Source: Candidatus Heimdallarchaeota archaeon (GTDB lineage Archaea > Asgardarchaeota > Wukongarchaeia > Wukongarchaeales > JBHIFL01). From it: a DNA stretch of 41,353 nucleotides. This document shows positions 1-41,353 of the stretch, in pieces. The notes under the pieces are model-generated. The model had not been told where the DNA came from. It saw nothing but the letters and a program-made list of their open reading frames with translations, and did no database searches. The stretch lies in contig JBHIFL010000038.1 of NCBI GenBank assembly GCA_046761065.1, forward strand, positions 1 to 41,353, written 5' to 3'. The position numbers were made by a program, and so were the translations under genes. Within the stretch, counting starts at the first letter, position 1. Each line of letters starts with the position of its first letter.

Positions 1-2
1 AA

Positions 3-284
3 CAAGTAACTGTAGAGCATTACTTCATTGCTTCAATGTTCCCATTTTGGAGTGGGGGGCGGATCATCCATGACCCAAACTTCACGGCCTATTCGAATCC
101 CGAAGCAATCCCAGAAACCACTACGGAAGCCCCCAAGACGACTACGGAAGCTCCTGAAACTACAACTGAAACCCCCCAAGTCAGTGAATTTTCCTTGCCG
201 TTCAAGTTCGAACTTCTGCTCCCAGTAATTGTTGGAGTTCCTATGTTGCTATTTGTTGGAAAACGTCAGAAAAGAAATGGTTAA
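3..284 (+). CDS. 3' end of a cell-surface protein (truncated by window edge) with a Thr-rich linker and PEF-CTERM-like anchor (VSEF + TM + basic tail)
   Basis: The frame is open from position 3 (QVTVEHYFIASMFPFWSGGRIIHDP...). It carries PETTTEA-type repeats, then QVSEF, hydrophobic LLLPVIVGVPMLLFVG and basic KRQKR. Confidence 0.75.
   Translation, partial: QVTVEHYFIASMFPFWSGGRIIHDPNFTAYSNPEAIPETTTEAPKTTTEAPETTTETPQVSEFSLPFKFELLLPVIVGVPMLLFVGKRQKRNG
111..173 (+). repeat. Three imperfect 21-bp tandem repeats encoding PETTTEA/PKTTTEA/PETTTET
   Basis: Units read ccagaaaccactacggaagcc / cccaagacgactacggaagct / cctgaaactacaactgaaacc. Confidence 0.9.
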
Positions 285-295
285 TATATATATTC

Positions 296-313
296 CCTCT
301 TTTTTCTTTTTTC
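296..313 (+). terminator. Archaeal oligo-T terminator
   Basis: The T-rich tract cctcttttttcttttttc lies just after the stop at 284. Confidence 0.55.
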
Positions 314-679
314 ATCCTTAGAAAAGCATTCGATTGATCAGAGTTTTTTAACCATTACTCGATTTCGTTAAACGAATAGTTATACAATTACTTAACAAAT
401 ATATAATGTATGATCAACAATTAGAGCCATCAAGTCGCTTTTAGTGGCAGATTGATCCAACTAAAGTATCACATGAAGGATTATTAGCTGTAATCGAGTT
501 AAGGATAATAAACATAAATGAATTGGAAAAAGTTACTAATAAATGCATTTTTGTCTATCTCCCTCCTTTATTTTGTGGAATTAATCCTTTTTATAACGCC
601 AAAAACTTCTCTCACCTTCGCAGGATCAAAAGGACTGAACCCCTCAGTCTTTTCTTTCTAAGCATATAAGTTCTGTTCA

Positions 680-1387
680 ATGTCTGAGGAAGCGAACATT
701 GTGGAAAAATCTTGGAAAGACATTTATGCTGAAAAAAAAGAGGCTGCAGCACTCTTTCAGACAAAACCGAGGCCAATTGTTGAGGAATTTATTGCTTTGC
801 TCCAAGAACGAGGAGGAGGGGAACTCCTTGACCTTGGTTGCGGATATGGGAATTATTTGCCCTATTTTTCAAGGCGAGGTTTTTCGGTAATAGGTTCGGA
901 CATATCGACCATTGCATTACGGGTTGCTAGAAAGCGCCTATCGCGGCCAAACCAAGATAATATTTGCTTGATACTCCACGACATGCGGGTTTTACCGTTC
1001 TGTGACGAAAGCTTTGTTGGGATCTTTAGTATGAATACAATCTACCATGCAACCATGACTGAGGTACAGAGAGTAGTAAGCGAGATCTACCGTGTTCTTA
1101 AAGATAAGGGAGTTTGCTTGGTAACCCTCTTGTCTGATACTGATTTCAAGTTTGATAGAACATTACTGACTGGAAAAAAGACGCTCCAGACCGATACAGA
1201 ATTTGAAAAAGGAGTTGTTCATTCTTTCTTTAATCGGGAAGACGCTTGTGCTTTATTGGCAAATTTTGAGATAATAAAACTTGAAAAAGAAGATATCCGA
1301 TTCGAAAATCGAGTATCAAGCCATTGGTTTGCTCTTATTCGCAAGAACTCGCCGATAGGTGATGACATCACTAAACATCTTAGCTGA
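680..1387 (+). CDS. Class I SAM-dependent methyltransferase
   Basis: Motif I LLDLGCGYG, acidic GSDIS, DMRVLPF..ESF and EIYRVLKDKG. Confidence 0.9.
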   Translation: MSEEANIVEKSWKDIYAEKKEAAALFQTKPRPIVEEFIALLQERGGGELLDLGCGYGNYLPYFSRRGFSVIGSDISTIALRVARKRLSRPNQDNICLILHDMRVLPFCDESFVGIFSMNTIYHATMTEVQRVVSEIYRVLKDKGVCLVTLLSDTDFKFDRTLLTGKKTLQTDTEFEKGVVHSFFNREDACALLANFEIIKLEKEDIRFENRVSSHWFALIRKNSPIGDDITKHLS

Positions 1388-1658
1388 TAGAGGTAAAAAT
1401 TATAAGAATTTATTGGCTATTAAGAAAAAGTAGGAAATAGAAATCGATGGATAGTAAATTAAGCTCATGAATAAATGAGTGGTATTACGGTTATCTGACC
1501 ATTGAGTTACGCTAAACGGACTGAAACCGAGTTACTCATCCTGAAGAAGAGTTCATTTCAAATGGATTTTCGGGAATCAGGCGTACTAATCCTACGATAG
1601 GTAATTAGTTCTGCACATTATTGAAGATCTCAACCTCATTTCACATTGGCAAGCGAAC

Positions 1659-3002
1659 TTAAGGAGTAATTCGAGTTTTATCACGGGGAAAAAGGCAGGC
1701 TTCGCGGACGTTCTCTAATCGCAGAGTCTGCATTGTCATCCGTTCTGCTCCTATCGCTAACCCCCCATGAGGGGGCATCGCATACTTGAACGGCTCCAAA
1801 TAGTATTCAAACCCTGTACTTATACCTACATGCTGCTCCAATTTTTGGATTAAAAGCTCGTAGGAGTGAATTCGCTGACTACCAGTTGTGACTTCTAGAC
1901 CGCGTAGAAGAAGGTCAAAGCTTTCGGTGTATCCAGGACGATCAGAACTCGGCATTGTGTAAAACGGTCTTTTCCCCTCCGGGAAGTGGGTTACAAAAAC
2001 GAATTCACTGTCAAATGTGTCTATTGCATAATTACAAATATTTTTCTCGTCTTGAGGGCTTAAATCATCCCCTTCTGCCTTTTCTAAGATTTCAAAGGCC
2101 TCTTTGAACGCAATTTTTGGAATGCGGTTTGGTACCACGGGAATTGTCGAGTGATACTGCTTTGTCACAATTTCTTCATGTTCTTCAAAGAGTTTCCTGA
2201 ACATATACTGGAGCAACGCATTCTCCAGATCCATAACTTCATCTAATGATTTGATAAATCCCATTTCATAATCAAGACTTAAGTACTCGTTGAGATGCCG
2301 CACTGTTTTATGGGGTTCGGCGCGAAAGACCGGAGCCACTTCGAAAACCCGCTCAAAACCAGCTCCAACAAGCATCTGTTTATAAAATTGGGGGCTTTGA
2401 GCCAAATACGCAGTTTCGTCAAAATAAGCTACCTTAAACAGCTCGGTTCCGCCTTCGGTCCCTGTGGCGACGATTTTTGGAGAATGGACCTCAATAAAAT
2501 CATTTGCTGTCAGGAACTCTCTAAACGCCCGAACGATAGATTCTTGGACTTTAAAGATCGCTCGTACCTCCATTCGCCGCAAGTCAAGGGTTCTATGATC
2601 GAGTCGTGTGTCGAGACCGGTCGTAGATAAGACAAGATCATCTGAGATAGGGAGGGGTAATGGGGTTGCGGCTTTACTTAAAACCCATAGCTTGCTCCCT
2701 AGGATTTCAAATTCTTGCGCTACTCGCTCGTCTTTGATCGTTCCTGGTTCAATAGCTCGGACTATCCCATCAACTTCTATAACATCTTGTAGGTTAAGGT
2801 TTCGAGCCTGTTCAACCAATTCCTCCCGAAAAATAACTTGCATTTTCCCATCCCGATCTTGGAGAAGGACAAAGACGATCTTCCCAAGATCTCTTACCTG
2901 ATAAACCCAACCCGCTATCTGGACTTCTTCGCCATCATTGTACTGAGAAAGTTGAGCCGTCGTCTTGCGAGTCAGCATCCTAGTTCTCCTCTTTTCTTTC
3001 AT
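1659..3002 (-). CDS. aspS: Aspartyl-tRNA synthetase, short archaeal/AspRS2 type (start possibly ATG 2978)
   Basis: OB fold GWVYQVRDLG, GTEGGTELF, YLAQSPQFYKQ, motif 2 FRAE..RHLNEY, motif 3 PPHGGLAIGAER and LFPRD. Confidence 0.95.
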   Translation of the reverse strand: MKEKRRTRMLTRKTTAQLSQYNDGEEVQIAGWVYQVRDLGKIVFVLLQDRDGKMQVIFREELVEQARNLNLQDVIEVDGIVRAIEPGTIKDERVAQEFEILGSKLWVLSKAATPLPLPISDDLVLSTTGLDTRLDHRTLDLRRMEVRAIFKVQESIVRAFREFLTANDFIEVHSPKIVATGTEGGTELFKVAYFDETAYLAQSPQFYKQMLVGAGFERVFEVAPVFRAEPHKTVRHLNEYLSLDYEMGFIKSLDEVMDLENALLQYMFRKLFEEHEEIVTKQYHSTIPVVPNRIPKIAFKEAFEILEKAEGDDLSPQDEKNICNYAIDTFDSEFVFVTHFPEGKRPFYTMPSSDRPGYTESFDLLLRGLEVTTGSQRIHSYELLIQKLEQHVGISTGFEYYLEPFKYAMPPHGGLAIGAERMTMQTLRLENVREACLFPRDKTRITP

Positions 3003-3399
3003 TACGTTACGATGAATATTTTTAGTAATACCTCGCTTTATTACTTCAATTACCTAACTTCTCAAGTTGTCCCAAAGATGTTTGGGGCCTTATCATGCAA
3101 ATCTCGTTGTTAAACCCATTGTCAAAAAAGAGTTTAATGTTTTTTTTGGCGTGTACTACACTTACATTATATCCTATGGATGAGACACGTCTTCGGTTGT
3201 TGACACACTGATTAGAGTCACGGACCGATCCCAAAGTTACATTTCGTATTTTCTCAGTTATTCAACAAGTTTGGCTGGATTAGGCTTAGTTGGCTTCTTT
3301 TAGAGAAATCCTCGCACAGTTCCTTTTTGTAGAGGTAGTTCACAAAATTATCATCACTTATTTATAGGTGGTATATTACCCAAGATTGAGGTTAATTAT

Positions 3400-4482
3400 A
3401 TGGATCAGCACGAATTAGAAATTCTCAAGGAACTGACAGAATCTTTTGGTCCTCCAGGATTTGAAAATGAAACTGCTATGATTGTAAAGAAATTTACTAC
3501 GGAGTTTGCTGACGAAATCCTGACAGACAAGCTCGGTTCAGTTGTATTTAAGCTCAAAGGAAGTACAGAAAAACCCACGATTATGATTCCCGGTCATATA
3601 GACGAGGTTGGATTTGTTTTATCAGGGATTGATAAAAGTGGATTTTTAACTTTTGACCCTTTAGGCGGGTGGTTTGATCAAGTCCTTCTAGGACAGAGAG
3701 TAACGATTCGAACACACAAAGGAGATCGATTAGGGTTAGTAGCAACCAAGCCTCCCCACGTGTTGGACCCTGAAGAACGAAAAAAAGTTATAACAAAAGA
3801 CAAAATGTTTATTGATTGTGGATGTTCTAGTAAAGAAGAAGCAGAAGAGGATGGTTTCAGAATAGGCGATCCGGTAGTGCCTGTGAGCCCGTTTTCGCTA
3901 ATTCGTAACAGTACGATCGCAGTGGGCAAGGCGTTTGACGACCGGATTGGCGCGTTTGCTGCGATGATAGCCTTGAAACGTGTAAAGGAGCAAGGGATTG
4001 ATCATCCAAACACTGTTGTAGGAGTTGCAACAACCCAAGAGGAAGTTGGTCTAAGAGGCGCCCGAACTGCTGTCTATTTAGTTGATCCGGATGTCGCTTT
4101 TATCTGTGAGGTCGATATCAGTGGTGATGTTCCAGGGATAAAAGCCTATGAGGCCCCTGCAAAGATGGGACAAGGAGTCTCAATATTAACATATGACGGG
4201 AGCCTTATCCCCCCACAACCGCTGAAAGATTTTGTGATAAAGGTCGCAGAAGACAAAAAAATCCAATATCAACTGTCTGGAATGGCTCGTGGAGGTACAG
4301 ATGGTGGAGTCATTCACATTAGCCGTATAGGTGTTCCATCTATAGTATTGGGGGTACCTACAAGACACATTCATTCACATGCGGGCATGTTAGCTATTGA
4401 AGATATCGAAAACATGGTAAACTTACTAATAGAATTAATACAACAAATCGATTCTAATACTATCGAAGGCTTCACAATCTAA
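3400..4482 (+). CDS. M42 family aminopeptidase (TET/FrvX-like)
   Basis: GPPGFE, HIDEVG, GKAFDDRIG, QEEVGLRGA, GGTDG and PTRHIHS; GAGGT RBS upstream. Confidence 0.95.
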   Translation: MDQHELEILKELTESFGPPGFENETAMIVKKFTTEFADEILTDKLGSVVFKLKGSTEKPTIMIPGHIDEVGFVLSGIDKSGFLTFDPLGGWFDQVLLGQRVTIRTHKGDRLGLVATKPPHVLDPEERKKVITKDKMFIDCGCSSKEEAEEDGFRIGDPVVPVSPFSLIRNSTIAVGKAFDDRIGAFAAMIALKRVKEQGIDHPNTVVGVATTQEEVGLRGARTAVYLVDPDVAFICEVDISGDVPGIKAYEAPAKMGQGVSILTYDGSLIPPQPLKDFVIKVAEDKKIQYQLSGMARGGTDGGVIHISRIGVPSIVLGVPTRHIHSHAGMLAIEDIENMVNLLIELIQQIDSNTIEGFTI

Positions 4483-4632
4483 GAATACCATAATGGACCA
4501 AAATTAGTGAACACTACTGACTCTTTTGTGCCCGATTACTGGTTAGTTCTTAACTTACAGCCTAATTTGCTGTATTTAAAGACCTATCTAAGAAGAATCT
4601 CGATTAAAAGCGATTATAATCGTTTGATCAAG

Positions 4633-5154
4633 CTATCCTTTTGAATCGTGTGAACTTTCATTGGGAGCTGGAGGGCTCTCCATCTCCTTGGGGGAGAGTT
4701 CAAAGACATAATCGGCACTATTTTTTAATGCTACGGCAAACCCCGGTTCAAACCCAAGAATTGCTGTCTCAATGCCTTTTTCTTTAACTTTTCTCAAAAG
4801 AGGCGCACATCTAGCATGTCGTGAAGCAATTGCTAGAACTTGTGTGTCATTCAAGTAGATTAAATTATATGCATCAACTGCCATGGTAATATGGATGTCT
4901 TGAGTCACCATAACTGGTTCGAAGCCGCTATTTGTTACAGCTTGAACTAACTTTACAGGCGCGTTGGTGTCCAAATAGACTTTAGCTATCACAATATTAC
5001 CCAACTGAGCTGCTGCTTCCTCAATGTCCTCTAATTTCACCTGTCGTCCGTCAAACTTGCGAAGAATATTAGGACCATCGACAAGTAGAGCTACATCTTT
5101 CTCACGTTTTAGGACACTTTTGATCATCGACCAGGTCGATTTCTTTTTAGACAT
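4633..5154 (-). CDS. NYN (PIN-like) domain protein, archaeal TIGR00288-like
   Basis: ALLVDGPNILRK, AKVYLD..AP.KLVQAV.NSGFEP and GFEPGF..ALKNSAD. ATG 5154 is preceded by GGTGG. Several downstream NYN Asp positions appear substituted (DIHI, SRHARC). Confidence 0.85.
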   Translation of the reverse strand: MSKKKSTWSMIKSVLKREKDVALLVDGPNILRKFDGRQVKLEDIEEAAAQLGNIVIAKVYLDTNAPVKLVQAVTNSGFEPVMVTQDIHITMAVDAYNLIYLNDTQVLAIASRHARCAPLLRKVKEKGIETAILGFEPGFAVALKNSADYVFELSPKEMESPPAPNESSHDSKG

Positions 5155-5711
5155 ATTACCCACCAGTGACAACCGGTTCAACCAAAAACCTTGGACTCCA
5201 TATTTTTTCTGTTTTGGCTTCCAAGAGTTCTAAAACCATTTATATCTGAATCGATGATAAATTTTAATCTTATTCATTTTCAATGTTTCTTTCTTCATAA
5301 ACTCTTTGAAGCCACCTATTGAATTGAGATGCTTGAATTTATAGGGTTGATTTGACTCATTTCAATCTTTCTTTTAGTTCTCTATATCTTATTAGATTCT
5401 TTCTCTGAAAAGCGTTCTCTTTTATTCTATATCCTTTTTAGCATTCTCTAGGGGAAAACACTTATGTATACAGAAGGATTTCTTTTATCTACGCAATACA
5501 ATGAAGTTTCTTCTAATTCTTGATAAAGAGTTTTAAAATGAATATTGTGGAGCCAGATACTTAAGGTTATCCACTTCTGGGCAATATAAAACTGCTATGA
5601 ATTAATAGCGTGTGTATCCATTGTATCATATGCTTTGCATACCAATATTCATCTTGTCCCATTTGATTTTCTCTACCAAATATTTAGTTGGAGAATGGTT
5701 TAAAAATTAAT

Positions 5712-5933
5712 TCAGAACTCTGAAAGTATCCGTGTGTAGATCTTGGATGTGTAAGATCCCCTAGCTAGCTGGGGAAGAATAATGACCTCATCCCATTTGT
5801 TGATTAAAGCTTTCAATTTGGCAATCTTTCCATTAATCAGGACAATATATGAGGTAGCCAATCCTAATTCCAGTAAAAATGCTTCCACGGTCTTTCTATT
5901 ATCATAAATTATCCACTTTACGATTGTTTCCAT
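5712..5933 (-). pseudogene. Degenerate MoaD/ThiS/SAMP-like beta-grasp protein
   Basis: TVEAFLLELGL..IVLING..L..DEVIILPQLA-RG is the MoaD/ThiS pattern, but GG is replaced by RG (AGG GGA) and followed by a 14-aa tail. An in-frame TAG lies 7 codons upstream of the ATG. Confidence 0.5.
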
Positions 5934-6318
5934 CGTCGATAATGTCTCTTTCTATCCACGAGCTATAGGAAAATAAAAGTTACCCTTCCTTCTTTCTTAA
6001 AAGTGGGTCACCCTTCTTAGTTCACAAATCTAATATGGAAAATCAGAATAGATTACACGGTTTTTGGTAATGATTCGCCTAGTTGGAGCTTTTGGCTGAT
6101 ATTTTGGTAGAGATTACTCCAAATAGACTTGACCCGATTCTTAAATAATTGTTAGATTTGATTTGCAAGTTCGATTGAATTATTGGTGCCATTTTTTACT
6201 AGTAGAAAGAATTATTTAAATCACCAAAACCCCTTCTATTCTGTAGAAAATGATCATACAGGCAAGGAAATACATCGTGTCTTCAGATGGTACTAGATAA
6301 TATAATTGAGGGAAATCT

Positions 6319-7605
6319 TTGGCTGGAATTCAGATAAACCAACTGGATATGTGGTTGAACCGAGAAATTGGGAAAAAACTTAAACAGAATACCAGAACCG
6401 CACAAAAATTAGTACAGGAAGGACTAGCAATTATTAGGGACATAACAAATGCCATAAGGAAGATTGAAGACTATGTGACATCCGAATTGAGGAAAGGATC
6501 TGAACAACTTGTCAGAACAACTAAAACGAGATCAGAGTACAAAGTCGCTCGTCATCTAAATAAGTTTTCGGAAGCGTTCCAGGTAATGCTGAAGAGTCTG
6601 AAAGTCTCTGACCCGCAAAATCCGGATTACAATACTCTTCGTCAATTTCATGATTCTTCATTACAATTTGCAAGGGATGCAAAAACACTATTTTCTAAAT
6701 ATCGTGTTATCCTAGCTGCTCCATGGATCCGCTCTCGAAAAGAAATCAAAGATTTGCACAGTTCACTTATAGCCTTCGGGAAGAAGATGGCTGAGCTCAA
6801 ACAATTCAGCGATGAAACATTCTCATTGAACCGAGAAGCGGAGGTATTTTTACGACGGTCTTCACAACTCCGAACACAACATCAGAAGCTGAATGAAATT
6901 ATCCGAGAACTAAATGAGTTGCAAAAGGAGGAAATTGTGGTATTAAAACGAAAAAGAGAGCTTGAAAGCCAGATAAAGGTACTGCAGAAAGATCCAAACT
7001 TTCAAGAATGGGAGAATATTCAACGAGCAAAGTATGAACTAGAACAGAAGATCCGAAAGATAATCAGACCGTTGAAAAGGGCTTTGAAAAAAATTGAAAC
7101 CCAAGCTGATGCGGTTCAAGAATTTTTCACACCTCGAGCAATGGAACAAATTGGGAATTATTTAGAAGATCCCTACCAAGCTTATATTATGGACAATAAT
7201 AGCCCAAACGTGCTGATTGAGGTTGCACGGGGCATCAAAGAGAGTATTCAAACAGGAAAGTTGGTTATCGATAAATCTCGTGGGCGGAAGGGTATAGCAG
7301 CCGCAGAACGCTTGATCCAAAATCCTCGACTTGTTCATAACCCGATAGAAGCGCAGAGGAAACTGGAAGCAGACATCGAGCAGTTCCGCTCCTCCTCCGA
7401 AACTGCGATATTATTTCAAGAAATAAGCGGTATTGAAGCTCAACTGAAGGATGTCGAGAGTAAACTCCAAGAGATAGCTCGAAGAAAGAAACGTATTAAA
7501 ACTCGAATGGCGAAAGACCAAAAACTCCTAGCTAAGCAAATGAACGAATTGGAAAATATGGGAAAAAAGCTTACAGGGGAGATTTTAAAAATAGATAATA
7601 TTTAA
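6319..7605 (+). CDS. Helical/coiled-coil hypothetical protein (no Walker A)
   Basis: 428-aa ORF with long K/E/Q/L heptad stretches; TTG start after GAGGGA. Confidence 0.75.
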   Translation: MAGIQINQLDMWLNREIGKKLKQNTRTAQKLVQEGLAIIRDITNAIRKIEDYVTSELRKGSEQLVRTTKTRSEYKVARHLNKFSEAFQVMLKSLKVSDPQNPDYNTLRQFHDSSLQFARDAKTLFSKYRVILAAPWIRSRKEIKDLHSSLIAFGKKMAELKQFSDETFSLNREAEVFLRRSSQLRTQHQKLNEIIRELNELQKEEIVVLKRKRELESQIKVLQKDPNFQEWENIQRAKYELEQKIRKIIRPLKRALKKIETQADAVQEFFTPRAMEQIGNYLEDPYQAYIMDNNSPNVLIEVARGIKESIQTGKLVIDKSRGRKGIAAAERLIQNPRLVHNPIEAQRKLEADIEQFRSSSETAILFQEISGIEAQLKDVESKLQEIARRKKRIKTRMAKDQKLLAKQMNELENMGKKLTGEILKIDNI

Positions 7606-7661
7606 AACCCTAAATTCACGTCTTCTCCTGAGAGTAAATGCGTAAGTCTCATCCCATTCTA

Positions 7662-8387
7662 TTAGCTTTGAAGAACTTGCTTGATCTTAGCAATGTATTC
7701 CCCTAACTTTTGCTCCTTTGGTACTACAACAACGAGCGCTCTTTCCTCATCTAACTTATGTAGGAGCAGACTAGCTTGATCCGCTTGTGCCGCAACATAA
7801 TCTACGTAAGGCTGGTCGGCCATGGCAGTAGCAAGGACATAAAGGCCGTTGGCGGCTGCTGCTAAAGCGGCATCATCAATTATGGTTTGAAACGCCAGTG
7901 GGAGCCCTTCGTTTGTTACAATTCCCACAGCTAAAGCCTCCGGAATTGCACGTTTCATTTTTACAGAAATCGTTTCTTCCAAACCGATTGTCACCATTAA
8001 AGCCGAAATCTCTCGAACAGTTGTACGAAGTTTCTCCTGATAGTACTCAACACCCCGAAGTGAAACGATTTCCCGCGCGATATTTGCTAAAATGTTCGCT
8101 TTTTCGCTAGGAACAAGTAAGAACACATTATCTCCAACAAAACAGACGATACTTTCCAGATTTTGATTAAATAGTTTCCGCATACTTCCTGCTGATACAT
8201 TTAACATTGTTGAGGCAATAGGGGCAAGTCTAGTGCTATCAAAAAGCAAATCAGAATCAATTTCTTCACTAAATGATGAAAAAATAGGTTTTCCTTCATT
8301 ATCGGAAATAATGACTCCTTTAATTGATACATCACTAAGTAGGCGTTCCACAAGTTCTTTAGCACGCTCTTCAATTTCAGCTGCCAC
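7662..8387 (-). CDS. Tandem Roadblock/LC7 (LAMTOR/MglB-like) domain protein
   Basis: Two Roadblock repeats: IKGVIISDNEGKPIFS...LAPIASTML and ALAVGIVTNEGLPLA...AALAAAANGL...LVVVVPKEQKLG. Confidence 0.8.
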   Translation of the reverse strand: MAAEIEERAKELVERLLSDVSIKGVIISDNEGKPIFSSFSEEIDSDLLFDSTRLAPIASTMLNVSAGSMRKLFNQNLESIVCFVGDNVFLLVPSEKANILANIAREIVSLRGVEYYQEKLRTTVREISALMVTIGLEETISVKMKRAIPEALAVGIVTNEGLPLAFQTIIDDAALAAAANGLYVLATAMADQPYVDYVAAQADQASLLLHKLDEERALVVVVPKEQKLGEYIAKIKQVLQS

Positions 8388-8754
8388 CTCATGACCTCCA
8401 ACACAGATAATTTATCCATCTAGTATGATTTTCACGGGGCGTTTTTGGATTTAAGGGTTTCTTAATAATTGCTTTACAACTCCTGTTTTAATTGCGGAAG
8501 ATATGCTCGTACTTTTTGATAGTAAGGTTTCATTTGAAGAAAATAAAAATTATATGACTGTATTTCATTTATTGAATTGTTACTATCGTATTAAATGTAT
8601 CACTGGCTTTCTTGTGAATTTACACTCAAATACTAACTGATAATATAAAAAGATGTGGTTGCGAACCACAGGATTCCTCTTAGAATATCAAAACTTCCAA
8701 AAAAATGGAGATAACCGTATTTATTAAGATGTAAAAAAAAGATAGGACAATCAC

Positions 8755-8773
8755 CTTTATATACTATATAAAG
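8755..8773. promoter_or_regulatory. Back-to-back TATA boxes forming a perfect inverted repeat (CTTTATATA-C-TATATAAAG)
   Basis: TTTATATA occurs at 8756-8763 (+) and 8772-8765 (-), in the divergent gap between the Roadblock gene and tbp. Confidence 0.7.
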
Positions 8774-8870
8774 CAGTTCCGTTTTAAATATGCCAGATAT
8801 GTCTCCGGTGGTTCCTTTTTAATATTCACCAAGGAGGGACATTATAAGATTACATCACCCGGAGAAAGCA

Positions 8871-9461
8871 ATGGAGTGTGGTAGCGTGGTAGAAGTTAAT
8901 GTGAAAATTCAAAATGTGGTTGCAACCCTTGATATCTTCCAACATATTGACTTGGAAGACATTACAAGTAAATTACCTCCTTGTATTGATACTCGTTATG
9001 AACCGAAACGGTTCCCTGGAATCATCCTCAAATTCCAAGAACCATCATATCCTTATAGATGCTCAATCCTCCTGTTCAGTACAGGAAAAGCTGTCATAGT
9101 AGGGATGTCCTCAACAACACAGATTCACGAAGTGAAACAAGCTATTGTCGAGATCTTAGCCCAAACTGGGGTTAACATTACCCGCCCTCCCGAGGCTAAA
9201 ATTGTCAATATCGTGGCATCTGGAAGTCTCGGCCGTCAAATCGACCTTGAACTCACCAGTGTTCTTTTAGAAAGCTGTATGTATGAACCTGAACAATTTC
9301 CTGGTCTGATCTATCGGATGAAGTCTCCCCGCACCGTTATTCTTTTATTCAAATCAGGTAACATCGTCTGTACAGGTGCTAAGAGCGATGAAATGGTGGA
9401 AGAATCTGTGAAAAAATTGGAAAATGAATTAGAAGAGCTAGGTGCTTTTATTCCAGATTGA
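8871..9461 (+). CDS. tbp: TATA-box-binding protein
   Basis: Two TBP repeats: IQNVVAT..YEPKRFPG..LLFSTGK and IVNIVASG..YEPEQFPGLIYRM..LLFKSGNIVCTGAKS. Confidence 0.95.
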   Translation: MECGSVVEVNVKIQNVVATLDIFQHIDLEDITSKLPPCIDTRYEPKRFPGIILKFQEPSYPYRCSILLFSTGKAVIVGMSSTTQIHEVKQAIVEILAQTGVNITRPPEAKIVNIVASGSLGRQIDLELTSVLLESCMYEPEQFPGLIYRMKSPRTVILLFKSGNIVCTGAKSDEMVEESVKKLENELEELGAFIPD

Positions 9462-9686
9462 CTTTAGCTCTTATGCATCCTAAGTGCAATGTAGAATTAT
9501 TTGTCTTGAAAGTATTTCAAAATCTTTTATAGATTGGACAACATAAAAAGCGTACAACACATCCCCAAAGACAACTCAACTCGTCCAACTGCTCGTAGGT
9601 TTTCAAACTAGATTACCGTTCCTACAATCAACCTACTCATTCCTTCCCTCATAGGATTTACTCATGAATCGTCAAGGTGAAAACGC

Positions 9687-10118
9687 ATGACCGAACTCAT
9701 TAAGCAAGTAGCCGAGTGGCTCGAAAAAATGGACCTAAAAATTATTCGTATTGAAGACGAACCCAAAATTATAGTAAATTATCAAATAGAAGACCATATA
9801 TTTCAAGTTCAACTCGTTGCAAGTGACGAATGGATCAATGTTAAATCCCTTGTCGCCTTTGTCAAAGATATCCCTCCATCAGAACGCCGCAAACTCTACA
9901 GAAATGTACTGAATGCCAACTGGGCTCTCAATGAAGTGACATTTAGTGCTGATCCTGAAGAGGGGAATATCTGGGTTGAAACGGACATGCCCTCCGATAC
10001 AACGTTCGAAAATTTCCAAGTAGAATTTTCTTCTATTCCCTTTGGTATCAACTACTTCATCACCCAGATCGCTCCTACCATCTCCTTTGCCATTCGTGAT
10101 ACCACTTACTACGTCTAG
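9687..10118 (+). CDS. YbjN/T3SS-chaperone-like fold protein
   Basis: 143 aa with the pattern VAEWLEKM..LY..VLNANW....TFSAD..G.IWV..D; AGGTGA RBS. Confidence 0.7.
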   Translation: MTELIKQVAEWLEKMDLKIIRIEDEPKIIVNYQIEDHIFQVQLVASDEWINVKSLVAFVKDIPPSERRKLYRNVLNANWALNEVTFSADPEEGNIWVETDMPSDTTFENFQVEFSSIPFGINYFITQIAPTISFAIRDTTYYV

Positions 10119-10476
10119 AACAGATCCTTATTGCATGGAAACGGCTTTGGGAGGCGTTTGCGCCCATAACGTCTAATACGTGTCCATTCGTGTGTGACTC
10201 TGTACAAAACAGATGACGAAGTTTTTACTTCAGGATTCTTCTATCTCGATAGGACTGGAAGTTATAATTAGACATTTTTGAAAAAAATCTACGTGAGCAA
10301 AGTTACGCCTCATCAATTAGCTCTAAAGGAAACTTACCTCTGTATTAAGCCTGTATGAAGTTTAATTGAATTAAAATTAGGGTTATTTTGACCTAGTGAT
10401 CAACCAAACCTTGTCATGGATTTTTAGTTCTTTTTTGAATCATCACTAGTTCTAACACTTAAAAGCGAGCAAAAAA

Positions 10477-10486
10477 TATATATAAA
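10477..10486 (+). promoter_or_regulatory. TATA box with purine-rich BRE for the ABC binding-protein gene
   Basis: gagcaaaaaa-TATATATAAA about 110 nt upstream of ATG 10593. Confidence 0.55.
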
Positions 10487-10592
10487 CAACTTATATACAT
10501 TCAATATTATGACTTAAGAAAAAAGCAAGTTGATGGATTTTTCGAAAAACAGCTGCGCTTAAGTCAAGAGTAAAAAAATAGGTGAGTAGAAA

Positions 10593-12053
10593 ATGAATAA
10601 ACAAAGTAAACCTGCAGTATTACTAGTTGGGCTAATGCTAATATCTATTGTTGCAGCAACAAGTGCCAACCTTGGGCCAGTGAAAGCAACGGCCGAGCTT
10701 CCCACAGAGATCAAAATCGGCGGGGTGTTCCCCATAGTAAAGCGACCTGACGCAGGACGTGATCGACGAGATGCGTTTCTGATGGCCGTTGAAGAGATTA
10801 ACGCTCAAACAGGAACGGATCGAATCCTCCCTGAAGGGGTCAAACTCGTCTCAAATGTACAAGATGATGATAATACAGCCGCCGGAGGCGCCGCGGCCGC
10901 CCAAGCCTTAATTGCTTGGGGAGCTCACATAATATGCGGCTCTTCGGGAAGTAGTGTCAGTGCGGCAATGGCTACGGAATTAACACCCCACAAAATTGTA
11001 CAAATCTCCTACGCGTCATCTTCCCCCGCCTTAAGTGATCGGGAGCTGTATCCGTACTTCATGCGCGTCGTTGCGTCGGATGCTGATCAGGGAAGGGCTA
11101 TCGCAGATCTTGTTCAGGCCTTCGGCTGGGCACGTGGAGCAACGGTTCACACCAGCGACTCGTATGGAACGGGCTTGATTGAAGTCTTTACAGAAATCTA
11201 TGAGGAAAGAGGTGGGACAGTGATTACCGATCAAATATTTGACCCAGGTGCCACGGAAGTGTCTGCTCAAGTCCAGGCACTAAAAGATGCAAACCCGCAA
11301 TTTATATTGGGAAACTTTATTGACGTAGATGCCGCCACTTGCATGAAGAAGGCTCGTGATCTAGGGCTTACTGATGTCCCATGGATCACTACGGACGGGT
11401 GGTCGACCACCGCCACCTTCATGGGAGATCCAAGCGTTAAAGAAGCGATGCAACTCTCGATTGGTACCACGCCAGCTCCAGTTACTGCCCCTGGCTATGC
11501 CAAGTTTAATGAAAGCTGGTTTGATCCAGCGTGGGCCCACCTCGAGGGTCCGAAACTAAGTCAGGATACAGGAATTATGTTCAACGCATACGCACCAATG
11601 TCATACGATGCGGTTTATGTTGCTGCGAAAGGTTTAGCCGCAGCAAACAGCGTTGATGGCGATGCATTGTTAGCAGCCCTCTATGATATTGAGCATGATG
11701 GGGCATCGGGATACATTCGATTCAACGAGCTCGGTGAAGTTGTTGGTCGCTATGACTTTGTACAACTTGTTGGAGGAACCTATACTTCTTTTGGTGAATG
11801 GGGCTTACCTCCTGGAGCCACAATGGGTGCATCAATGTTCACTGATACATCTCTTCTTTTAGCAGACGGAACAGGATGGACTATTGCTGACAACAAGGTC
11901 ACTCAAGTTGAAGGACCACCAATAACAACGTTAACCACACAAATCGTAACAACAGTCGTTCCTGAGTTCGGGAATGAAATCCTAGGAGTGATATTTTCAC
12001 TGGGGCTTGCGGGTTTAACACCAATGGTATTTAGACGAAAACGAAGAAAATAA
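10593..12053 (+). CDS. ABC substrate-binding protein, type 1 PBP (LivK/ANF-receptor, class C GPCR VFT-like), with signal peptide and PEF-CTERM anchor
   Basis: N-terminal signal, IKIGGVFP, QISYASSSPALSDRELYPYFMRVVASD, YDAVY, GASGYIRFN..G, Thr-rich linker, then VPEFG-TM-RRKRRK. Confidence 0.9.
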   Translation: MNKQSKPAVLLVGLMLISIVAATSANLGPVKATAELPTEIKIGGVFPIVKRPDAGRDRRDAFLMAVEEINAQTGTDRILPEGVKLVSNVQDDDNTAAGGAAAAQALIAWGAHIICGSSGSSVSAAMATELTPHKIVQISYASSSPALSDRELYPYFMRVVASDADQGRAIADLVQAFGWARGATVHTSDSYGTGLIEVFTEIYEERGGTVITDQIFDPGATEVSAQVQALKDANPQFILGNFIDVDAATCMKKARDLGLTDVPWITTDGWSTTATFMGDPSVKEAMQLSIGTTPAPVTAPGYAKFNESWFDPAWAHLEGPKLSQDTGIMFNAYAPMSYDAVYVAAKGLAAANSVDGDALLAALYDIEHDGASGYIRFNELGEVVGRYDFVQLVGGTYTSFGEWGLPPGATMGASMFTDTSLLLADGTGWTIADNKVTQVEGPPITTLTTQIVTTVVPEFGNEILGVIFSLGLAGLTPMVFRRKRRK

Positions 12054-12080
12054 CCCTCCTCTCCGGTGGAAAAAGTAAAT

Positions 12081-12103
12081 ATCCCCTCTCCCCTTATTTT
12101 TTT
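12081..12103 (+). terminator. Pyrimidine/T-tract terminator after the binding-protein gene
   Basis: atcccctctccccttattttttt. Confidence 0.5.
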
Positions 12104-12221
12104 AAGGACCTTTGATTAAGTAAGTAGTGAGAAAACCAGTTTCCCCGATACAACCTATAGGGATGCAAATATTGAACCAAGACCGTCCTCCGGGCTCATA
12201 ACATTTTTTAAGAAAAGCGGC

Positions 12222-12229
12222 TTTATATA
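12222..12229 (+). promoter_or_regulatory. Internal TATA box for livF-livH-livM-livG
   Basis: gaaaagcggc-TTTATATA lies 46 nt upstream of ATG 12275. Confidence 0.6.
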
Positions 12230-12274
12230 TTGTTAAACCCAAGGTGTTCTTAAAACCTTCTGGGATGCGTTAAT

Positions 12275-13042
12275 ATGACCCACCCAGTCCTTCAGGCTTA
12301 TAACTTATATTCTGGTTATGGTAAACTTCAAGTGATCAATGGAGTAGATATCCACGTTGATGAAGGTGAGCTGGTAACGATTATAGGCCCAAATGGTTCT
12401 GGAAAATCGACCCTAATCAAGACTTGTATTGGTCTGGTAGACTTATTTTCTGGTCAAGTGTTTATCCGTGATATGGAGGTAAGTCATATGAGGCCTCACG
12501 AGATTATTGCGGCGGGAATTCCGCTTGGTTATGTTCCCCAGCTCGTTAATGTATTCCCTAGTTTGACCATTGAAGAAAACCTTAAAATGGGGTTATTCGT
12601 AAAAAAATGGGACGCGTATTACCAAGAAAGAGTACAAAAGATGTTTGATTTATTCCCAATTCTTGAAGAGCGGTTTAAACAAAAAGCCAGTCTTTTAAGC
12701 GGAGGAGAGCGACAGATGCTTGCCTTAGCTCGGGCTTTAATGCCGGATCCTGAAATTTTGATCCTTGATGAACCAACAGCAGCATTAGCTCCGAATTTAG
12801 CCGAAGAAATGCTGCAATTGATTTTATCCTTGAAGGAAAACATTGGAATCTCTATATTACTTGTAGAACAAAGAGCTAGGAGATCAATGGAACTTTCTGA
12901 TCGAGGATACGTACTCGTGACCGGGGAAATCGCAGCAGAAGGGCCTGCAAAGGAGCTGTTAGCAGAAGACCGAATCCGAAAACTCTACCTCGGAGCTCGA
13001 GATAGAGGACGAAGAAGTAAGCAATCCCAACAAGGGAAGTGA
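12275..13042 (+). CDS. livF: Branched-chain amino acid-type ABC ATPase
   Basis: GPNGSGKST, LSGGERQMLALARAL, LILDEPT and LLVEQ. Confidence 0.9.
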   Translation: MTHPVLQAYNLYSGYGKLQVINGVDIHVDEGELVTIIGPNGSGKSTLIKTCIGLVDLFSGQVFIRDMEVSHMRPHEIIAAGIPLGYVPQLVNVFPSLTIEENLKMGLFVKKWDAYYQERVQKMFDLFPILEERFKQKASLLSGGERQMLALARALMPDPEILILDEPTAALAPNLAEEMLQLILSLKENIGISILLVEQRARRSMELSDRGYVLVTGEIAAEGPAKELLAEDRIRKLYLGARDRGRRSKQSQQGK

Positions 13043-13049
13043 ATTACTT

Positions 13050-14111
13050 ATGCAAGTCAATATAGTTGGGCACGCCATTCTTGCGCTAGTATATGCAGGA
13101 ATATTGATTATGTTAACTATTGGTCTGAATATGGTCTATTCTGTGTTAAAATTTTCTAATTTTGCTCAAGCAGAGTACGTGACTTCAGGCATGTTTGCTT
13201 CTTGGTGGTTCCTGCAAATTCTTAGCAATCTTCTCCCATCGGATACTAGGCATTTTATTAATAATCTGTTTATCCAAGCGATGTTTGCGTTTGTAATCGT
13301 AGGAATACTCGGAATTCTTGGGGAAATCCTTGTTTACGATCGTTTGCGAATGCTGCGCGCCAGCCCAAGTTCTTGGACCGTAGCGTCGATAGGCATTGGA
13401 TTAATCATTAGAAACACACTATCGATGGTTTTCGGCGATTTTCCACGGCCCAATACAGTAAATTGTCCAACTTGTACCTCAACTGCTTCATTACCAGGTT
13501 GGTTGCCGAAATTTCTTCGAAAAGAGTACTATACCTTCGAATTAACAGAAACTCAAATGATAAGAATCACTGTGTTTGAGCTCTACATTATTTTAATGAG
13601 TTTTCTACTTGTTATTATTATTGATTATATATTTACGCATACAAAATTTGGGATCGCCATGAGAGCTACCTCGGATTCGATGGAATTGGCCCAAGTATCC
13701 GGAATCGATACGAAGCGGATTGTTTATTATACTTGGTTTCTTGCGGCGGGCATAACTGGGTTTGGTGCGGCCTTCGTTCGAGCGAATCAACCTCGATTTA
13801 GTACCTATGATGGCTTTTATTTGCTGCTTCCAATCTTTGCTGTTGTCATCCTCGGAGGCGTAGGATCCTTCCGGGGGGGAATTATTGCCGCTTTTCTGCT
13901 TGCTTATGCCCGGCAATTAACAGTTATTGTATTTACAGAATTTCAGAAACCGGGGGGACTTGAATCTATACTTGAGAAAACAATAGGATTTACAATCACA
14001 TTTACTCCAGCTTATGCAGAAGGGATTGGATTCATCGTTTTGATAATCGTCCTGCTTTTACGACCCCAAGGGATTCTTGGAACCGTTGAGGCCACAAGAG
14101 CGAGGGTTTAG
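13050..14111 (+). CDS. livH: Branched-chain amino acid-type ABC permease
   Basis: IGLNMVYSVLKFSNFAQ, TKFGIAMRATSD..LA..SGID, VILGGVGS and LLRPQG. Confidence 0.9.
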   Translation: MQVNIVGHAILALVYAGILIMLTIGLNMVYSVLKFSNFAQAEYVTSGMFASWWFLQILSNLLPSDTRHFINNLFIQAMFAFVIVGILGILGEILVYDRLRMLRASPSSWTVASIGIGLIIRNTLSMVFGDFPRPNTVNCPTCTSTASLPGWLPKFLRKEYYTFELTETQMIRITVFELYIILMSFLLVIIIDYIFTHTKFGIAMRATSDSMELAQVSGIDTKRIVYYTWFLAAGITGFGAAFVRANQPRFSTYDGFYLLLPIFAVVILGGVGSFRGGIIAAFLLAYARQLTVIVFTEFQKPGGLESILEKTIGFTITFTPAYAEGIGFIVLIIVLLLRPQGILGTVEATRARV

Positions 14112-14136
14112 CCATAAATGGGTAGAGTTGAAGCAA

Positions 14137-15447
14137 ATGGATAATCATAAAACTTCCTTGAAATCCTTTGGCGAAGGATTATGGAGGACCGTCCGTTCCC
14201 AAATACGAGAAAAACCAGAAGTATTCATTGGAGCGGCACTCGCTATTCCAATCTTACTGCTCTTTATTTACGGGCTATCCACATTATCAGCCAAAGCCAC
14301 TTGGGTAATTGGAACCGCAGCAACTATTTTAGTTTTCTTCGTTGGAGCAATAAGTTTAGATCTGGAAGTGGGATCGATGGGGCTCCCCAATTTTGGTAAA
14401 GTCGGTTTCTTTGCCCTCGGAGCCTATACATCAACATTACTCTACAGTGTGTACAACGTTCCTTTTTTCATGTCTGTGATTGCTGCTTTGGCCATTTCTA
14501 GTGCCTTTGGGTATTTAATCTCTATCCCGACGGTTAAGTTAAGAGCGGATTATTTTGCAATCATGACGATCGCTGGAGGGGAACTTATTCGAATGATTCT
14601 TCAGAACGAGAAACGATGGCTTTGGGCTCCTGCACCGATTGGTCCCCCCACGCAAGTCATCTCGAATCTATTAAAAATAAGATTTACCCGTGCATCTCCA
14701 TTTAATAAGAAATTATCTGAATTTGGAATAACGTTCTTTGAGGATATTGGCTGGGGTTCTGTATTTTTATGGGAGCTAATGTTATTAATATTCTTCCTGA
14801 TCATTTCAGTGTGCGTCTACTGGTTTGTCCAGCAAATTCGAAAATCACCTTACGGACGAGCTTTACGCGCCATTCGGGAAGATGATATCACTGTCACTTC
14901 AGTTGGGAAAGATGTTGCCCGGTTCCGGTGGCAAGTCACCACGATTGCTGCCTTCATCGCAGGGATCGCGGGTATCATGTATGCCACAACATTTAGTGCC
15001 TTTGAAGCCTCTGATTTTCGGCCATTTTTAACGTTTGACCTTTATATTTTCATAATTATTGGGGGTTTAGGAAACAGTCGAGGAGCATTCGCTGGAACAG
15101 CACTCGTTACTCTGTTTTTACGTGGAGCGCAAATAGATGCGGTAAAGCATAATATTAACTTGCACTTGGGCCCAGAAACGGCATATATAGGGCGGTTATT
15201 CCATTCCCTGCAAATTGACGTCTTTATAAACCCTGATAACATGAGATTTGTGATTCTGGGGTCGATTCTTATTCTATTTCTCCTGTTTAAACCTGCCGGG
15301 TTAATTCCTGAACCAAGAACCAATAATGAAAAATATTTGTCTCTACTAACAACAGAGCAGCGCGCGAGCTCTGATCAAGCCATCCTGGCTAGGCAAAGTC
15401 TGAGTGAAAAAGAAAGAATTGAAGAAGAGAGAGATCGTACTCCTTAA
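14137..15447 (+). CDS. livM: Branched-chain amino acid-type ABC permease
   Basis: GLPNFG..GFFALGAY, LRADYFAIMT, SPYGRALRAIREDD, IIGGLGN and KPAGL; start taken at ATG 14137. Confidence 0.9.
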   Translation: MDNHKTSLKSFGEGLWRTVRSQIREKPEVFIGAALAIPILLLFIYGLSTLSAKATWVIGTAATILVFFVGAISLDLEVGSMGLPNFGKVGFFALGAYTSTLLYSVYNVPFFMSVIAALAISSAFGYLISIPTVKLRADYFAIMTIAGGELIRMILQNEKRWLWAPAPIGPPTQVISNLLKIRFTRASPFNKKLSEFGITFFEDIGWGSVFLWELMLLIFFLIISVCVYWFVQQIRKSPYGRALRAIREDDITVTSVGKDVARFRWQVTTIAAFIAGIAGIMYATTFSAFEASDFRPFLTFDLYIFIIIGGLGNSRGAFAGTALVTLFLRGAQIDAVKHNINLHLGPETAYIGRLFHSLQIDVFINPDNMRFVILGSILILFLLFKPAGLIPEPRTNNEKYLSLLTTEQRASSDQAILARQSLSEKERIEEERDRTP

Positions 15448-15490
15448 TTTTCGAATGATGAAGAATTGGATAAGTAAGGTGACGAACCCT

Positions 15491-16393
15491 ATGTCAAAGA
15501 ACTCTGACTCCGAAGATCTTAGTTTAGAAGCAGTAGATATTCATAAGTACTTTGGAGGAGTAAAAGCTTTAGAAGGGGCTACAGTTCTTGTTACGAAAAA
15601 TAAGCTATTTTCATTAATCGGACCTAATGGATCAGGAAAGACTACTCTTTTTAATGTCGTTACTTGCTGGCTTAAGAAGTCACATCCTGACGAAGCAGAA
15701 GAAGAGAAAGACGGAACCAAGAAAGTAGGATTTCTTAACCGACTGTATAATCGGTTACTGGCAAAGTTTACCAGAAAAGATGAAACCACTCCAAAAGAGG
15801 ATGTCGGTTTTGTAAAATTTGAAGACCTTAGGGTTGATGGACTGACTACTCATGAAGCGGCCTTAACCGGGATGATGAGAACCTTTCAAACGACACGAAA
15901 TTGGCCAAAATTGACTGTTTTAGAAAATTTACTTGTGGCGCCACAAAATCAGACTGGAGAGTCATTTCTAAATATCTTTTTCAATCGAAAGAAAATCAAA
16001 GAGGAAGAGCGTCAAAACACGTTAAGAGCACTAGATGTCTTAGAATTCCTGGAAATTTCGCATATCCGAGATCAACTCGGAGAAGAACTTTCAGGGGGAC
16101 AATTAAAATTACTCGCATTAGGTCGATTATTAATGACTGCCCCTAGATTGTTGCTTTTAGACGAACCAATGGCGGGAATCAATCCGACATTAGGAAATAA
16201 AATCATGGATAAGATATTGGATCTCACGAAAGATTCAACCATCTTTCTAATCGAACATAATATGGATGTGGTATTCAACTATTCCGATGAGATCTTTGTG
16301 ATGGCCCGAGGCAAGATCATCGCCCAAGGGACTCCGGACGAAATTGAGACCAATAGAGATGTAATTGAAGCCTACCTCGGAGCAGATTACTAA
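15491..16393 (+). CDS. livG: Branched-chain amino acid-type ABC ATPase with an insertion after Walker A
   Basis: KYFGGVKAL, GPNGSGKTTLFN, RTFQ, LSGGQ, LLLDEP.AG, IEHNM and VIEAYLG; AGGTGA RBS before ATG 15491. Confidence 0.9.
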   Translation: MSKNSDSEDLSLEAVDIHKYFGGVKALEGATVLVTKNKLFSLIGPNGSGKTTLFNVVTCWLKKSHPDEAEEEKDGTKKVGFLNRLYNRLLAKFTRKDETTPKEDVGFVKFEDLRVDGLTTHEAALTGMMRTFQTTRNWPKLTVLENLLVAPQNQTGESFLNIFFNRKKIKEEERQNTLRALDVLEFLEISHIRDQLGEELSGGQLKLLALGRLLMTAPRLLLLDEPMAGINPTLGNKIMDKILDLTKDSTIFLIEHNMDVVFNYSDEIFVMARGKIIAQGTPDEIETNRDVIEAYLGADY

Positions 16394-16617
16394 ATAATGC
16401 TTCCAAAATTGGTATTGTTCAATTTTGATTCACCACTTGTTTTAAATATAGCTATCAGATTTTACTTCGAAGCGCTTTAAAGCCCTGTAGACTGTTTTAT
16501 TACGTAAACAAGACATTTCAAAGATATATAATCATAAATTTTCTTTGATATAACATTAAAATTAAGAAAAAGTATTAAACAAAGATCAAGTCAAATGTAC
16601 TGGAAGAGGAGCAAAAA

Positions 16618-17520
16618 ATGAGCGATTCCAAACCATCATATGAACAGTTGGTAGAAAGATTTGTTAAATGGGCTGAAACCTGCTCTGATATTCGTGGAAC
16701 GATCATTGTAGGATCCCGAGCTCAGATTGATAATCCTACAGATGAATGGGCTGACTTGGACATCATGGTCATCACCACGGATCCAAAACACTATTTGGCA
16801 ACTGCAGATTGGGTAGCTAACATCGGCAAACCTTTATTAACATTCGTAGAACCTACACCAGGAGATGATATGGAACGTCGCGTCCTTTTTAAGGGTATGC
16901 TTGATGTTGATTTCGCTATCATCCCTGAAAGAAAGATCCAGCTGTGATTAAAAGGTGAAATTGCTCCCCAACTTGCAGCCGAACTCAGAGATGTATTTGG
17001 GCGCGGGATGCGTGTACTTCTCGACAAAGATGGGAAGTTAATTCAATTCCGGGCACTTATTTCTTCTATTGAAATATCATCCTCCTATCCACCTACTCAT
17101 TCGAAGTTTCTTGAGACCGTCAACGATTTCTTGTATCATGCTGTTTGGACAGCAAAGAAATTACAACGAGGGGAGTTATGGACTGCGAAAACATACAGTG
17201 ATGACTATATGAAGCGGTTGCTGCTCCAGATGATGATATAGCATTCTCACGTAACTAAGGGTTGGAACTATGACACCTGGTTTCGTGGACGTTATCTAGA
17301 AGAGTGGGTAGATCATCGAGCCTTAGAACAGTTACGCAATGCATTTGCTCATTATAATAAGGAAAACATTACGCGTGCATTATTAGTTACAATGGACCTG
17401 TTTCGATGGATAGCAATGGAGACAAGTGAGAAGGCGGGTTATCCATACCCGACCGAGGTTAATGAAAGGATAACAGGTTGGGTAAGAAATTGTCTTTTAA
17501 CTAGATCCAACTCAAAATAA
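16618..17520 (+). pseudogene. Aminoglycoside 6-adenylyltransferase-like (ANT(6)/AadK family) nucleotidyltransferase interrupted by two in-frame stops
   Basis: One frame of 301 codons: GSRA...DEWADLD, RRVLF..MLDVDF, RVLLDKDG, KKL.RGELW, and after the second stop YDTWFRGRYLEEW. Stops are TGA 16945-16947 and TAG 17239-17241. Confidence 0.85.
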
Positions 17521-17686
17521 GAGGTAAAGGATAAGAAGCAGCGAGAAAAGCCTAGATATTAAAGCAACCACAGTAATGTTGGCTCAACCTGCCAAAATCA
17601 TGTAAATTCTTAAATTGATTATCTTAGAAAGTACCTAAAATTAGACAACAGTTACTCCTATTGATAGAATTTGTGGGGGATAGCCA

Positions 17687-18223
17687 TTGGTTTTAGATAA
17701 AGATGGGATAATCAACTACCTTCGAAGGTCTTATACTTGGGTAGATGGCTTCTGGTTCATTGAAGTGGAACATTACTTGGATTGCTTTGATGATGCGCTT
17801 CAGATCGATGTTCAGGTGTGGATTAGGATCACTCAACAACAGGCCAAGCTCGCTCAAAAGTTGCTGAATCTCTCAAAACGTGATGTTTATACTATTATCG
17901 AGACTCTTAAAGTGAAATGGTTAGTTGATGGGCATTCTTATGAGTTGGTGCAGGTAGATAAGAACTTTGGAACCGTGGTTATTCATAAGTGTCCATGGTT
18001 TGAGACTATGAAGCGATCCGGACGGGAACACTTAGCAGGATATGTATGCAAAGCAGTATGCCCTCCACTCTATCAGACCTGGGCAGAAACGATTAACCCT
18101 AAAGTAACCGTTGAGATGTCCAAATTCTTAGGGAACGGGGCTGAAGGGTGTGAGATCAAATTTATTCATAATGACCGTACAGGTTCATCTTTCAGAGTTT
18201 CAGGAACAAACATAATCCCATAA
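17687..18223 (+). CDS. DUF6125-like protein (V4R/ATC-hydrolase-like Cys-containing fold)
   Basis: VDGFWFIEVE..ALQIDVQVW, KCPW, C..VC, INPKV and CE. Confidence 0.75.
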   Translation: MVLDKDGIINYLRRSYTWVDGFWFIEVEHYLDCFDDALQIDVQVWIRITQQQAKLAQKLLNLSKRDVYTIIETLKVKWLVDGHSYELVQVDKNFGTVVIHKCPWFETMKRSGREHLAGYVCKAVCPPLYQTWAETINPKVTVEMSKFLGNGAEGCEIKFIHNDRTGSSFRVSGTNIIP

Positions 18224-18595
18224 TGCCCTAATTGAAGCTCCTAAATACCCCCCAACTGCTCCCAGGATACTTCCAAAAAGCAATGAAAGAACCACTCCTA
18301 GAAAGCCTAGGCCTGACGAGCCTAGACCGATCTCAAAAAATTGATCCCAGACCACCATACCAGAAACCAAGTCGGTGTTTAGATAGAGAATCCAAGCAAG
18401 GAGCATCCCAAGAAAACCGACCACTGCACCCCGTCGTGCTTTGTCTTTTCCAGCTATAAAACCCCCAAGTATAGCTGCGATAATATACAACTGCCATATA
18501 CCGAAGAAAAGAAGTAGAACTGCTAGAAACATCGTTAAACCAATTCCAGTTAAGAAATTATGGTGTTGAAAATACTCTAAGTTGATCCTGTTCAA
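18200..18595 (-). CDS. Small Gly-rich four-TM membrane protein
   Basis: Hydrophobic Gly-rich helices (AILGGFIAG, GAVGGYLG); begins 4 bp after the acylase stop. Confidence 0.7.
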   Translation of the reverse strand: MNRINLEYFQHHNFLTGIGLTMFLAVLLLFFGIWQLYIIAAILGGFIAGKDKARRGAVVGFLGMLLAWILYLNTDLVSGMVVWDQFFEIGLGSSGLGFLGVVLSLLFGSILGAVGGYLGASIRALWDYVCS

Positions 18596-18599
18596 ATCT

Positions 18600-21287
18600 C
18601 TATTCTCCTAATGGCTTTATAAGAAGAGTAGATTCAATTTCGCTCGGATTTGAGTCATGAAACATGGAAGCTGACGCATAAAACAAAGAGGGGTGATATT
18701 CATAGATAACGTAAAGTGTTTCCAATTGATCCTTGTAATGGTACGATAACGCCCACCCCCGTTGCCCCCCAGGGATCACACTCTCAGCCACATTAGGATA
18801 AGTACCTTTTTCCAATGTGTTTTCTCGAAGTTTTCCCAGATCTACGACAAAGCGTTCTGATGGGCCTGAATGAACTTCTCGATATGTTACATTCGCAAAT
18901 GTTTTTTTAGATCCCCCTGCAGCATTGAGTGTATTCGCGTCACCATCATAACGAAATGGGGGAGCACTCAGGGGACCAAATAGATCTCGGCCAGCCAGAT
19001 GATCGACATGCAATTTGTGGTAATCTCCCCAAAGCCATTTTTTCATATCACTCCCAAAATCCTCTGTTAATTGCTTTATTGTGTTTTTCATGCTTTTTAA
19101 AATGATATCTTTGATAGTTTCGACATGATTTGAAGTGGATATATCATTAAACCAATCCACACTTTGATTGTATAGAGTAAAATTTTCAAGGACAGTCCAT
19201 TGGGGTAGAGGTAAACCTATTGCATTAGCTGCCTTATATTCATCATCAAAAGTATTGTGCATAAAATAATCGAGCCACTCACGCCAAATTGTAGGAGCTA
19301 CTAAATCCTTGAGCATAGACCCATTCCAAGGGGCTATATATTCGAGAACGGCTTGAACCTGTGGGTCATTGGTTGGGGATATACTGAGGATATGCGGTTT
19401 AAATGCTAATGCTGCTGTGTCAACATTGTCTGTTTGGAACCGTTGCATGTCTTGAAAAGTAATTGTCCCATGAGGACCTGTTCCACCTGTCCGCAGTAGT
19501 TCATTGATTCGTCTTGCGCGATACCCATTGGCAAAAAAGGAGCCAAGAAAATATGGATATTCAGGGCCCGCAGTTTTCTGATTAGCACTTGCCAAATAAT
19601 GCTGTGAAGGGTTAGCCGATACTGGTATTTCATCGTAGGGGATAAATCCAAGCCATTCATTTTCTCCAGCAGATCCGTTATGAGGGACACGTCCCCAATA
19701 ACCAGGAGGACGAAGTGGGTAATGCCCCACAGGACGTATTGCAACATTGCCATAAATGTCAGCAAATACGGTATTTTGTGCAGGTACCCACCAATCGATG
19801 CCCGCTTGGATGAATTCTGTAAGATTATGCATATGATTGAAATTGTACACCGCACGCATCAGAGGATCGGGCGTATCGTGCCCTGTCCAGCGCATCGCTA
19901 CTGGAGTATATTCAGGAAGCAGAGTGGCATATTGGCTTTCCCTATGCACCTCTTCGCTTATGATAGGGCCATGTTCAGTGTATCTAATGGATAGGGGGTA
20001 GTCTTCCGCGTCTTTCACGGGTATCTTTTCTTCTACTATTGTAAAGGACTCCCAATCTCCTTTATTTGCACTCCAATATTGATCAGGATTGTTCGGGTTC
20101 AGTTTGTAATAATAGAAATCTGTTACATCAGCCCCTACATTCGTATAACCCCATGCGCAATATTCGTTGTGCCCTGCGATGACAGTGGGTGCGCCTATAA
20201 AAGAAAATCCATAGACATTTAAGCCGCTGTCATTCGAGACTTGATGAATTTCGTACCAAATTGGCGGTAAGCTATGGCTCAAATGCATATCATTTGCAAG
20301 GATCGGCCATCCAGTAGCGGATTTAGTACCATCTATTACCCAATTATTACTTCCAAGAAAACTTGCCCTAAACTCGTTTATAGGTATATCACCGACCTTT
20401 ATGGAACGTATTCGCTTTAATCTATCTAGAATTCGAGTAATCGAGTTAATTAAGCCCCTAGGAATCTTTTCTTGCATTGATGTCTCAATTTGTGAGTAGT
20501 AAACAGCGGGGGTTAGGGGTGAACTAGGATAACTTCCATAATTTGGAATCACTGGAATTTGTCCGATGGTATTCTCAATCGGGAACAATTCTTCTGCCTT
20601 TTCTCTCCCAAACCGATGTACAAGTTGTGCCATTATCAATTCAAGGTCGATATCTCCTGCAAGCGACCATTCCATCATATTGGCGAAAGCCAATGTATCG
20701 TGAGGCCGCCAAGGAGTTGGTTCATAATTTATGAGTCGAAACTCCAATGGCAAATCTTTAGGTTGCATATTCTCAATATAAGTATTAATACCTTTAGTAT
20801 AAGCATGAAGAGCCCGTAAATAGGTGGAATCTGGATCTTGGGCTAAAAATGTCTGGTAGGATTGATTCGCAACCCGTTCTAACCCGATGGTTCGGTAAAA
20901 AATATCCGTTTCAAGCGCCACATCTCCAAGTATCTCAGATAACCGACCATTAAATTGACGACGGGTAATATCCAGTTGCCAAAGGCGATCTTGTGCATGT
21001 ACATAACCAGTAGCGAAGTACAGATCTTCTTCTGTGTTTGCATAAATGTGAGGAACACCGTAACTATCACGATAGATGGTTACAGTGTCGATTAGACCTG
21101 GAAGTTCAATTGTTTGAAACTCTGGGAGATCCGCATTTTGTGAAATTGCCCAAAGGCCCCCATTTGGATTGATAAGATCCCCCAGTGGAGGTACTGGGCC
21201 CAAGGAAATAGTCAAGACGCCTATTACCAAGGATGCTAACGCAACTGATGAAAAAACTCGAATGAGTTTCTTGATTTGCGAACCCAA
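18600..21287 (-). CDS. Penicillin acylase family Ntn-hydrolase with N-terminal membrane anchor
   Basis: RDSYGVPHIYA, GYVHAQDRLWQ, GSNNW (catalytic Ser), ILANDMHL, HGP, ASANQ and PGGQ.G. Confidence 0.95.
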   Translation of the reverse strand: MGSQIKKLIRVFSSVALASLVIGVLTISLGPVPPLGDLINPNGGLWAISQNADLPEFQTIELPGLIDTVTIYRDSYGVPHIYANTEEDLYFATGYVHAQDRLWQLDITRRQFNGRLSEILGDVALETDIFYRTIGLERVANQSYQTFLAQDPDSTYLRALHAYTKGINTYIENMQPKDLPLEFRLINYEPTPWRPHDTLAFANMMEWSLAGDIDLELIMAQLVHRFGREKAEELFPIENTIGQIPVIPNYGSYPSSPLTPAVYYSQIETSMQEKIPRGLINSITRILDRLKRIRSIKVGDIPINEFRASFLGSNNWVIDGTKSATGWPILANDMHLSHSLPPIWYEIHQVSNDSGLNVYGFSFIGAPTVIAGHNEYCAWGYTNVGADVTDFYYYKLNPNNPDQYWSANKGDWESFTIVEEKIPVKDAEDYPLSIRYTEHGPIISEEVHRESQYATLLPEYTPVAMRWTGHDTPDPLMRAVYNFNHMHNLTEFIQAGIDWWVPAQNTVFADIYGNVAIRPVGHYPLRPPGYWGRVPHNGSAGENEWLGFIPYDEIPVSANPSQHYLASANQKTAGPEYPYFLGSFFANGYRARRINELLRTGGTGPHGTITFQDMQRFQTDNVDTAALAFKPHILSISPTNDPQVQAVLEYIAPWNGSMLKDLVAPTIWREWLDYFMHNTFDDEYKAANAIGLPLPQWTVLENFTLYNQSVDWFNDISTSNHVETIKDIILKSMKNTIKQLTEDFGSDMKKWLWGDYHKLHVDHLAGRDLFGPLSAPPFRYDGDANTLNAAGGSKKTFANVTYREVHSGPSERFVVDLGKLRENTLEKGTYPNVAESVIPGGQRGWALSYHYKDQLETLYVIYEYHPSLFYASASMFHDSNPSEIESTLLIKPLGE

Positions 21288-21465
21288 TGCTTATCCGCCC
21301 TAGACTTAGTAATAGGGTCTTAAATGTAATTGTTGATTTTTTTAAAAAGGTTTGTGTGACCTTTGGAACTTCAATAATAAATTATATCATTGAAAATTGG
21401 GGTCCTTACCATTTTTATCACCTCGTTAGAATTCGCAGATGAGTTTGTTCAAGTAGGTTATTTAT

Positions 21466-22008
21466 TTAGAAGCGTCGGGTAATGAAAAGGATACTAAGAA
21501 CACTTCCACCCACTATTATGATAATGCTTGAAAGAAAGACCTGTGTATTTGGCATTTGATTGATCAAACCCTTATCTAGGGAGTTAAATGAATTGTTAGC
21601 TGCTACCAATAAAATATAATTCCCCGGAGGGAGCTCCACAGTAGCACTAGCTTCTGCAGTTTCCCGAAATGAGGTGTAGGCACTTTCAAAGTGAAGCGTC
21701 CCATTCCAAACATGAATTCCGTTTGCAGATAGGATTTCTAAGTCCACAAAGAATTCATAATGGCGATCTGGTCGGCATTCATGTTGGATATTCATGTGAT
21801 AGTAAAAATGATATATACCACTTATTATGATCTGAGCTTTCCTGAATATGCTTTTCTGCACCAAGAAATGGACAGGAAGCGGTTCATCTCCTTGCCATGT
21901 AGCAACAGTCAAAGAGTGGGTAGCGTTGTTGTAAAGTCCCATAATTGCAAAACCTATTACCATTGCTAAGATTCCGCCAATACCAGTGATGCGTTGATAG
22001 TTTACCAT
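21466..22008 (-). CDS. Hypothetical membrane protein (N- and C-terminal TM helices around a beta-rich extracellular domain)
   Basis: 180-aa ORF with terminal hydrophobic helices and LPPGNY. Confidence 0.55.
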   Translation of the reverse strand: MVNYQRITGIGGILAMVIGFAIMGLYNNATHSLTVATWQGDEPLPVHFLVQKSIFRKAQIIISGIYHFYYHMNIQHECRPDRHYEFFVDLEILSANGIHVWNGTLHFESAYTSFRETAEASATVELPPGNYILLVAANNSFNSLDKGLINQMPNTQVFLSSIIIIVGGSVLSILFITRRF

Positions 22009-22277
22009 TGTAAATACACTCTTGCTTTGAATTAGACATATAAATTTTAACAGTTATTAAAAGATCCCCCTTTCAAAAGAAGTGAGAATCCCTCCCATTT
22101 TTAACAGGATCCAAGGGTTATATTGGATTATAATGCTGGCTAGGAATCAAAGGAGAATTCTCTGGGATAGGACAATCTGGATTGACTTTATTTGGAATTC
22201 TTTTATCATAAAATCCTATGGAACATTTGGATTGATATTCAGGTACGACATTTGTATTTGCTTCTTCTTCTTGCGTT

Positions 22278-22727
22278 TCAGGGAAAATATGCATAAAGAT
22301 TTGTGAGAACCATTAAACCTAGCCCTAACTGGGCAAATAGAGTACTATGACGAATCATTACACTAGCTATGCCTAGTCCAAAGATTGCAGGCAGAAAAGA
22401 TAATATGTATAGCCATGTATCACAGCAGCCAACTGCAACTAAGGCAAAAAAGGAAAAAAACGAAGATGCCGCACTCTCAAATAAATTCAGCCCAGAAGTC
22501 TTTTTTCTAGGCAGTTCACAGCCTAATATTTTACCATAATCCACTATCAACATCTGCACTGCAACACTTACAGAAATTCCAATGATGTAAATGCCATTCA
22601 TGTGTAACGCAATAGATGCGGCTATTAAAGGTGTCAAATTTGGAGTGGTTAATATTACAACTAATAGGTAAAGTAAAAGAGAAATAATTCCCGCAGACGC
22701 TGCTTTTGCTAAAAGTTTCCGATGCAT
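22278..22727 (-). CDS. Membrane protein with an intramembrane Cys-Cys motif; C-terminus possibly clipped by a frameshift
   Basis: About four TM helices and VGCC. Its ATG abuts the DUF3179 stop. A basic tail LKRKKKK lies in another frame right after the stop. Confidence 0.6.
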   Translation of the reverse strand: MHRKLLAKAASAGIISLLLYLLVVILTTPNLTPLIAASIALHMNGIYIIGISVSVAVQMLIVDYGKILGCELPRKKTSGLNLFESAASSFFSFFALVAVGCCDTWLYILSFLPAIFGLGIASVMIRHSTLFAQLGLGLMVLTNLYAYFP

Positions 22728-23884
22728 TTACTCAAACACCTCCGTTAAGGGATAGAAAGCCACCCAAGCAAACCAAAAGGCGATATGTCCATTTTGGATC
22801 CGCTTCAAGATAGTTCCTTTCAACAGCCTATCAACAGCTTGACCATGTTCATCCCAGATACTGTTTGTCTCTTGATCAATAATTCGCTCTTCTTTAACTT
22901 CAAAGGTTAACCATATCCCATCTATATCAGTATTAAAACCTCGAATAGCCATATTACCTACTTTAAACAAAACTACCTCCCGGTTTTGGAAAACATCATT
23001 CACACCTTCATTTTTATCTACATACTGGACAGGATATGCCTTTCATTGACCCTTATATTCGATCCCATAGATCACTTCTTTTTCAAAAAGACGGTCATCT
23101 CGATGCTCAACAGGGAACCAGATTGATGCACTTTCAAAATAGCCCTTATAAGGATCTGCCCCATATGGCTTGATGTATCCGGTTTCTTTTGAAAGAGCTG
23201 TAGTTACTGGATGCAGTTGCTTCCAATCCCCCCAAGGCATCACATCAGTTGGGATCCTTGTTAACAGATAACCAGCTACTCTCCAACTAACACCTGGCCA
23301 AGCATTTTGCTCCAAAGGTTACCAGCATCAGTTAAGTCTTGCTAAAAGATTGAAAGCCGATTATTTCCTGGCTGCCTATCATACATTACTAAATCACTAT
23401 TATAAAGGCGCCCAGAAGTTCCAAATTCAACTGTCTGTCCATTTAAAACTCTTATAAAAGCAATGCTACTGTAGCAAAGAGGGCAATATGTTATTACAAA
23501 AGGAGTATCACCAAACATATCATTGATGATCTCATGCCAGACAAGATCTGTAAAGGATATGCTTTAACAATCCCATTATAGCTTACACCAATAACTATAT
23601 CATTGTTTGAAAGAAAATTGGCTTCGCTTGGATCAATAAATTTTGGATTATCAATTGAAGGAATTCCATCCTTTCGCAGTTCCCCACTTTAAATCCTATC
23701 TAATGGGATTATTTGCTTTATTTCTTCTTTTTGTGGTTGTTCGGTAATTGTTGAGTCTGTTGTTGTAATTGAACTGGGCGGTGCTTTTTGTTTTCTCCTG
23801 ATAATACAAACGAAAGAAGATATGCCCACTTATAATAACGAATCCAAAAATTGCTAAAACTAGGATTCTTAATTTATAATTCAT
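22728..23884 (-). pseudogene. DUF3179-family protein pseudogene (several frameshifts and stops)
   Basis: Motifs reconstructed across frames on the minus strand: N-terminal anchor, KDGIPSIDNPKF, KAYPLQIL/VWHEIIND, TYCPLC, FGTSGRLYNSDLVMYDR, W.DWK.LHP, DQETNSIW and FWFAWVAFYP. Confidence 0.9.
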
Positions 23885-24321
23885 AAGGTGTACCTCATCT
23901 TGGAGTTAATTATCAGAATAGGGTTTAACTCGCTTATTCAACCCTAATGGGCACAATTTCAATCTTTCTTGGAATTTATAACTTATAAATTTATTCTTTA
24001 ATTATTAAAATTTAAATTGAATTTCTATCTAAAATTAGACTACAAAAAATAGATGGTGCCTTACACCATATTAACATTGATTAAAGGTATTTTCTTCAAG
24101 GTAGCTAATGTAATTTCGTAGATTGAAGTATAAATAATTATAAAGTTAAAATATCACTTTAAATAAAAATCAACATCCATTACCACTCTAAACCGTATTT
24201 TTTTCGATGAAAATCCAAAAATTGGCTTAATAGCTATCAGAATAAAATAAACCTCAAATTCTATGACTCTATGAACATGCAAAAATTTACTGTTATCCTA
24301 TTTCAATAAGGAGGTATTTCT

Positions 24322-25479
24322 ATAACATTTTGGGGATATCGCCGAGCAGATGGATCGGTTGGAGTAAGAAATCATGTTGCCATCATTTCTTCTGTTATGT
24401 GCGCAAATACAGTAACCGCACAGATTTCCAGTAAAATCACGGGAACAGTTGCAGTAACCCATACCCAGGGATGTGCTCAGCTGGGGGTGGATTCCAAACA
24501 GACAATGCGTGCCCTAGCAGGAATAGGACTTAATCCTAATATTGCAGCGGTTCTTTTTATTGGGTTGGGGTGTGAACAGATTACCCCAGAAATTCTTGCT
24601 AGAAAGGTCGACAAATCAGAAAAACCCGTTGAAACCCTATCAATTCAAGACGAGGGAGGAACATCAAAAACGATTACTAAAGGAGTAAGGATAGCCCGAA
24701 CCATGGTACAGGAGGCTGTAAAAATTGCTCGAGAACAAGTCAGCCTTGACGCGCTCATCTTAGGCACCGAATGCGGCGGGAGTGATGCTACATCTGGGCT
24801 TGCAGCAAATCCAGCTCTGGGGATCGCGGCTGATTTGCTACTTAAAAAGGGAGGGACCGTGATTCTCAGCGAGACCACCGAACTAATTGGGGCAGAACAC
24901 CTGCTTGTTAAGAGAGCAAAAACTAAGGCAATTAGCCAGAAATTGCTCAATATTGTCAACAAGATGGAACAGCGAGCAACCTTGATGGGAGTTGATCTAA
25001 GAGAAGGTCAACCGTCTCCAGGAAACATCGCAGGGGGACTTACAACGATCGAAGAAAAATCATTGGGGACTATTTACAAAGGAGGTTCTGCTCAAATTGA
25101 AGATGTCTTGGGGTATGCTCATAAACCATCCAAAAAGGGCTTCTTTATCATGGATAGCCCAGGACAAGATGTCGAATCAATTGTCGGAATGATTGCGGGT
25201 GGTGCGCAACTCATCATGTTCACAACTGGACGTGGATCTATCACTGGATCACAACTAGCCCCAGTTATAAAGATTACAGGAAATCCTAGAACATTTCAAA
25301 AAATGCAAGAGGATATGGATGTTAATGCAGGAACTATTATCACTGGACAAGAAACCCTTAAGGAAGTTGGTACACGGATTTTTCAAAAAATCATACGGGT
25401 TGCATCGGGAGAACTTACGAAATCAGAAATTCTTGGGCACAATGAATTTGCAATTATGAGGATCCATTCATCTATCTAG
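24322..25479 (+). CDS. UxaA/GarD family dehydratase large subunit (altronate dehydratase or sulfolactate sulfo-lyase SuyB-like); start appears to be ATA
   Basis: The conserved N-terminus FWGYRRADGSVGVRNH is in frame upstream of ATG 24397. Other motifs: HTQGC, GLGCE, ECGGSD.TSG..ANP, SETTE..GAE, PSPGN..GGLTTIEEKSLG and FTTGRG. AAGGAGGT RBS lies 6 nt before the ATA. Confidence 0.9.
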   Translation: MTFWGYRRADGSVGVRNHVAIISSVMCANTVTAQISSKITGTVAVTHTQGCAQLGVDSKQTMRALAGIGLNPNIAAVLFIGLGCEQITPEILARKVDKSEKPVETLSIQDEGGTSKTITKGVRIARTMVQEAVKIAREQVSLDALILGTECGGSDATSGLAANPALGIAADLLLKKGGTVILSETTELIGAEHLLVKRAKTKAISQKLLNIVNKMEQRATLMGVDLREGQPSPGNIAGGLTTIEEKSLGTIYKGGSAQIEDVLGYAHKPSKKGFFIMDSPGQDVESIVGMIAGGAQLIMFTTGRGSITGSQLAPVIKITGNPRTFQKMQEDMDVNAGTIITGQETLKEVGTRIFQKIIRVASGELTKSEILGHNEFAIMRIHSSI

Positions 25480-25494
25480 TTATATATTTCAATT

Positions 25495-26490
25495 TTATAA
25501 ACTATTTAATGCCTGCCATAATGCTTTAGGGGTAATATATTCGATCTGGGCTTTTTCCTTTATTTCCTTGATTTTATAAAGTAAGTATGAGTTAATGGGG
25601 CTTTTTATATTGATTTTTTTACCGAGGTGGACGATTTCACCCGTCAAAAAATCACTTTCATCAGCCGTTTTCCGAATTAAGGATTGATGCGTAGAGACAA
25701 AACGTAATAACCTTGTGGAGGGCTCGTGAGCTAGCCAATCCATAATTTTCTGCTCATCACTTAAAAGCTCGAGGAATGATTCCAGATTATGATATTCTGC
25801 CTTGATTCCTGCAGCTTTCACTACAACCATGCCTTCCTTTATTGCTTCCACTGTTATTAAACGTAAATACTTGTTTTCAAAGCCCTTAGGAAAGGGAAGT
25901 CCGCAAATAGCAAAAGGGAGGTTGAGTAAGTTTAATATCAACTTGCCCCATAATTCGGCCCGAATATTCGTTGATATGCGGGTTGGAATGCCAGACACCA
26001 TAAAGCTGTAAATCTGTTTAATACGTTTCGTGATCTCACCGGTTCTTTCCCCAATGATACAAATGCCTTCATGAGTATGAATAATTTCTCCTGGTTTCAA
26101 GTAGGTCGCACTGAATCGAACAATACCCGGGATTATTTTTCCTTCTCCAATGATATGGGCAATAACATCTGGATTTCGAACCCCATTTTGCAACGAAACC
26201 ACAACTGCAGAGTCGGAAAGAAAAGGGGCAAACTCTTTGACCGCATTTTTAGTATCTGGGCTCTTAACTGTTAAGAAGACAAGATCGGTGCCGTTCACCA
26301 CGGAGGGATCTGTAAAGGCAGGAACATGTACGGTTAATTTTTCAATCCCCCTGATTCGTAGGCCCGCTTCATTGATAGCAGCCACATGATCTGGACGTGC
26401 TACTAATATCACATGTTGTCCCGCTTTAAATAACCGGGCTCCAAGGACACTGCCTACGGCGCCTGCACCATAGATAACGGCTTTCATCAA
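25495..26490 (-). CDS. panE: 2-dehydropantoate 2-reductase family (PanE/ApbA)
   Basis: GAGAVG, LTVKS, SLQNG, WGKL..N, ST.QS....E.DFL.GEIV and PIN. Confidence 0.85.
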   Translation of the reverse strand: MMKAVIYGAGAVGSVLGARLFKAGQHVILVARPDHVAAINEAGLRIRGIEKLTVHVPAFTDPSVVNGTDLVFLTVKSPDTKNAVKEFAPFLSDSAVVVSLQNGVRNPDVIAHIIGEGKIIPGIVRFSATYLKPGEIIHTHEGICIIGERTGEITKRIKQIYSFMVSGIPTRISTNIRAELWGKLILNLLNLPFAICGLPFPKGFENKYLRLITVEAIKEGMVVVKAAGIKAEYHNLESFLELLSDEQKIMDWLAHEPSTRLLRFVSTHQSLIRKTADESDFLTGEIVHLGKKINIKSPINSYLLYKIKEIKEKAQIEYITPKALWQALNSL

Positions 26491-27121
26491 GATAGCTACC
26501 TTTTAAGTGTATTATGCTTCTTCATTGACTAATCATTATGGATTTACAAATACATAAGTGGAGATGCCTCTCATTTCTCGAATATTAAATAATTAGCACA
26601 TTCAATCATGTATAGTGCAACAATTGTTTGCCGTTTTTGGGCTGTAGAAGATAAACTTGATGTTATCAAATTAGATATTGAGCTTCGAATATTAAAACTC
26701 TTTTTAAACCTGGTTCAGATCGGAACTCGCTCCGAGTGTTGTGGAACTATTTATTCATCTCTTCAAAAGAGAAATTATTGAAAATAGAGCTCATTTTATT
26801 GTAGGATTAGGAAGACCAATGGGACTGTCTCTGGAAACACTTAAAGTTGCGACTCTACCTCGTGAAATATGAATAACAAATGAGGGACAAATGGCAGGGG
26901 AATGAACTTTGGTCAAAAATTCAGTGATTTAGATATTTCAAAAATAGCTAAAATCTAATAAAATTTGTTGTACAAGAGAATCCTGCCCGGAAGGGTCGTA
27001 CTCAAATAATTAGGGGCCTTTCTAAAGGATTTAAGAGGGAGTTGTTAAATTTCTGAAATGATACTTGCCCAAGAGAAAAAGTCAATAAGTTTTGGTTTCA
27101 TATCTAATAAAGGTGATTAAA

Positions 27122-27874
27122 ATTAGCACCAAAATTCAAATCGTTGAAACAATGGACTTAGATGGCGTGAAAACATTCTTAATCGGTTTACCGGAGATTG
27201 GTCTCGTTGGAACAATCTCAGCAATGCAATTAATAAAGAGCTTAGGCATGGAAGAAGTAGGATATATGAAATCCGAGTTATTTCCACCACTTGTGATTTT
27301 TCATGGAGGACAGCCTAAAGCTCCCTTTCGCTTATTTCGAAAGGATGGCTTAGCACTGCTCGTAGCAGAAATTCCACTACCTCCCGACGCCCTGAACGAT
27401 TTTGTTGAGCGTCTTGTTGTGTGGATAAATGAACGAAATGTGGAGCTAACGATTCTTATTGGAGCGGTTCCTCTTCCAAATAGATCACAATTGTCCTATG
27501 AGGATCTCACTGTGTTTGGGATTCCTATTGGAACCTACGCAGAAAAAATTGCGGCACCTCTTAATTTATCAACCTTTGAGGATGGCATTATAGCTGGACC
27601 GTTAGCAAAAATCCTCTGGCGATTGAAGGAAGAACAAATATCGACTCTTAGCTTATATGCAACCGCTTTTGAGCGTTATCCTGATCCTGGTGCTTCAATA
27701 GCAGTTCTAAACGTCTTGAGTAAAGTCATTGGTAAAGATATTGATGTACAAGAACTAGTTGAGAAAGCGGATGAGATTCGGTTACGTCTGCGGGATCTAG
27801 CACAAAGTACGGATCGCACTATGGCCCAAATGGGAAAATCGGCAGAGACGTCCCTTCCTGCACTCTATGCATAG
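27122..27874 (+). CDS. PAC2 family proteasome assembly chaperone/activator (Pba-like) ending in HbYX (LYA)
   Basis: IGLPEIGLVGTI, PFRLF, G.IAG, YPDPGAS, IDV.EL.E.A.EI and C-terminal LYA. The start is uncertain: ATT 27122 behind AGGTGA, GTG 27113, TTG 27092 or ATG 27152. Confidence 0.9.
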   Translation: MSTKIQIVETMDLDGVKTFLIGLPEIGLVGTISAMQLIKSLGMEEVGYMKSELFPPLVIFHGGQPKAPFRLFRKDGLALLVAEIPLPPDALNDFVERLVVWINERNVELTILIGAVPLPNRSQLSYEDLTVFGIPIGTYAEKIAAPLNLSTFEDGIIAGPLAKILWRLKEEQISTLSLYATAFERYPDPGASIAVLNVLSKVIGKDIDVQELVEKADEIRLRLRDLAQSTDRTMAQMGKSAETSLPALYA

Positions 27875-27887
27875 GTTGGTGGAATAA

Positions 27888-28388
27888 ATGACTAACGAAG
27901 AATCACCTAACGATAAAAAAGAAGTCCGTTCTACTCGTGGATTCGATATGATGACACGGAGACTCTTCGAAATGTTTGAAGATCTAAGAACACGGATGGA
28001 TTTTGCCTTTGATAGGTTTGCAGGGAAACGATGGCCACTTTTAGAGCCACTACGGGACTTTGAACACTCTCATTTACGCCCATTATGGACAATTAAAGAA
28101 GATCCTAACACTCTTACAATAACGGTAGATCTTCCTTATATTAAAAAAGAGAATATAAAGTTACAAGCAGAAGAGGATGCACTTACTGTAACAGCGGAGC
28201 TTGAACACTCAATTAAATTTGAGTCGGGTTTCAAACACCATCAAGAAACGGAATTTCGTAGATATAATCAAACATTTCGGCTCCCTTGCAAGATAGATGT
28301 AGAAGATGTTAAGGCGAGCTTCCAACAGGGCATTCTGTCCATTAAAGCACCAAGAAAATGCAAAAGGCGAAATATTCCAATTGAGTAA
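27888..28388 (+). CDS. Small heat-shock protein Hsp20 (alpha-crystallin domain)
   Basis: ITVDLP..KKENIKL, FRLP..ID...VKASF..GIL.I.AP and C-terminal IPIE. Confidence 0.9.
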   Translation: MTNEESPNDKKEVRSTRGFDMMTRRLFEMFEDLRTRMDFAFDRFAGKRWPLLEPLRDFEHSHLRPLWTIKEDPNTLTITVDLPYIKKENIKLQAEEDALTVTAELEHSIKFESGFKHHQETEFRRYNQTFRLPCKIDVEDVKASFQQGILSIKAPRKCKRRNIPIE

Positions 28389-28458
28389 GTACTCCGAGAT
28401 TATCCAAACCCTGATTCTATCTTTCATCGGATAAAACTCATAGTGAAGGGGTTCTCTG

Positions 28459-28947
28459 ATGAATAAAAGGAATGACGAGAAAAAAGCAAAAAAAGAAGCA
28501 GTGGAGTCGATCCGTGAAAGCTTAATGAGCTTAGCTGGAGATCTAAAATCCCGAATTGATTCTCAATTGGAAAAAGAATCTTTATCACTAAGTGTACCAA
28601 CAGATTCGTTACGTAATTTTGAACAAAAGTGCCTTTCACCTCTTGTTGATCTAATAGAAGACACAGAACAAATTACCATTACTGCTGATCTCCCTTGTGC
28701 GGTTAAAGAGAAGATCAAAATACAAACCACTGATAATTCAATAAACTTCGAAGCCGGACTTATACACGATATAAAGTTTGCTTCTGGGTTCCGATTTCAA
28801 CAGGACACTGCATTCAAGTGTTATCGTAAAACAATCAAGCTTCCAACAAAGATTGATCCGAATAGCGTCCGGGCGACCTATATCCGAGGAATTCTCACAA
28901 TTACCGCCCAAAAGATAGGGAAAAGAGTAAATATTCCCATAGAATAG
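28459..28947 (+). CDS. Second tandem Hsp20 paralog
   Basis: PLVDLIE, ITADLP, LP.KIDP..V.ATY..GILTI and IPIE; shares IKF.SGF..Q.T.F with the first copy. Confidence 0.9.
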   Translation: MNKRNDEKKAKKEAVESIRESLMSLAGDLKSRIDSQLEKESLSLSVPTDSLRNFEQKCLSPLVDLIEDTEQITITADLPCAVKEKIKIQTTDNSINFEAGLIHDIKFASGFRFQQDTAFKCYRKTIKLPTKIDPNSVRATYIRGILTITAQKIGKRVNIPIE

Positions 28948-29022
28948 TTTCGTTAAGGTTTAAACACAGCTAAAAAGAAAAGAGGCATAAAAAAATAAAC
29001 AAGAAGGGAAAGATAAAATTGA

Positions 29023-29571
29023 TTACGAGTCTTTTGGTTCTAATGAGGAGTCTCTTGGAGAAATAACTCCTTTTAGGGCTCCTTTTCTTTTTGCTTCGTT
29101 TCTTCGATCATAAATCAAAAGAAATGCGATGGGAAGTCCAATAAGGATAGGGAGAGTCACATTTCCGGGCCAGATTAGTCTAAAACTAAAAGTAAGCTTT
29201 GATCCTTGTAAAGGGAAAAATATCGTATACCCACCAGCCCAAGGCCACATCATCATATCTAGGAGTAAATGCGAAATTCCTCCAATTACTAATAACAAAA
29301 ATGTGCGCCGATATGGTTCATCGGGGAAAAATGAGGCAAAAAATCCTGCTAATAACACTATTCCAAGGAAACTATGGAAAGGTTGGGTTAACATCTTAAT
29401 GAAGAACTCTTCGGCATTTAATGCCCTTAAAGTACTGCTAATAAGTGGAAAACTGCGTTCAAAATCGAGCATAATCGCTCCTAGCAGAAGGAGCGATATT
29501 TTTCTCGAATTAAGTTGAGCACTCCTTCCAAGAAGATATGCTACAGAAAGATGGGTTAGCCAGTCTGGAAT
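29023..29571 (-). CDS. Membrane metal-dependent hydrolase (YdjM/DUF457-like); apparent ATT start
   Basis: [I]PDWLTH N-terminus, FHS, SHLLLD and FFPL. An in-frame TGA two codons upstream of the ATT rules out an earlier start. Confidence 0.8.
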   Translation of the reverse strand: MPDWLTHLSVAYLLGRSAQLNSRKISLLLLGAIMLDFERSFPLISSTLRALNAEEFFIKMLTQPFHSFLGIVLLAGFFASFFPDEPYRRTFLLLVIGGISHLLLDMMMWPWAGGYTIFFPLQGSKLTFSFRLIWPGNVTLPILIGLPIAFLLIYDRRNEAKRKGALKGVISPRDSSLEPKDS

Positions 29572-29574
29572 TGT

Positions 29575-30087
29575 TCATCGCCTCCGTTTTAAGGATAAGT
29601 CTGAATCCAAAGAGAATGCGCTAAAGAAATAATAGATGAATAAACCGCCTCCGAGAATTGAGAAGCCAAGCGCACCTTTGTGATCAATTTTAATTATTTC
29701 CTCAACAAGAATATAACCTCTCGAAACGATATAAGAAATTCCTTTAATGGCGACAGACTCATAGACTCTGTATCCTTCAAGTGAATGGGTTACTAGAACA
29801 TGAAGTGCACCATTAACTCCCAAAAATGTTAACATTGTTATATTTGATTTCTGTTCAATAGTTCTTATTCGAGAAACGATAGTAATAAAGAAGCCTTCAT
29901 AGGCCTCTTGGTGTGCCAGGATTGTATCAACTTTAACAGCGTTTACTGTATCACTCTTGGGAGGTTCCCAGTAGTCCGGTGAAGTCGCGTTCCATAGTCC
30001 AATAAACAATAATAAACCTAAAGCAAGGAAACCGCTAAGCCGTTTCTTTCTGCCTTTTTGATCCTTTATTAGCTTAATTAAACGCAA
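29575..30087 (-). CDS. Membrane-anchored protein with a probable extracellular OB-like beta domain
   Basis: N-terminal TM, I....EAYEG..ITI...I, V.IKG and C-terminal TM; its stop lies 3 nt before the hydrolase start. Confidence 0.6.
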   Translation of the reverse strand: MRLIKLIKDQKGRKKRLSGFLALGLLLFIGLWNATSPDYWEPPKSDTVNAVKVDTILAHQEAYEGFFITIVSRIRTIEQKSNITMLTFLGVNGALHVLVTHSLEGYRVYESVAIKGISYIVSRGYILVEEIIKIDHKGALGFSILGGGLFIYYFFSAFSLDSDLSLKRRR

Positions 30088-30584
30088 TTAAATTCACCTT
30101 TCAATCATTTTATTATAAATCAAAGTTGTATTTTTATAATGTTAATTGTTAATTTATGGATTTTTTATTCGGATAAATGAACTGGAATAGCAGTAGAATG
30201 AATATAACTAAATAAACAGTGATTAGCAATAGCTTTTAAGGATAAGAAGTCGAATGATAAGAACGTATATATATGAACAGCTACAAGTTTGAAGGAATGT
30301 GAATAATCGACTACTAAGATTTCCTCCTGATTTTCTCGTGTCTTTTTTTTGAAGAAAATGGAAGTGTCTTCCAATCTCGATTAACAAGTTGAAGAATGTT
30401 CTGTAGACAATTTTTTGATATTCACATCACATGGATACTAAAAGAGTGTGAACCCTTTGGCGTAGGGGTGTTTTTTTGTTTTCCACTACAATTTAAGTCT
30501 TCATTTACTATTTTTGATAAGGAATAATTTATATTGAGTTAATTTCTTATTGGGACAAAATGATGGAAAGGAAGTGGATCGAAA

Positions 30585-31385
30585 TTGGGAAGAACGTCTA
30601 CAGGTGCTCCTCTGTTTGTTTCACTGTTTGGCATACTAGCGATGCTTGCAGGAATTGCGGCCATAGGAATTGGTGGAGCCATCTTAGCAGAATATGACAT
30701 TAGTATAATTCCAACTCAGGATTTGCTTACTAGATTGGCTGTTAGTAAAACAATACTTAGTGCAATATTTATAGTGGCCGGGCTCCTCTTACTCATTTCA
30801 GGGTACGGATTACGTTCGCTCAAATTTTGGGCATGGCTATTGTTCGTCCTAGCGTTTATTGCTACTATTGCCGCTTTTCTTTACCTTGATGCCACATTGC
30901 TTGTTCCAGGTGGAATTCTTGTAGCAATGGCAGTCATTTTTGGTGATTTACTTGCCGAAAATGAATATTTCCTCAAGCCAGAAGAAGAATGGCCTGGAAC
31001 TCCAGATTTTGTAGAGTTACTAAGTTATATCGTCATCCTAATTGGGCTAGTCGCTATAGCTGGTGGTGCGGGAATCTACTTAAAAATCGGCGCATTAACA
31101 GACCGGATCAGTCCTGAAACCGTGGAACGGGCCTACTATGGTCCAATCCAGAGCGTCGAGGCTGTTGGGCTTGTCCTAGCAGTGATTGGTATTATAATTC
31201 TGATTTGTGGCTGGGGACTCAAAACTACTAAAACATGGGCTTGGATTCTATTCTTACTTGTAGGAATTGGAGTAATGGCCCTAGTTTTCATGACATTCCC
31301 AGATATTACCTTACCGGGTGCAGTCCTTGTTGTGGTTTCAGTGATTCTGGGCGATCTCATTGCTGAAAAGCAATATTTCGATTGA
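30585..31385 (+). CDS. Eight-TM membrane protein made of two homologous four-TM halves
   Basis: GYGLRSLKFWAWLLF...GDLLAENEYF matches GWGLKTTKTWAWILF...GDLIAEKQYF. Confidence 0.8.
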   Translation: MGRTSTGAPLFVSLFGILAMLAGIAAIGIGGAILAEYDISIIPTQDLLTRLAVSKTILSAIFIVAGLLLLISGYGLRSLKFWAWLLFVLAFIATIAAFLYLDATLLVPGGILVAMAVIFGDLLAENEYFLKPEEEWPGTPDFVELLSYIVILIGLVAIAGGAGIYLKIGALTDRISPETVERAYYGPIQSVEAVGLVLAVIGIIILICGWGLKTTKTWAWILFLLVGIGVMALVFMTFPDITLPGAVLVVVSVILGDLIAEKQYFD

Positions 31386-31410
31386 AGTGATTCGACTACT
31401 GCCACAATCA

Positions 31411-31430
31411 CCCCTTTTTCCTTTTTTATT
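31411..31430 (+). terminator. Oligo-T terminator
   Basis: cccctttttccttttttatt follows the stop at 31385. Confidence 0.5.
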
Positions 31431-31648
31431 ATTAAGCAATCTCTGAGTAATTTAAAATCCCTCAAATAATAAAGCCTTACAATTGATAAGTGTAGTGAAA
31501 AACACTCTCTCTAAGGAGATAATCTTTATAAGCCTCTCCCTATGAGACAGCTGGTTCTCAAAGTACACTGAAGCAAGTAAAAGTCTGCTTTTTTTGAAGG
31601 ATTAATTAATTCCGACTCCTTTAAGTATCATTATCATCTACGTGTGAT

Positions 31649-31674
31649 GGGGAAAGAAAAGTTATATTTTCCCC
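31649..31674 (+). promoter_or_regulatory. Putative BRE-TATA (GAAAAG-TTATATTT) for pelF, enclosed by a 7-bp inverted repeat GGGGAAA/TTTCCCC
   Basis: Read directly at 31649-31674, about 90 nt upstream of the GTG start. Confidence 0.5.
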
Positions 31675-31761
31675 CGAATCTTTGAGAAAAAAAACTGATC
31701 AAATCGCATCAAACTTATGCTTGGACGAACTGGGTGTTTTAAAGCTGCTGTGGTGATCATA

Positions 31762-33195
31762 GTGCCCCACATTGTAATGATCACCGAGGGAACATATCCC
31801 TACTTTGGTGGTGGAGTCTCACGTTGGTGTCATGTACTTCTAACAAAACTCTCCCAATTTAAATTCACAATTGTTGCTATCGTCCCCCCCAAAAAAGTGA
31901 TTGAGAAGTTTGTGCTACCTCAAAACCTAGTTCAAGTAAAACAAGTTCGTATCGGAGACCTTTCCCAGTTCAAAGGGATAGATAAGGCAGTAGTGAATGG
32001 AAATCAAATCAATGAGTTTATTAAAGAAAACATAGAAATGCACAAGGCCTTTATAAGCTCTGATCTTGCTTCAGCCCTCAAAACGACTCAACAGCTCTTT
32101 CCAAAAATTCAAGATGATCCAGTGACTTTTTGGAGGCATAAAAGTGGCCTTAAATACCTCGAGGAGCGATACAAAGATATCAACCCGGAAATCCCGTTCT
32201 ATAAATGGTTAGTATATTGGAAAAATACCCATGCTATGCATCTAAGCCTTGTGGTTCAAAAAATGCCCAAAGGCGATCTGTATCATGCCACGAATTCGGG
32301 TTGGGCTGGAGTTTTAGGACTGTTGGGAGCACAACGCTACGGGAAACCACTGCTTCTCACTGAACATGGTTTAGCTCTTAGGGAACGAGGGATTGCCATT
32401 GAACGAGGGGAGGAAACACCGACTCATGAGCGACTCAGCCTTGCACGAATCAGCATGAGGCTTAATCAACTGGTATATGAAGCGGCTAATCTGATAACCG
32501 TGGTTTGTAAAGCCAATAAAGATTGGTTAGTGCAAAACATCGGAATTCCTGAACATAAGATCGTAGTAACCTATAATGGGGTAGATATTAAGACGTTTAA
32601 GCCAGTAGAGTTGCCAAAAATGCCTTCCAAGATCATAGCCACCATTGCCCGAATTTTTCCCCTCAAAGATATCAAAAATCTGATAAAAGCTGCAAGCATC
32701 GTTTCGCGAAAGAAGCCAGAACTCAAATTCGTAGTTGTCGGAGCTCCAGCAGATCGAGAATATTATAAGGAATGTCTGAATTTGGTAAACGACCTCAATC
32801 TTCAATCGGTTGAGTTTGTTGGAACATCATCGAATGTTATTGCGTGGTATAATCGAATGGGAATTTTTGTTCTCCCAAGCATCAGTGAGGGGTTTCCATT
32901 GACAACGATAGAAGCTATGTCTTGTGGTACTCCTGTCATAGTTACAGATGTTGGAGGAGCGGCCGAACCAGTTAAGGTGGGTCGGCGGAGTTGCGGTTTG
33001 GTGGTTCCTCCGAGCAATCCATCAAAACTAGCGGAAGCTATTTTATTTCTGTACGATAACCTACATTACTATAGAACCCTAAGCCTCAACGCACGGAAAC
33101 TTGTTGAAACGTATTTTTCTGAAACCAAGTTCGTCCAAGAGTATCAAAAAATATATGATGAACTTCTATCGAATATGACTGATAGAAATGAGTGA
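31762..33195 (+). CDS. pelF: GT4 glycosyltransferase, PelF type (DUF3492 + Glycos_transf_1)
   Basis: Diagnostic ITEGTYPY..GGVS.W, DLYHA...GWAG, LLTEHG...RER, YNGVD, ARI.PLKD and LPSISEGFP...IEAM..G.PV..TDVGG; GGTGA RBS before GTG 31762. Confidence 0.88.
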   Translation: MPHIVMITEGTYPYFGGGVSRWCHVLLTKLSQFKFTIVAIVPPKKVIEKFVLPQNLVQVKQVRIGDLSQFKGIDKAVVNGNQINEFIKENIEMHKAFISSDLASALKTTQQLFPKIQDDPVTFWRHKSGLKYLEERYKDINPEIPFYKWLVYWKNTHAMHLSLVVQKMPKGDLYHATNSGWAGVLGLLGAQRYGKPLLLTEHGLALRERGIAIERGEETPTHERLSLARISMRLNQLVYEAANLITVVCKANKDWLVQNIGIPEHKIVVTYNGVDIKTFKPVELPKMPSKIIATIARIFPLKDIKNLIKAASIVSRKKPELKFVVVGAPADREYYKECLNLVNDLNLQSVEFVGTSSNVIAWYNRMGIFVLPSISEGFPLTTIEAMSCGTPVIVTDVGGAAEPVKVGRRSCGLVVPPSNPSKLAEAILFLYDNLHYYRTLSLNARKLVETYFSETKFVQEYQKIYDELLSNMTDRNE

Positions 33196-33287
33196 AGTTC
33201 AAGTTGATGGAGGATAAGTCGGACGAGTAAATTCCTTCAAGCCCTGAAGACAGGGCACCGCTAAAAGGAAATTGGAAGCTTCAAAAA

Positions 33288-35108
33288 ATGCACAATACGA
33301 ATGGTAGAGAGCCCGATCAAGACCTTGATCCACAAACAGAATTAAACGAAACCCCAGATCAACAAAGTGAACGGATGAAACGGCTCCAAACGCTTTTACG
33401 AGAGGCAAATGCGAAAAACAAGTCTTTAGAAGGGGAGCTATCCAAATCGAAATCGGTCTTAAATAAAGTGACTGATGAATTAACTAAAGTCCGTTCCGAA
33501 TTTAATGCCTATGTTGCCGCTTCGAAAGAAGGCATTATGAATCTTGGAAAAGAAAACGAAAAGCTCAAAAAAGAAATTCGAGAGAGGGCTGAAAAGATCG
33601 TTGAGCTCGAATCGAAAGTCATGATGCTCTCACAACTTGGTGTGATGGATTCTGAGGATTTTAGCACATTAAAAGATGATCTCATAGAGTCTAGTGCTAA
33701 ATTGCGGGGAGAGAATGAAGCCCTTCGGGAAGCCCTTAAGAAAGCTGAGGAGAAAACTCTTAGCGATGCCAGAAAACTTCATCAACTACAGGAACAACTC
33801 CAAGCCCACTTAGAAGAAAAACGAAAATATAGTGCAGACCAAAAGCGCCTTCATTTAGAACTAGAGGCACTTCAAAATGATTTTGCAGCTTTAGAACAAA
33901 AATATTTCGAAACACACGCGATCAAAACTCAATTGGAAAATCAGATGGCCGAAGAGGAAGTAATGCACGTTACACTTCAAAAAGCCCGAGAGAAAGTACG
34001 AGAACAAAAAGAGATTATCGAAGGTCTTAAGGCTCATATTTCTGACATTGAAGGGAAATATGGTGCAACATTACATCAAATTGAAATGTTGGACGAGAAA
34101 GAAGAAGAGATCAAGCAACTCTCAAACAAACTCGCTGAATATAGAACACGACTCGCTGAATTGAAATATCAACACCAAATAATGGACGAACAAAAGCAAC
34201 TACTCGTCAAAACCCAGGATGAATTGACCAAAACCCAAGAACAATACGATCAAGCAAGGTTGGAGCTTCAAAAGTTCGAAAACATAAGTTCAATGCTTCA
34301 AGAAAAAGAAAACCTCCTTAAAGAACTCCGTGAAGAACTAATCACTTACAAAGCTAAGGTTGCTGAATTAACTGCTGAAGTTGAAACAACTCATAAATAT
34401 CAGGAACAATTACATGAATCGCAAGATGCAGTCTCGGATCTTATGAGTCGTATCGCAGGTATGGCAACCAAAGTCACCAAATTAAAAGCAGAACTAAAGA
34501 AAACAATTGAGGAAAGAGATAGGAAGTTAAAAGAACAACAAAATGAGATTATCCGACTTAATGAAAAAGTCGGAGTGCTCCAAGCCGAAAACGACCTGAA
34601 ATCTGCAGAGATAGAAGCATTAGAAACACGAGCAAGTAGCGCCGAATCTCAGCTGAGTGCTGTGCAGGAGAGCCTTAGTCGTACTTTTGATCTTGGAGAA
34701 AAACTGGATGCATTTAGCGCCGAGAGCACACAACGGACACTTAGTCTAGAAAAGCGGTTAGAAGTATTTGAATTGACTGCAGATGGACTTGCCCAGATGA
34801 AAGAAGAACTTCTTCGAGAGAAAGAGCTTCTTAAGGAAAAAGTTCACTTATCTGATACTTATATAAAGGTTTTACAACAGACTGACCTAGGGAGGGTCTT
34901 CCTCCTTGTTAAAGCCTTAAGCAAAACCAATGTCGATCACTTGAGTCGCGCTTTAGGAATTCCAAAACTTAATCTGCTTCCTTCTGTAAGAGAACTGGCT
35001 CGGATGGGAGTAATTGACTTAAAAAGAAAAAGTATCACTTTTATTCCTCCGGTTGTGGAAGACGGTTCAGGAAAAGAAGATCTCGTAAAGCTTGCGAGTG
35101 ACTCATAA
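33288..35108 (+). CDS. Long coiled-coil protein (about 500 aa) with C-terminal winged helix; no ATPase motifs or TM
   Basis: Continuous E/K/L/Q heptads; C-terminal RVFLLVK...NVDHLSRALGIP...LLPSVRELARMGVIDL. Confidence 0.8.
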   Translation: MHNTNGREPDQDLDPQTELNETPDQQSERMKRLQTLLREANAKNKSLEGELSKSKSVLNKVTDELTKVRSEFNAYVAASKEGIMNLGKENEKLKKEIRERAEKIVELESKVMMLSQLGVMDSEDFSTLKDDLIESSAKLRGENEALREALKKAEEKTLSDARKLHQLQEQLQAHLEEKRKYSADQKRLHLELEALQNDFAALEQKYFETHAIKTQLENQMAEEEVMHVTLQKAREKVREQKEIIEGLKAHISDIEGKYGATLHQIEMLDEKEEEIKQLSNKLAEYRTRLAELKYQHQIMDEQKQLLVKTQDELTKTQEQYDQARLELQKFENISSMLQEKENLLKELREELITYKAKVAELTAEVETTHKYQEQLHESQDAVSDLMSRIAGMATKVTKLKAELKKTIEERDRKLKEQQNEIIRLNEKVGVLQAENDLKSAEIEALETRASSAESQLSAVQESLSRTFDLGEKLDAFSAESTQRTLSLEKRLEVFELTADGLAQMKEELLREKELLKEKVHLSDTYIKVLQQTDLGRVFLLVKALSKTNVDHLSRALGIPKLNLLPSVRELARMGVIDLKRKSITFIPPVVEDGSGKEDLVKLASDS

Positions 35109-35150
35109 CATTAAACGCGAATAAATAAGATTAGGAATGAGTCGATTAAA

Positions 35151-36236
35151 ATGGAAGGATTAACATTTCTCAGAGATCCGAAAGTTCAAGAATTGATCAA
35201 AGCACTGCTTGATGGGACGATCGAGCGGCTCGAACCTGCATATTCTATCGAAAAAGGGCAGCATTACCCCCTTCTTGAAGAACATCTTGGATTATCCACA
35301 GAGGAAACCAATGATCTCTTGGAACGCCTTGTAATGACAGGTGTATTGACTGAAAAAGTAACTGGAACAATCCTGAAGTGCCCGACCTGCGAATCGACGG
35401 TTCTTCGGCCGATCAATACATGTCCTCGATGTGGATCAACTAATTATGAACGTGGGACCCTTGTAGAACACCACATCTGTGGGAATGTGGGTTTTGAACA
35501 ACACTTCAAGCAAGGTTCGGATTATATTTGTACTCGTTGCGGTGAGTTACTCACCTTAAAAGACTTAGGGCGCAATTGGATAGTTCCCGGGAAGTGGCAT
35601 CGTTGTCGAGATTGCCATTTGTATTTCGAAATTCAACGTACCCAACCTTTAGCCGTTTGTGTCCTTTGTGGGCACAAATTTGATATAAGGGAATCAGTAC
35701 TCGAAGAAGCGAAAACCTATCTTTTGGATCCTTTAGTTTTAGAAGATTTAATGAGTGCTACTGGCGTGACGGAGCCCCTTCTGAAAATGTTAGAAGCGGA
35801 AGGCGCTAAAACAGAAATGCCTGCCAGAATTATTGGTAAATCTGGAATGCTACACCATTTCAGTTTTGCTTTCACCCAAGAACGTGACCCGGAAGCCTTT
35901 GTGGGGGTGGGTGATATCATAATCCGTGCTGCTTCCGTTACAGGGAACGAGTTTTTCAATCATTTAAGCAAGTTCCTTGATATTGAGGCCACCCAGCGCT
36001 TCTTTGTCGTAGCAGGAGCGAGACTAGATGGCGATGCTCGAGGCCTCGCGGAGAGCTATGTCACATGGAGAGGGCCTATTGTCAAGGTTGTTGAAGCACA
36101 AAACCTATCAAACGCGATTCAGAAGTTGAATGAAGCCATCAAAAGCGCTATGAAGGAAGAACCGGAACGCAAAGAATCTGAACTGGAAGTCCTTGAATCC
36201 ATGCTGCAGAAAATGAAAGGCGACCGAATCAAATAG
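35151..36236 (+). CDS. TackOD1-type multi-Zn-ribbon protein with N-terminal wHTH-like segment and C-terminal restriction-endonuclease-like fold
   Basis: Six Zn-ligand pairs (CPTC, CPRC, EHHICG, CTRC, CRDC, CVLC), G..YP...LLERL...GVL and IIGKSG..HHFSF. Confidence 0.8.
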   Translation: MEGLTFLRDPKVQELIKALLDGTIERLEPAYSIEKGQHYPLLEEHLGLSTEETNDLLERLVMTGVLTEKVTGTILKCPTCESTVLRPINTCPRCGSTNYERGTLVEHHICGNVGFEQHFKQGSDYICTRCGELLTLKDLGRNWIVPGKWHRCRDCHLYFEIQRTQPLAVCVLCGHKFDIRESVLEEAKTYLLDPLVLEDLMSATGVTEPLLKMLEAEGAKTEMPARIIGKSGMLHHFSFAFTQERDPEAFVGVGDIIIRAASVTGNEFFNHLSKFLDIEATQRFFVVAGARLDGDARGLAESYVTWRGPIVKVVEAQNLSNAIQKLNEAIKSAMKEEPERKESELEVLESMLQKMKGDRIK

Positions 36237-36291
36237 TTTTATGCAATCAATTTGGTTCAAGAACCGATTCTATCCTAGTAAGGGTCTGAGT

Positions 36292-36305
36292 GTCGAAATT
36301 TCGAC
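36292..36305. promoter_or_regulatory. Perfect 14-bp palindrome GTCGAAATTTCGAC (operator-like)
   Basis: Lies in the gap upstream of the deacetylase-PelG fusion gene and is followed by AT-rich TATA-like sequence. Confidence 0.5.
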
Positions 36306-36462
36306 CTCCTATATTCTTTAAACTATATCTTATTCATTGATCAAAATGTAGAATGGATTAGAATCAATAATTCTTTTGGTAATATTAAAATAACTCCTAT
36401 ACCTGCCTTAATGCAGGTCTAAATATGACCTTTTATCAAATAATGTTTAGAGAGGGGTTACT

Positions 36463-39400
36463 GTGAAGAGGTTAATCAAGATTTCTATCATATTTTCCTT
36501 AATATTTTTAGCTTCCTTTCTTTCATACGAACCTGTACATGCTCAGAAATGCATGGAATCGCTTAACACCGCCTTATCAGATAACCAAAGTAAGCCAATC
36601 CGAGTTGCTCTGATGTGGAACTCGGAATTACCTCCAGACGATTATATGTACAGAGATCTCGAGATTGTAAAAGATATCTTTCACCACTGGAAAATAGCCC
36701 CCCTCGATCTTGTGGATCTATCATCGGGATTGAATATACAAACTCTGGCTGAAACATATTCTACGATTATTCTTCCCTCTGTGGAACTACTCAGTCCTTT
36801 TCTTCCATTCCCCCTTGCAAATGGGACTATAGACGTAATCACAAGCGCCATCGTGAACTATTCCATAAATATAATCTTGGCAAATGTCCAACCAGTTTTC
36901 GATTTTGCCAACCCCATTTATGAAGCCGCATTCGATATGAAAACGGATGGTTCCACTTTTGTTATAGGAGAGAGGTATGAACAGTTGTTTAAATTTCATG
37001 AGGAACCTAATGATTGGATTATAGCTCGTTCAGGGCACAATGTTGTGCTACATGAAAGCCTGTTGTCTTATTGGTGGGGTTTATGCGGATACGACGAGAG
37101 AATAGAATTAGGCATGAACGAAGATTTCACCGCCACAGACTTCTTTAATGTTTTGGGAATCGCCTTACCTGAAGCAATTGCTTGGATCCTCGGGGTTCCG
37201 GCATTTACACTCAGAAACGATGATATATACATAGAATCGTGGAACTTCGACTCCGGTTTTGAAGGCTTAAAAAACTACGTAGAGTTCATGGGGCGAGAAG
37301 CAGGTTGGGTTGAAGCGTCAAATGGCATTGTGGGGTTATATGACCAAGAAACTAACTATGCCTCTGCTCCGTATCAAAGAAAATTAGGGGATTATGGAAT
37401 GCTTGTGTCCCATTCTTGGACTCACCCCTTTTTGTCAACACTGTCTCTCGAAGAACAGATCGAGGAATTAGCAAACACTAAAGATTATCTAGCTAAAATG
37501 TATCCCGATGAATTTGATCCCAGTTTATTCATTGTCCCAAACAATGACTGGAACCAGCTCACATTAGTTGCCCTTAATATGACGGGTCATTCAATGTTTA
37601 CTGCTGCTCGTTTTCGAGATGTCTTGGAGTACATATCAAGTCCAGCTAAAAAGGAAGTATTTCTACAATATGGTTGGTATACTACTGAATATGAAGGTAA
37701 AGAATATTCTGTGTATGGATTTCCTTGGATGTATGCTTATGACGCGAATAGCTCTACTCCTCAAGGTGTGGAGGATCTGAGTCGAACCCCAGAAGGATGG
37801 GTGACCGAAGATTATGCGCGTGGGGGATTCGCTGAAACTCGGAGGACCTTATTTGAATTCTATTACCCATTAATGATCGGAACTCATGGGGTCTATCAAG
37901 CTTGGGAACACTGGGAAAACTGGGAAATAATTACGAGGAATATTATTCAAGGCCTACACGGTGGGGAGATCCCTTACTTGAGAGTAGCAGAGACCGCAGA
38001 ATCAATCCGTGATGTCAAAAATTTGGAGAAGGTGACAATGGAATCAGCGTTCTATGATGACTCTGGAATTACTTTGACACTCACCAATCCTGGACCCGAG
38101 CTTAGAAATATGGTACTCTTTGCAAACTCATTAGAACCCAATTATATTGCCCATGTTTTAGTAGATGATTCTTTACATATCGGATTTGGCGATAATTACG
38201 TTTTCATACCTTCTTTTAGTGGATCGTTGAAGGTCCGAATCCAACTAACCTCCTCAAGTAGTCCAATCCCGACAACGCCTATTCTGCGGGGGATAACCGT
38301 AGGCGGCTTAGAAAAAGCGAGTTTCACCAATTCCGAGGTAGAAATCGAGATCTCAGGGCGTGCAAACCCTGTCTATTTTGCTACAACCATTTTGTCCCTT
38401 GATCTTTCCGGCATCGATCAGGAGGAATCGGTGCAACGGATCTATGTACAAGGAGAGGAAGGCACACGGGGAATTTATCAAATCGCAGATTTAAGGCACG
38501 GTTGGGATGGTTGGAATTACAACGCCGATACTCGTATGCTAAGAATTAAAGCCCGAATATTTGGCAAGGAACAAGTTCGCATCCTTTTGTCAGGCCAACC
38601 ATCCCCCACAATCAATCATAGACCGACTGCTATGATTAATTCACCTTTGAATGGTTCGATTTTCACCGGAAATGCAGCTATCACTCTGCAAGGAGGCGGC
38701 GCGGATGTAGATGGAGATTCATTAATTTACTTTTGGTCTTCCTCTCTGGACGGGGATCTAGGGAATAGCCCCACACTACAGATAAATGGTGCCGATCTAT
38801 CTCCAGGAAATCATGCGATCATGCTTATCGTAGCTGAAAATGGACCCCACTATACTTTTGCTGATCGAACATCAATCAACATCTACATCAGCTCCCGAAC
38901 CATTATTAACCCCATAATACAGAATATCCTGCAAATTGTGGCGATAATTGGCTTAGTACTGGTTATACTTCCCTTAATCGTAAGAAGAAGAGCAAAGAGA
39001 CCGGAATCCAAAAGATCTCGGAAAGAAGAAATAATGTTAGAACCCCTCACATTGTGGAAGATCTTGTATCAGATTTTCCTGAGCAATGGACCTTGGCTCT
39101 TTGCGACAGCATTCTTTCTCATCCTTGGCATGGCATTCATGATGGTGCTTGATTTCCCCGAAAAAAAGATCATGTCCTTCTCACTGGGGATTGCCACTCC
39201 TATTTCATTGATTCTATCAGGATGGCTTGTCGGACTGAGTATTAGAACGGTTTCCGATTATTACATAGAGAATCAAATATTTAGTAGCCGTTACAGTATG
39301 AAACGATTCCTGATGATCGCTTTAACCGCTCTAATTTTGATTGGACTGGCCATGTTTGCGATTATGCAATATCTTGACTTTTCTTTAGAATTGACCTTGC

Positions 39401-40614
39401 TCACATTCAGTTTCTTTATTTCATTTGGCCCACTCTGGTACGCAGTTGGAATGCTTAATGCGTTCAAACGGTATGGTCGGATGACTATCATTTTTGCAGG
39501 GGGAGTGTGCTTTGGATATTCCCTCGCAATGCTGTTTGCAACGACAGGACAACCAACTCTCCTTGTAGGCCTTGCATATGGTGCTGGGTACCTCCTCGCT
39601 GCTATTGGAATCTTCATCTATCTTTTCACGTCCTTGCTCTCAACCCCATGGATTCAAAAGATGAGCGAAGAGGAAATTCGATATTTCTTAGCCCTTCTAA
39701 CAGAACCACGTAGATCCGATACTCTAAAGACCATCCAAGAGAAGACTAGCCTACAACCCCCTTTAACAGAAGATGCTGTTACCCTTCTCAAAGATGGATT
39801 AAAGCTTAGATTGAAGGAGGGGAAGAGTGAACTATCTTTGCGAAGAGTATATGCCAAGAATTCTTGGTTGATTATTGGAGCTATTTGCTACGCGACTTTT
39901 ATTTGGATCGATCGGATCTTCGTTTGGTTCGTGACAGGTCAACAAACAAGTGGTTACGTGCTGGCGATCAATTCAATCTATGAGATTGGTGTGAACATTG
40001 GATTCTGGGTACTCCTGTTTACCACGGGAATGATCGCATTCGCATTTCGAGACTTTTCAGATCGGTACATACAGGCGACGAACCGTCTCTACTCAGACAA
40101 ACTTGACACTATCGAGTCAGGATTGTCTGAACTTGCGGGAAATGTCTTTACCCAGCTACTGAAGATTATTCTGATGGCTGGCATCATAGCGGTTATATTA
40201 TTCGTCAATGCGTCCCAGATTCTCACAATATTCCGAGTTGGGAGTGTAGTAGGTGAAGCTGATGCGCCATATGCAGTTCCAGATATTACACACCCAAGTA
40301 TGGCCTTTACAAGTCCTTCAGTAGTTGTACTTCGCATAGCAGCTATTGATGCGGTGTTTATAGCCATCTTTCTTTACACGCACCTTGGCTTGTCATACTT
40401 GGCGATGTACAAAAAGGCCGCATTAGTTCTTATAATTGCACTTGGAGTGGCGACCCCTCTGGTATTAGTCATTATTACGAACTTTGCTATATATTATGCC
40501 GTCCTAGGTCATCTAGCAGGGTCAGTCGTGGCAGCTGGTGTGGGTATTGTGTTTTTGCGAAAAGAATTGAAACCTGAAACAATAATTCACCGGTATGTTG
40601 CTCCCCAACTTTGA
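36463..40614 (+). CDS. Fusion protein: signal peptide + CE4/NodB polysaccharide deacetylase + Ig/PKD-like domains + TM + PelG-like multi-TM polysaccharide exporter
   Basis: CE4 motifs LRNDD (about aa 252), SHSWTHP (about 317), FIVPNN and GTHG; NHRPTAMINSP..G.GADVDG..L.Y.WSS (about 718); PelG-like SNGPW (about 874), R.VSDYY, WIDRIFVW (about 1148) and YE.G; about 12-13 TM helices. Confidence 0.8.
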   Translation: MKRLIKISIIFSLIFLASFLSYEPVHAQKCMESLNTALSDNQSKPIRVALMWNSELPPDDYMYRDLEIVKDIFHHWKIAPLDLVDLSSGLNIQTLAETYSTIILPSVELLSPFLPFPLANGTIDVITSAIVNYSINIILANVQPVFDFANPIYEAAFDMKTDGSTFVIGERYEQLFKFHEEPNDWIIARSGHNVVLHESLLSYWWGLCGYDERIELGMNEDFTATDFFNVLGIALPEAIAWILGVPAFTLRNDDIYIESWNFDSGFEGLKNYVEFMGREAGWVEASNGIVGLYDQETNYASAPYQRKLGDYGMLVSHSWTHPFLSTLSLEEQIEELANTKDYLAKMYPDEFDPSLFIVPNNDWNQLTLVALNMTGHSMFTAARFRDVLEYISSPAKKEVFLQYGWYTTEYEGKEYSVYGFPWMYAYDANSSTPQGVEDLSRTPEGWVTEDYARGGFAETRRTLFEFYYPLMIGTHGVYQAWEHWENWEIITRNIIQGLHGGEIPYLRVAETAESIRDVKNLEKVTMESAFYDDSGITLTLTNPGPELRNMVLFANSLEPNYIAHVLVDDSLHIGFGDNYVFIPSFSGSLKVRIQLTSSSSPIPTTPILRGITVGGLEKASFTNSEVEIEISGRANPVYFATTILSLDLSGIDQEESVQRIYVQGEEGTRGIYQIADLRHGWDGWNYNADTRMLRIKARIFGKEQVRILLSGQPSPTINHRPTAMINSPLNGSIFTGNAAITLQGGGADVDGDSLIYFWSSSLDGDLGNSPTLQINGADLSPGNHAIMLIVAENGPHYTFADRTSINIYISSRTIINPIIQNILQIVAIIGLVLVILPLIVRRRAKRPESKRSRKEEIMLEPLTLWKILYQIFLSNGPWLFATAFFLILGMAFMMVLDFPEKKIMSFSLGIATPISLILSGWLVGLSIRTVSDYYIENQIFSSRYSMKRFLMIALTALILIGLAMFAIMQYLDFSLELTLLTFSFFISFGPLWYAVGMLNAFKRYGRMTIIFAGGVCFGYSLAMLFATTGQPTLLVGLAYGAGYLLAAIGIFIYLFTSLLSTPWIQKMSEEEIRYFLALLTEPRRSDTLKTIQEKTSLQPPLTEDAVTLLKDGLKLRLKEGKSELSLRRVYAKNSWLIIGAICYATFIWIDRIFVWFVTGQQTSGYVLAINSIYEIGVNIGFWVLLFTTGMIAFAFRDFSDRYIQATNRLYSDKLDTIESGLSELAGNVFTQLLKIILMAGIIAVILFVNASQILTIFRVGSVVGEADAPYAVPDITHPSMAFTSPSVVVLRIAAIDAVFIAIFLYTHLGLSYLAMYKKAALVLIIALGVATPLVLVIITNFAIYYAVLGHLAGSVVAAGVGIVFLRKELKPETIIHRYVAPQL

Positions 40615-40830
40615 ATTGCAAACAATTAATGCCTACTTAATTTTCTCTGTTGCTAATTCACACATCCCCTTATTGAAGGGACAGTGCAAGAAAAGGGTCC
40701 TTTAAACCTTCTTGTGATATCATGCCCCACAATTCACACGGAGAACTTTAAAAACAAAGGTATAAAAAAAACTGTGGAATTAATCATCTATAGAACTTGT
40801 TATTTAATAATGTTGCAGTAGGTGAATGCT

Positions 40831-41199
40831 TTGCCTGTCTGCCCCTCATGTTTTGCCTACTACGTCCGTTCTCCTTGTCCCTATTGTGCAGATAAAGGGC
40901 ATCCCAGAATCTCTGAATCACAATTTGAGAGTTTGAAACCGTCAAGTGAAGTTGCGACTGAGGAAAAAGCCATACGAAGGCAAGTAACAGATCTTCAAGG
41001 CAAGGTTGAGTTACTTCAGACAGAGAATCAAAGACAGAAAGAGGAAATCACTGAAAAAAATCGCGTGATTGCAGGATTAGAGTCCGAATTACGTTCCGTT
41101 CAGGATGATCGAGACTTTTTACTTAGTAAGATTGCAGAATTGGAAGGTAAAGACAAAGAAGTCATTGCTCCAGAAACAGTACAGGACACAAATGATTAG
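40831..41199 (+). CDS. Small N-terminal C4 Zn-finger + coiled-coil protein
   Basis: [M]PVCPSC..YY..PCPYC followed by heptads; TTG 40831 is 5 nt after AGGTGA. Confidence 0.75.
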   Translation: MPVCPSCFAYYVRSPCPYCADKGHPRISESQFESLKPSSEVATEEKAIRRQVTDLQGKVELLQTENQRQKEEITEKNRVIAGLESELRSVQDDRDFLLSKIAELEGKDKEVIAPETVQDTND

Positions 41200-41353
41200 A
41201 TTTGCCAAATTGTATTAAAAATTAACCAGAATGTTCGTGATGTCCTTCTTAAGTCACTCCTCCATACATTAATGCTGGCGCAATTTTTCATCATGTCCAA
41301 AAAGAGACGCGAAACAGGCGTCCGCCTAATTTTCGTAAGGAAATTTTTTTACG

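Follow-up and report, generated by a model that had tools for sequence, protein, structure and literature searches.

The locus described here most likely encodes a Pel-type, synthase-dependent exopolysaccharide machine with co-export deacetylation, reduced to the needs of a single membrane, in an Asgard archaeon of the Heimdall group, and we put the probability of this reading at about 65%. The protein families involved (PelF, a PelG module, a CE4-like domain and TackOD1), the membrane topology and the phyletic pattern are established at the level of sequence. An ORF check located all five genes of the original prediction, co-directional on the + strand, at 31717-33195, 33288-35108, 35151-36236, 36463-40614 and 40822-41199 of the window, that is, the whole 41,353-nt stretch of contig JBHIFL010000038.1 analyzed here.

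The first gene, pelF (31717..33195), encodes a cytoplasmic glycosyltransferase of the GT4 family that carries DUF3492 at its N-terminus. The claimed PelF-type assignment is borne out by a score of 213.8 bits against the equivalog NF038011 (cut-off 100), with all remaining GT4 equivalogs far under their own cut-offs, and the DUF3492 profile search gave 163 bits. The protein contains the EGTYPY motif at residue 24, GGVS at residue 32 and an EX7E-type motif, EGFPLTTIE, at residue 391. Because the alignment of relatives begins only at residue 18, the true start is probably M21 (nt 31777). PelF is 45% identical to its counterpart in Ca. Asgardarchaeum abyssi (G004, JBECUL010000012.1) and 41% identical to that of an Odin-like genome (G001), compared to 24-31% for bacterial PelF proteins on plasmids. 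Upstream of pelF, a promoter-like stretch on the + strand (31649..31674), mostly preserved in the related contig L003, includes the TATA-like AAAGTTATATTT (31658-31669) flanked by the inverted repeat GGGGAAA...TTTCCCC; judging from these letters, it may serve as the promoter.

The fourth gene (36463-40614, + strand, GTG start) encodes a 1383-aa fusion protein consisting of a signal peptide, a CE4-like ectodomain, an Ig-like stalk, one TM helix and a PelG module, and only five relatives of this protein were found among 5.8 billion proteins. The GTG start is correct because the signal peptide (residues 1-28, 36463..36546, hydrophobic segment at residues 4-22, ending in VHA before QK) is kept in all five relatives; the database version of the protein begins 30 residues late. 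The N-terminal extracellular domain (about residues 45-240, 36595..37182) has no Pfam match at E <= 5, and its alternating beta and alpha elements form a beta-alpha-beta pattern with a local pLDDT of 55-78 in an otherwise poor AF2 model (pLDDT 38 for the ectodomain). It is followed by the CE4-like (NodB-type) deacetylase domain (about residues 245-500, 37195..37962), which matches Polysacc_deac_1 (PF01522) with 28.7 bits for the whole protein and 31.1 bits for the cut-out domain (cut-off 23.1), over profile positions 62-122 only. The candidate catalytic set, D253 and D254 (MT1), H317 and H321 (MT2, HSWTH), P359 (MT3) and H475 (MT5), is invariant in 6/6 homologues, including the D-H-H metal triad and the acid/base residues, and MT2 aligns with HSWSHP of PgdA (2c1g). 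The label “PelA-like” is too specific for this ectodomain: profile and motifs make it CE4-like, and neither Pfam nor hhalign detected any likeness to DUF2194/PelA_DA.

The beta-rich extracellular stalk (residues 520-716, with modelled beta strands) ends in a PKD/Ig-like domain (residues 717-812; both within 38020..38898). The latter is a repeated domain with 1,224 representatives at E <= 0.001; among the 150 matches listed, nearly all are confined to that stretch, and weak PDB sequence matches point to a bacterial Ig domain and to the PKD of KIAA0319L. A single TM helix (residues 822-840, 38926..38982, hydropathy peak 3.11) and a poly-basic cytoplasmic stretch, conserved in all relatives, join the ectodomain to the PelG module. 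Because the signal peptide, the linking helix and the basic stretch are all conserved, the CE4-like part can be placed outside and the start of the PelG module inside the cell. The latter, a MOP superfamily exporter module with about 12 hydrophobic segments (residues 867-1383, 39061..40611), matches PF16933 with 56.1 bits (hmmscan) and 60.9 bits (genome search; cut-off 29), aligns end to end with Asgard PelG proteins that stand alone (identity 26-27%, E = 2e-50 and 2e-38), and matches Cetobacterium PelG in hhalign (probability 82%, E = 1e-5). Thus, the predicted CE4-deacetylase/PelG fusion holds, as CE4-like, with both families over their cut-offs and an extracellular topology of the former. 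Between the halves of the module, there is a soluble cytoplasmic insert of about 70 residues (39646..39867), seen as a profile gap in which residues 1052-1133 bridge profile positions 209-230. This insert, which is outside the Pfam PelG model and has no wHTH family match, is common to Asgard PelG, being present in G001 and G004, and is mostly gapped in the alignment with Cetobacterium PelG.

The remaining three genes encode cytoplasmic proteins. The product of the second gene (33288..35108, + strand) is a 606-aa soluble coiled-coil rod, with no proline from residue 24 to 558 and only coiled-coil-type profile matches, followed by a wHTH-like domain at about residues 530-590; residues 515-606 (about 90) yield a sub-threshold TrmB wHTH match (E = 0.024). 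The protein aligns, C-terminal end included, with a 424-aa coiled-coil protein encoded in an operon with PelG in G001. The third gene (35151..36236, + strand) encodes a three-domain protein with a wHTH, TackOD1 (a triple Zn ribbon) and a degenerate PD-(D/E)xK fold. The TackOD1 domain, with five CxxC motifs and one HxxC motif, scores 106.9 bits (cut-off 32); this is the sole TackOD1 gene found in the genome, and the profile matched 0/14 control genomes. Its wHTH and nuclease-like domain would suit a scaffold and a DNA-binding regulator equally well. The fifth gene (40822..41199, + strand) encodes a 125-aa Zn-ribbon and coiled-coil protein (CPSC at residue 7, CPYC at residue 19). It appears to have its own promoter, with the TATA box AAAGGTATAAA at 40756..40766 on the + strand; the block ACAAAGGTATAAA is identical in the related contigs L003, L004 and L005, and the surrounding spacer has diverged.

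Between the TackOD1 and fusion genes, a promoter-like block (36378..36418, + strand) combines a TATA-like box (36378-36393) with a perfect palindrome, ACCTGC-N6-GCAGGT (36401-36418). The block is kept in L003 and L004 and, with one mismatch, in L031, within a variable spacer, and the palindrome is degraded in L005, where TackOD1 is 75% identical. The only other copy in the genome is inside an ORF, so there is no further intergenic copy and none before pelF or the small gene. As a sequence element, the palindrome could be an operator or a 5'-UTR hairpin.

The gene order recurs in four related contigs (L003, L004, L005 and L031), as a check of synteny elsewhere revealed, except that pelF is not on L005 because this contig is cut upstream of the coiled-coil gene. 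These contigs say little on function because they come from close relatives with syntenic flanks as well. In L003, L004 and L031, identity is 90-91% for TackOD1, 86-87% for PelF, 83-84% for the coiled coil and 59-65% for the fusion protein; the 125-aa protein is 71-73% identical (53% in L005), its gene always directly 3' of the fusion gene. Judging from these values, strong constraint acts on the cytoplasmic proteins in these three closest relatives. More broadly, PelF, PelG and a second DUF3492 GT4 (442-446 aa) occur in exactly the same six of 301 Asgard genomes, from three families, and the PelF and PelG profiles corroborate the claim of an archaeal Pel-type locus in Asgard. The original prediction knew of no described Asgard Pel system; for Odin, an EPS-E (PelG-family) homologue is mentioned in a census of transporters from 2021 (PMC7997004).

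In G004, a Ras-like GTPase, TackOD1 and PelG form one run, in which 11 bases separate the ORFs of TackOD1 and PelG, and TackOD1 is 27% identical to that of the present locus. In G001, PelG is followed by a 161-aa gene and the 424-aa coiled-coil gene, with gaps of 11 and 13 bp, and the TackOD1 gene is located 60 kb away from PelG. There is no deacetylase gene near PelG in either genome. Other metagenomic PelG relatives have no TackOD1 neighbours, and a sister relationship of the two Pel-linked copies is not resolved in the tree of TackOD1. TackOD1 exceeds the cut-off in 96 of the 301 Asgard genomes, compared to six for PelG, and adjoins small GTPases in many of them; at 20 other TackOD1 loci, small GTPases and KaiC, rather than sugar genes, are the commonest neighbours.

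As predicted, the window encodes no c-di-GMP receptor. Furthermore, the GGDEF profile PF00990 has no match in the whole 4.42-Mb assembly (91.5% complete, contamination 8.2%), in a search in which the positive controls did match; PF16963 (PelD_GGDEF) is also unmatched genome-wide, a weak null because its controls were silent too. GH114 was likewise not found in the genome, although, at this level of completeness and contamination, absence from the assembly is not proof, and a search for canonical PelD/PelE elsewhere in the genome, run only weakly, found none. The locus contains no epimerase, and the genome search detected only a GalE-like gene elsewhere, just under its cut-off. The proposed replacement of PelD/PelE by the coiled-coil and TackOD1 proteins is only partly supported: it gains from the position of TackOD1 directly 5' of PelG in another Asgard family and from the coiled coil with a matching C-terminal end in the PelG operon of a further one; it loses from the presence of TackOD1 in 96/301 genomes, mostly without Pel genes, and from a TackOD1 protein fold that equally suits a DNA-binding regulator.

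In the mechanism that we propose, cytoplasmic PelF would polymerize a UDP-HexNAc, by analogy with bacteria UDP-GalNAc into an alpha-1,4-GalNAc chain, and the chain would exit via the PelG module at the C-terminus of the fusion protein (1383 aa). The CE4-like ectodomain of the same polypeptide, held above the exporter by the single TM helix and the beta-rich, Ig-like stalk, would strip part of the N-acetyl groups from the emerging chain, so that a cationic polymer of the surface or matrix would result. Signalling by c-di-GMP appears to be missing, as do PelD and PelE, and the three conserved cytoplasmic proteins encoded at their gene positions would form the control layer, in a regulatory or scaffold role. 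TackOD1 is a signal-output module that is fused to receiver domains in Thaumarchaeota. Here, it would most likely switch on the fusion gene or the machine, acting at the conserved TATA-plus-palindrome or binding to the cytoplasmic PelG insert, and the coiled coils would serve as scaffold.

It seems doubtful that the system consists of pelF and the fusion gene only, with the coiled-coil, TackOD1 and Zn-ribbon genes as unrelated neighbours, for example, DNA-binding or chromosome-associated ones, kept by close kinship. Such a reduction would fit the synteny with L003, which reaches the unrelated upstream genes PAC2, HSP20 and YdjM, the prevalence of TackOD1 in Asgard genomes without Pel and next to other genes, the DNA binding suggested by the wHTH and nuclease-like folds, and the remote TackOD1 gene of G001. 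However, TackOD1 is directly 5' of PelG in a second family despite the low identity, the coiled coil is again in a tight PelG operon in a third family, TackOD1 is present in a single copy, and all three genes share the strand of pelF and the exporter gene and are interleaved with them. We regard as tentative, and on the whole unlikely, the possibility that TackOD1 is purely a transcription factor that binds the fusion-gene palindrome, outside the synthase complex, with the coiled coils having another purpose. The perfect palindrome just 3' of a TATA-like box, conserved in three or four relatives within a variable spacer and unique among intergenic regions of the genome, is what such a factor would call for, but there is no second copy 5' of pelF or the small gene, the L005 copy is degraded though TackOD1 there is 75% identical, and wHTH domains can mediate protein contacts as well.

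That the product of PelF and PelG is a glycan of the cell envelope or linked to the S-layer, or a polymer built from other sugars, rather than a free matrix polysaccharide, with the CE4-like domain serving for binding or as an esterase on a different substrate, appears improbable to us given the PelF equivalog score, the invariance of the metal triad and acid/base residues, and the tethering of a deacetylase over an exporter, an arrangement sensible mainly for a polymer emerging there. Nevertheless, no archaeal PelF/PelG product has been characterized in the literature searched, the remaining Asgard Pel loci have no nearby deacetylase gene, no PelA-type hydrolase was found, the locus lacks an epimerase, and CE4 enzymes accept many substrates. 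Pel is best known from bacteria, and the bin has an estimated contamination of 8.2%; yet a bacterial origin of the contig is highly improbable because PAC2 is encoded in the window, the nearest relatives of PelF (41-45%) and PelG (26-27%) are from Asgard, with bacterial PelF at 24-31%, TackOD1 matched none of the 14 control genomes, and C108 continues the synteny of the related contigs.

The proposed Pel-type machine with co-export deacetylation can be compared with several known systems. It shares with the loci of G004 and of G001 and its kin the PelF clade, the PelG clade, the cytoplasmic insert and the additional short GT4 with DUF3492 in the genome; the placement of TackOD1 directly 5' of PelG is shared with G004, and a coiled coil with a matching C-terminal end with G001. 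In contrast, PelG is stand-alone (509-535 aa) in those loci and lacks a deacetylase nearby, G004 has an added Ras-like GTPase and no coiled coil, and G001 has no adjacent TackOD1. TackOD1 (PF18551, arCOG06883) is an Asgard and TACK domain whose function was stated to be obscure (Galperin et al. 2018, PMC5847659). The signature of five CxxC and one HxxC agrees with that description, and wHTH-TackOD1 is a listed architecture, whereas the present protein has no receiver domain, ends in a degenerate PD-(D/E)xK fold, and comes from a Pel-type locus, not from one for type IV pili. In some PNAG operons, PgaB deacetylase domains are fused to glycosyltransferase domains, which was read as deacetylation at the cytoplasmic membrane (PMC7112194); there, too, a synthase-dependent system has a polysaccharide deacetylase joined to one of its membrane-side components, but those fusions are bacterial, involve PNAG with a GT2 synthase and have another fusion partner.

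Pseudomonas aeruginosa pelABCDEFG, with its PelDEFG inner-membrane complex (PMC7099134, as cited in PMC13254593), has the same PelF and PelG core and partial de-N-acetylation as maturation; unlike that system, the present locus has no PelA hydrolase domain, PelB, PelC, c-di-GMP receptor PelD or PelE, and deacetylation would occur at the membrane, not in the periplasm. Closer in layout is the Gram-positive system pelDEA(DA)FG of Bacillus cereus ATCC 10987 (PMC7112168), a one-membrane system without outer-membrane parts, with a PelF GT4, a PelG exporter and a membrane-tethered extracellular deacetylase with accessory domains, which is metal-dependent in B. cereus. The archaeal locus differs in that PelD, PelE and GGDEF were not found, there are additional genes for coiled-coil, TackOD1 and Zn-ribbon proteins, PelF shares no more than 24-31% identity with the bacterial proteins compared, and the ectodomain shows no sequence likeness to DUF2194/PelA_DA. 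PelA_DA of B. cereus (structure 9ZAU) is an extracellular deacetylase anchored in the membrane; the proposal is that it sits on PelG and works on the emerging chain, a contact predicted by AlphaFold models alone (PMC13254593). The deacetylase and PelG are two proteins in B. cereus and one polypeptide here, and for the PelA_DA-PelG contact proposed in 2026, the archaeal protein provides a natural “Rosetta stone”.

Five plus-strand open reading frames (ORFs) lie within positions 31717-41199, separated by spacers of 92, 42, 226 and 207 bases, in an assembly of 4.42 Mb (234 contigs; 91.5% complete, 8.2% contamination) of which the window is contig C38. Both the gene families and their order are those of the original prediction: a PelF-type GT4 glycosyltransferase, a coiled-coil protein, a TackOD1 protein, a fusion of a CE4-like ectodomain with a PelG module, and a small Zn-ribbon coiled-coil protein. 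The assignment of the first gene to PelF rather than to a generic GT4 likewise holds, given that the PelF equivalog NF038011 scores 213.8 bits (cut-off 100) and PF11997 (DUF3492) gives 163 bits over residues 18-272, whereas the generic GT4 equivalogs (MshA, BshA, EpsE and others) all fall far under their own cut-offs. The protein also matches Glycos_transf_1 (121 bits), carries the motifs EGTYPY at residue 24, GGVS at residue 32 and an EX7E-type motif at residue 391, and is 45% identical to the PelF of Candidatus Asgardarchaeum abyssi and 41% to that of an Odin-like genus, compared to 24-31% for bacterial PelF. Two other NCBIfam entries tried as Pel families, NF038010 and NF038012, turned out to be non-Pel. 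The genes on the 5' side of the locus (penicillin amidase-family, altronate dehydratase, ketopantoate reductase, PAC2 and YdjM) are unrelated housekeeping genes. Also on this side, at 30585-31385, 332 bp 5' of pelF, there is an ORF of 266 aa whose ~8 TM helices form a pair of similar halves, both of which end in an (I/L)(L/I)AE(Y/K)-like motif; it belongs to no Pfam family and is kept in L003, one of the closest related contigs.

The fusion protein begins with a conserved signal peptide (residues 1-28, from hydropathy and an alignment of six homologues), followed by an extracellular domain of alternating beta and alpha elements that matched no family (~45-240), the CE4-like domain (~245-500), a beta-rich stretch (520-716), a PKD/Ig-like domain (717-812), one strongly hydrophobic TM helix (822-840) with a poly-basic run after it, and the PelG module (867-1383). 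The public record of this protein, 1353 aa, starts from an internal ATG, 30 residues late, and so loses the signal peptide; because all relatives keep this peptide, the GTG at 36463 is to be preferred as the start codon. The PelG family PF16933 (EPS-E, TC 2.A.66.6) scores 56.1 bits by hmmscan, over its gathering score, and in the genome search two stretches, covering profile positions 24-209 and 230-445 of 452, sum to 60.9 bits. A hydropathy scan finds about 12 hydrophobic segments after residue 867, and the basic stretch that precedes them suggests a cytoplasmic start. Between the two PelG halves lie about 70 soluble residues that have no counterpart in the Pfam model, are mostly gapped against the PelG of Cetobacterium, and are common to stand-alone Asgard PelG proteins. 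A winged helix-turn-helix (wHTH) considered for this insert was rejected, as the insert matched no family and its sequence is not conserved between families. Over its full length, the module is 26-27% identical to the PelG proteins of Asgardarchaeum and the Odin-like genus; a word-indexed search with the module alone returned only a fragment of a close relative. A further stand-alone PelG lineage (517 aa, 26% identical to the module) occurs on three short JGI metagenome contigs (L032, L033 and L035), where its neighbours encode a HEPN protein, a small Zn-ribbon protein and a 958-aa STAND-NTPase/FHA protein, and where no pelF was seen.

The case for a deacetylase-like ectodomain comes from a partial profile match and from the conservation of the expected residues. 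The CE4/NodB-type polysaccharide deacetylase family PF01522 reaches 28.7 bits with the full-length fusion and 31.1 bits when residues 240-560 are taken alone (cut-off 23.1), the match spanning only profile positions 62-122 of 124. Asp253/Asp254, His317/His321 (in HSWTH), Pro359 and His475 are invariant across six homologues; HSWTH (MT2) aligns with the metal-binding HSWSHP of PgdA, and MT1 (Asp253/Asp254) and MT5 (His475) were assigned by their order and spacing in the sequence. The first Asp and the last His are 222 residues apart, compared with 226 (D262 to H488) in PelA_DA of B. cereus (PMC13254593). The AF2 model of residues 28-820, built from six homologues, had a mean pLDDT of 38 and was unusable for a fold search for the distorted (beta/alpha)7 barrel of CE4 enzymes; with an ectodomain profile, CE4 proteins in the PDB gave weak sequence matches around MT2 only (E ~0.01), and 9ZAU was absent from these matches. 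Matches to the promiscuous PKD/Ig-like repeat (residues 717-812) dominated an exhaustive phmmer search: of the 150 matches listed, none touched the CE region, and only a close relative (P0008) and a 115-aa fragment (P0123, query residues 8-78) lay outside the repeat. A word-indexed profile search with residues 28-560 gave nothing at E <= 0.01. In embedding space, the ectodomain scores 0.93-0.95 to bacterial protein clusters (550-612 aa), some of which carry DUF2194 or CE4; this is a lead only. The PelA of Gram-positive bacteria contains DUF2194 (PMC7890745), and the PelA_DA type corresponds to DUF2194, or CBM114 plus CE26 (PMC13254593, PMC7890745); DUF2194 did not match the ectodomain at E <= 5, and hhalign against the DUF2194 (PelA_DA-type) protein of the Cetobacterium pel operon gave a probability of 0.35%, that is, no likeness. 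We therefore term the ectodomain CE4-like, without placing it in the PelA_DA family, and suggest that it may nonetheless work like PelA_DA.

Only five relatives of the fusion, all of about 1380 aa and 54-86% identical to it, were found among 5.8 billion proteins. In contig L031 (JABAOC010031910.1, 6306-10467), the fusion gene reads as 1266 plus 118 aa, which points to a frameshift or else to faulty assembly close to the 3' end. As anticipated, the gene order recurs elsewhere, namely, in four related contigs (L003, L004, L031 and the more distant L005/L030) as far as each of these reaches. All are close kin and the 5' flank of L003 is syntenic as well, so that the shared order says little on function. 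The degree of conservation is uneven along the locus: identity to L003, L004 and L031 is 90-91% for the TackOD1 protein, 86-87% for PelF, 83-84% for the coiled-coil protein, 71-73% for the small protein, 64-65% for the PelG module and 59% for the ectodomain. Constraint is strongest on the cytoplasmic proteins. Against L005, all values drop (to 53-75%).

Among 301 sampled Asgard genomes, PelG was over the cut-off in six, namely, the genome under study, four of the Odin-like genus (1.3-1.4 Mb) and Candidatus Asgardarchaeum abyssi, and DUF3492 was found in exactly the same six; the Pel locus is therefore rare in the phylum, a trait of particular lineages rather than of Asgard archaea in general. 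The pelF and PelG genes share one locus in the window contig, L003, L004 and L031. All six genomes also encode a second, shorter DUF3492 GT4 (442-446 aa). In the genome under study, this gene (442 aa) lies at 10331-11659 on the minus strand, at the end of contig C108, which looks like the continuation of the window contig; its product shares 30% identity with the GT4 encoded next to PelG in Asgardarchaeum.

The original prediction also held that the window lacks a c-di-GMP receptor, and neither PelD (in bacteria, the c-di-GMP-binding membrane protein with GAF and degenerate GGDEF domains) nor GGDEF was found in this 91.5%-complete genome: GGDEF (PF00990) gave no match, with positive control genomes, and PelD (PF16963) gave none either, with control genomes that were silent too. 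The PelD-like GAF protein of Cetobacterium, used as a query, had no match in the genome; the same result with a single candidate query from Cetobacterium for PelE, a small membrane/TPR-like hub protein, shows little. GH114 was not matched in the genome, and a GalE-like epimerase encoded elsewhere in it scores just under the equivalog cut-off.

Whether the three cytoplasmic proteins (coiled-coil, TackOD1 and small Zn-ribbon) belong to the system bears on the further claim that the coiled-coil and TackOD1 proteins stand in for PelD and PelE. The 606-aa protein is proline-free over residues 24-558, has otherwise coiled-coil-type matches only, and ends in a region that resembles a TrmB-type wHTH at a score below threshold. 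The TackOD1 assignment of gene 3 is clear (PF18551, 106.9 bits; cut-off 32), and its five CxxC and one HxxC motifs, at residues 77, 91, 107, 127, 152 and 170, make up the published TackOD1 signature (PMC5847659). In the literature searched, this output domain appears only in its naming paper, which calls its function obscure and notes its presence in thaumarchaeal type IV pilus loci (PMC5847659). An AF2 model from 26 Asgard sequences was usable (pLDDT 83.8) and places residues 66-192 in a zinc-ribbon sheet; the last domain has a PD-(D/E)xK-like fold, and a P-loop suggested there by GKSG was discarded given this fold and the GKA found in Asgardarchaeum. The eleven TackOD1 cysteines are invariant in the 26 sequences; in the last domain, no acidic residue or lysine is, and the nuclease is thus probably dead. 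The modeled fold would fit a DNA-binding regulator and a docking module alike.

Membership of these genes in the system is favored by two arrangements in other families. In Asgardarchaeum, genes for a Ras-like GTPase, a TackOD1 protein and PelG form a run, with 11 bases between the TackOD1 and PelG ORFs; this TackOD1 protein and that in the window are 27% identical and agree in their overall architecture. In a genome of the Odin-like genus (G001), PelG is followed by genes for a 161-aa protein and a 424-aa coiled-coil protein, with gaps of 11 and 13 bp, and the last 50 residues of the latter can be aligned to the C-terminus of the 606-aa protein. In the genome under study, TackOD1 is single-copy. 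Against a strict link between TackOD1 and Pel stand the spread of TackOD1, which is over the cut-off in 96 of the 301 Asgard genomes, the 60 kb that separate TackOD1 from PelG in G001, the HEPN, Zn-ribbon and STAND/FHA neighbours of the metagenomic PelG lineage, and the surroundings of TackOD1 elsewhere: within ~4 kb of 20 other Asgard TackOD1 genes (L010-L029), small GTPases, not sugar genes, are the commonest family (Arf 7, Roc 6 and Ras 5 of 114 neighbour proteins), and KaiC-type ATPases come next (5). This observation also covers L007:7437-9043. A search of the genome contigs for TackOD1 neighbourhoods, using patterns that were too narrow, returned the Asgardarchaeum locus only. The TackOD1 tree is a polytomy in which the Pel-linked Asgardarchaeum copy is nearest to the window clade by path length, without support, and complex prediction for the PelG module and the TackOD1 protein gave a score of 0.00, a "no answer" that speaks neither for nor against binding. 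The stand-in claim thus survives in part: adjacency to PelG in two other families lends some independent support to a role of the coiled-coil and TackOD1 proteins in the system, which is plausible, but the presence of TackOD1 in 96 of 301 genomes counts against a strict link.

A more ambitious reading would combine three propositions. TackOD1 proteins would do in archaea what c-di-GMP receptors do in the synthase-dependent exopolysaccharide systems of bacteria, acting as a general switch that gates polymer synthesis in response to receiver domains, small GTPases or KaiC-type ATPases; in the window locus, it would form, with the two coiled coils, a cytoplasmic platform on the Asgard-specific PelG insert that controls PelF; and the fusion would reveal a physical coupling of export to de-N-acetylation that holds for Pel systems at large. 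Taken jointly, these are unlikely to hold, with a probability of about one in five in our estimate.

A TATA-like box at 36378-36393 precedes the fusion gene and is followed, 45 bp before that gene, by the perfect palindrome ACCTGC-N6-GCAGGT (36401-36418). L003 and L004 retain this block and L031 has it almost unchanged, whereas the rest of the spacer varies. The only other genomic copy of the palindrome, on contig C5, is probably due to chance because it lies within an ORF rather than between genes. We consider the palindrome a candidate operator. The small gene (gene 5, 125 aa) has a strongly conserved TATA box of its own, ACAAAGGTATAAA at 40756-40766, and because even the most distant relative retains this box, the gene is probably transcribed separately.

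Overall, profiles, topology and the phyletic pattern make well supported the prediction of a Pel-type system that includes the polymerase, exporter and deacetylase and lacks PelD and c-di-GMP. The main new points are the single-chain deacetylase-exporter and an instance linking TackOD1 to polysaccharide export. The locus displays the organization of a Pel-type machine in a lineage where no GGDEF was found and offers three concrete candidate control proteins, including TackOD1, and the single-chain fusion is a simpler construct for structural work. Asgard archaea live in close contact with partner organisms, and a cationic surface polymer, if made, would be a plausible attachment factor, the genes for which are now defined enough for testing.

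No description of an archaeal Pel system was found in the literature searched; the large operon survey covers bacteria only (PMC7112194), and a transporter census devotes one sentence to an EPS-E homologue in Odin (PMC7997004). A Gram-positive-type pel locus of Fusobacteria, on a plasmid of Cetobacterium somerae (NZ_CP143320.1, 3199-12433), encodes PelA_H, a GAF protein, a DUF2194 protein, a hypothetical protein, PelF and an unusually long PelG (703 aa). Among described systems, the Gram-positive pelDEA(DA)FG comes closest: it works with a single membrane and has PelF, PelG and an extracellular deacetylase that is anchored in the membrane (PMC7112168). The structure of PelA_DA, published in May 2026, came with an AlphaFold-only model in which the TM helix packs on PelG and the chain is deacetylated while emerging (PMC13254593). 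This helix docking is the only current proposal for the coupling of Pel export to deacetylation, and it rests on AlphaFold models. In contrast to the two separate chains of that model, the Asgard CE4-like ectodomain is covalently joined to PelG, which we read as a gene-fusion argument for coupling of export and deacetylation: a natural single chain of CE4-like ectodomain, TM helix and PelG is independent evidence, drawn from evolution, that both operate next to each other.

Follow-up and report, generated by a model that had tools for sequence, protein, structure and literature searches.

A conserved single-chain fusion of a CE4-like deacetylase ectodomain with a PelG module in a Pel-like locus of an Asgard archaeon

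To our knowledge, the deacetylase and PelG are separate proteins in all studied bacteria. Our comparison system is that of Bacillus cereus ATCC 10987, with the locus pelDEA_DAFG and a PelA_DA composed of CBM114, CE26 and a beta-rich domain (PDB 9ZAU) (PMC13254593; Whitfield et al. 2020, bioRxiv 10.1101/768473). De-N-acetylation of alpha-1,4-GalNAc is proven for this PelA_DA, and AF2 and AF3 predict that it binds PelG; the resulting complex was proposed in 2026 from AlphaFold models only, and the exporter role of PelG in bacteria is itself only predicted (PMC13254593). The PelA of Pseudomonas aeruginosa and P. thermotolerans joins a GH166 hydrolase, a reductase-like domain, a CE21 deacetylase and a beta-jelly roll (PDB 9cgy), with PelG, PelB and PelC as separate proteins, while Aspergillus fumigatus Agd3 (CBM87 + CE18; PDB 6nwz) is a galactosaminogalactan deacetylase. 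Other synthase-dependent exopolysaccharide systems possess fusions of their own, namely GT-PgaB deacetylase, BcsAB and BcsZC; the survey describing them reports no PelA-PelG fusion, archaea lying outside its sample (PMC7112194). Here, we describe a gene on a 41,353-nucleotide contig of a Candidatus Heimdallarchaeota archaeon (JBHIFL010000038.1, the window) that encodes a deacetylase-like part and PelG in one chain.

Layout and topology of the fusion protein

As the sequence-only reading had claimed, positions 36463..40614 of the plus strand constitute one uninterrupted open reading frame of 1383 aa with no internal stops. It starts at GTG and is preceded, 6 nt 5' of the start, by the Shine-Dalgarno-like GAGGGG. 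The GTG is favoured over M31 because the orthologues support it. P0002, the existing gene call for the contig, has 1353 aa because it begins at M31, and is without the signal peptide. The order of parts is signal peptide, alpha/beta/alpha domain, CE4-like deacetylase, two beta-sandwich spacers, anchor helix, basic linker and 12-helix PelG (Table 1).

Table 1. Features of the fusion gene and of its neighbours in the window
Feature	Position	Strand	Residues	Remarks
6-TM membrane protein, 266 aa	30585..31385	+		upstream of pelF; six hydrophobic segments; no Pfam or NCBIfam match; locus membership uncertain
PelF-type GT4 glycosyltransferase, 492 aa	31717..33195	+		NCBIfam NF038011; DUF3492 + Glycos_transf_1
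Coiled-coil protein, 606 aa	33288..35108	+		C-terminal wHTH-like end; conserved locus member
Stand-alone TackOD1 zinc-ribbon protein, 361 aa	35151..36236	+		PF18551, 106.9 bits
Signal peptide	36463..36543	+	1-27	hydrophobic core 4-22; likely cut after VHA; from hydropathy
Alpha/beta/alpha domain	36544..37167	+		GATase1/GH42-trimerisation-like, CBM-like
CE4-like (NodB-homology) metal-dependent deacetylase domain	37168..38058	+	236-532	
Beta-rich domain(s)	38059..38598	+	533-712	beta-sandwich like those at the C-terminal side of glycoside hydrolases and in PelA_DA
Ig/PKD-like beta-sandwich spacer	38599..38907	+	713-815	DxDGDSL.Y.W motif
Anchor TM helix and basic cytoplasmic linker	38908..39060	+	core 822-840; linker 843-866	linker RRRAKRPESKRSRK
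PelG N-terminal six-helix bundle	39061..39627	+	867-1055	PF16933 profile positions 24-209; AF2 pLDDT 74-92
Cytoplasmic TM6/TM7 insert	39628..39861	+	1056-1133	~78 residues; small helical module
PelG C-terminal six-helix bundle	39862..40614	+	1134-1383 plus stop	conserved tail IIHRYVAPQL; PF16933 profile positions 230-445; AF2 pLDDT up to 94; 108/250 invariant
Coiled-coil protein, 125 aa	40822..41199	+		downstream of fusion; conserved neighbour; coiled-coil matches only (Pfam, NCBIfam)

Hydropathy places the signal peptide first, followed by ~790 aa outside the cell, a single transmembrane helix, nine Lys/Arg residues inside and 12 further helices; the extra helix is required by the fusion topology because PelG begins in the cytoplasm. 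Three elements named in the sequence-only reading were recovered along this chain: i) the signal peptide, for which all orthologues share an N-terminal hydrophobic segment and a small-x-small site (here VHA before Q) even as the sequence drifts (1/27 invariant); ii) the beta-sandwich/PKD-like spacers, with a repeat at residues 716-810 that matches residues 329-435 of PDB 2yhg (E 0.017); and iii) the transmembrane helix followed by a basic stretch, in which a helix of hydropathy 3.11 precedes the nine Lys/Arg among the next 15 residues. The Ig/PKD-like spacer was given no Pfam family since Big_7 matched only at E 0.097. A phmmer search of 1.84 billion representatives returned 1382 matches at E<=0.001, and those listed, beyond the rows of the fusion family itself, cover residues ~700-850 and are mostly multi-repeat proteins.

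AF2 modelled the anchor as a helix (model residues 6-32, pLDDT 67-80) and gave the linker a pLDDT of ~37. Both are poorly conserved, at 3/27 and 2/24 invariant positions, respectively, which is more in keeping with a tether than with a specific docking helix; a specific helix-PelG contact of the sort modelled for B. cereus is thus not supported here.

The extracellular CE4-like deacetylase domain

The alpha/beta/alpha domain has a fold like that of the CBM87 of Agd3 and the GH42-like domain described for PelA_DA (PMC7890745; PMC13254593). The domain that follows is identified as CE4-like from its sequence. PF01522 (Polysacc_deac_1) cleared its cut-off of 23.1 bits in 4/4 orthologues tested (28.7-33 bits), the match spanning only positions ~51-122 of 124, that is, half of the profile. 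An hhalign comparison with 37 Asgard CE4 ORFs (probability 91.9%, E 6.9e-7, 211 columns) brought MT2, the MT3 proline and the MT5 histidine into register, with the MT1 register uncertain. Language-model neighbours of the domain all belong to the deacetylase clan (PF01522, DUF2194/DUF2334 and Polysacc_deac_3); the Pfam DUF2194 profile did not match it. The NDD and HSWTH metal-triad motifs previously read from the sequence lie within RNDD (251-254) and SHSWTHPF (316-323), both invariant in seven orthologues, and the candidate catalytic or metal residues D253-D254, H317/H321, P359, R441 or R461, and H475 are all invariant in the alignment. The canonical MT3 arginine is absent (I357-V-P359), as in CE18 and CE26.

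The earlier designation of this half as a PelA-like CE4 domain stands in part. A CE4-like deacetylase is borne out by PF01522 and hhalign. The single chain, the Pel-like locus and the lack of a GH114/GH166-type hydrolase also hold, with no hydrolase domain in the fusion and no GH114-type match in the genome (91% complete). The designation fails in its Pseudomonas sense, for the three-domain order matches the Gram-positive PelA_DA (CBM114 + CE26) and Agd3. Homologue searches found no stand-alone relative of the ectodomain; the kinship with PelA_DA therefore lies at the level of fold and layout only.

We considered whether the fusion is real and the ectodomain an inactive, degenerate CE-like carbohydrate-binding or cell-surface (S-layer-spanning) stalk whose role would be to guide or anchor the polymer or to hold on to partner cells. 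AF2, run on an alignment of seven sequences, did not fold the CE domain (residues ~200-520, pLDDT below 50), whose (beta/alpha)7 barrel is hence putative, the fold class of the N-domain is that of a binding or oligomerisation module, and the missing MT3 arginine and uncertain MT1 register point the same way. Furthermore, no ectodomain relative was found in the Odinarchaeota and Asgardarchaeum genomes with stand-alone PelG (PF01522 matches in 0/4 genomes searched), so that a Pel-like polymer is apparently possible at their PelF/PelG loci in the absence of a detectable deacetylase. Against this, the candidate residues do not vary among orthologues of 54-86% identity, no other extracellular part is as well conserved as the CE domain (124/297 invariant, 42%), and the active PelA_DA and Agd3 likewise lack the MT3 arginine and possess a downstream one (PMC13254593). 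We regard an inactive stalk as unlikely, and a metal-dependent deacetylase as the better reading.

The PelG module, its locus and its conservation

The identity of the PelG half is secure, in agreement with the initial assignment: PF16933 matched in two stretches with 56.1 bits (cut-off 29), the AF2 model of this half (pTM 0.73) adopts the MOP-transporter fold, and Foldseek placed the N-terminal bundle in the MOP superfamily (MATE, WzxE, MurJ) at probability 1.00. The TM6/TM7 insert falls outside the Pfam profile, which skips from 209 to 230. Ca. Asgardarchaeum abyssi and Odinarchaeota have the insert in their stand-alone PelG too; it contains an invariant R1084, and was modelled as 3-4 short helices (pLDDT 51-61).

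Family matches support a Pel-like locus. The PelF-type glycosyltransferase, likely the polymerase, scored 213.8 bits against the NF038011 PelF equivalog cut-off of 100. In a relative with a 60% identical fusion (L003), the same gene order is found: 6-TM protein (85% identical), PelF in the same position, coiled coil (621 aa), TackOD1, fusion and a 122-aa protein; in L003, L004 and L019 the fusion is followed by a counterpart (122-125 aa) of the downstream coiled-coil protein. The 606-aa protein has weak coiled-coil-type matches only in Pfam and NCBIfam, and aligns with a 425-aa coiled-coil protein beside the Odin PelG (BLASTP E 3e-7) through its C-terminal end. The TackOD1 protein, the sole copy in the genome, may stand in for PelD/PelE as a regulator or adaptor; TackOD1 also adjoins PelG in Ca. 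Asgardarchaeum abyssi, a co-occurrence that alone is not specific because TackOD1 is present in 54/151 Asgard genomes. No PelD or any GGDEF match was detected in the genome. Comparison of the locus proteins with Pfam and NCBIfam brought up no PelB or PelC family, which, with the archaeal host, agrees with the setting without periplasm or PelBC proposed earlier.

It is quite unlikely that the locus makes no exopolysaccharide and that its MOP-type module, in the manner of Wzx or MurJ, is a flippase for lipid-linked oligosaccharides used in S-layer or protein glycosylation, with the tethered esterase trimming the glycan outside. Its structural neighbours do handle small or lipid-linked substrates, PelG export is only a predicted role, and PelD, PelE, PelB and PelC did not appear among the family matches of the locus; however, the match is to the specific PelG family, far over its cut-off, the adjoining PelF equivalog (DUF3492 + GT4) completes the hallmark pair of Pel loci (PMC7112194), and no polyprenyl-phosphate glycosyltransferase or oligosaccharyltransferase family was seen among the locus genes scanned.

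The search for homologues with the same fusion, suggested by the sequence-only reading, yielded six clusters of near-full-length orthologues (1379-1388 aa, 54-86% identity, same Pfam pair) that share length, junction and neighbours with the fusion gene. They derive from NCBI, ENA, JGI and Logan assemblies, where the carriers are named Hodarchaeota or Heimdallarchaeota; NCBI labels halves at contig ends 'PelG' and 'polysaccharide deacetylase'. No conserved internal Met precedes the PelG module in the alignment. Judged by this conservation, the gene is not a chimera. That a chimeric contig or a stop-removing sequencing error joined a deacetylase gene to pelG is already effectively refuted: the contig belongs to a MAG whose contamination stands at 8.2%, and the metagenomic orthologue L019 has a frameshift, evidence that errors or decay do happen in this gene, but the frame recurs in six protein clusters from four sources that are independent down to the assembler (one Logan call of 1383 aa is identical), the junction of PKD-like domain, TM, basic linker and PelG TM1 aligns throughout, the extra helix is exactly what the topology demands, and the L019 frameshift, ~118 codons before the 3' end, is away from the junction.

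Proposed function and comparison with known systems

The evidence supports a real and conserved fusion in which a CE4-like, metal-dependent deacetylase ectodomain and PelG share a single chain. The gene product is probably a PelA_DA-type polysaccharide de-N-acetylase, extracellular and held by a type-I anchor, that runs on into the N-terminus of an archaeal PelG, an exporter of the MOP family with 12 TM helices. It would thus provide both modification and export for a Pel-like, synthase-dependent exopolysaccharide locus of this Asgard archaeon of the Hod/Heimdall group. In such a model, cytoplasmic PelF would polymerise UDP-HexNAc (UDP-GalNAc by analogy) and the PelG module would move the chain across the single membrane. 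The ectodomain, a putative CBM-like alpha/beta/alpha domain, CE4-like esterase and beta-sandwich followed by the Ig-like spacer, would be raised above the membrane by the length of some two to three beta-sandwich domains. Most likely, the polymer leaving PelG would be deacetylated by this tethered enzyme: bound in the CBM-CE groove, it may be partially deacetylated, possibly at alpha-1,4-GalNAc, and so become cationic and adhesive. With the bacterial c-di-GMP module (PelD/PelE) apparently missing, control or scaffolding might fall to the TackOD1 protein, the coiled-coil-wHTH proteins and the cytoplasmic PelG insert.

Relative to B. cereus PelA_DA, the Asgard fusion shares the monoderm-type setting, an extracellular membrane-anchored deacetylase devoid of a hydrolase domain, and the succession of alpha/beta/alpha, CE and beta-sandwich domains; in ectodomain layout it is closer to PelA_DA than to Pseudomonas PelA. 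Also shared are the DD, HxxxH and late His, a downstream position of the MT3 Arg, a locus that encodes both PelF and PelG, and the proposed placement of the enzyme on PelG to take the emerging polymer. The two differ in that the Asgard deacetylase and PelG form one chain, in an archaeal host where PelD/GGDEF was not found, with an extra Ig/PKD-like spacer and no sequence-level DUF2194 match. The anchor also differs: it follows the ectodomain, which enters by a signal peptide and is held in type-I fashion, whereas B. cereus has an N-terminal M1 helix; the Asgard CE domain is therefore membrane-distal and the beta-sandwich and Ig domains proximal. Pseudomonas PelA, in contrast, is soluble and periplasmic and works with PelB/PelC at the outer membrane; hydrolase, PelB and PelC were not seen in the Asgard fusion or locus. 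Agd3 also lacks the canonical MT3 Arg and MT4 Asp (PMC13254593), but is a secreted fungal enzyme with neither membrane anchor nor exporter. The stand-alone Asgard PelG proteins (509 aa in Ca. Asgardarchaeum abyssi, ~532 aa in Odinarchaeota) are 24-26% identical to the PelG half and have the cytoplasmic insert and PelF, TackOD1 or coiled-coil-wHTH neighbours, but neither ectodomain nor anchor helix. GT-PgaB and its like set a precedent for a modifying enzyme fused to inner-membrane synthesis machinery, with deacetylation at the membrane face; these fusions are bacterial, act on PNAG or cellulose, and have a GT, not a MOP exporter, as partner. The coupling of export and deacetylation is not new in principle, having been put forward in the 2026 PelA_DA paper (PMC13254593); the Asgard fusion offers independent, natural support for a deacetylase-PelG complex rather than a new concept.

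Architecture and integrity of the fusion protein

The fusion protein is encoded by a single open frame of 1383 codons that begins with GTG, with a Shine-Dalgarno-like GAGGGG located 6 nt 5′ of the start codon. The GTG start is backed by the orthologue alignment and by an identical 1383-aa call in Logan; some ENA calls (1392 aa) carry 13 extra residues upstream. The protein called on the contig, P0002 (1353 aa), starts at M31 of the full frame and hence lacks the signal peptide, which a hydropathy scan places at residues 4–22 as a hydrophobic stretch followed by VHA/Q. Approximately 790 mostly hydrophilic residues separate the signal peptide from a membrane anchor, a strongly hydrophobic helix (822–840) trailed by nine Lys/Arg within 15 residues. 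The C-terminal block comprises ~12 TM helices that extend to the C-terminus in two six-helix bundles, and hydropathy together with the positive-inside pattern places both termini of this PelG part in the cytoplasm.

The PelG model PF16933 matches the fusion at 56.1 bits (cut-off 29) over profile positions 24–209 and 230–445, and is found in all fusion orthologues. An AlphaFold2 (AF2) model of residues 812–1383, built from an alignment of 12 sequences of which five are stand-alone Asgard PelGs, reached a pLDDT of 73.5 and a pTM of 0.73, and Foldseek assigned it to the MOP superfamily (MATE, WzxE, MurJ) with a probability of 1.00 and TM-scores (by target) of 0.55–0.67. The profile score and the modelled fold uphold the PelG-like module of the sequence-only reading; the other elements that it listed, namely the signal peptide, CE4 motifs, spacers and TM helix with a basic stretch, are likewise all present in the uninterrupted frame. 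TM6 and TM7 are joined by a ~78-residue cytoplasmic insert that lies outside the Pfam PelG profile, occurs in the fused PelG as well as in the stand-alone proteins of Ca. Asgardarchaeum abyssi and Odinarchaeota, and bears an Arg (R1084) invariant across all of these; AF2 renders it as 3–4 short helices at low confidence (pLDDT 51–61).

Could the fusion be a chimera of two genes? Homologues with the same junction were recovered as six clusters among 5.8 billion protein clusters searched (1353–1388 aa, 54–100% identity, 98–100% query coverage), drawn from NCBI, ENA, JGI and Logan, with the PF01522 and PF16933 pair precomputed in all but one. Where an organism is named, it is 'Candidatus Hodarchaeota archaeon' or 'Candidatus Heimdallarchaeota archaeon', and two halves of the fusion at contig ends are named by NCBI 'PelG, partial' and 'polysaccharide deacetylase family protein, partial'. 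In a 7-sequence alignment, the junction runs unbroken from the Ig-like domain through the TM helix and the basic linker to the first PelG helix. Gene order is also kept: the locus of a relative (L003, fusion 60% identical) carries the 6-TM protein, PelF, the coiled-coil protein, the TackOD1 protein, the fusion and a 122-aa coiled coil. The breadth of the clusters, the continuous junction and the kept gene order effectively rule out a chimera. Separate translation of the PelG part is unlikely, since the Met that precedes it in the window's genome is not kept among orthologues in the same alignment.

In one metagenomic orthologue (L019), a frameshift divides the gene into frames of 1266 and 118 aa; the lesion lies ~118 codons from the 3′ end, away from the junction, and reflects a sequencing error or decay of this copy. 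Among the extracellular parts, invariance is highest in the CE domain (124 of 297 positions), level with the PelG bundles, while the anchor helix (3 of 27) and the linker (2 of 24) drift freely.

Coordinates of the fusion gene, its neighbours and related loci
Feature	Sequence	Coordinates	Strand	Remarks
6-TM protein	window	30585-31385		no family match
PelF equivalog	window	31717..33195		upstream of fusion
Coiled-coil protein	window	33288-35108		606 aa
TackOD1 zinc-ribbon protein	window	35151-36236		stand-alone; directly upstream of fusion
Fusion protein	window	36463..40614	+	1383 aa
Segment with differing start calls	window	36463-36555		
TM6/TM7 insert of fused PelG	window	39628-39861		residues 1056-1133
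TackOD1 gene	L017 (Ca. Asgardarchaeum abyssi)	9443-10543		directly upstream of PelG
Stand-alone PelG	L017	10555-12084		
Stand-alone PelG	L018 (Odinarchaeota)	10373-11971		
Coiled-coil protein	L018	12482-13759		425 aa
Frameshifted fusion orthologue	L019 (contig JABAOC010031910.1)	5881-10042		
Second PelF-like GT	L080 (contig C108, window's genome)	10331-11659	-	442 aa
Look-alike ORF	L081 (Odinarchaeota genome G304)	11170-15063	-	1297 aa

The extracellular region

Fold matches of the N- and C-terminal domains, with the CE domain placed by homology, give a three-domain order of an alpha/beta/alpha CBM-like domain, CE and beta-sandwich. The beta-sandwich (residues 533–712) is indicated by secondary structure and fold matches; it is followed by an Ig/PKD-like repeat of wide occurrence that carries a DxDGD motif (713–815). 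Modelled by AF2 with a 7-orthologue alignment, the N-terminal domain was folded (pLDDT 70–85) and the beta-rich part weakly so, while the CE region (model residues 173–495) remained below 50 pLDDT, too low to reveal the distorted (beta/alpha)7 barrel typical of CE4-like deacetylases. Foldseek matches of this ectodomain model had low TM-scores only and were set aside. The assignment of the CE domain as deacetylase-type thus relies on sequence evidence.

This evidence begins with PF01522 (Polysacc_deac_1), which matches residues 316–377 at 28.7 bits (cut-off 23.1); across the four orthologues P0001, P0004, P0006 and P0007, scores lie at 28.7–33 bits and the match covers only profile positions ~51–122 of 124. 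Aligned by hhalign to 37 CE4 ORFs from Asgard genomes, the CE domain scored a probability of 91.9% (E 6.9e-7) over 211 columns; the register matches HSWTH to MT2 and pairs P359 and H475 with the MT3 proline and the MT5 histidine, respectively. The HSWTH motif (H317, H321), which corresponds to the metal-binding H-x3-H of MT2, is invariant in 7 orthologues and in register in the Pfam, PDB (2c1g) and hhalign alignments. The FTLRNDD segment (D253, D254), invariant in the same 7, was assigned by motif to MT1, the Asp-Asp pair that provides catalytic base and metal ligand in CE4 enzymes, the hhalign register being of low confidence there; it reads like the (L)TFDD of MT1. An invariant GTHG motif centred on H475 aligns to the MT5 His, the catalytic-acid position, of the Asgard CE4 profile. 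The canonical MT3 Arg (R-P-x-Y/F), which coordinates the base, was not found in the hhalign alignment to that profile, where the aligned segment reads F-I-V-P359-N with I357 in the place of the Arg; downstream of this segment, R441 and R461 are invariant. An Arg downstream of MT3 is the arrangement described for CE18/CE26, with R458 in PelA_DA, the Pel deacetylase of Bacillus cereus (PMC13254593). In this respect, the CE domain departs from canonical CE4 and resembles CE18/CE26.

As a lead only, a language model placed the CE part near clusters of PF01522, DUF2194/DUF2334 (0.90) and Polysacc_deac_3; the DUF2194 profile itself returned no match to residues 28–250 or 236–532 at E<=10. No hydrolase-type domain was matched by Pfam anywhere in the fusion protein, and no Glyco_hydro_114 match was found in the 91%-complete genome, in agreement with the earlier reading that had recognised no GH114-type hydrolase. 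A weak DUF2194 match to a 1238-aa ORF (contig C45, same genome) raised the possibility of a paralogue, which was rejected, as the ORF encodes an unrelated subtilase with a GIFT-type alpha/beta/alpha domain.

Relatives of the ectodomain are few. Profile searches gave only 4 weak, partial matches among 400 Asgard genomes and no further orthologue among 376–1213-aa proteins; a genome scan likewise gave none, and a metagenome scan recovered 3 loci only. When residues 1–850 were compared with cluster representatives, the Ig/PKD-like repeat dominated, and only P0004 spanned the whole ectodomain among the 150 matches listed.

Locus context and PelG across Asgard genomes

Upstream of the fusion gene, a PelF equivalog (NF038011, 213.8 bits, cut-off 100) is kept in L003. 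No match to PelD_GGDEF or GGDEF was found in the 91%-complete genome; the PelD search is weak, since its model matched no control genome. The TackOD1 protein beside the fusion gene is the only TackOD1 copy in the genome and could stand in for the c-di-GMP receptor that the locus lacks. In Ca. Asgardarchaeum abyssi, a TackOD1 gene, with a Ras-like GTPase gene before it, also immediately precedes PelG. Co-occurrence of TackOD1 and PelG was rejected as a specific signal because 54/151 Asgard genomes carry TackOD1; what counts, as a lead, is the adjacency alone, in two distant lineages.

The 606-aa coiled-coil protein and a 425-aa Odinarchaeota protein matched by BLASTP (E 3e-7, possibly inflated by coiled-coil composition), and the C-terminal wHTH-like ends of these proteins, each accompanying PelF/PelG genes, are alike. 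The 6-TM protein shares 85% identity in a pair of genomes with fusions only 60% identical, an unusually strong conservation for a gene at the locus edge. On contig C108 of the same genome lies a second PelF-like GT, with DUF3492 matched in two pieces. The URO-D, MtrH, RACo and B12-binding genes of C108 match those that follow the fusion gene in L003, so that this second GT probably lies downstream of the fusion gene, at a distance of ~12 kb.

PelG scored above cut-off in 6/400 genomes of the phylum: the window's genome, Ca. Asgardarchaeum abyssi and four Odinarchaeota, and by the PF16933 model only the window's genome encodes a fusion. The PelG of Ca. Asgardarchaeum abyssi is flanked by the TackOD1 protein, the Ras-like GTPase and PelF-like GTs; in Odinarchaeota, the neighbours of PelG are PelF and a coiled-coil protein. 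The Asgardarchaeum and Odinarchaeota PelG genomes yielded no relative of the ectodomain, and PF01522 had no match in the four of them searched, which argues for addition of the deacetylase to an archaeal PelG within the Hod/Heimdall group.

The fusion is limited to a small Hod/Heimdall group, with a look-alike in Odinarchaeota. The look-alike, a 1297-aa ORF, has a signal peptide, a ~800-aa ectodomain that contains HSVTH (position 361), a TM helix (829–847) and ~12 more TM helices. A PelF-like GT is encoded two genes away, and the ORF between them encodes a phage-integrase/zinc-ribbon protein rather than an epimerase; a GT similar to the second PelF-like GT ('PelF2') adjoins the 1297-aa ORF. 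Pfam gave no match in this ORF, and its C-terminal part gave a weak hhalign match (63.5%, E 6.8e-5) to the PelG alignment. Its ectodomain has no detectable homology to that of the window's fusion and no DD pair. The fusion layout thus recurs in Odinarchaeota, homology being unproven, and its recurrence with ectodomains that lack detectable homology could reflect a very old common ancestor or selection that favoured fusion more than once.

Proposed mechanism and comparison with known Pel systems

Taken together, the topology of the fusion is self-consistent: as PelG starts in the cytoplasm, an extracellular domain can be fused to it only via one extra helix, and such a helix is observed. Outward from the membrane, the anchor is followed by the Ig-like domain, the beta-sandwich, the CE domain and the CBM-like domain. 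In the model that we propose, PelF would make the polymer, PelG would pass it through the membrane, and the tethered CBM-CE groove would catch the emerging polymer and deacetylate part of it. The weak conservation of the anchor favours a tether over a specific helix-helix contact, such as the packing on PelG helices 9, 10 and 12 modelled for B. cereus. We infer which sugar is used, that it is deacetylated, and what TackOD1, the coiled-coil proteins and the insert do; our functional statements on the locus are computational.

It is possible, though we would stop short of calling it probable, that the bacterial Pel machinery was remodelled by Asgard archaea into a c-di-GMP-independent, single-membrane form, in which fusion of the deacetylase to the exporter obligatorily couples export and modification, with control exerted via TackOD1, the coiled-coil-wHTH scaffolds and the PelG helical insert. 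If true, the fusion would be a 'Rosetta stone' indicating that PelA_DA and PelG act as one complex, and would suggest that cells of the lineage nearest to eukaryotes bear a cationic matrix polymer. A cationic, adhesive polymer on Hodarchaeales-type cells would bear on partner attachment of syntrophic archaea. In bacteria, a c-di-GMP receptor turns Pel on; the missing receptor at this locus raises the question of how archaea regulate a synthase-dependent polymer. As a natural, conserved fusion, the protein gives independent genomic support for a functional deacetylase-PelG link and offers a single-chain object for cryo-EM, of relevance to Pel and EPS specialists and to Asgard cell biology.

Within the paper library searched, literature on PelG and Asgard lineages, PelG and PelA/fusion/archaea, or PelF and PelG with 'archaeal' gave no description of an archaeal Pel locus. 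A 2020 survey of bacteria, with archaea outside its scope, lists the EPS fusions GT-PgaB, BcsAB and BcsZC, and none of PelA and PelG (PMC7112194). A 2026 structure paper on the B. cereus PelA_DA suggests, on the basis of AlphaFold models only, docking of the deacetylase onto PelG such that Pel is modified on leaving the membrane, and mentions neither 'fusion' nor 'archaea' (PMC13254593).

Canonical Pel systems (pelABCDEFG / pelDEA_DAFG) possess the c-di-GMP receptor PelD, along with PelE, whereas our weak search for PelD found none in the window's genome. The Pseudomonas-type PelA (GH166 + CE21) carries an N-terminal glycoside hydrolase, unlike the fusion, which has no hydrolase-type match. 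The B. cereus PelA_DA (CBM114, CE26 and beta-rich; PDB 9ZAU), which de-N-acetylates alpha-1,4-GalNAc oligomers, is alike in its three-domain order, compared from the published description rather than coordinates, but belongs by sequence to DUF2194, whose profile did not match the fusion ectodomain. The anchors also differ: PelA_DA is held by an N-terminal TM helix, M1, whereas the fusion has a cleavable-type signal peptide and the C-terminal helix leading into PelG. The N-terminal helix of PelA_DA sets its CE domain beside the membrane, an order that is reversed in the fusion (PMC13254593). Of the known systems, the Gram-positive pelDEA_DAFG, for which a PelA_DA-PelG complex has been proposed, comes closest (PMC13254593).
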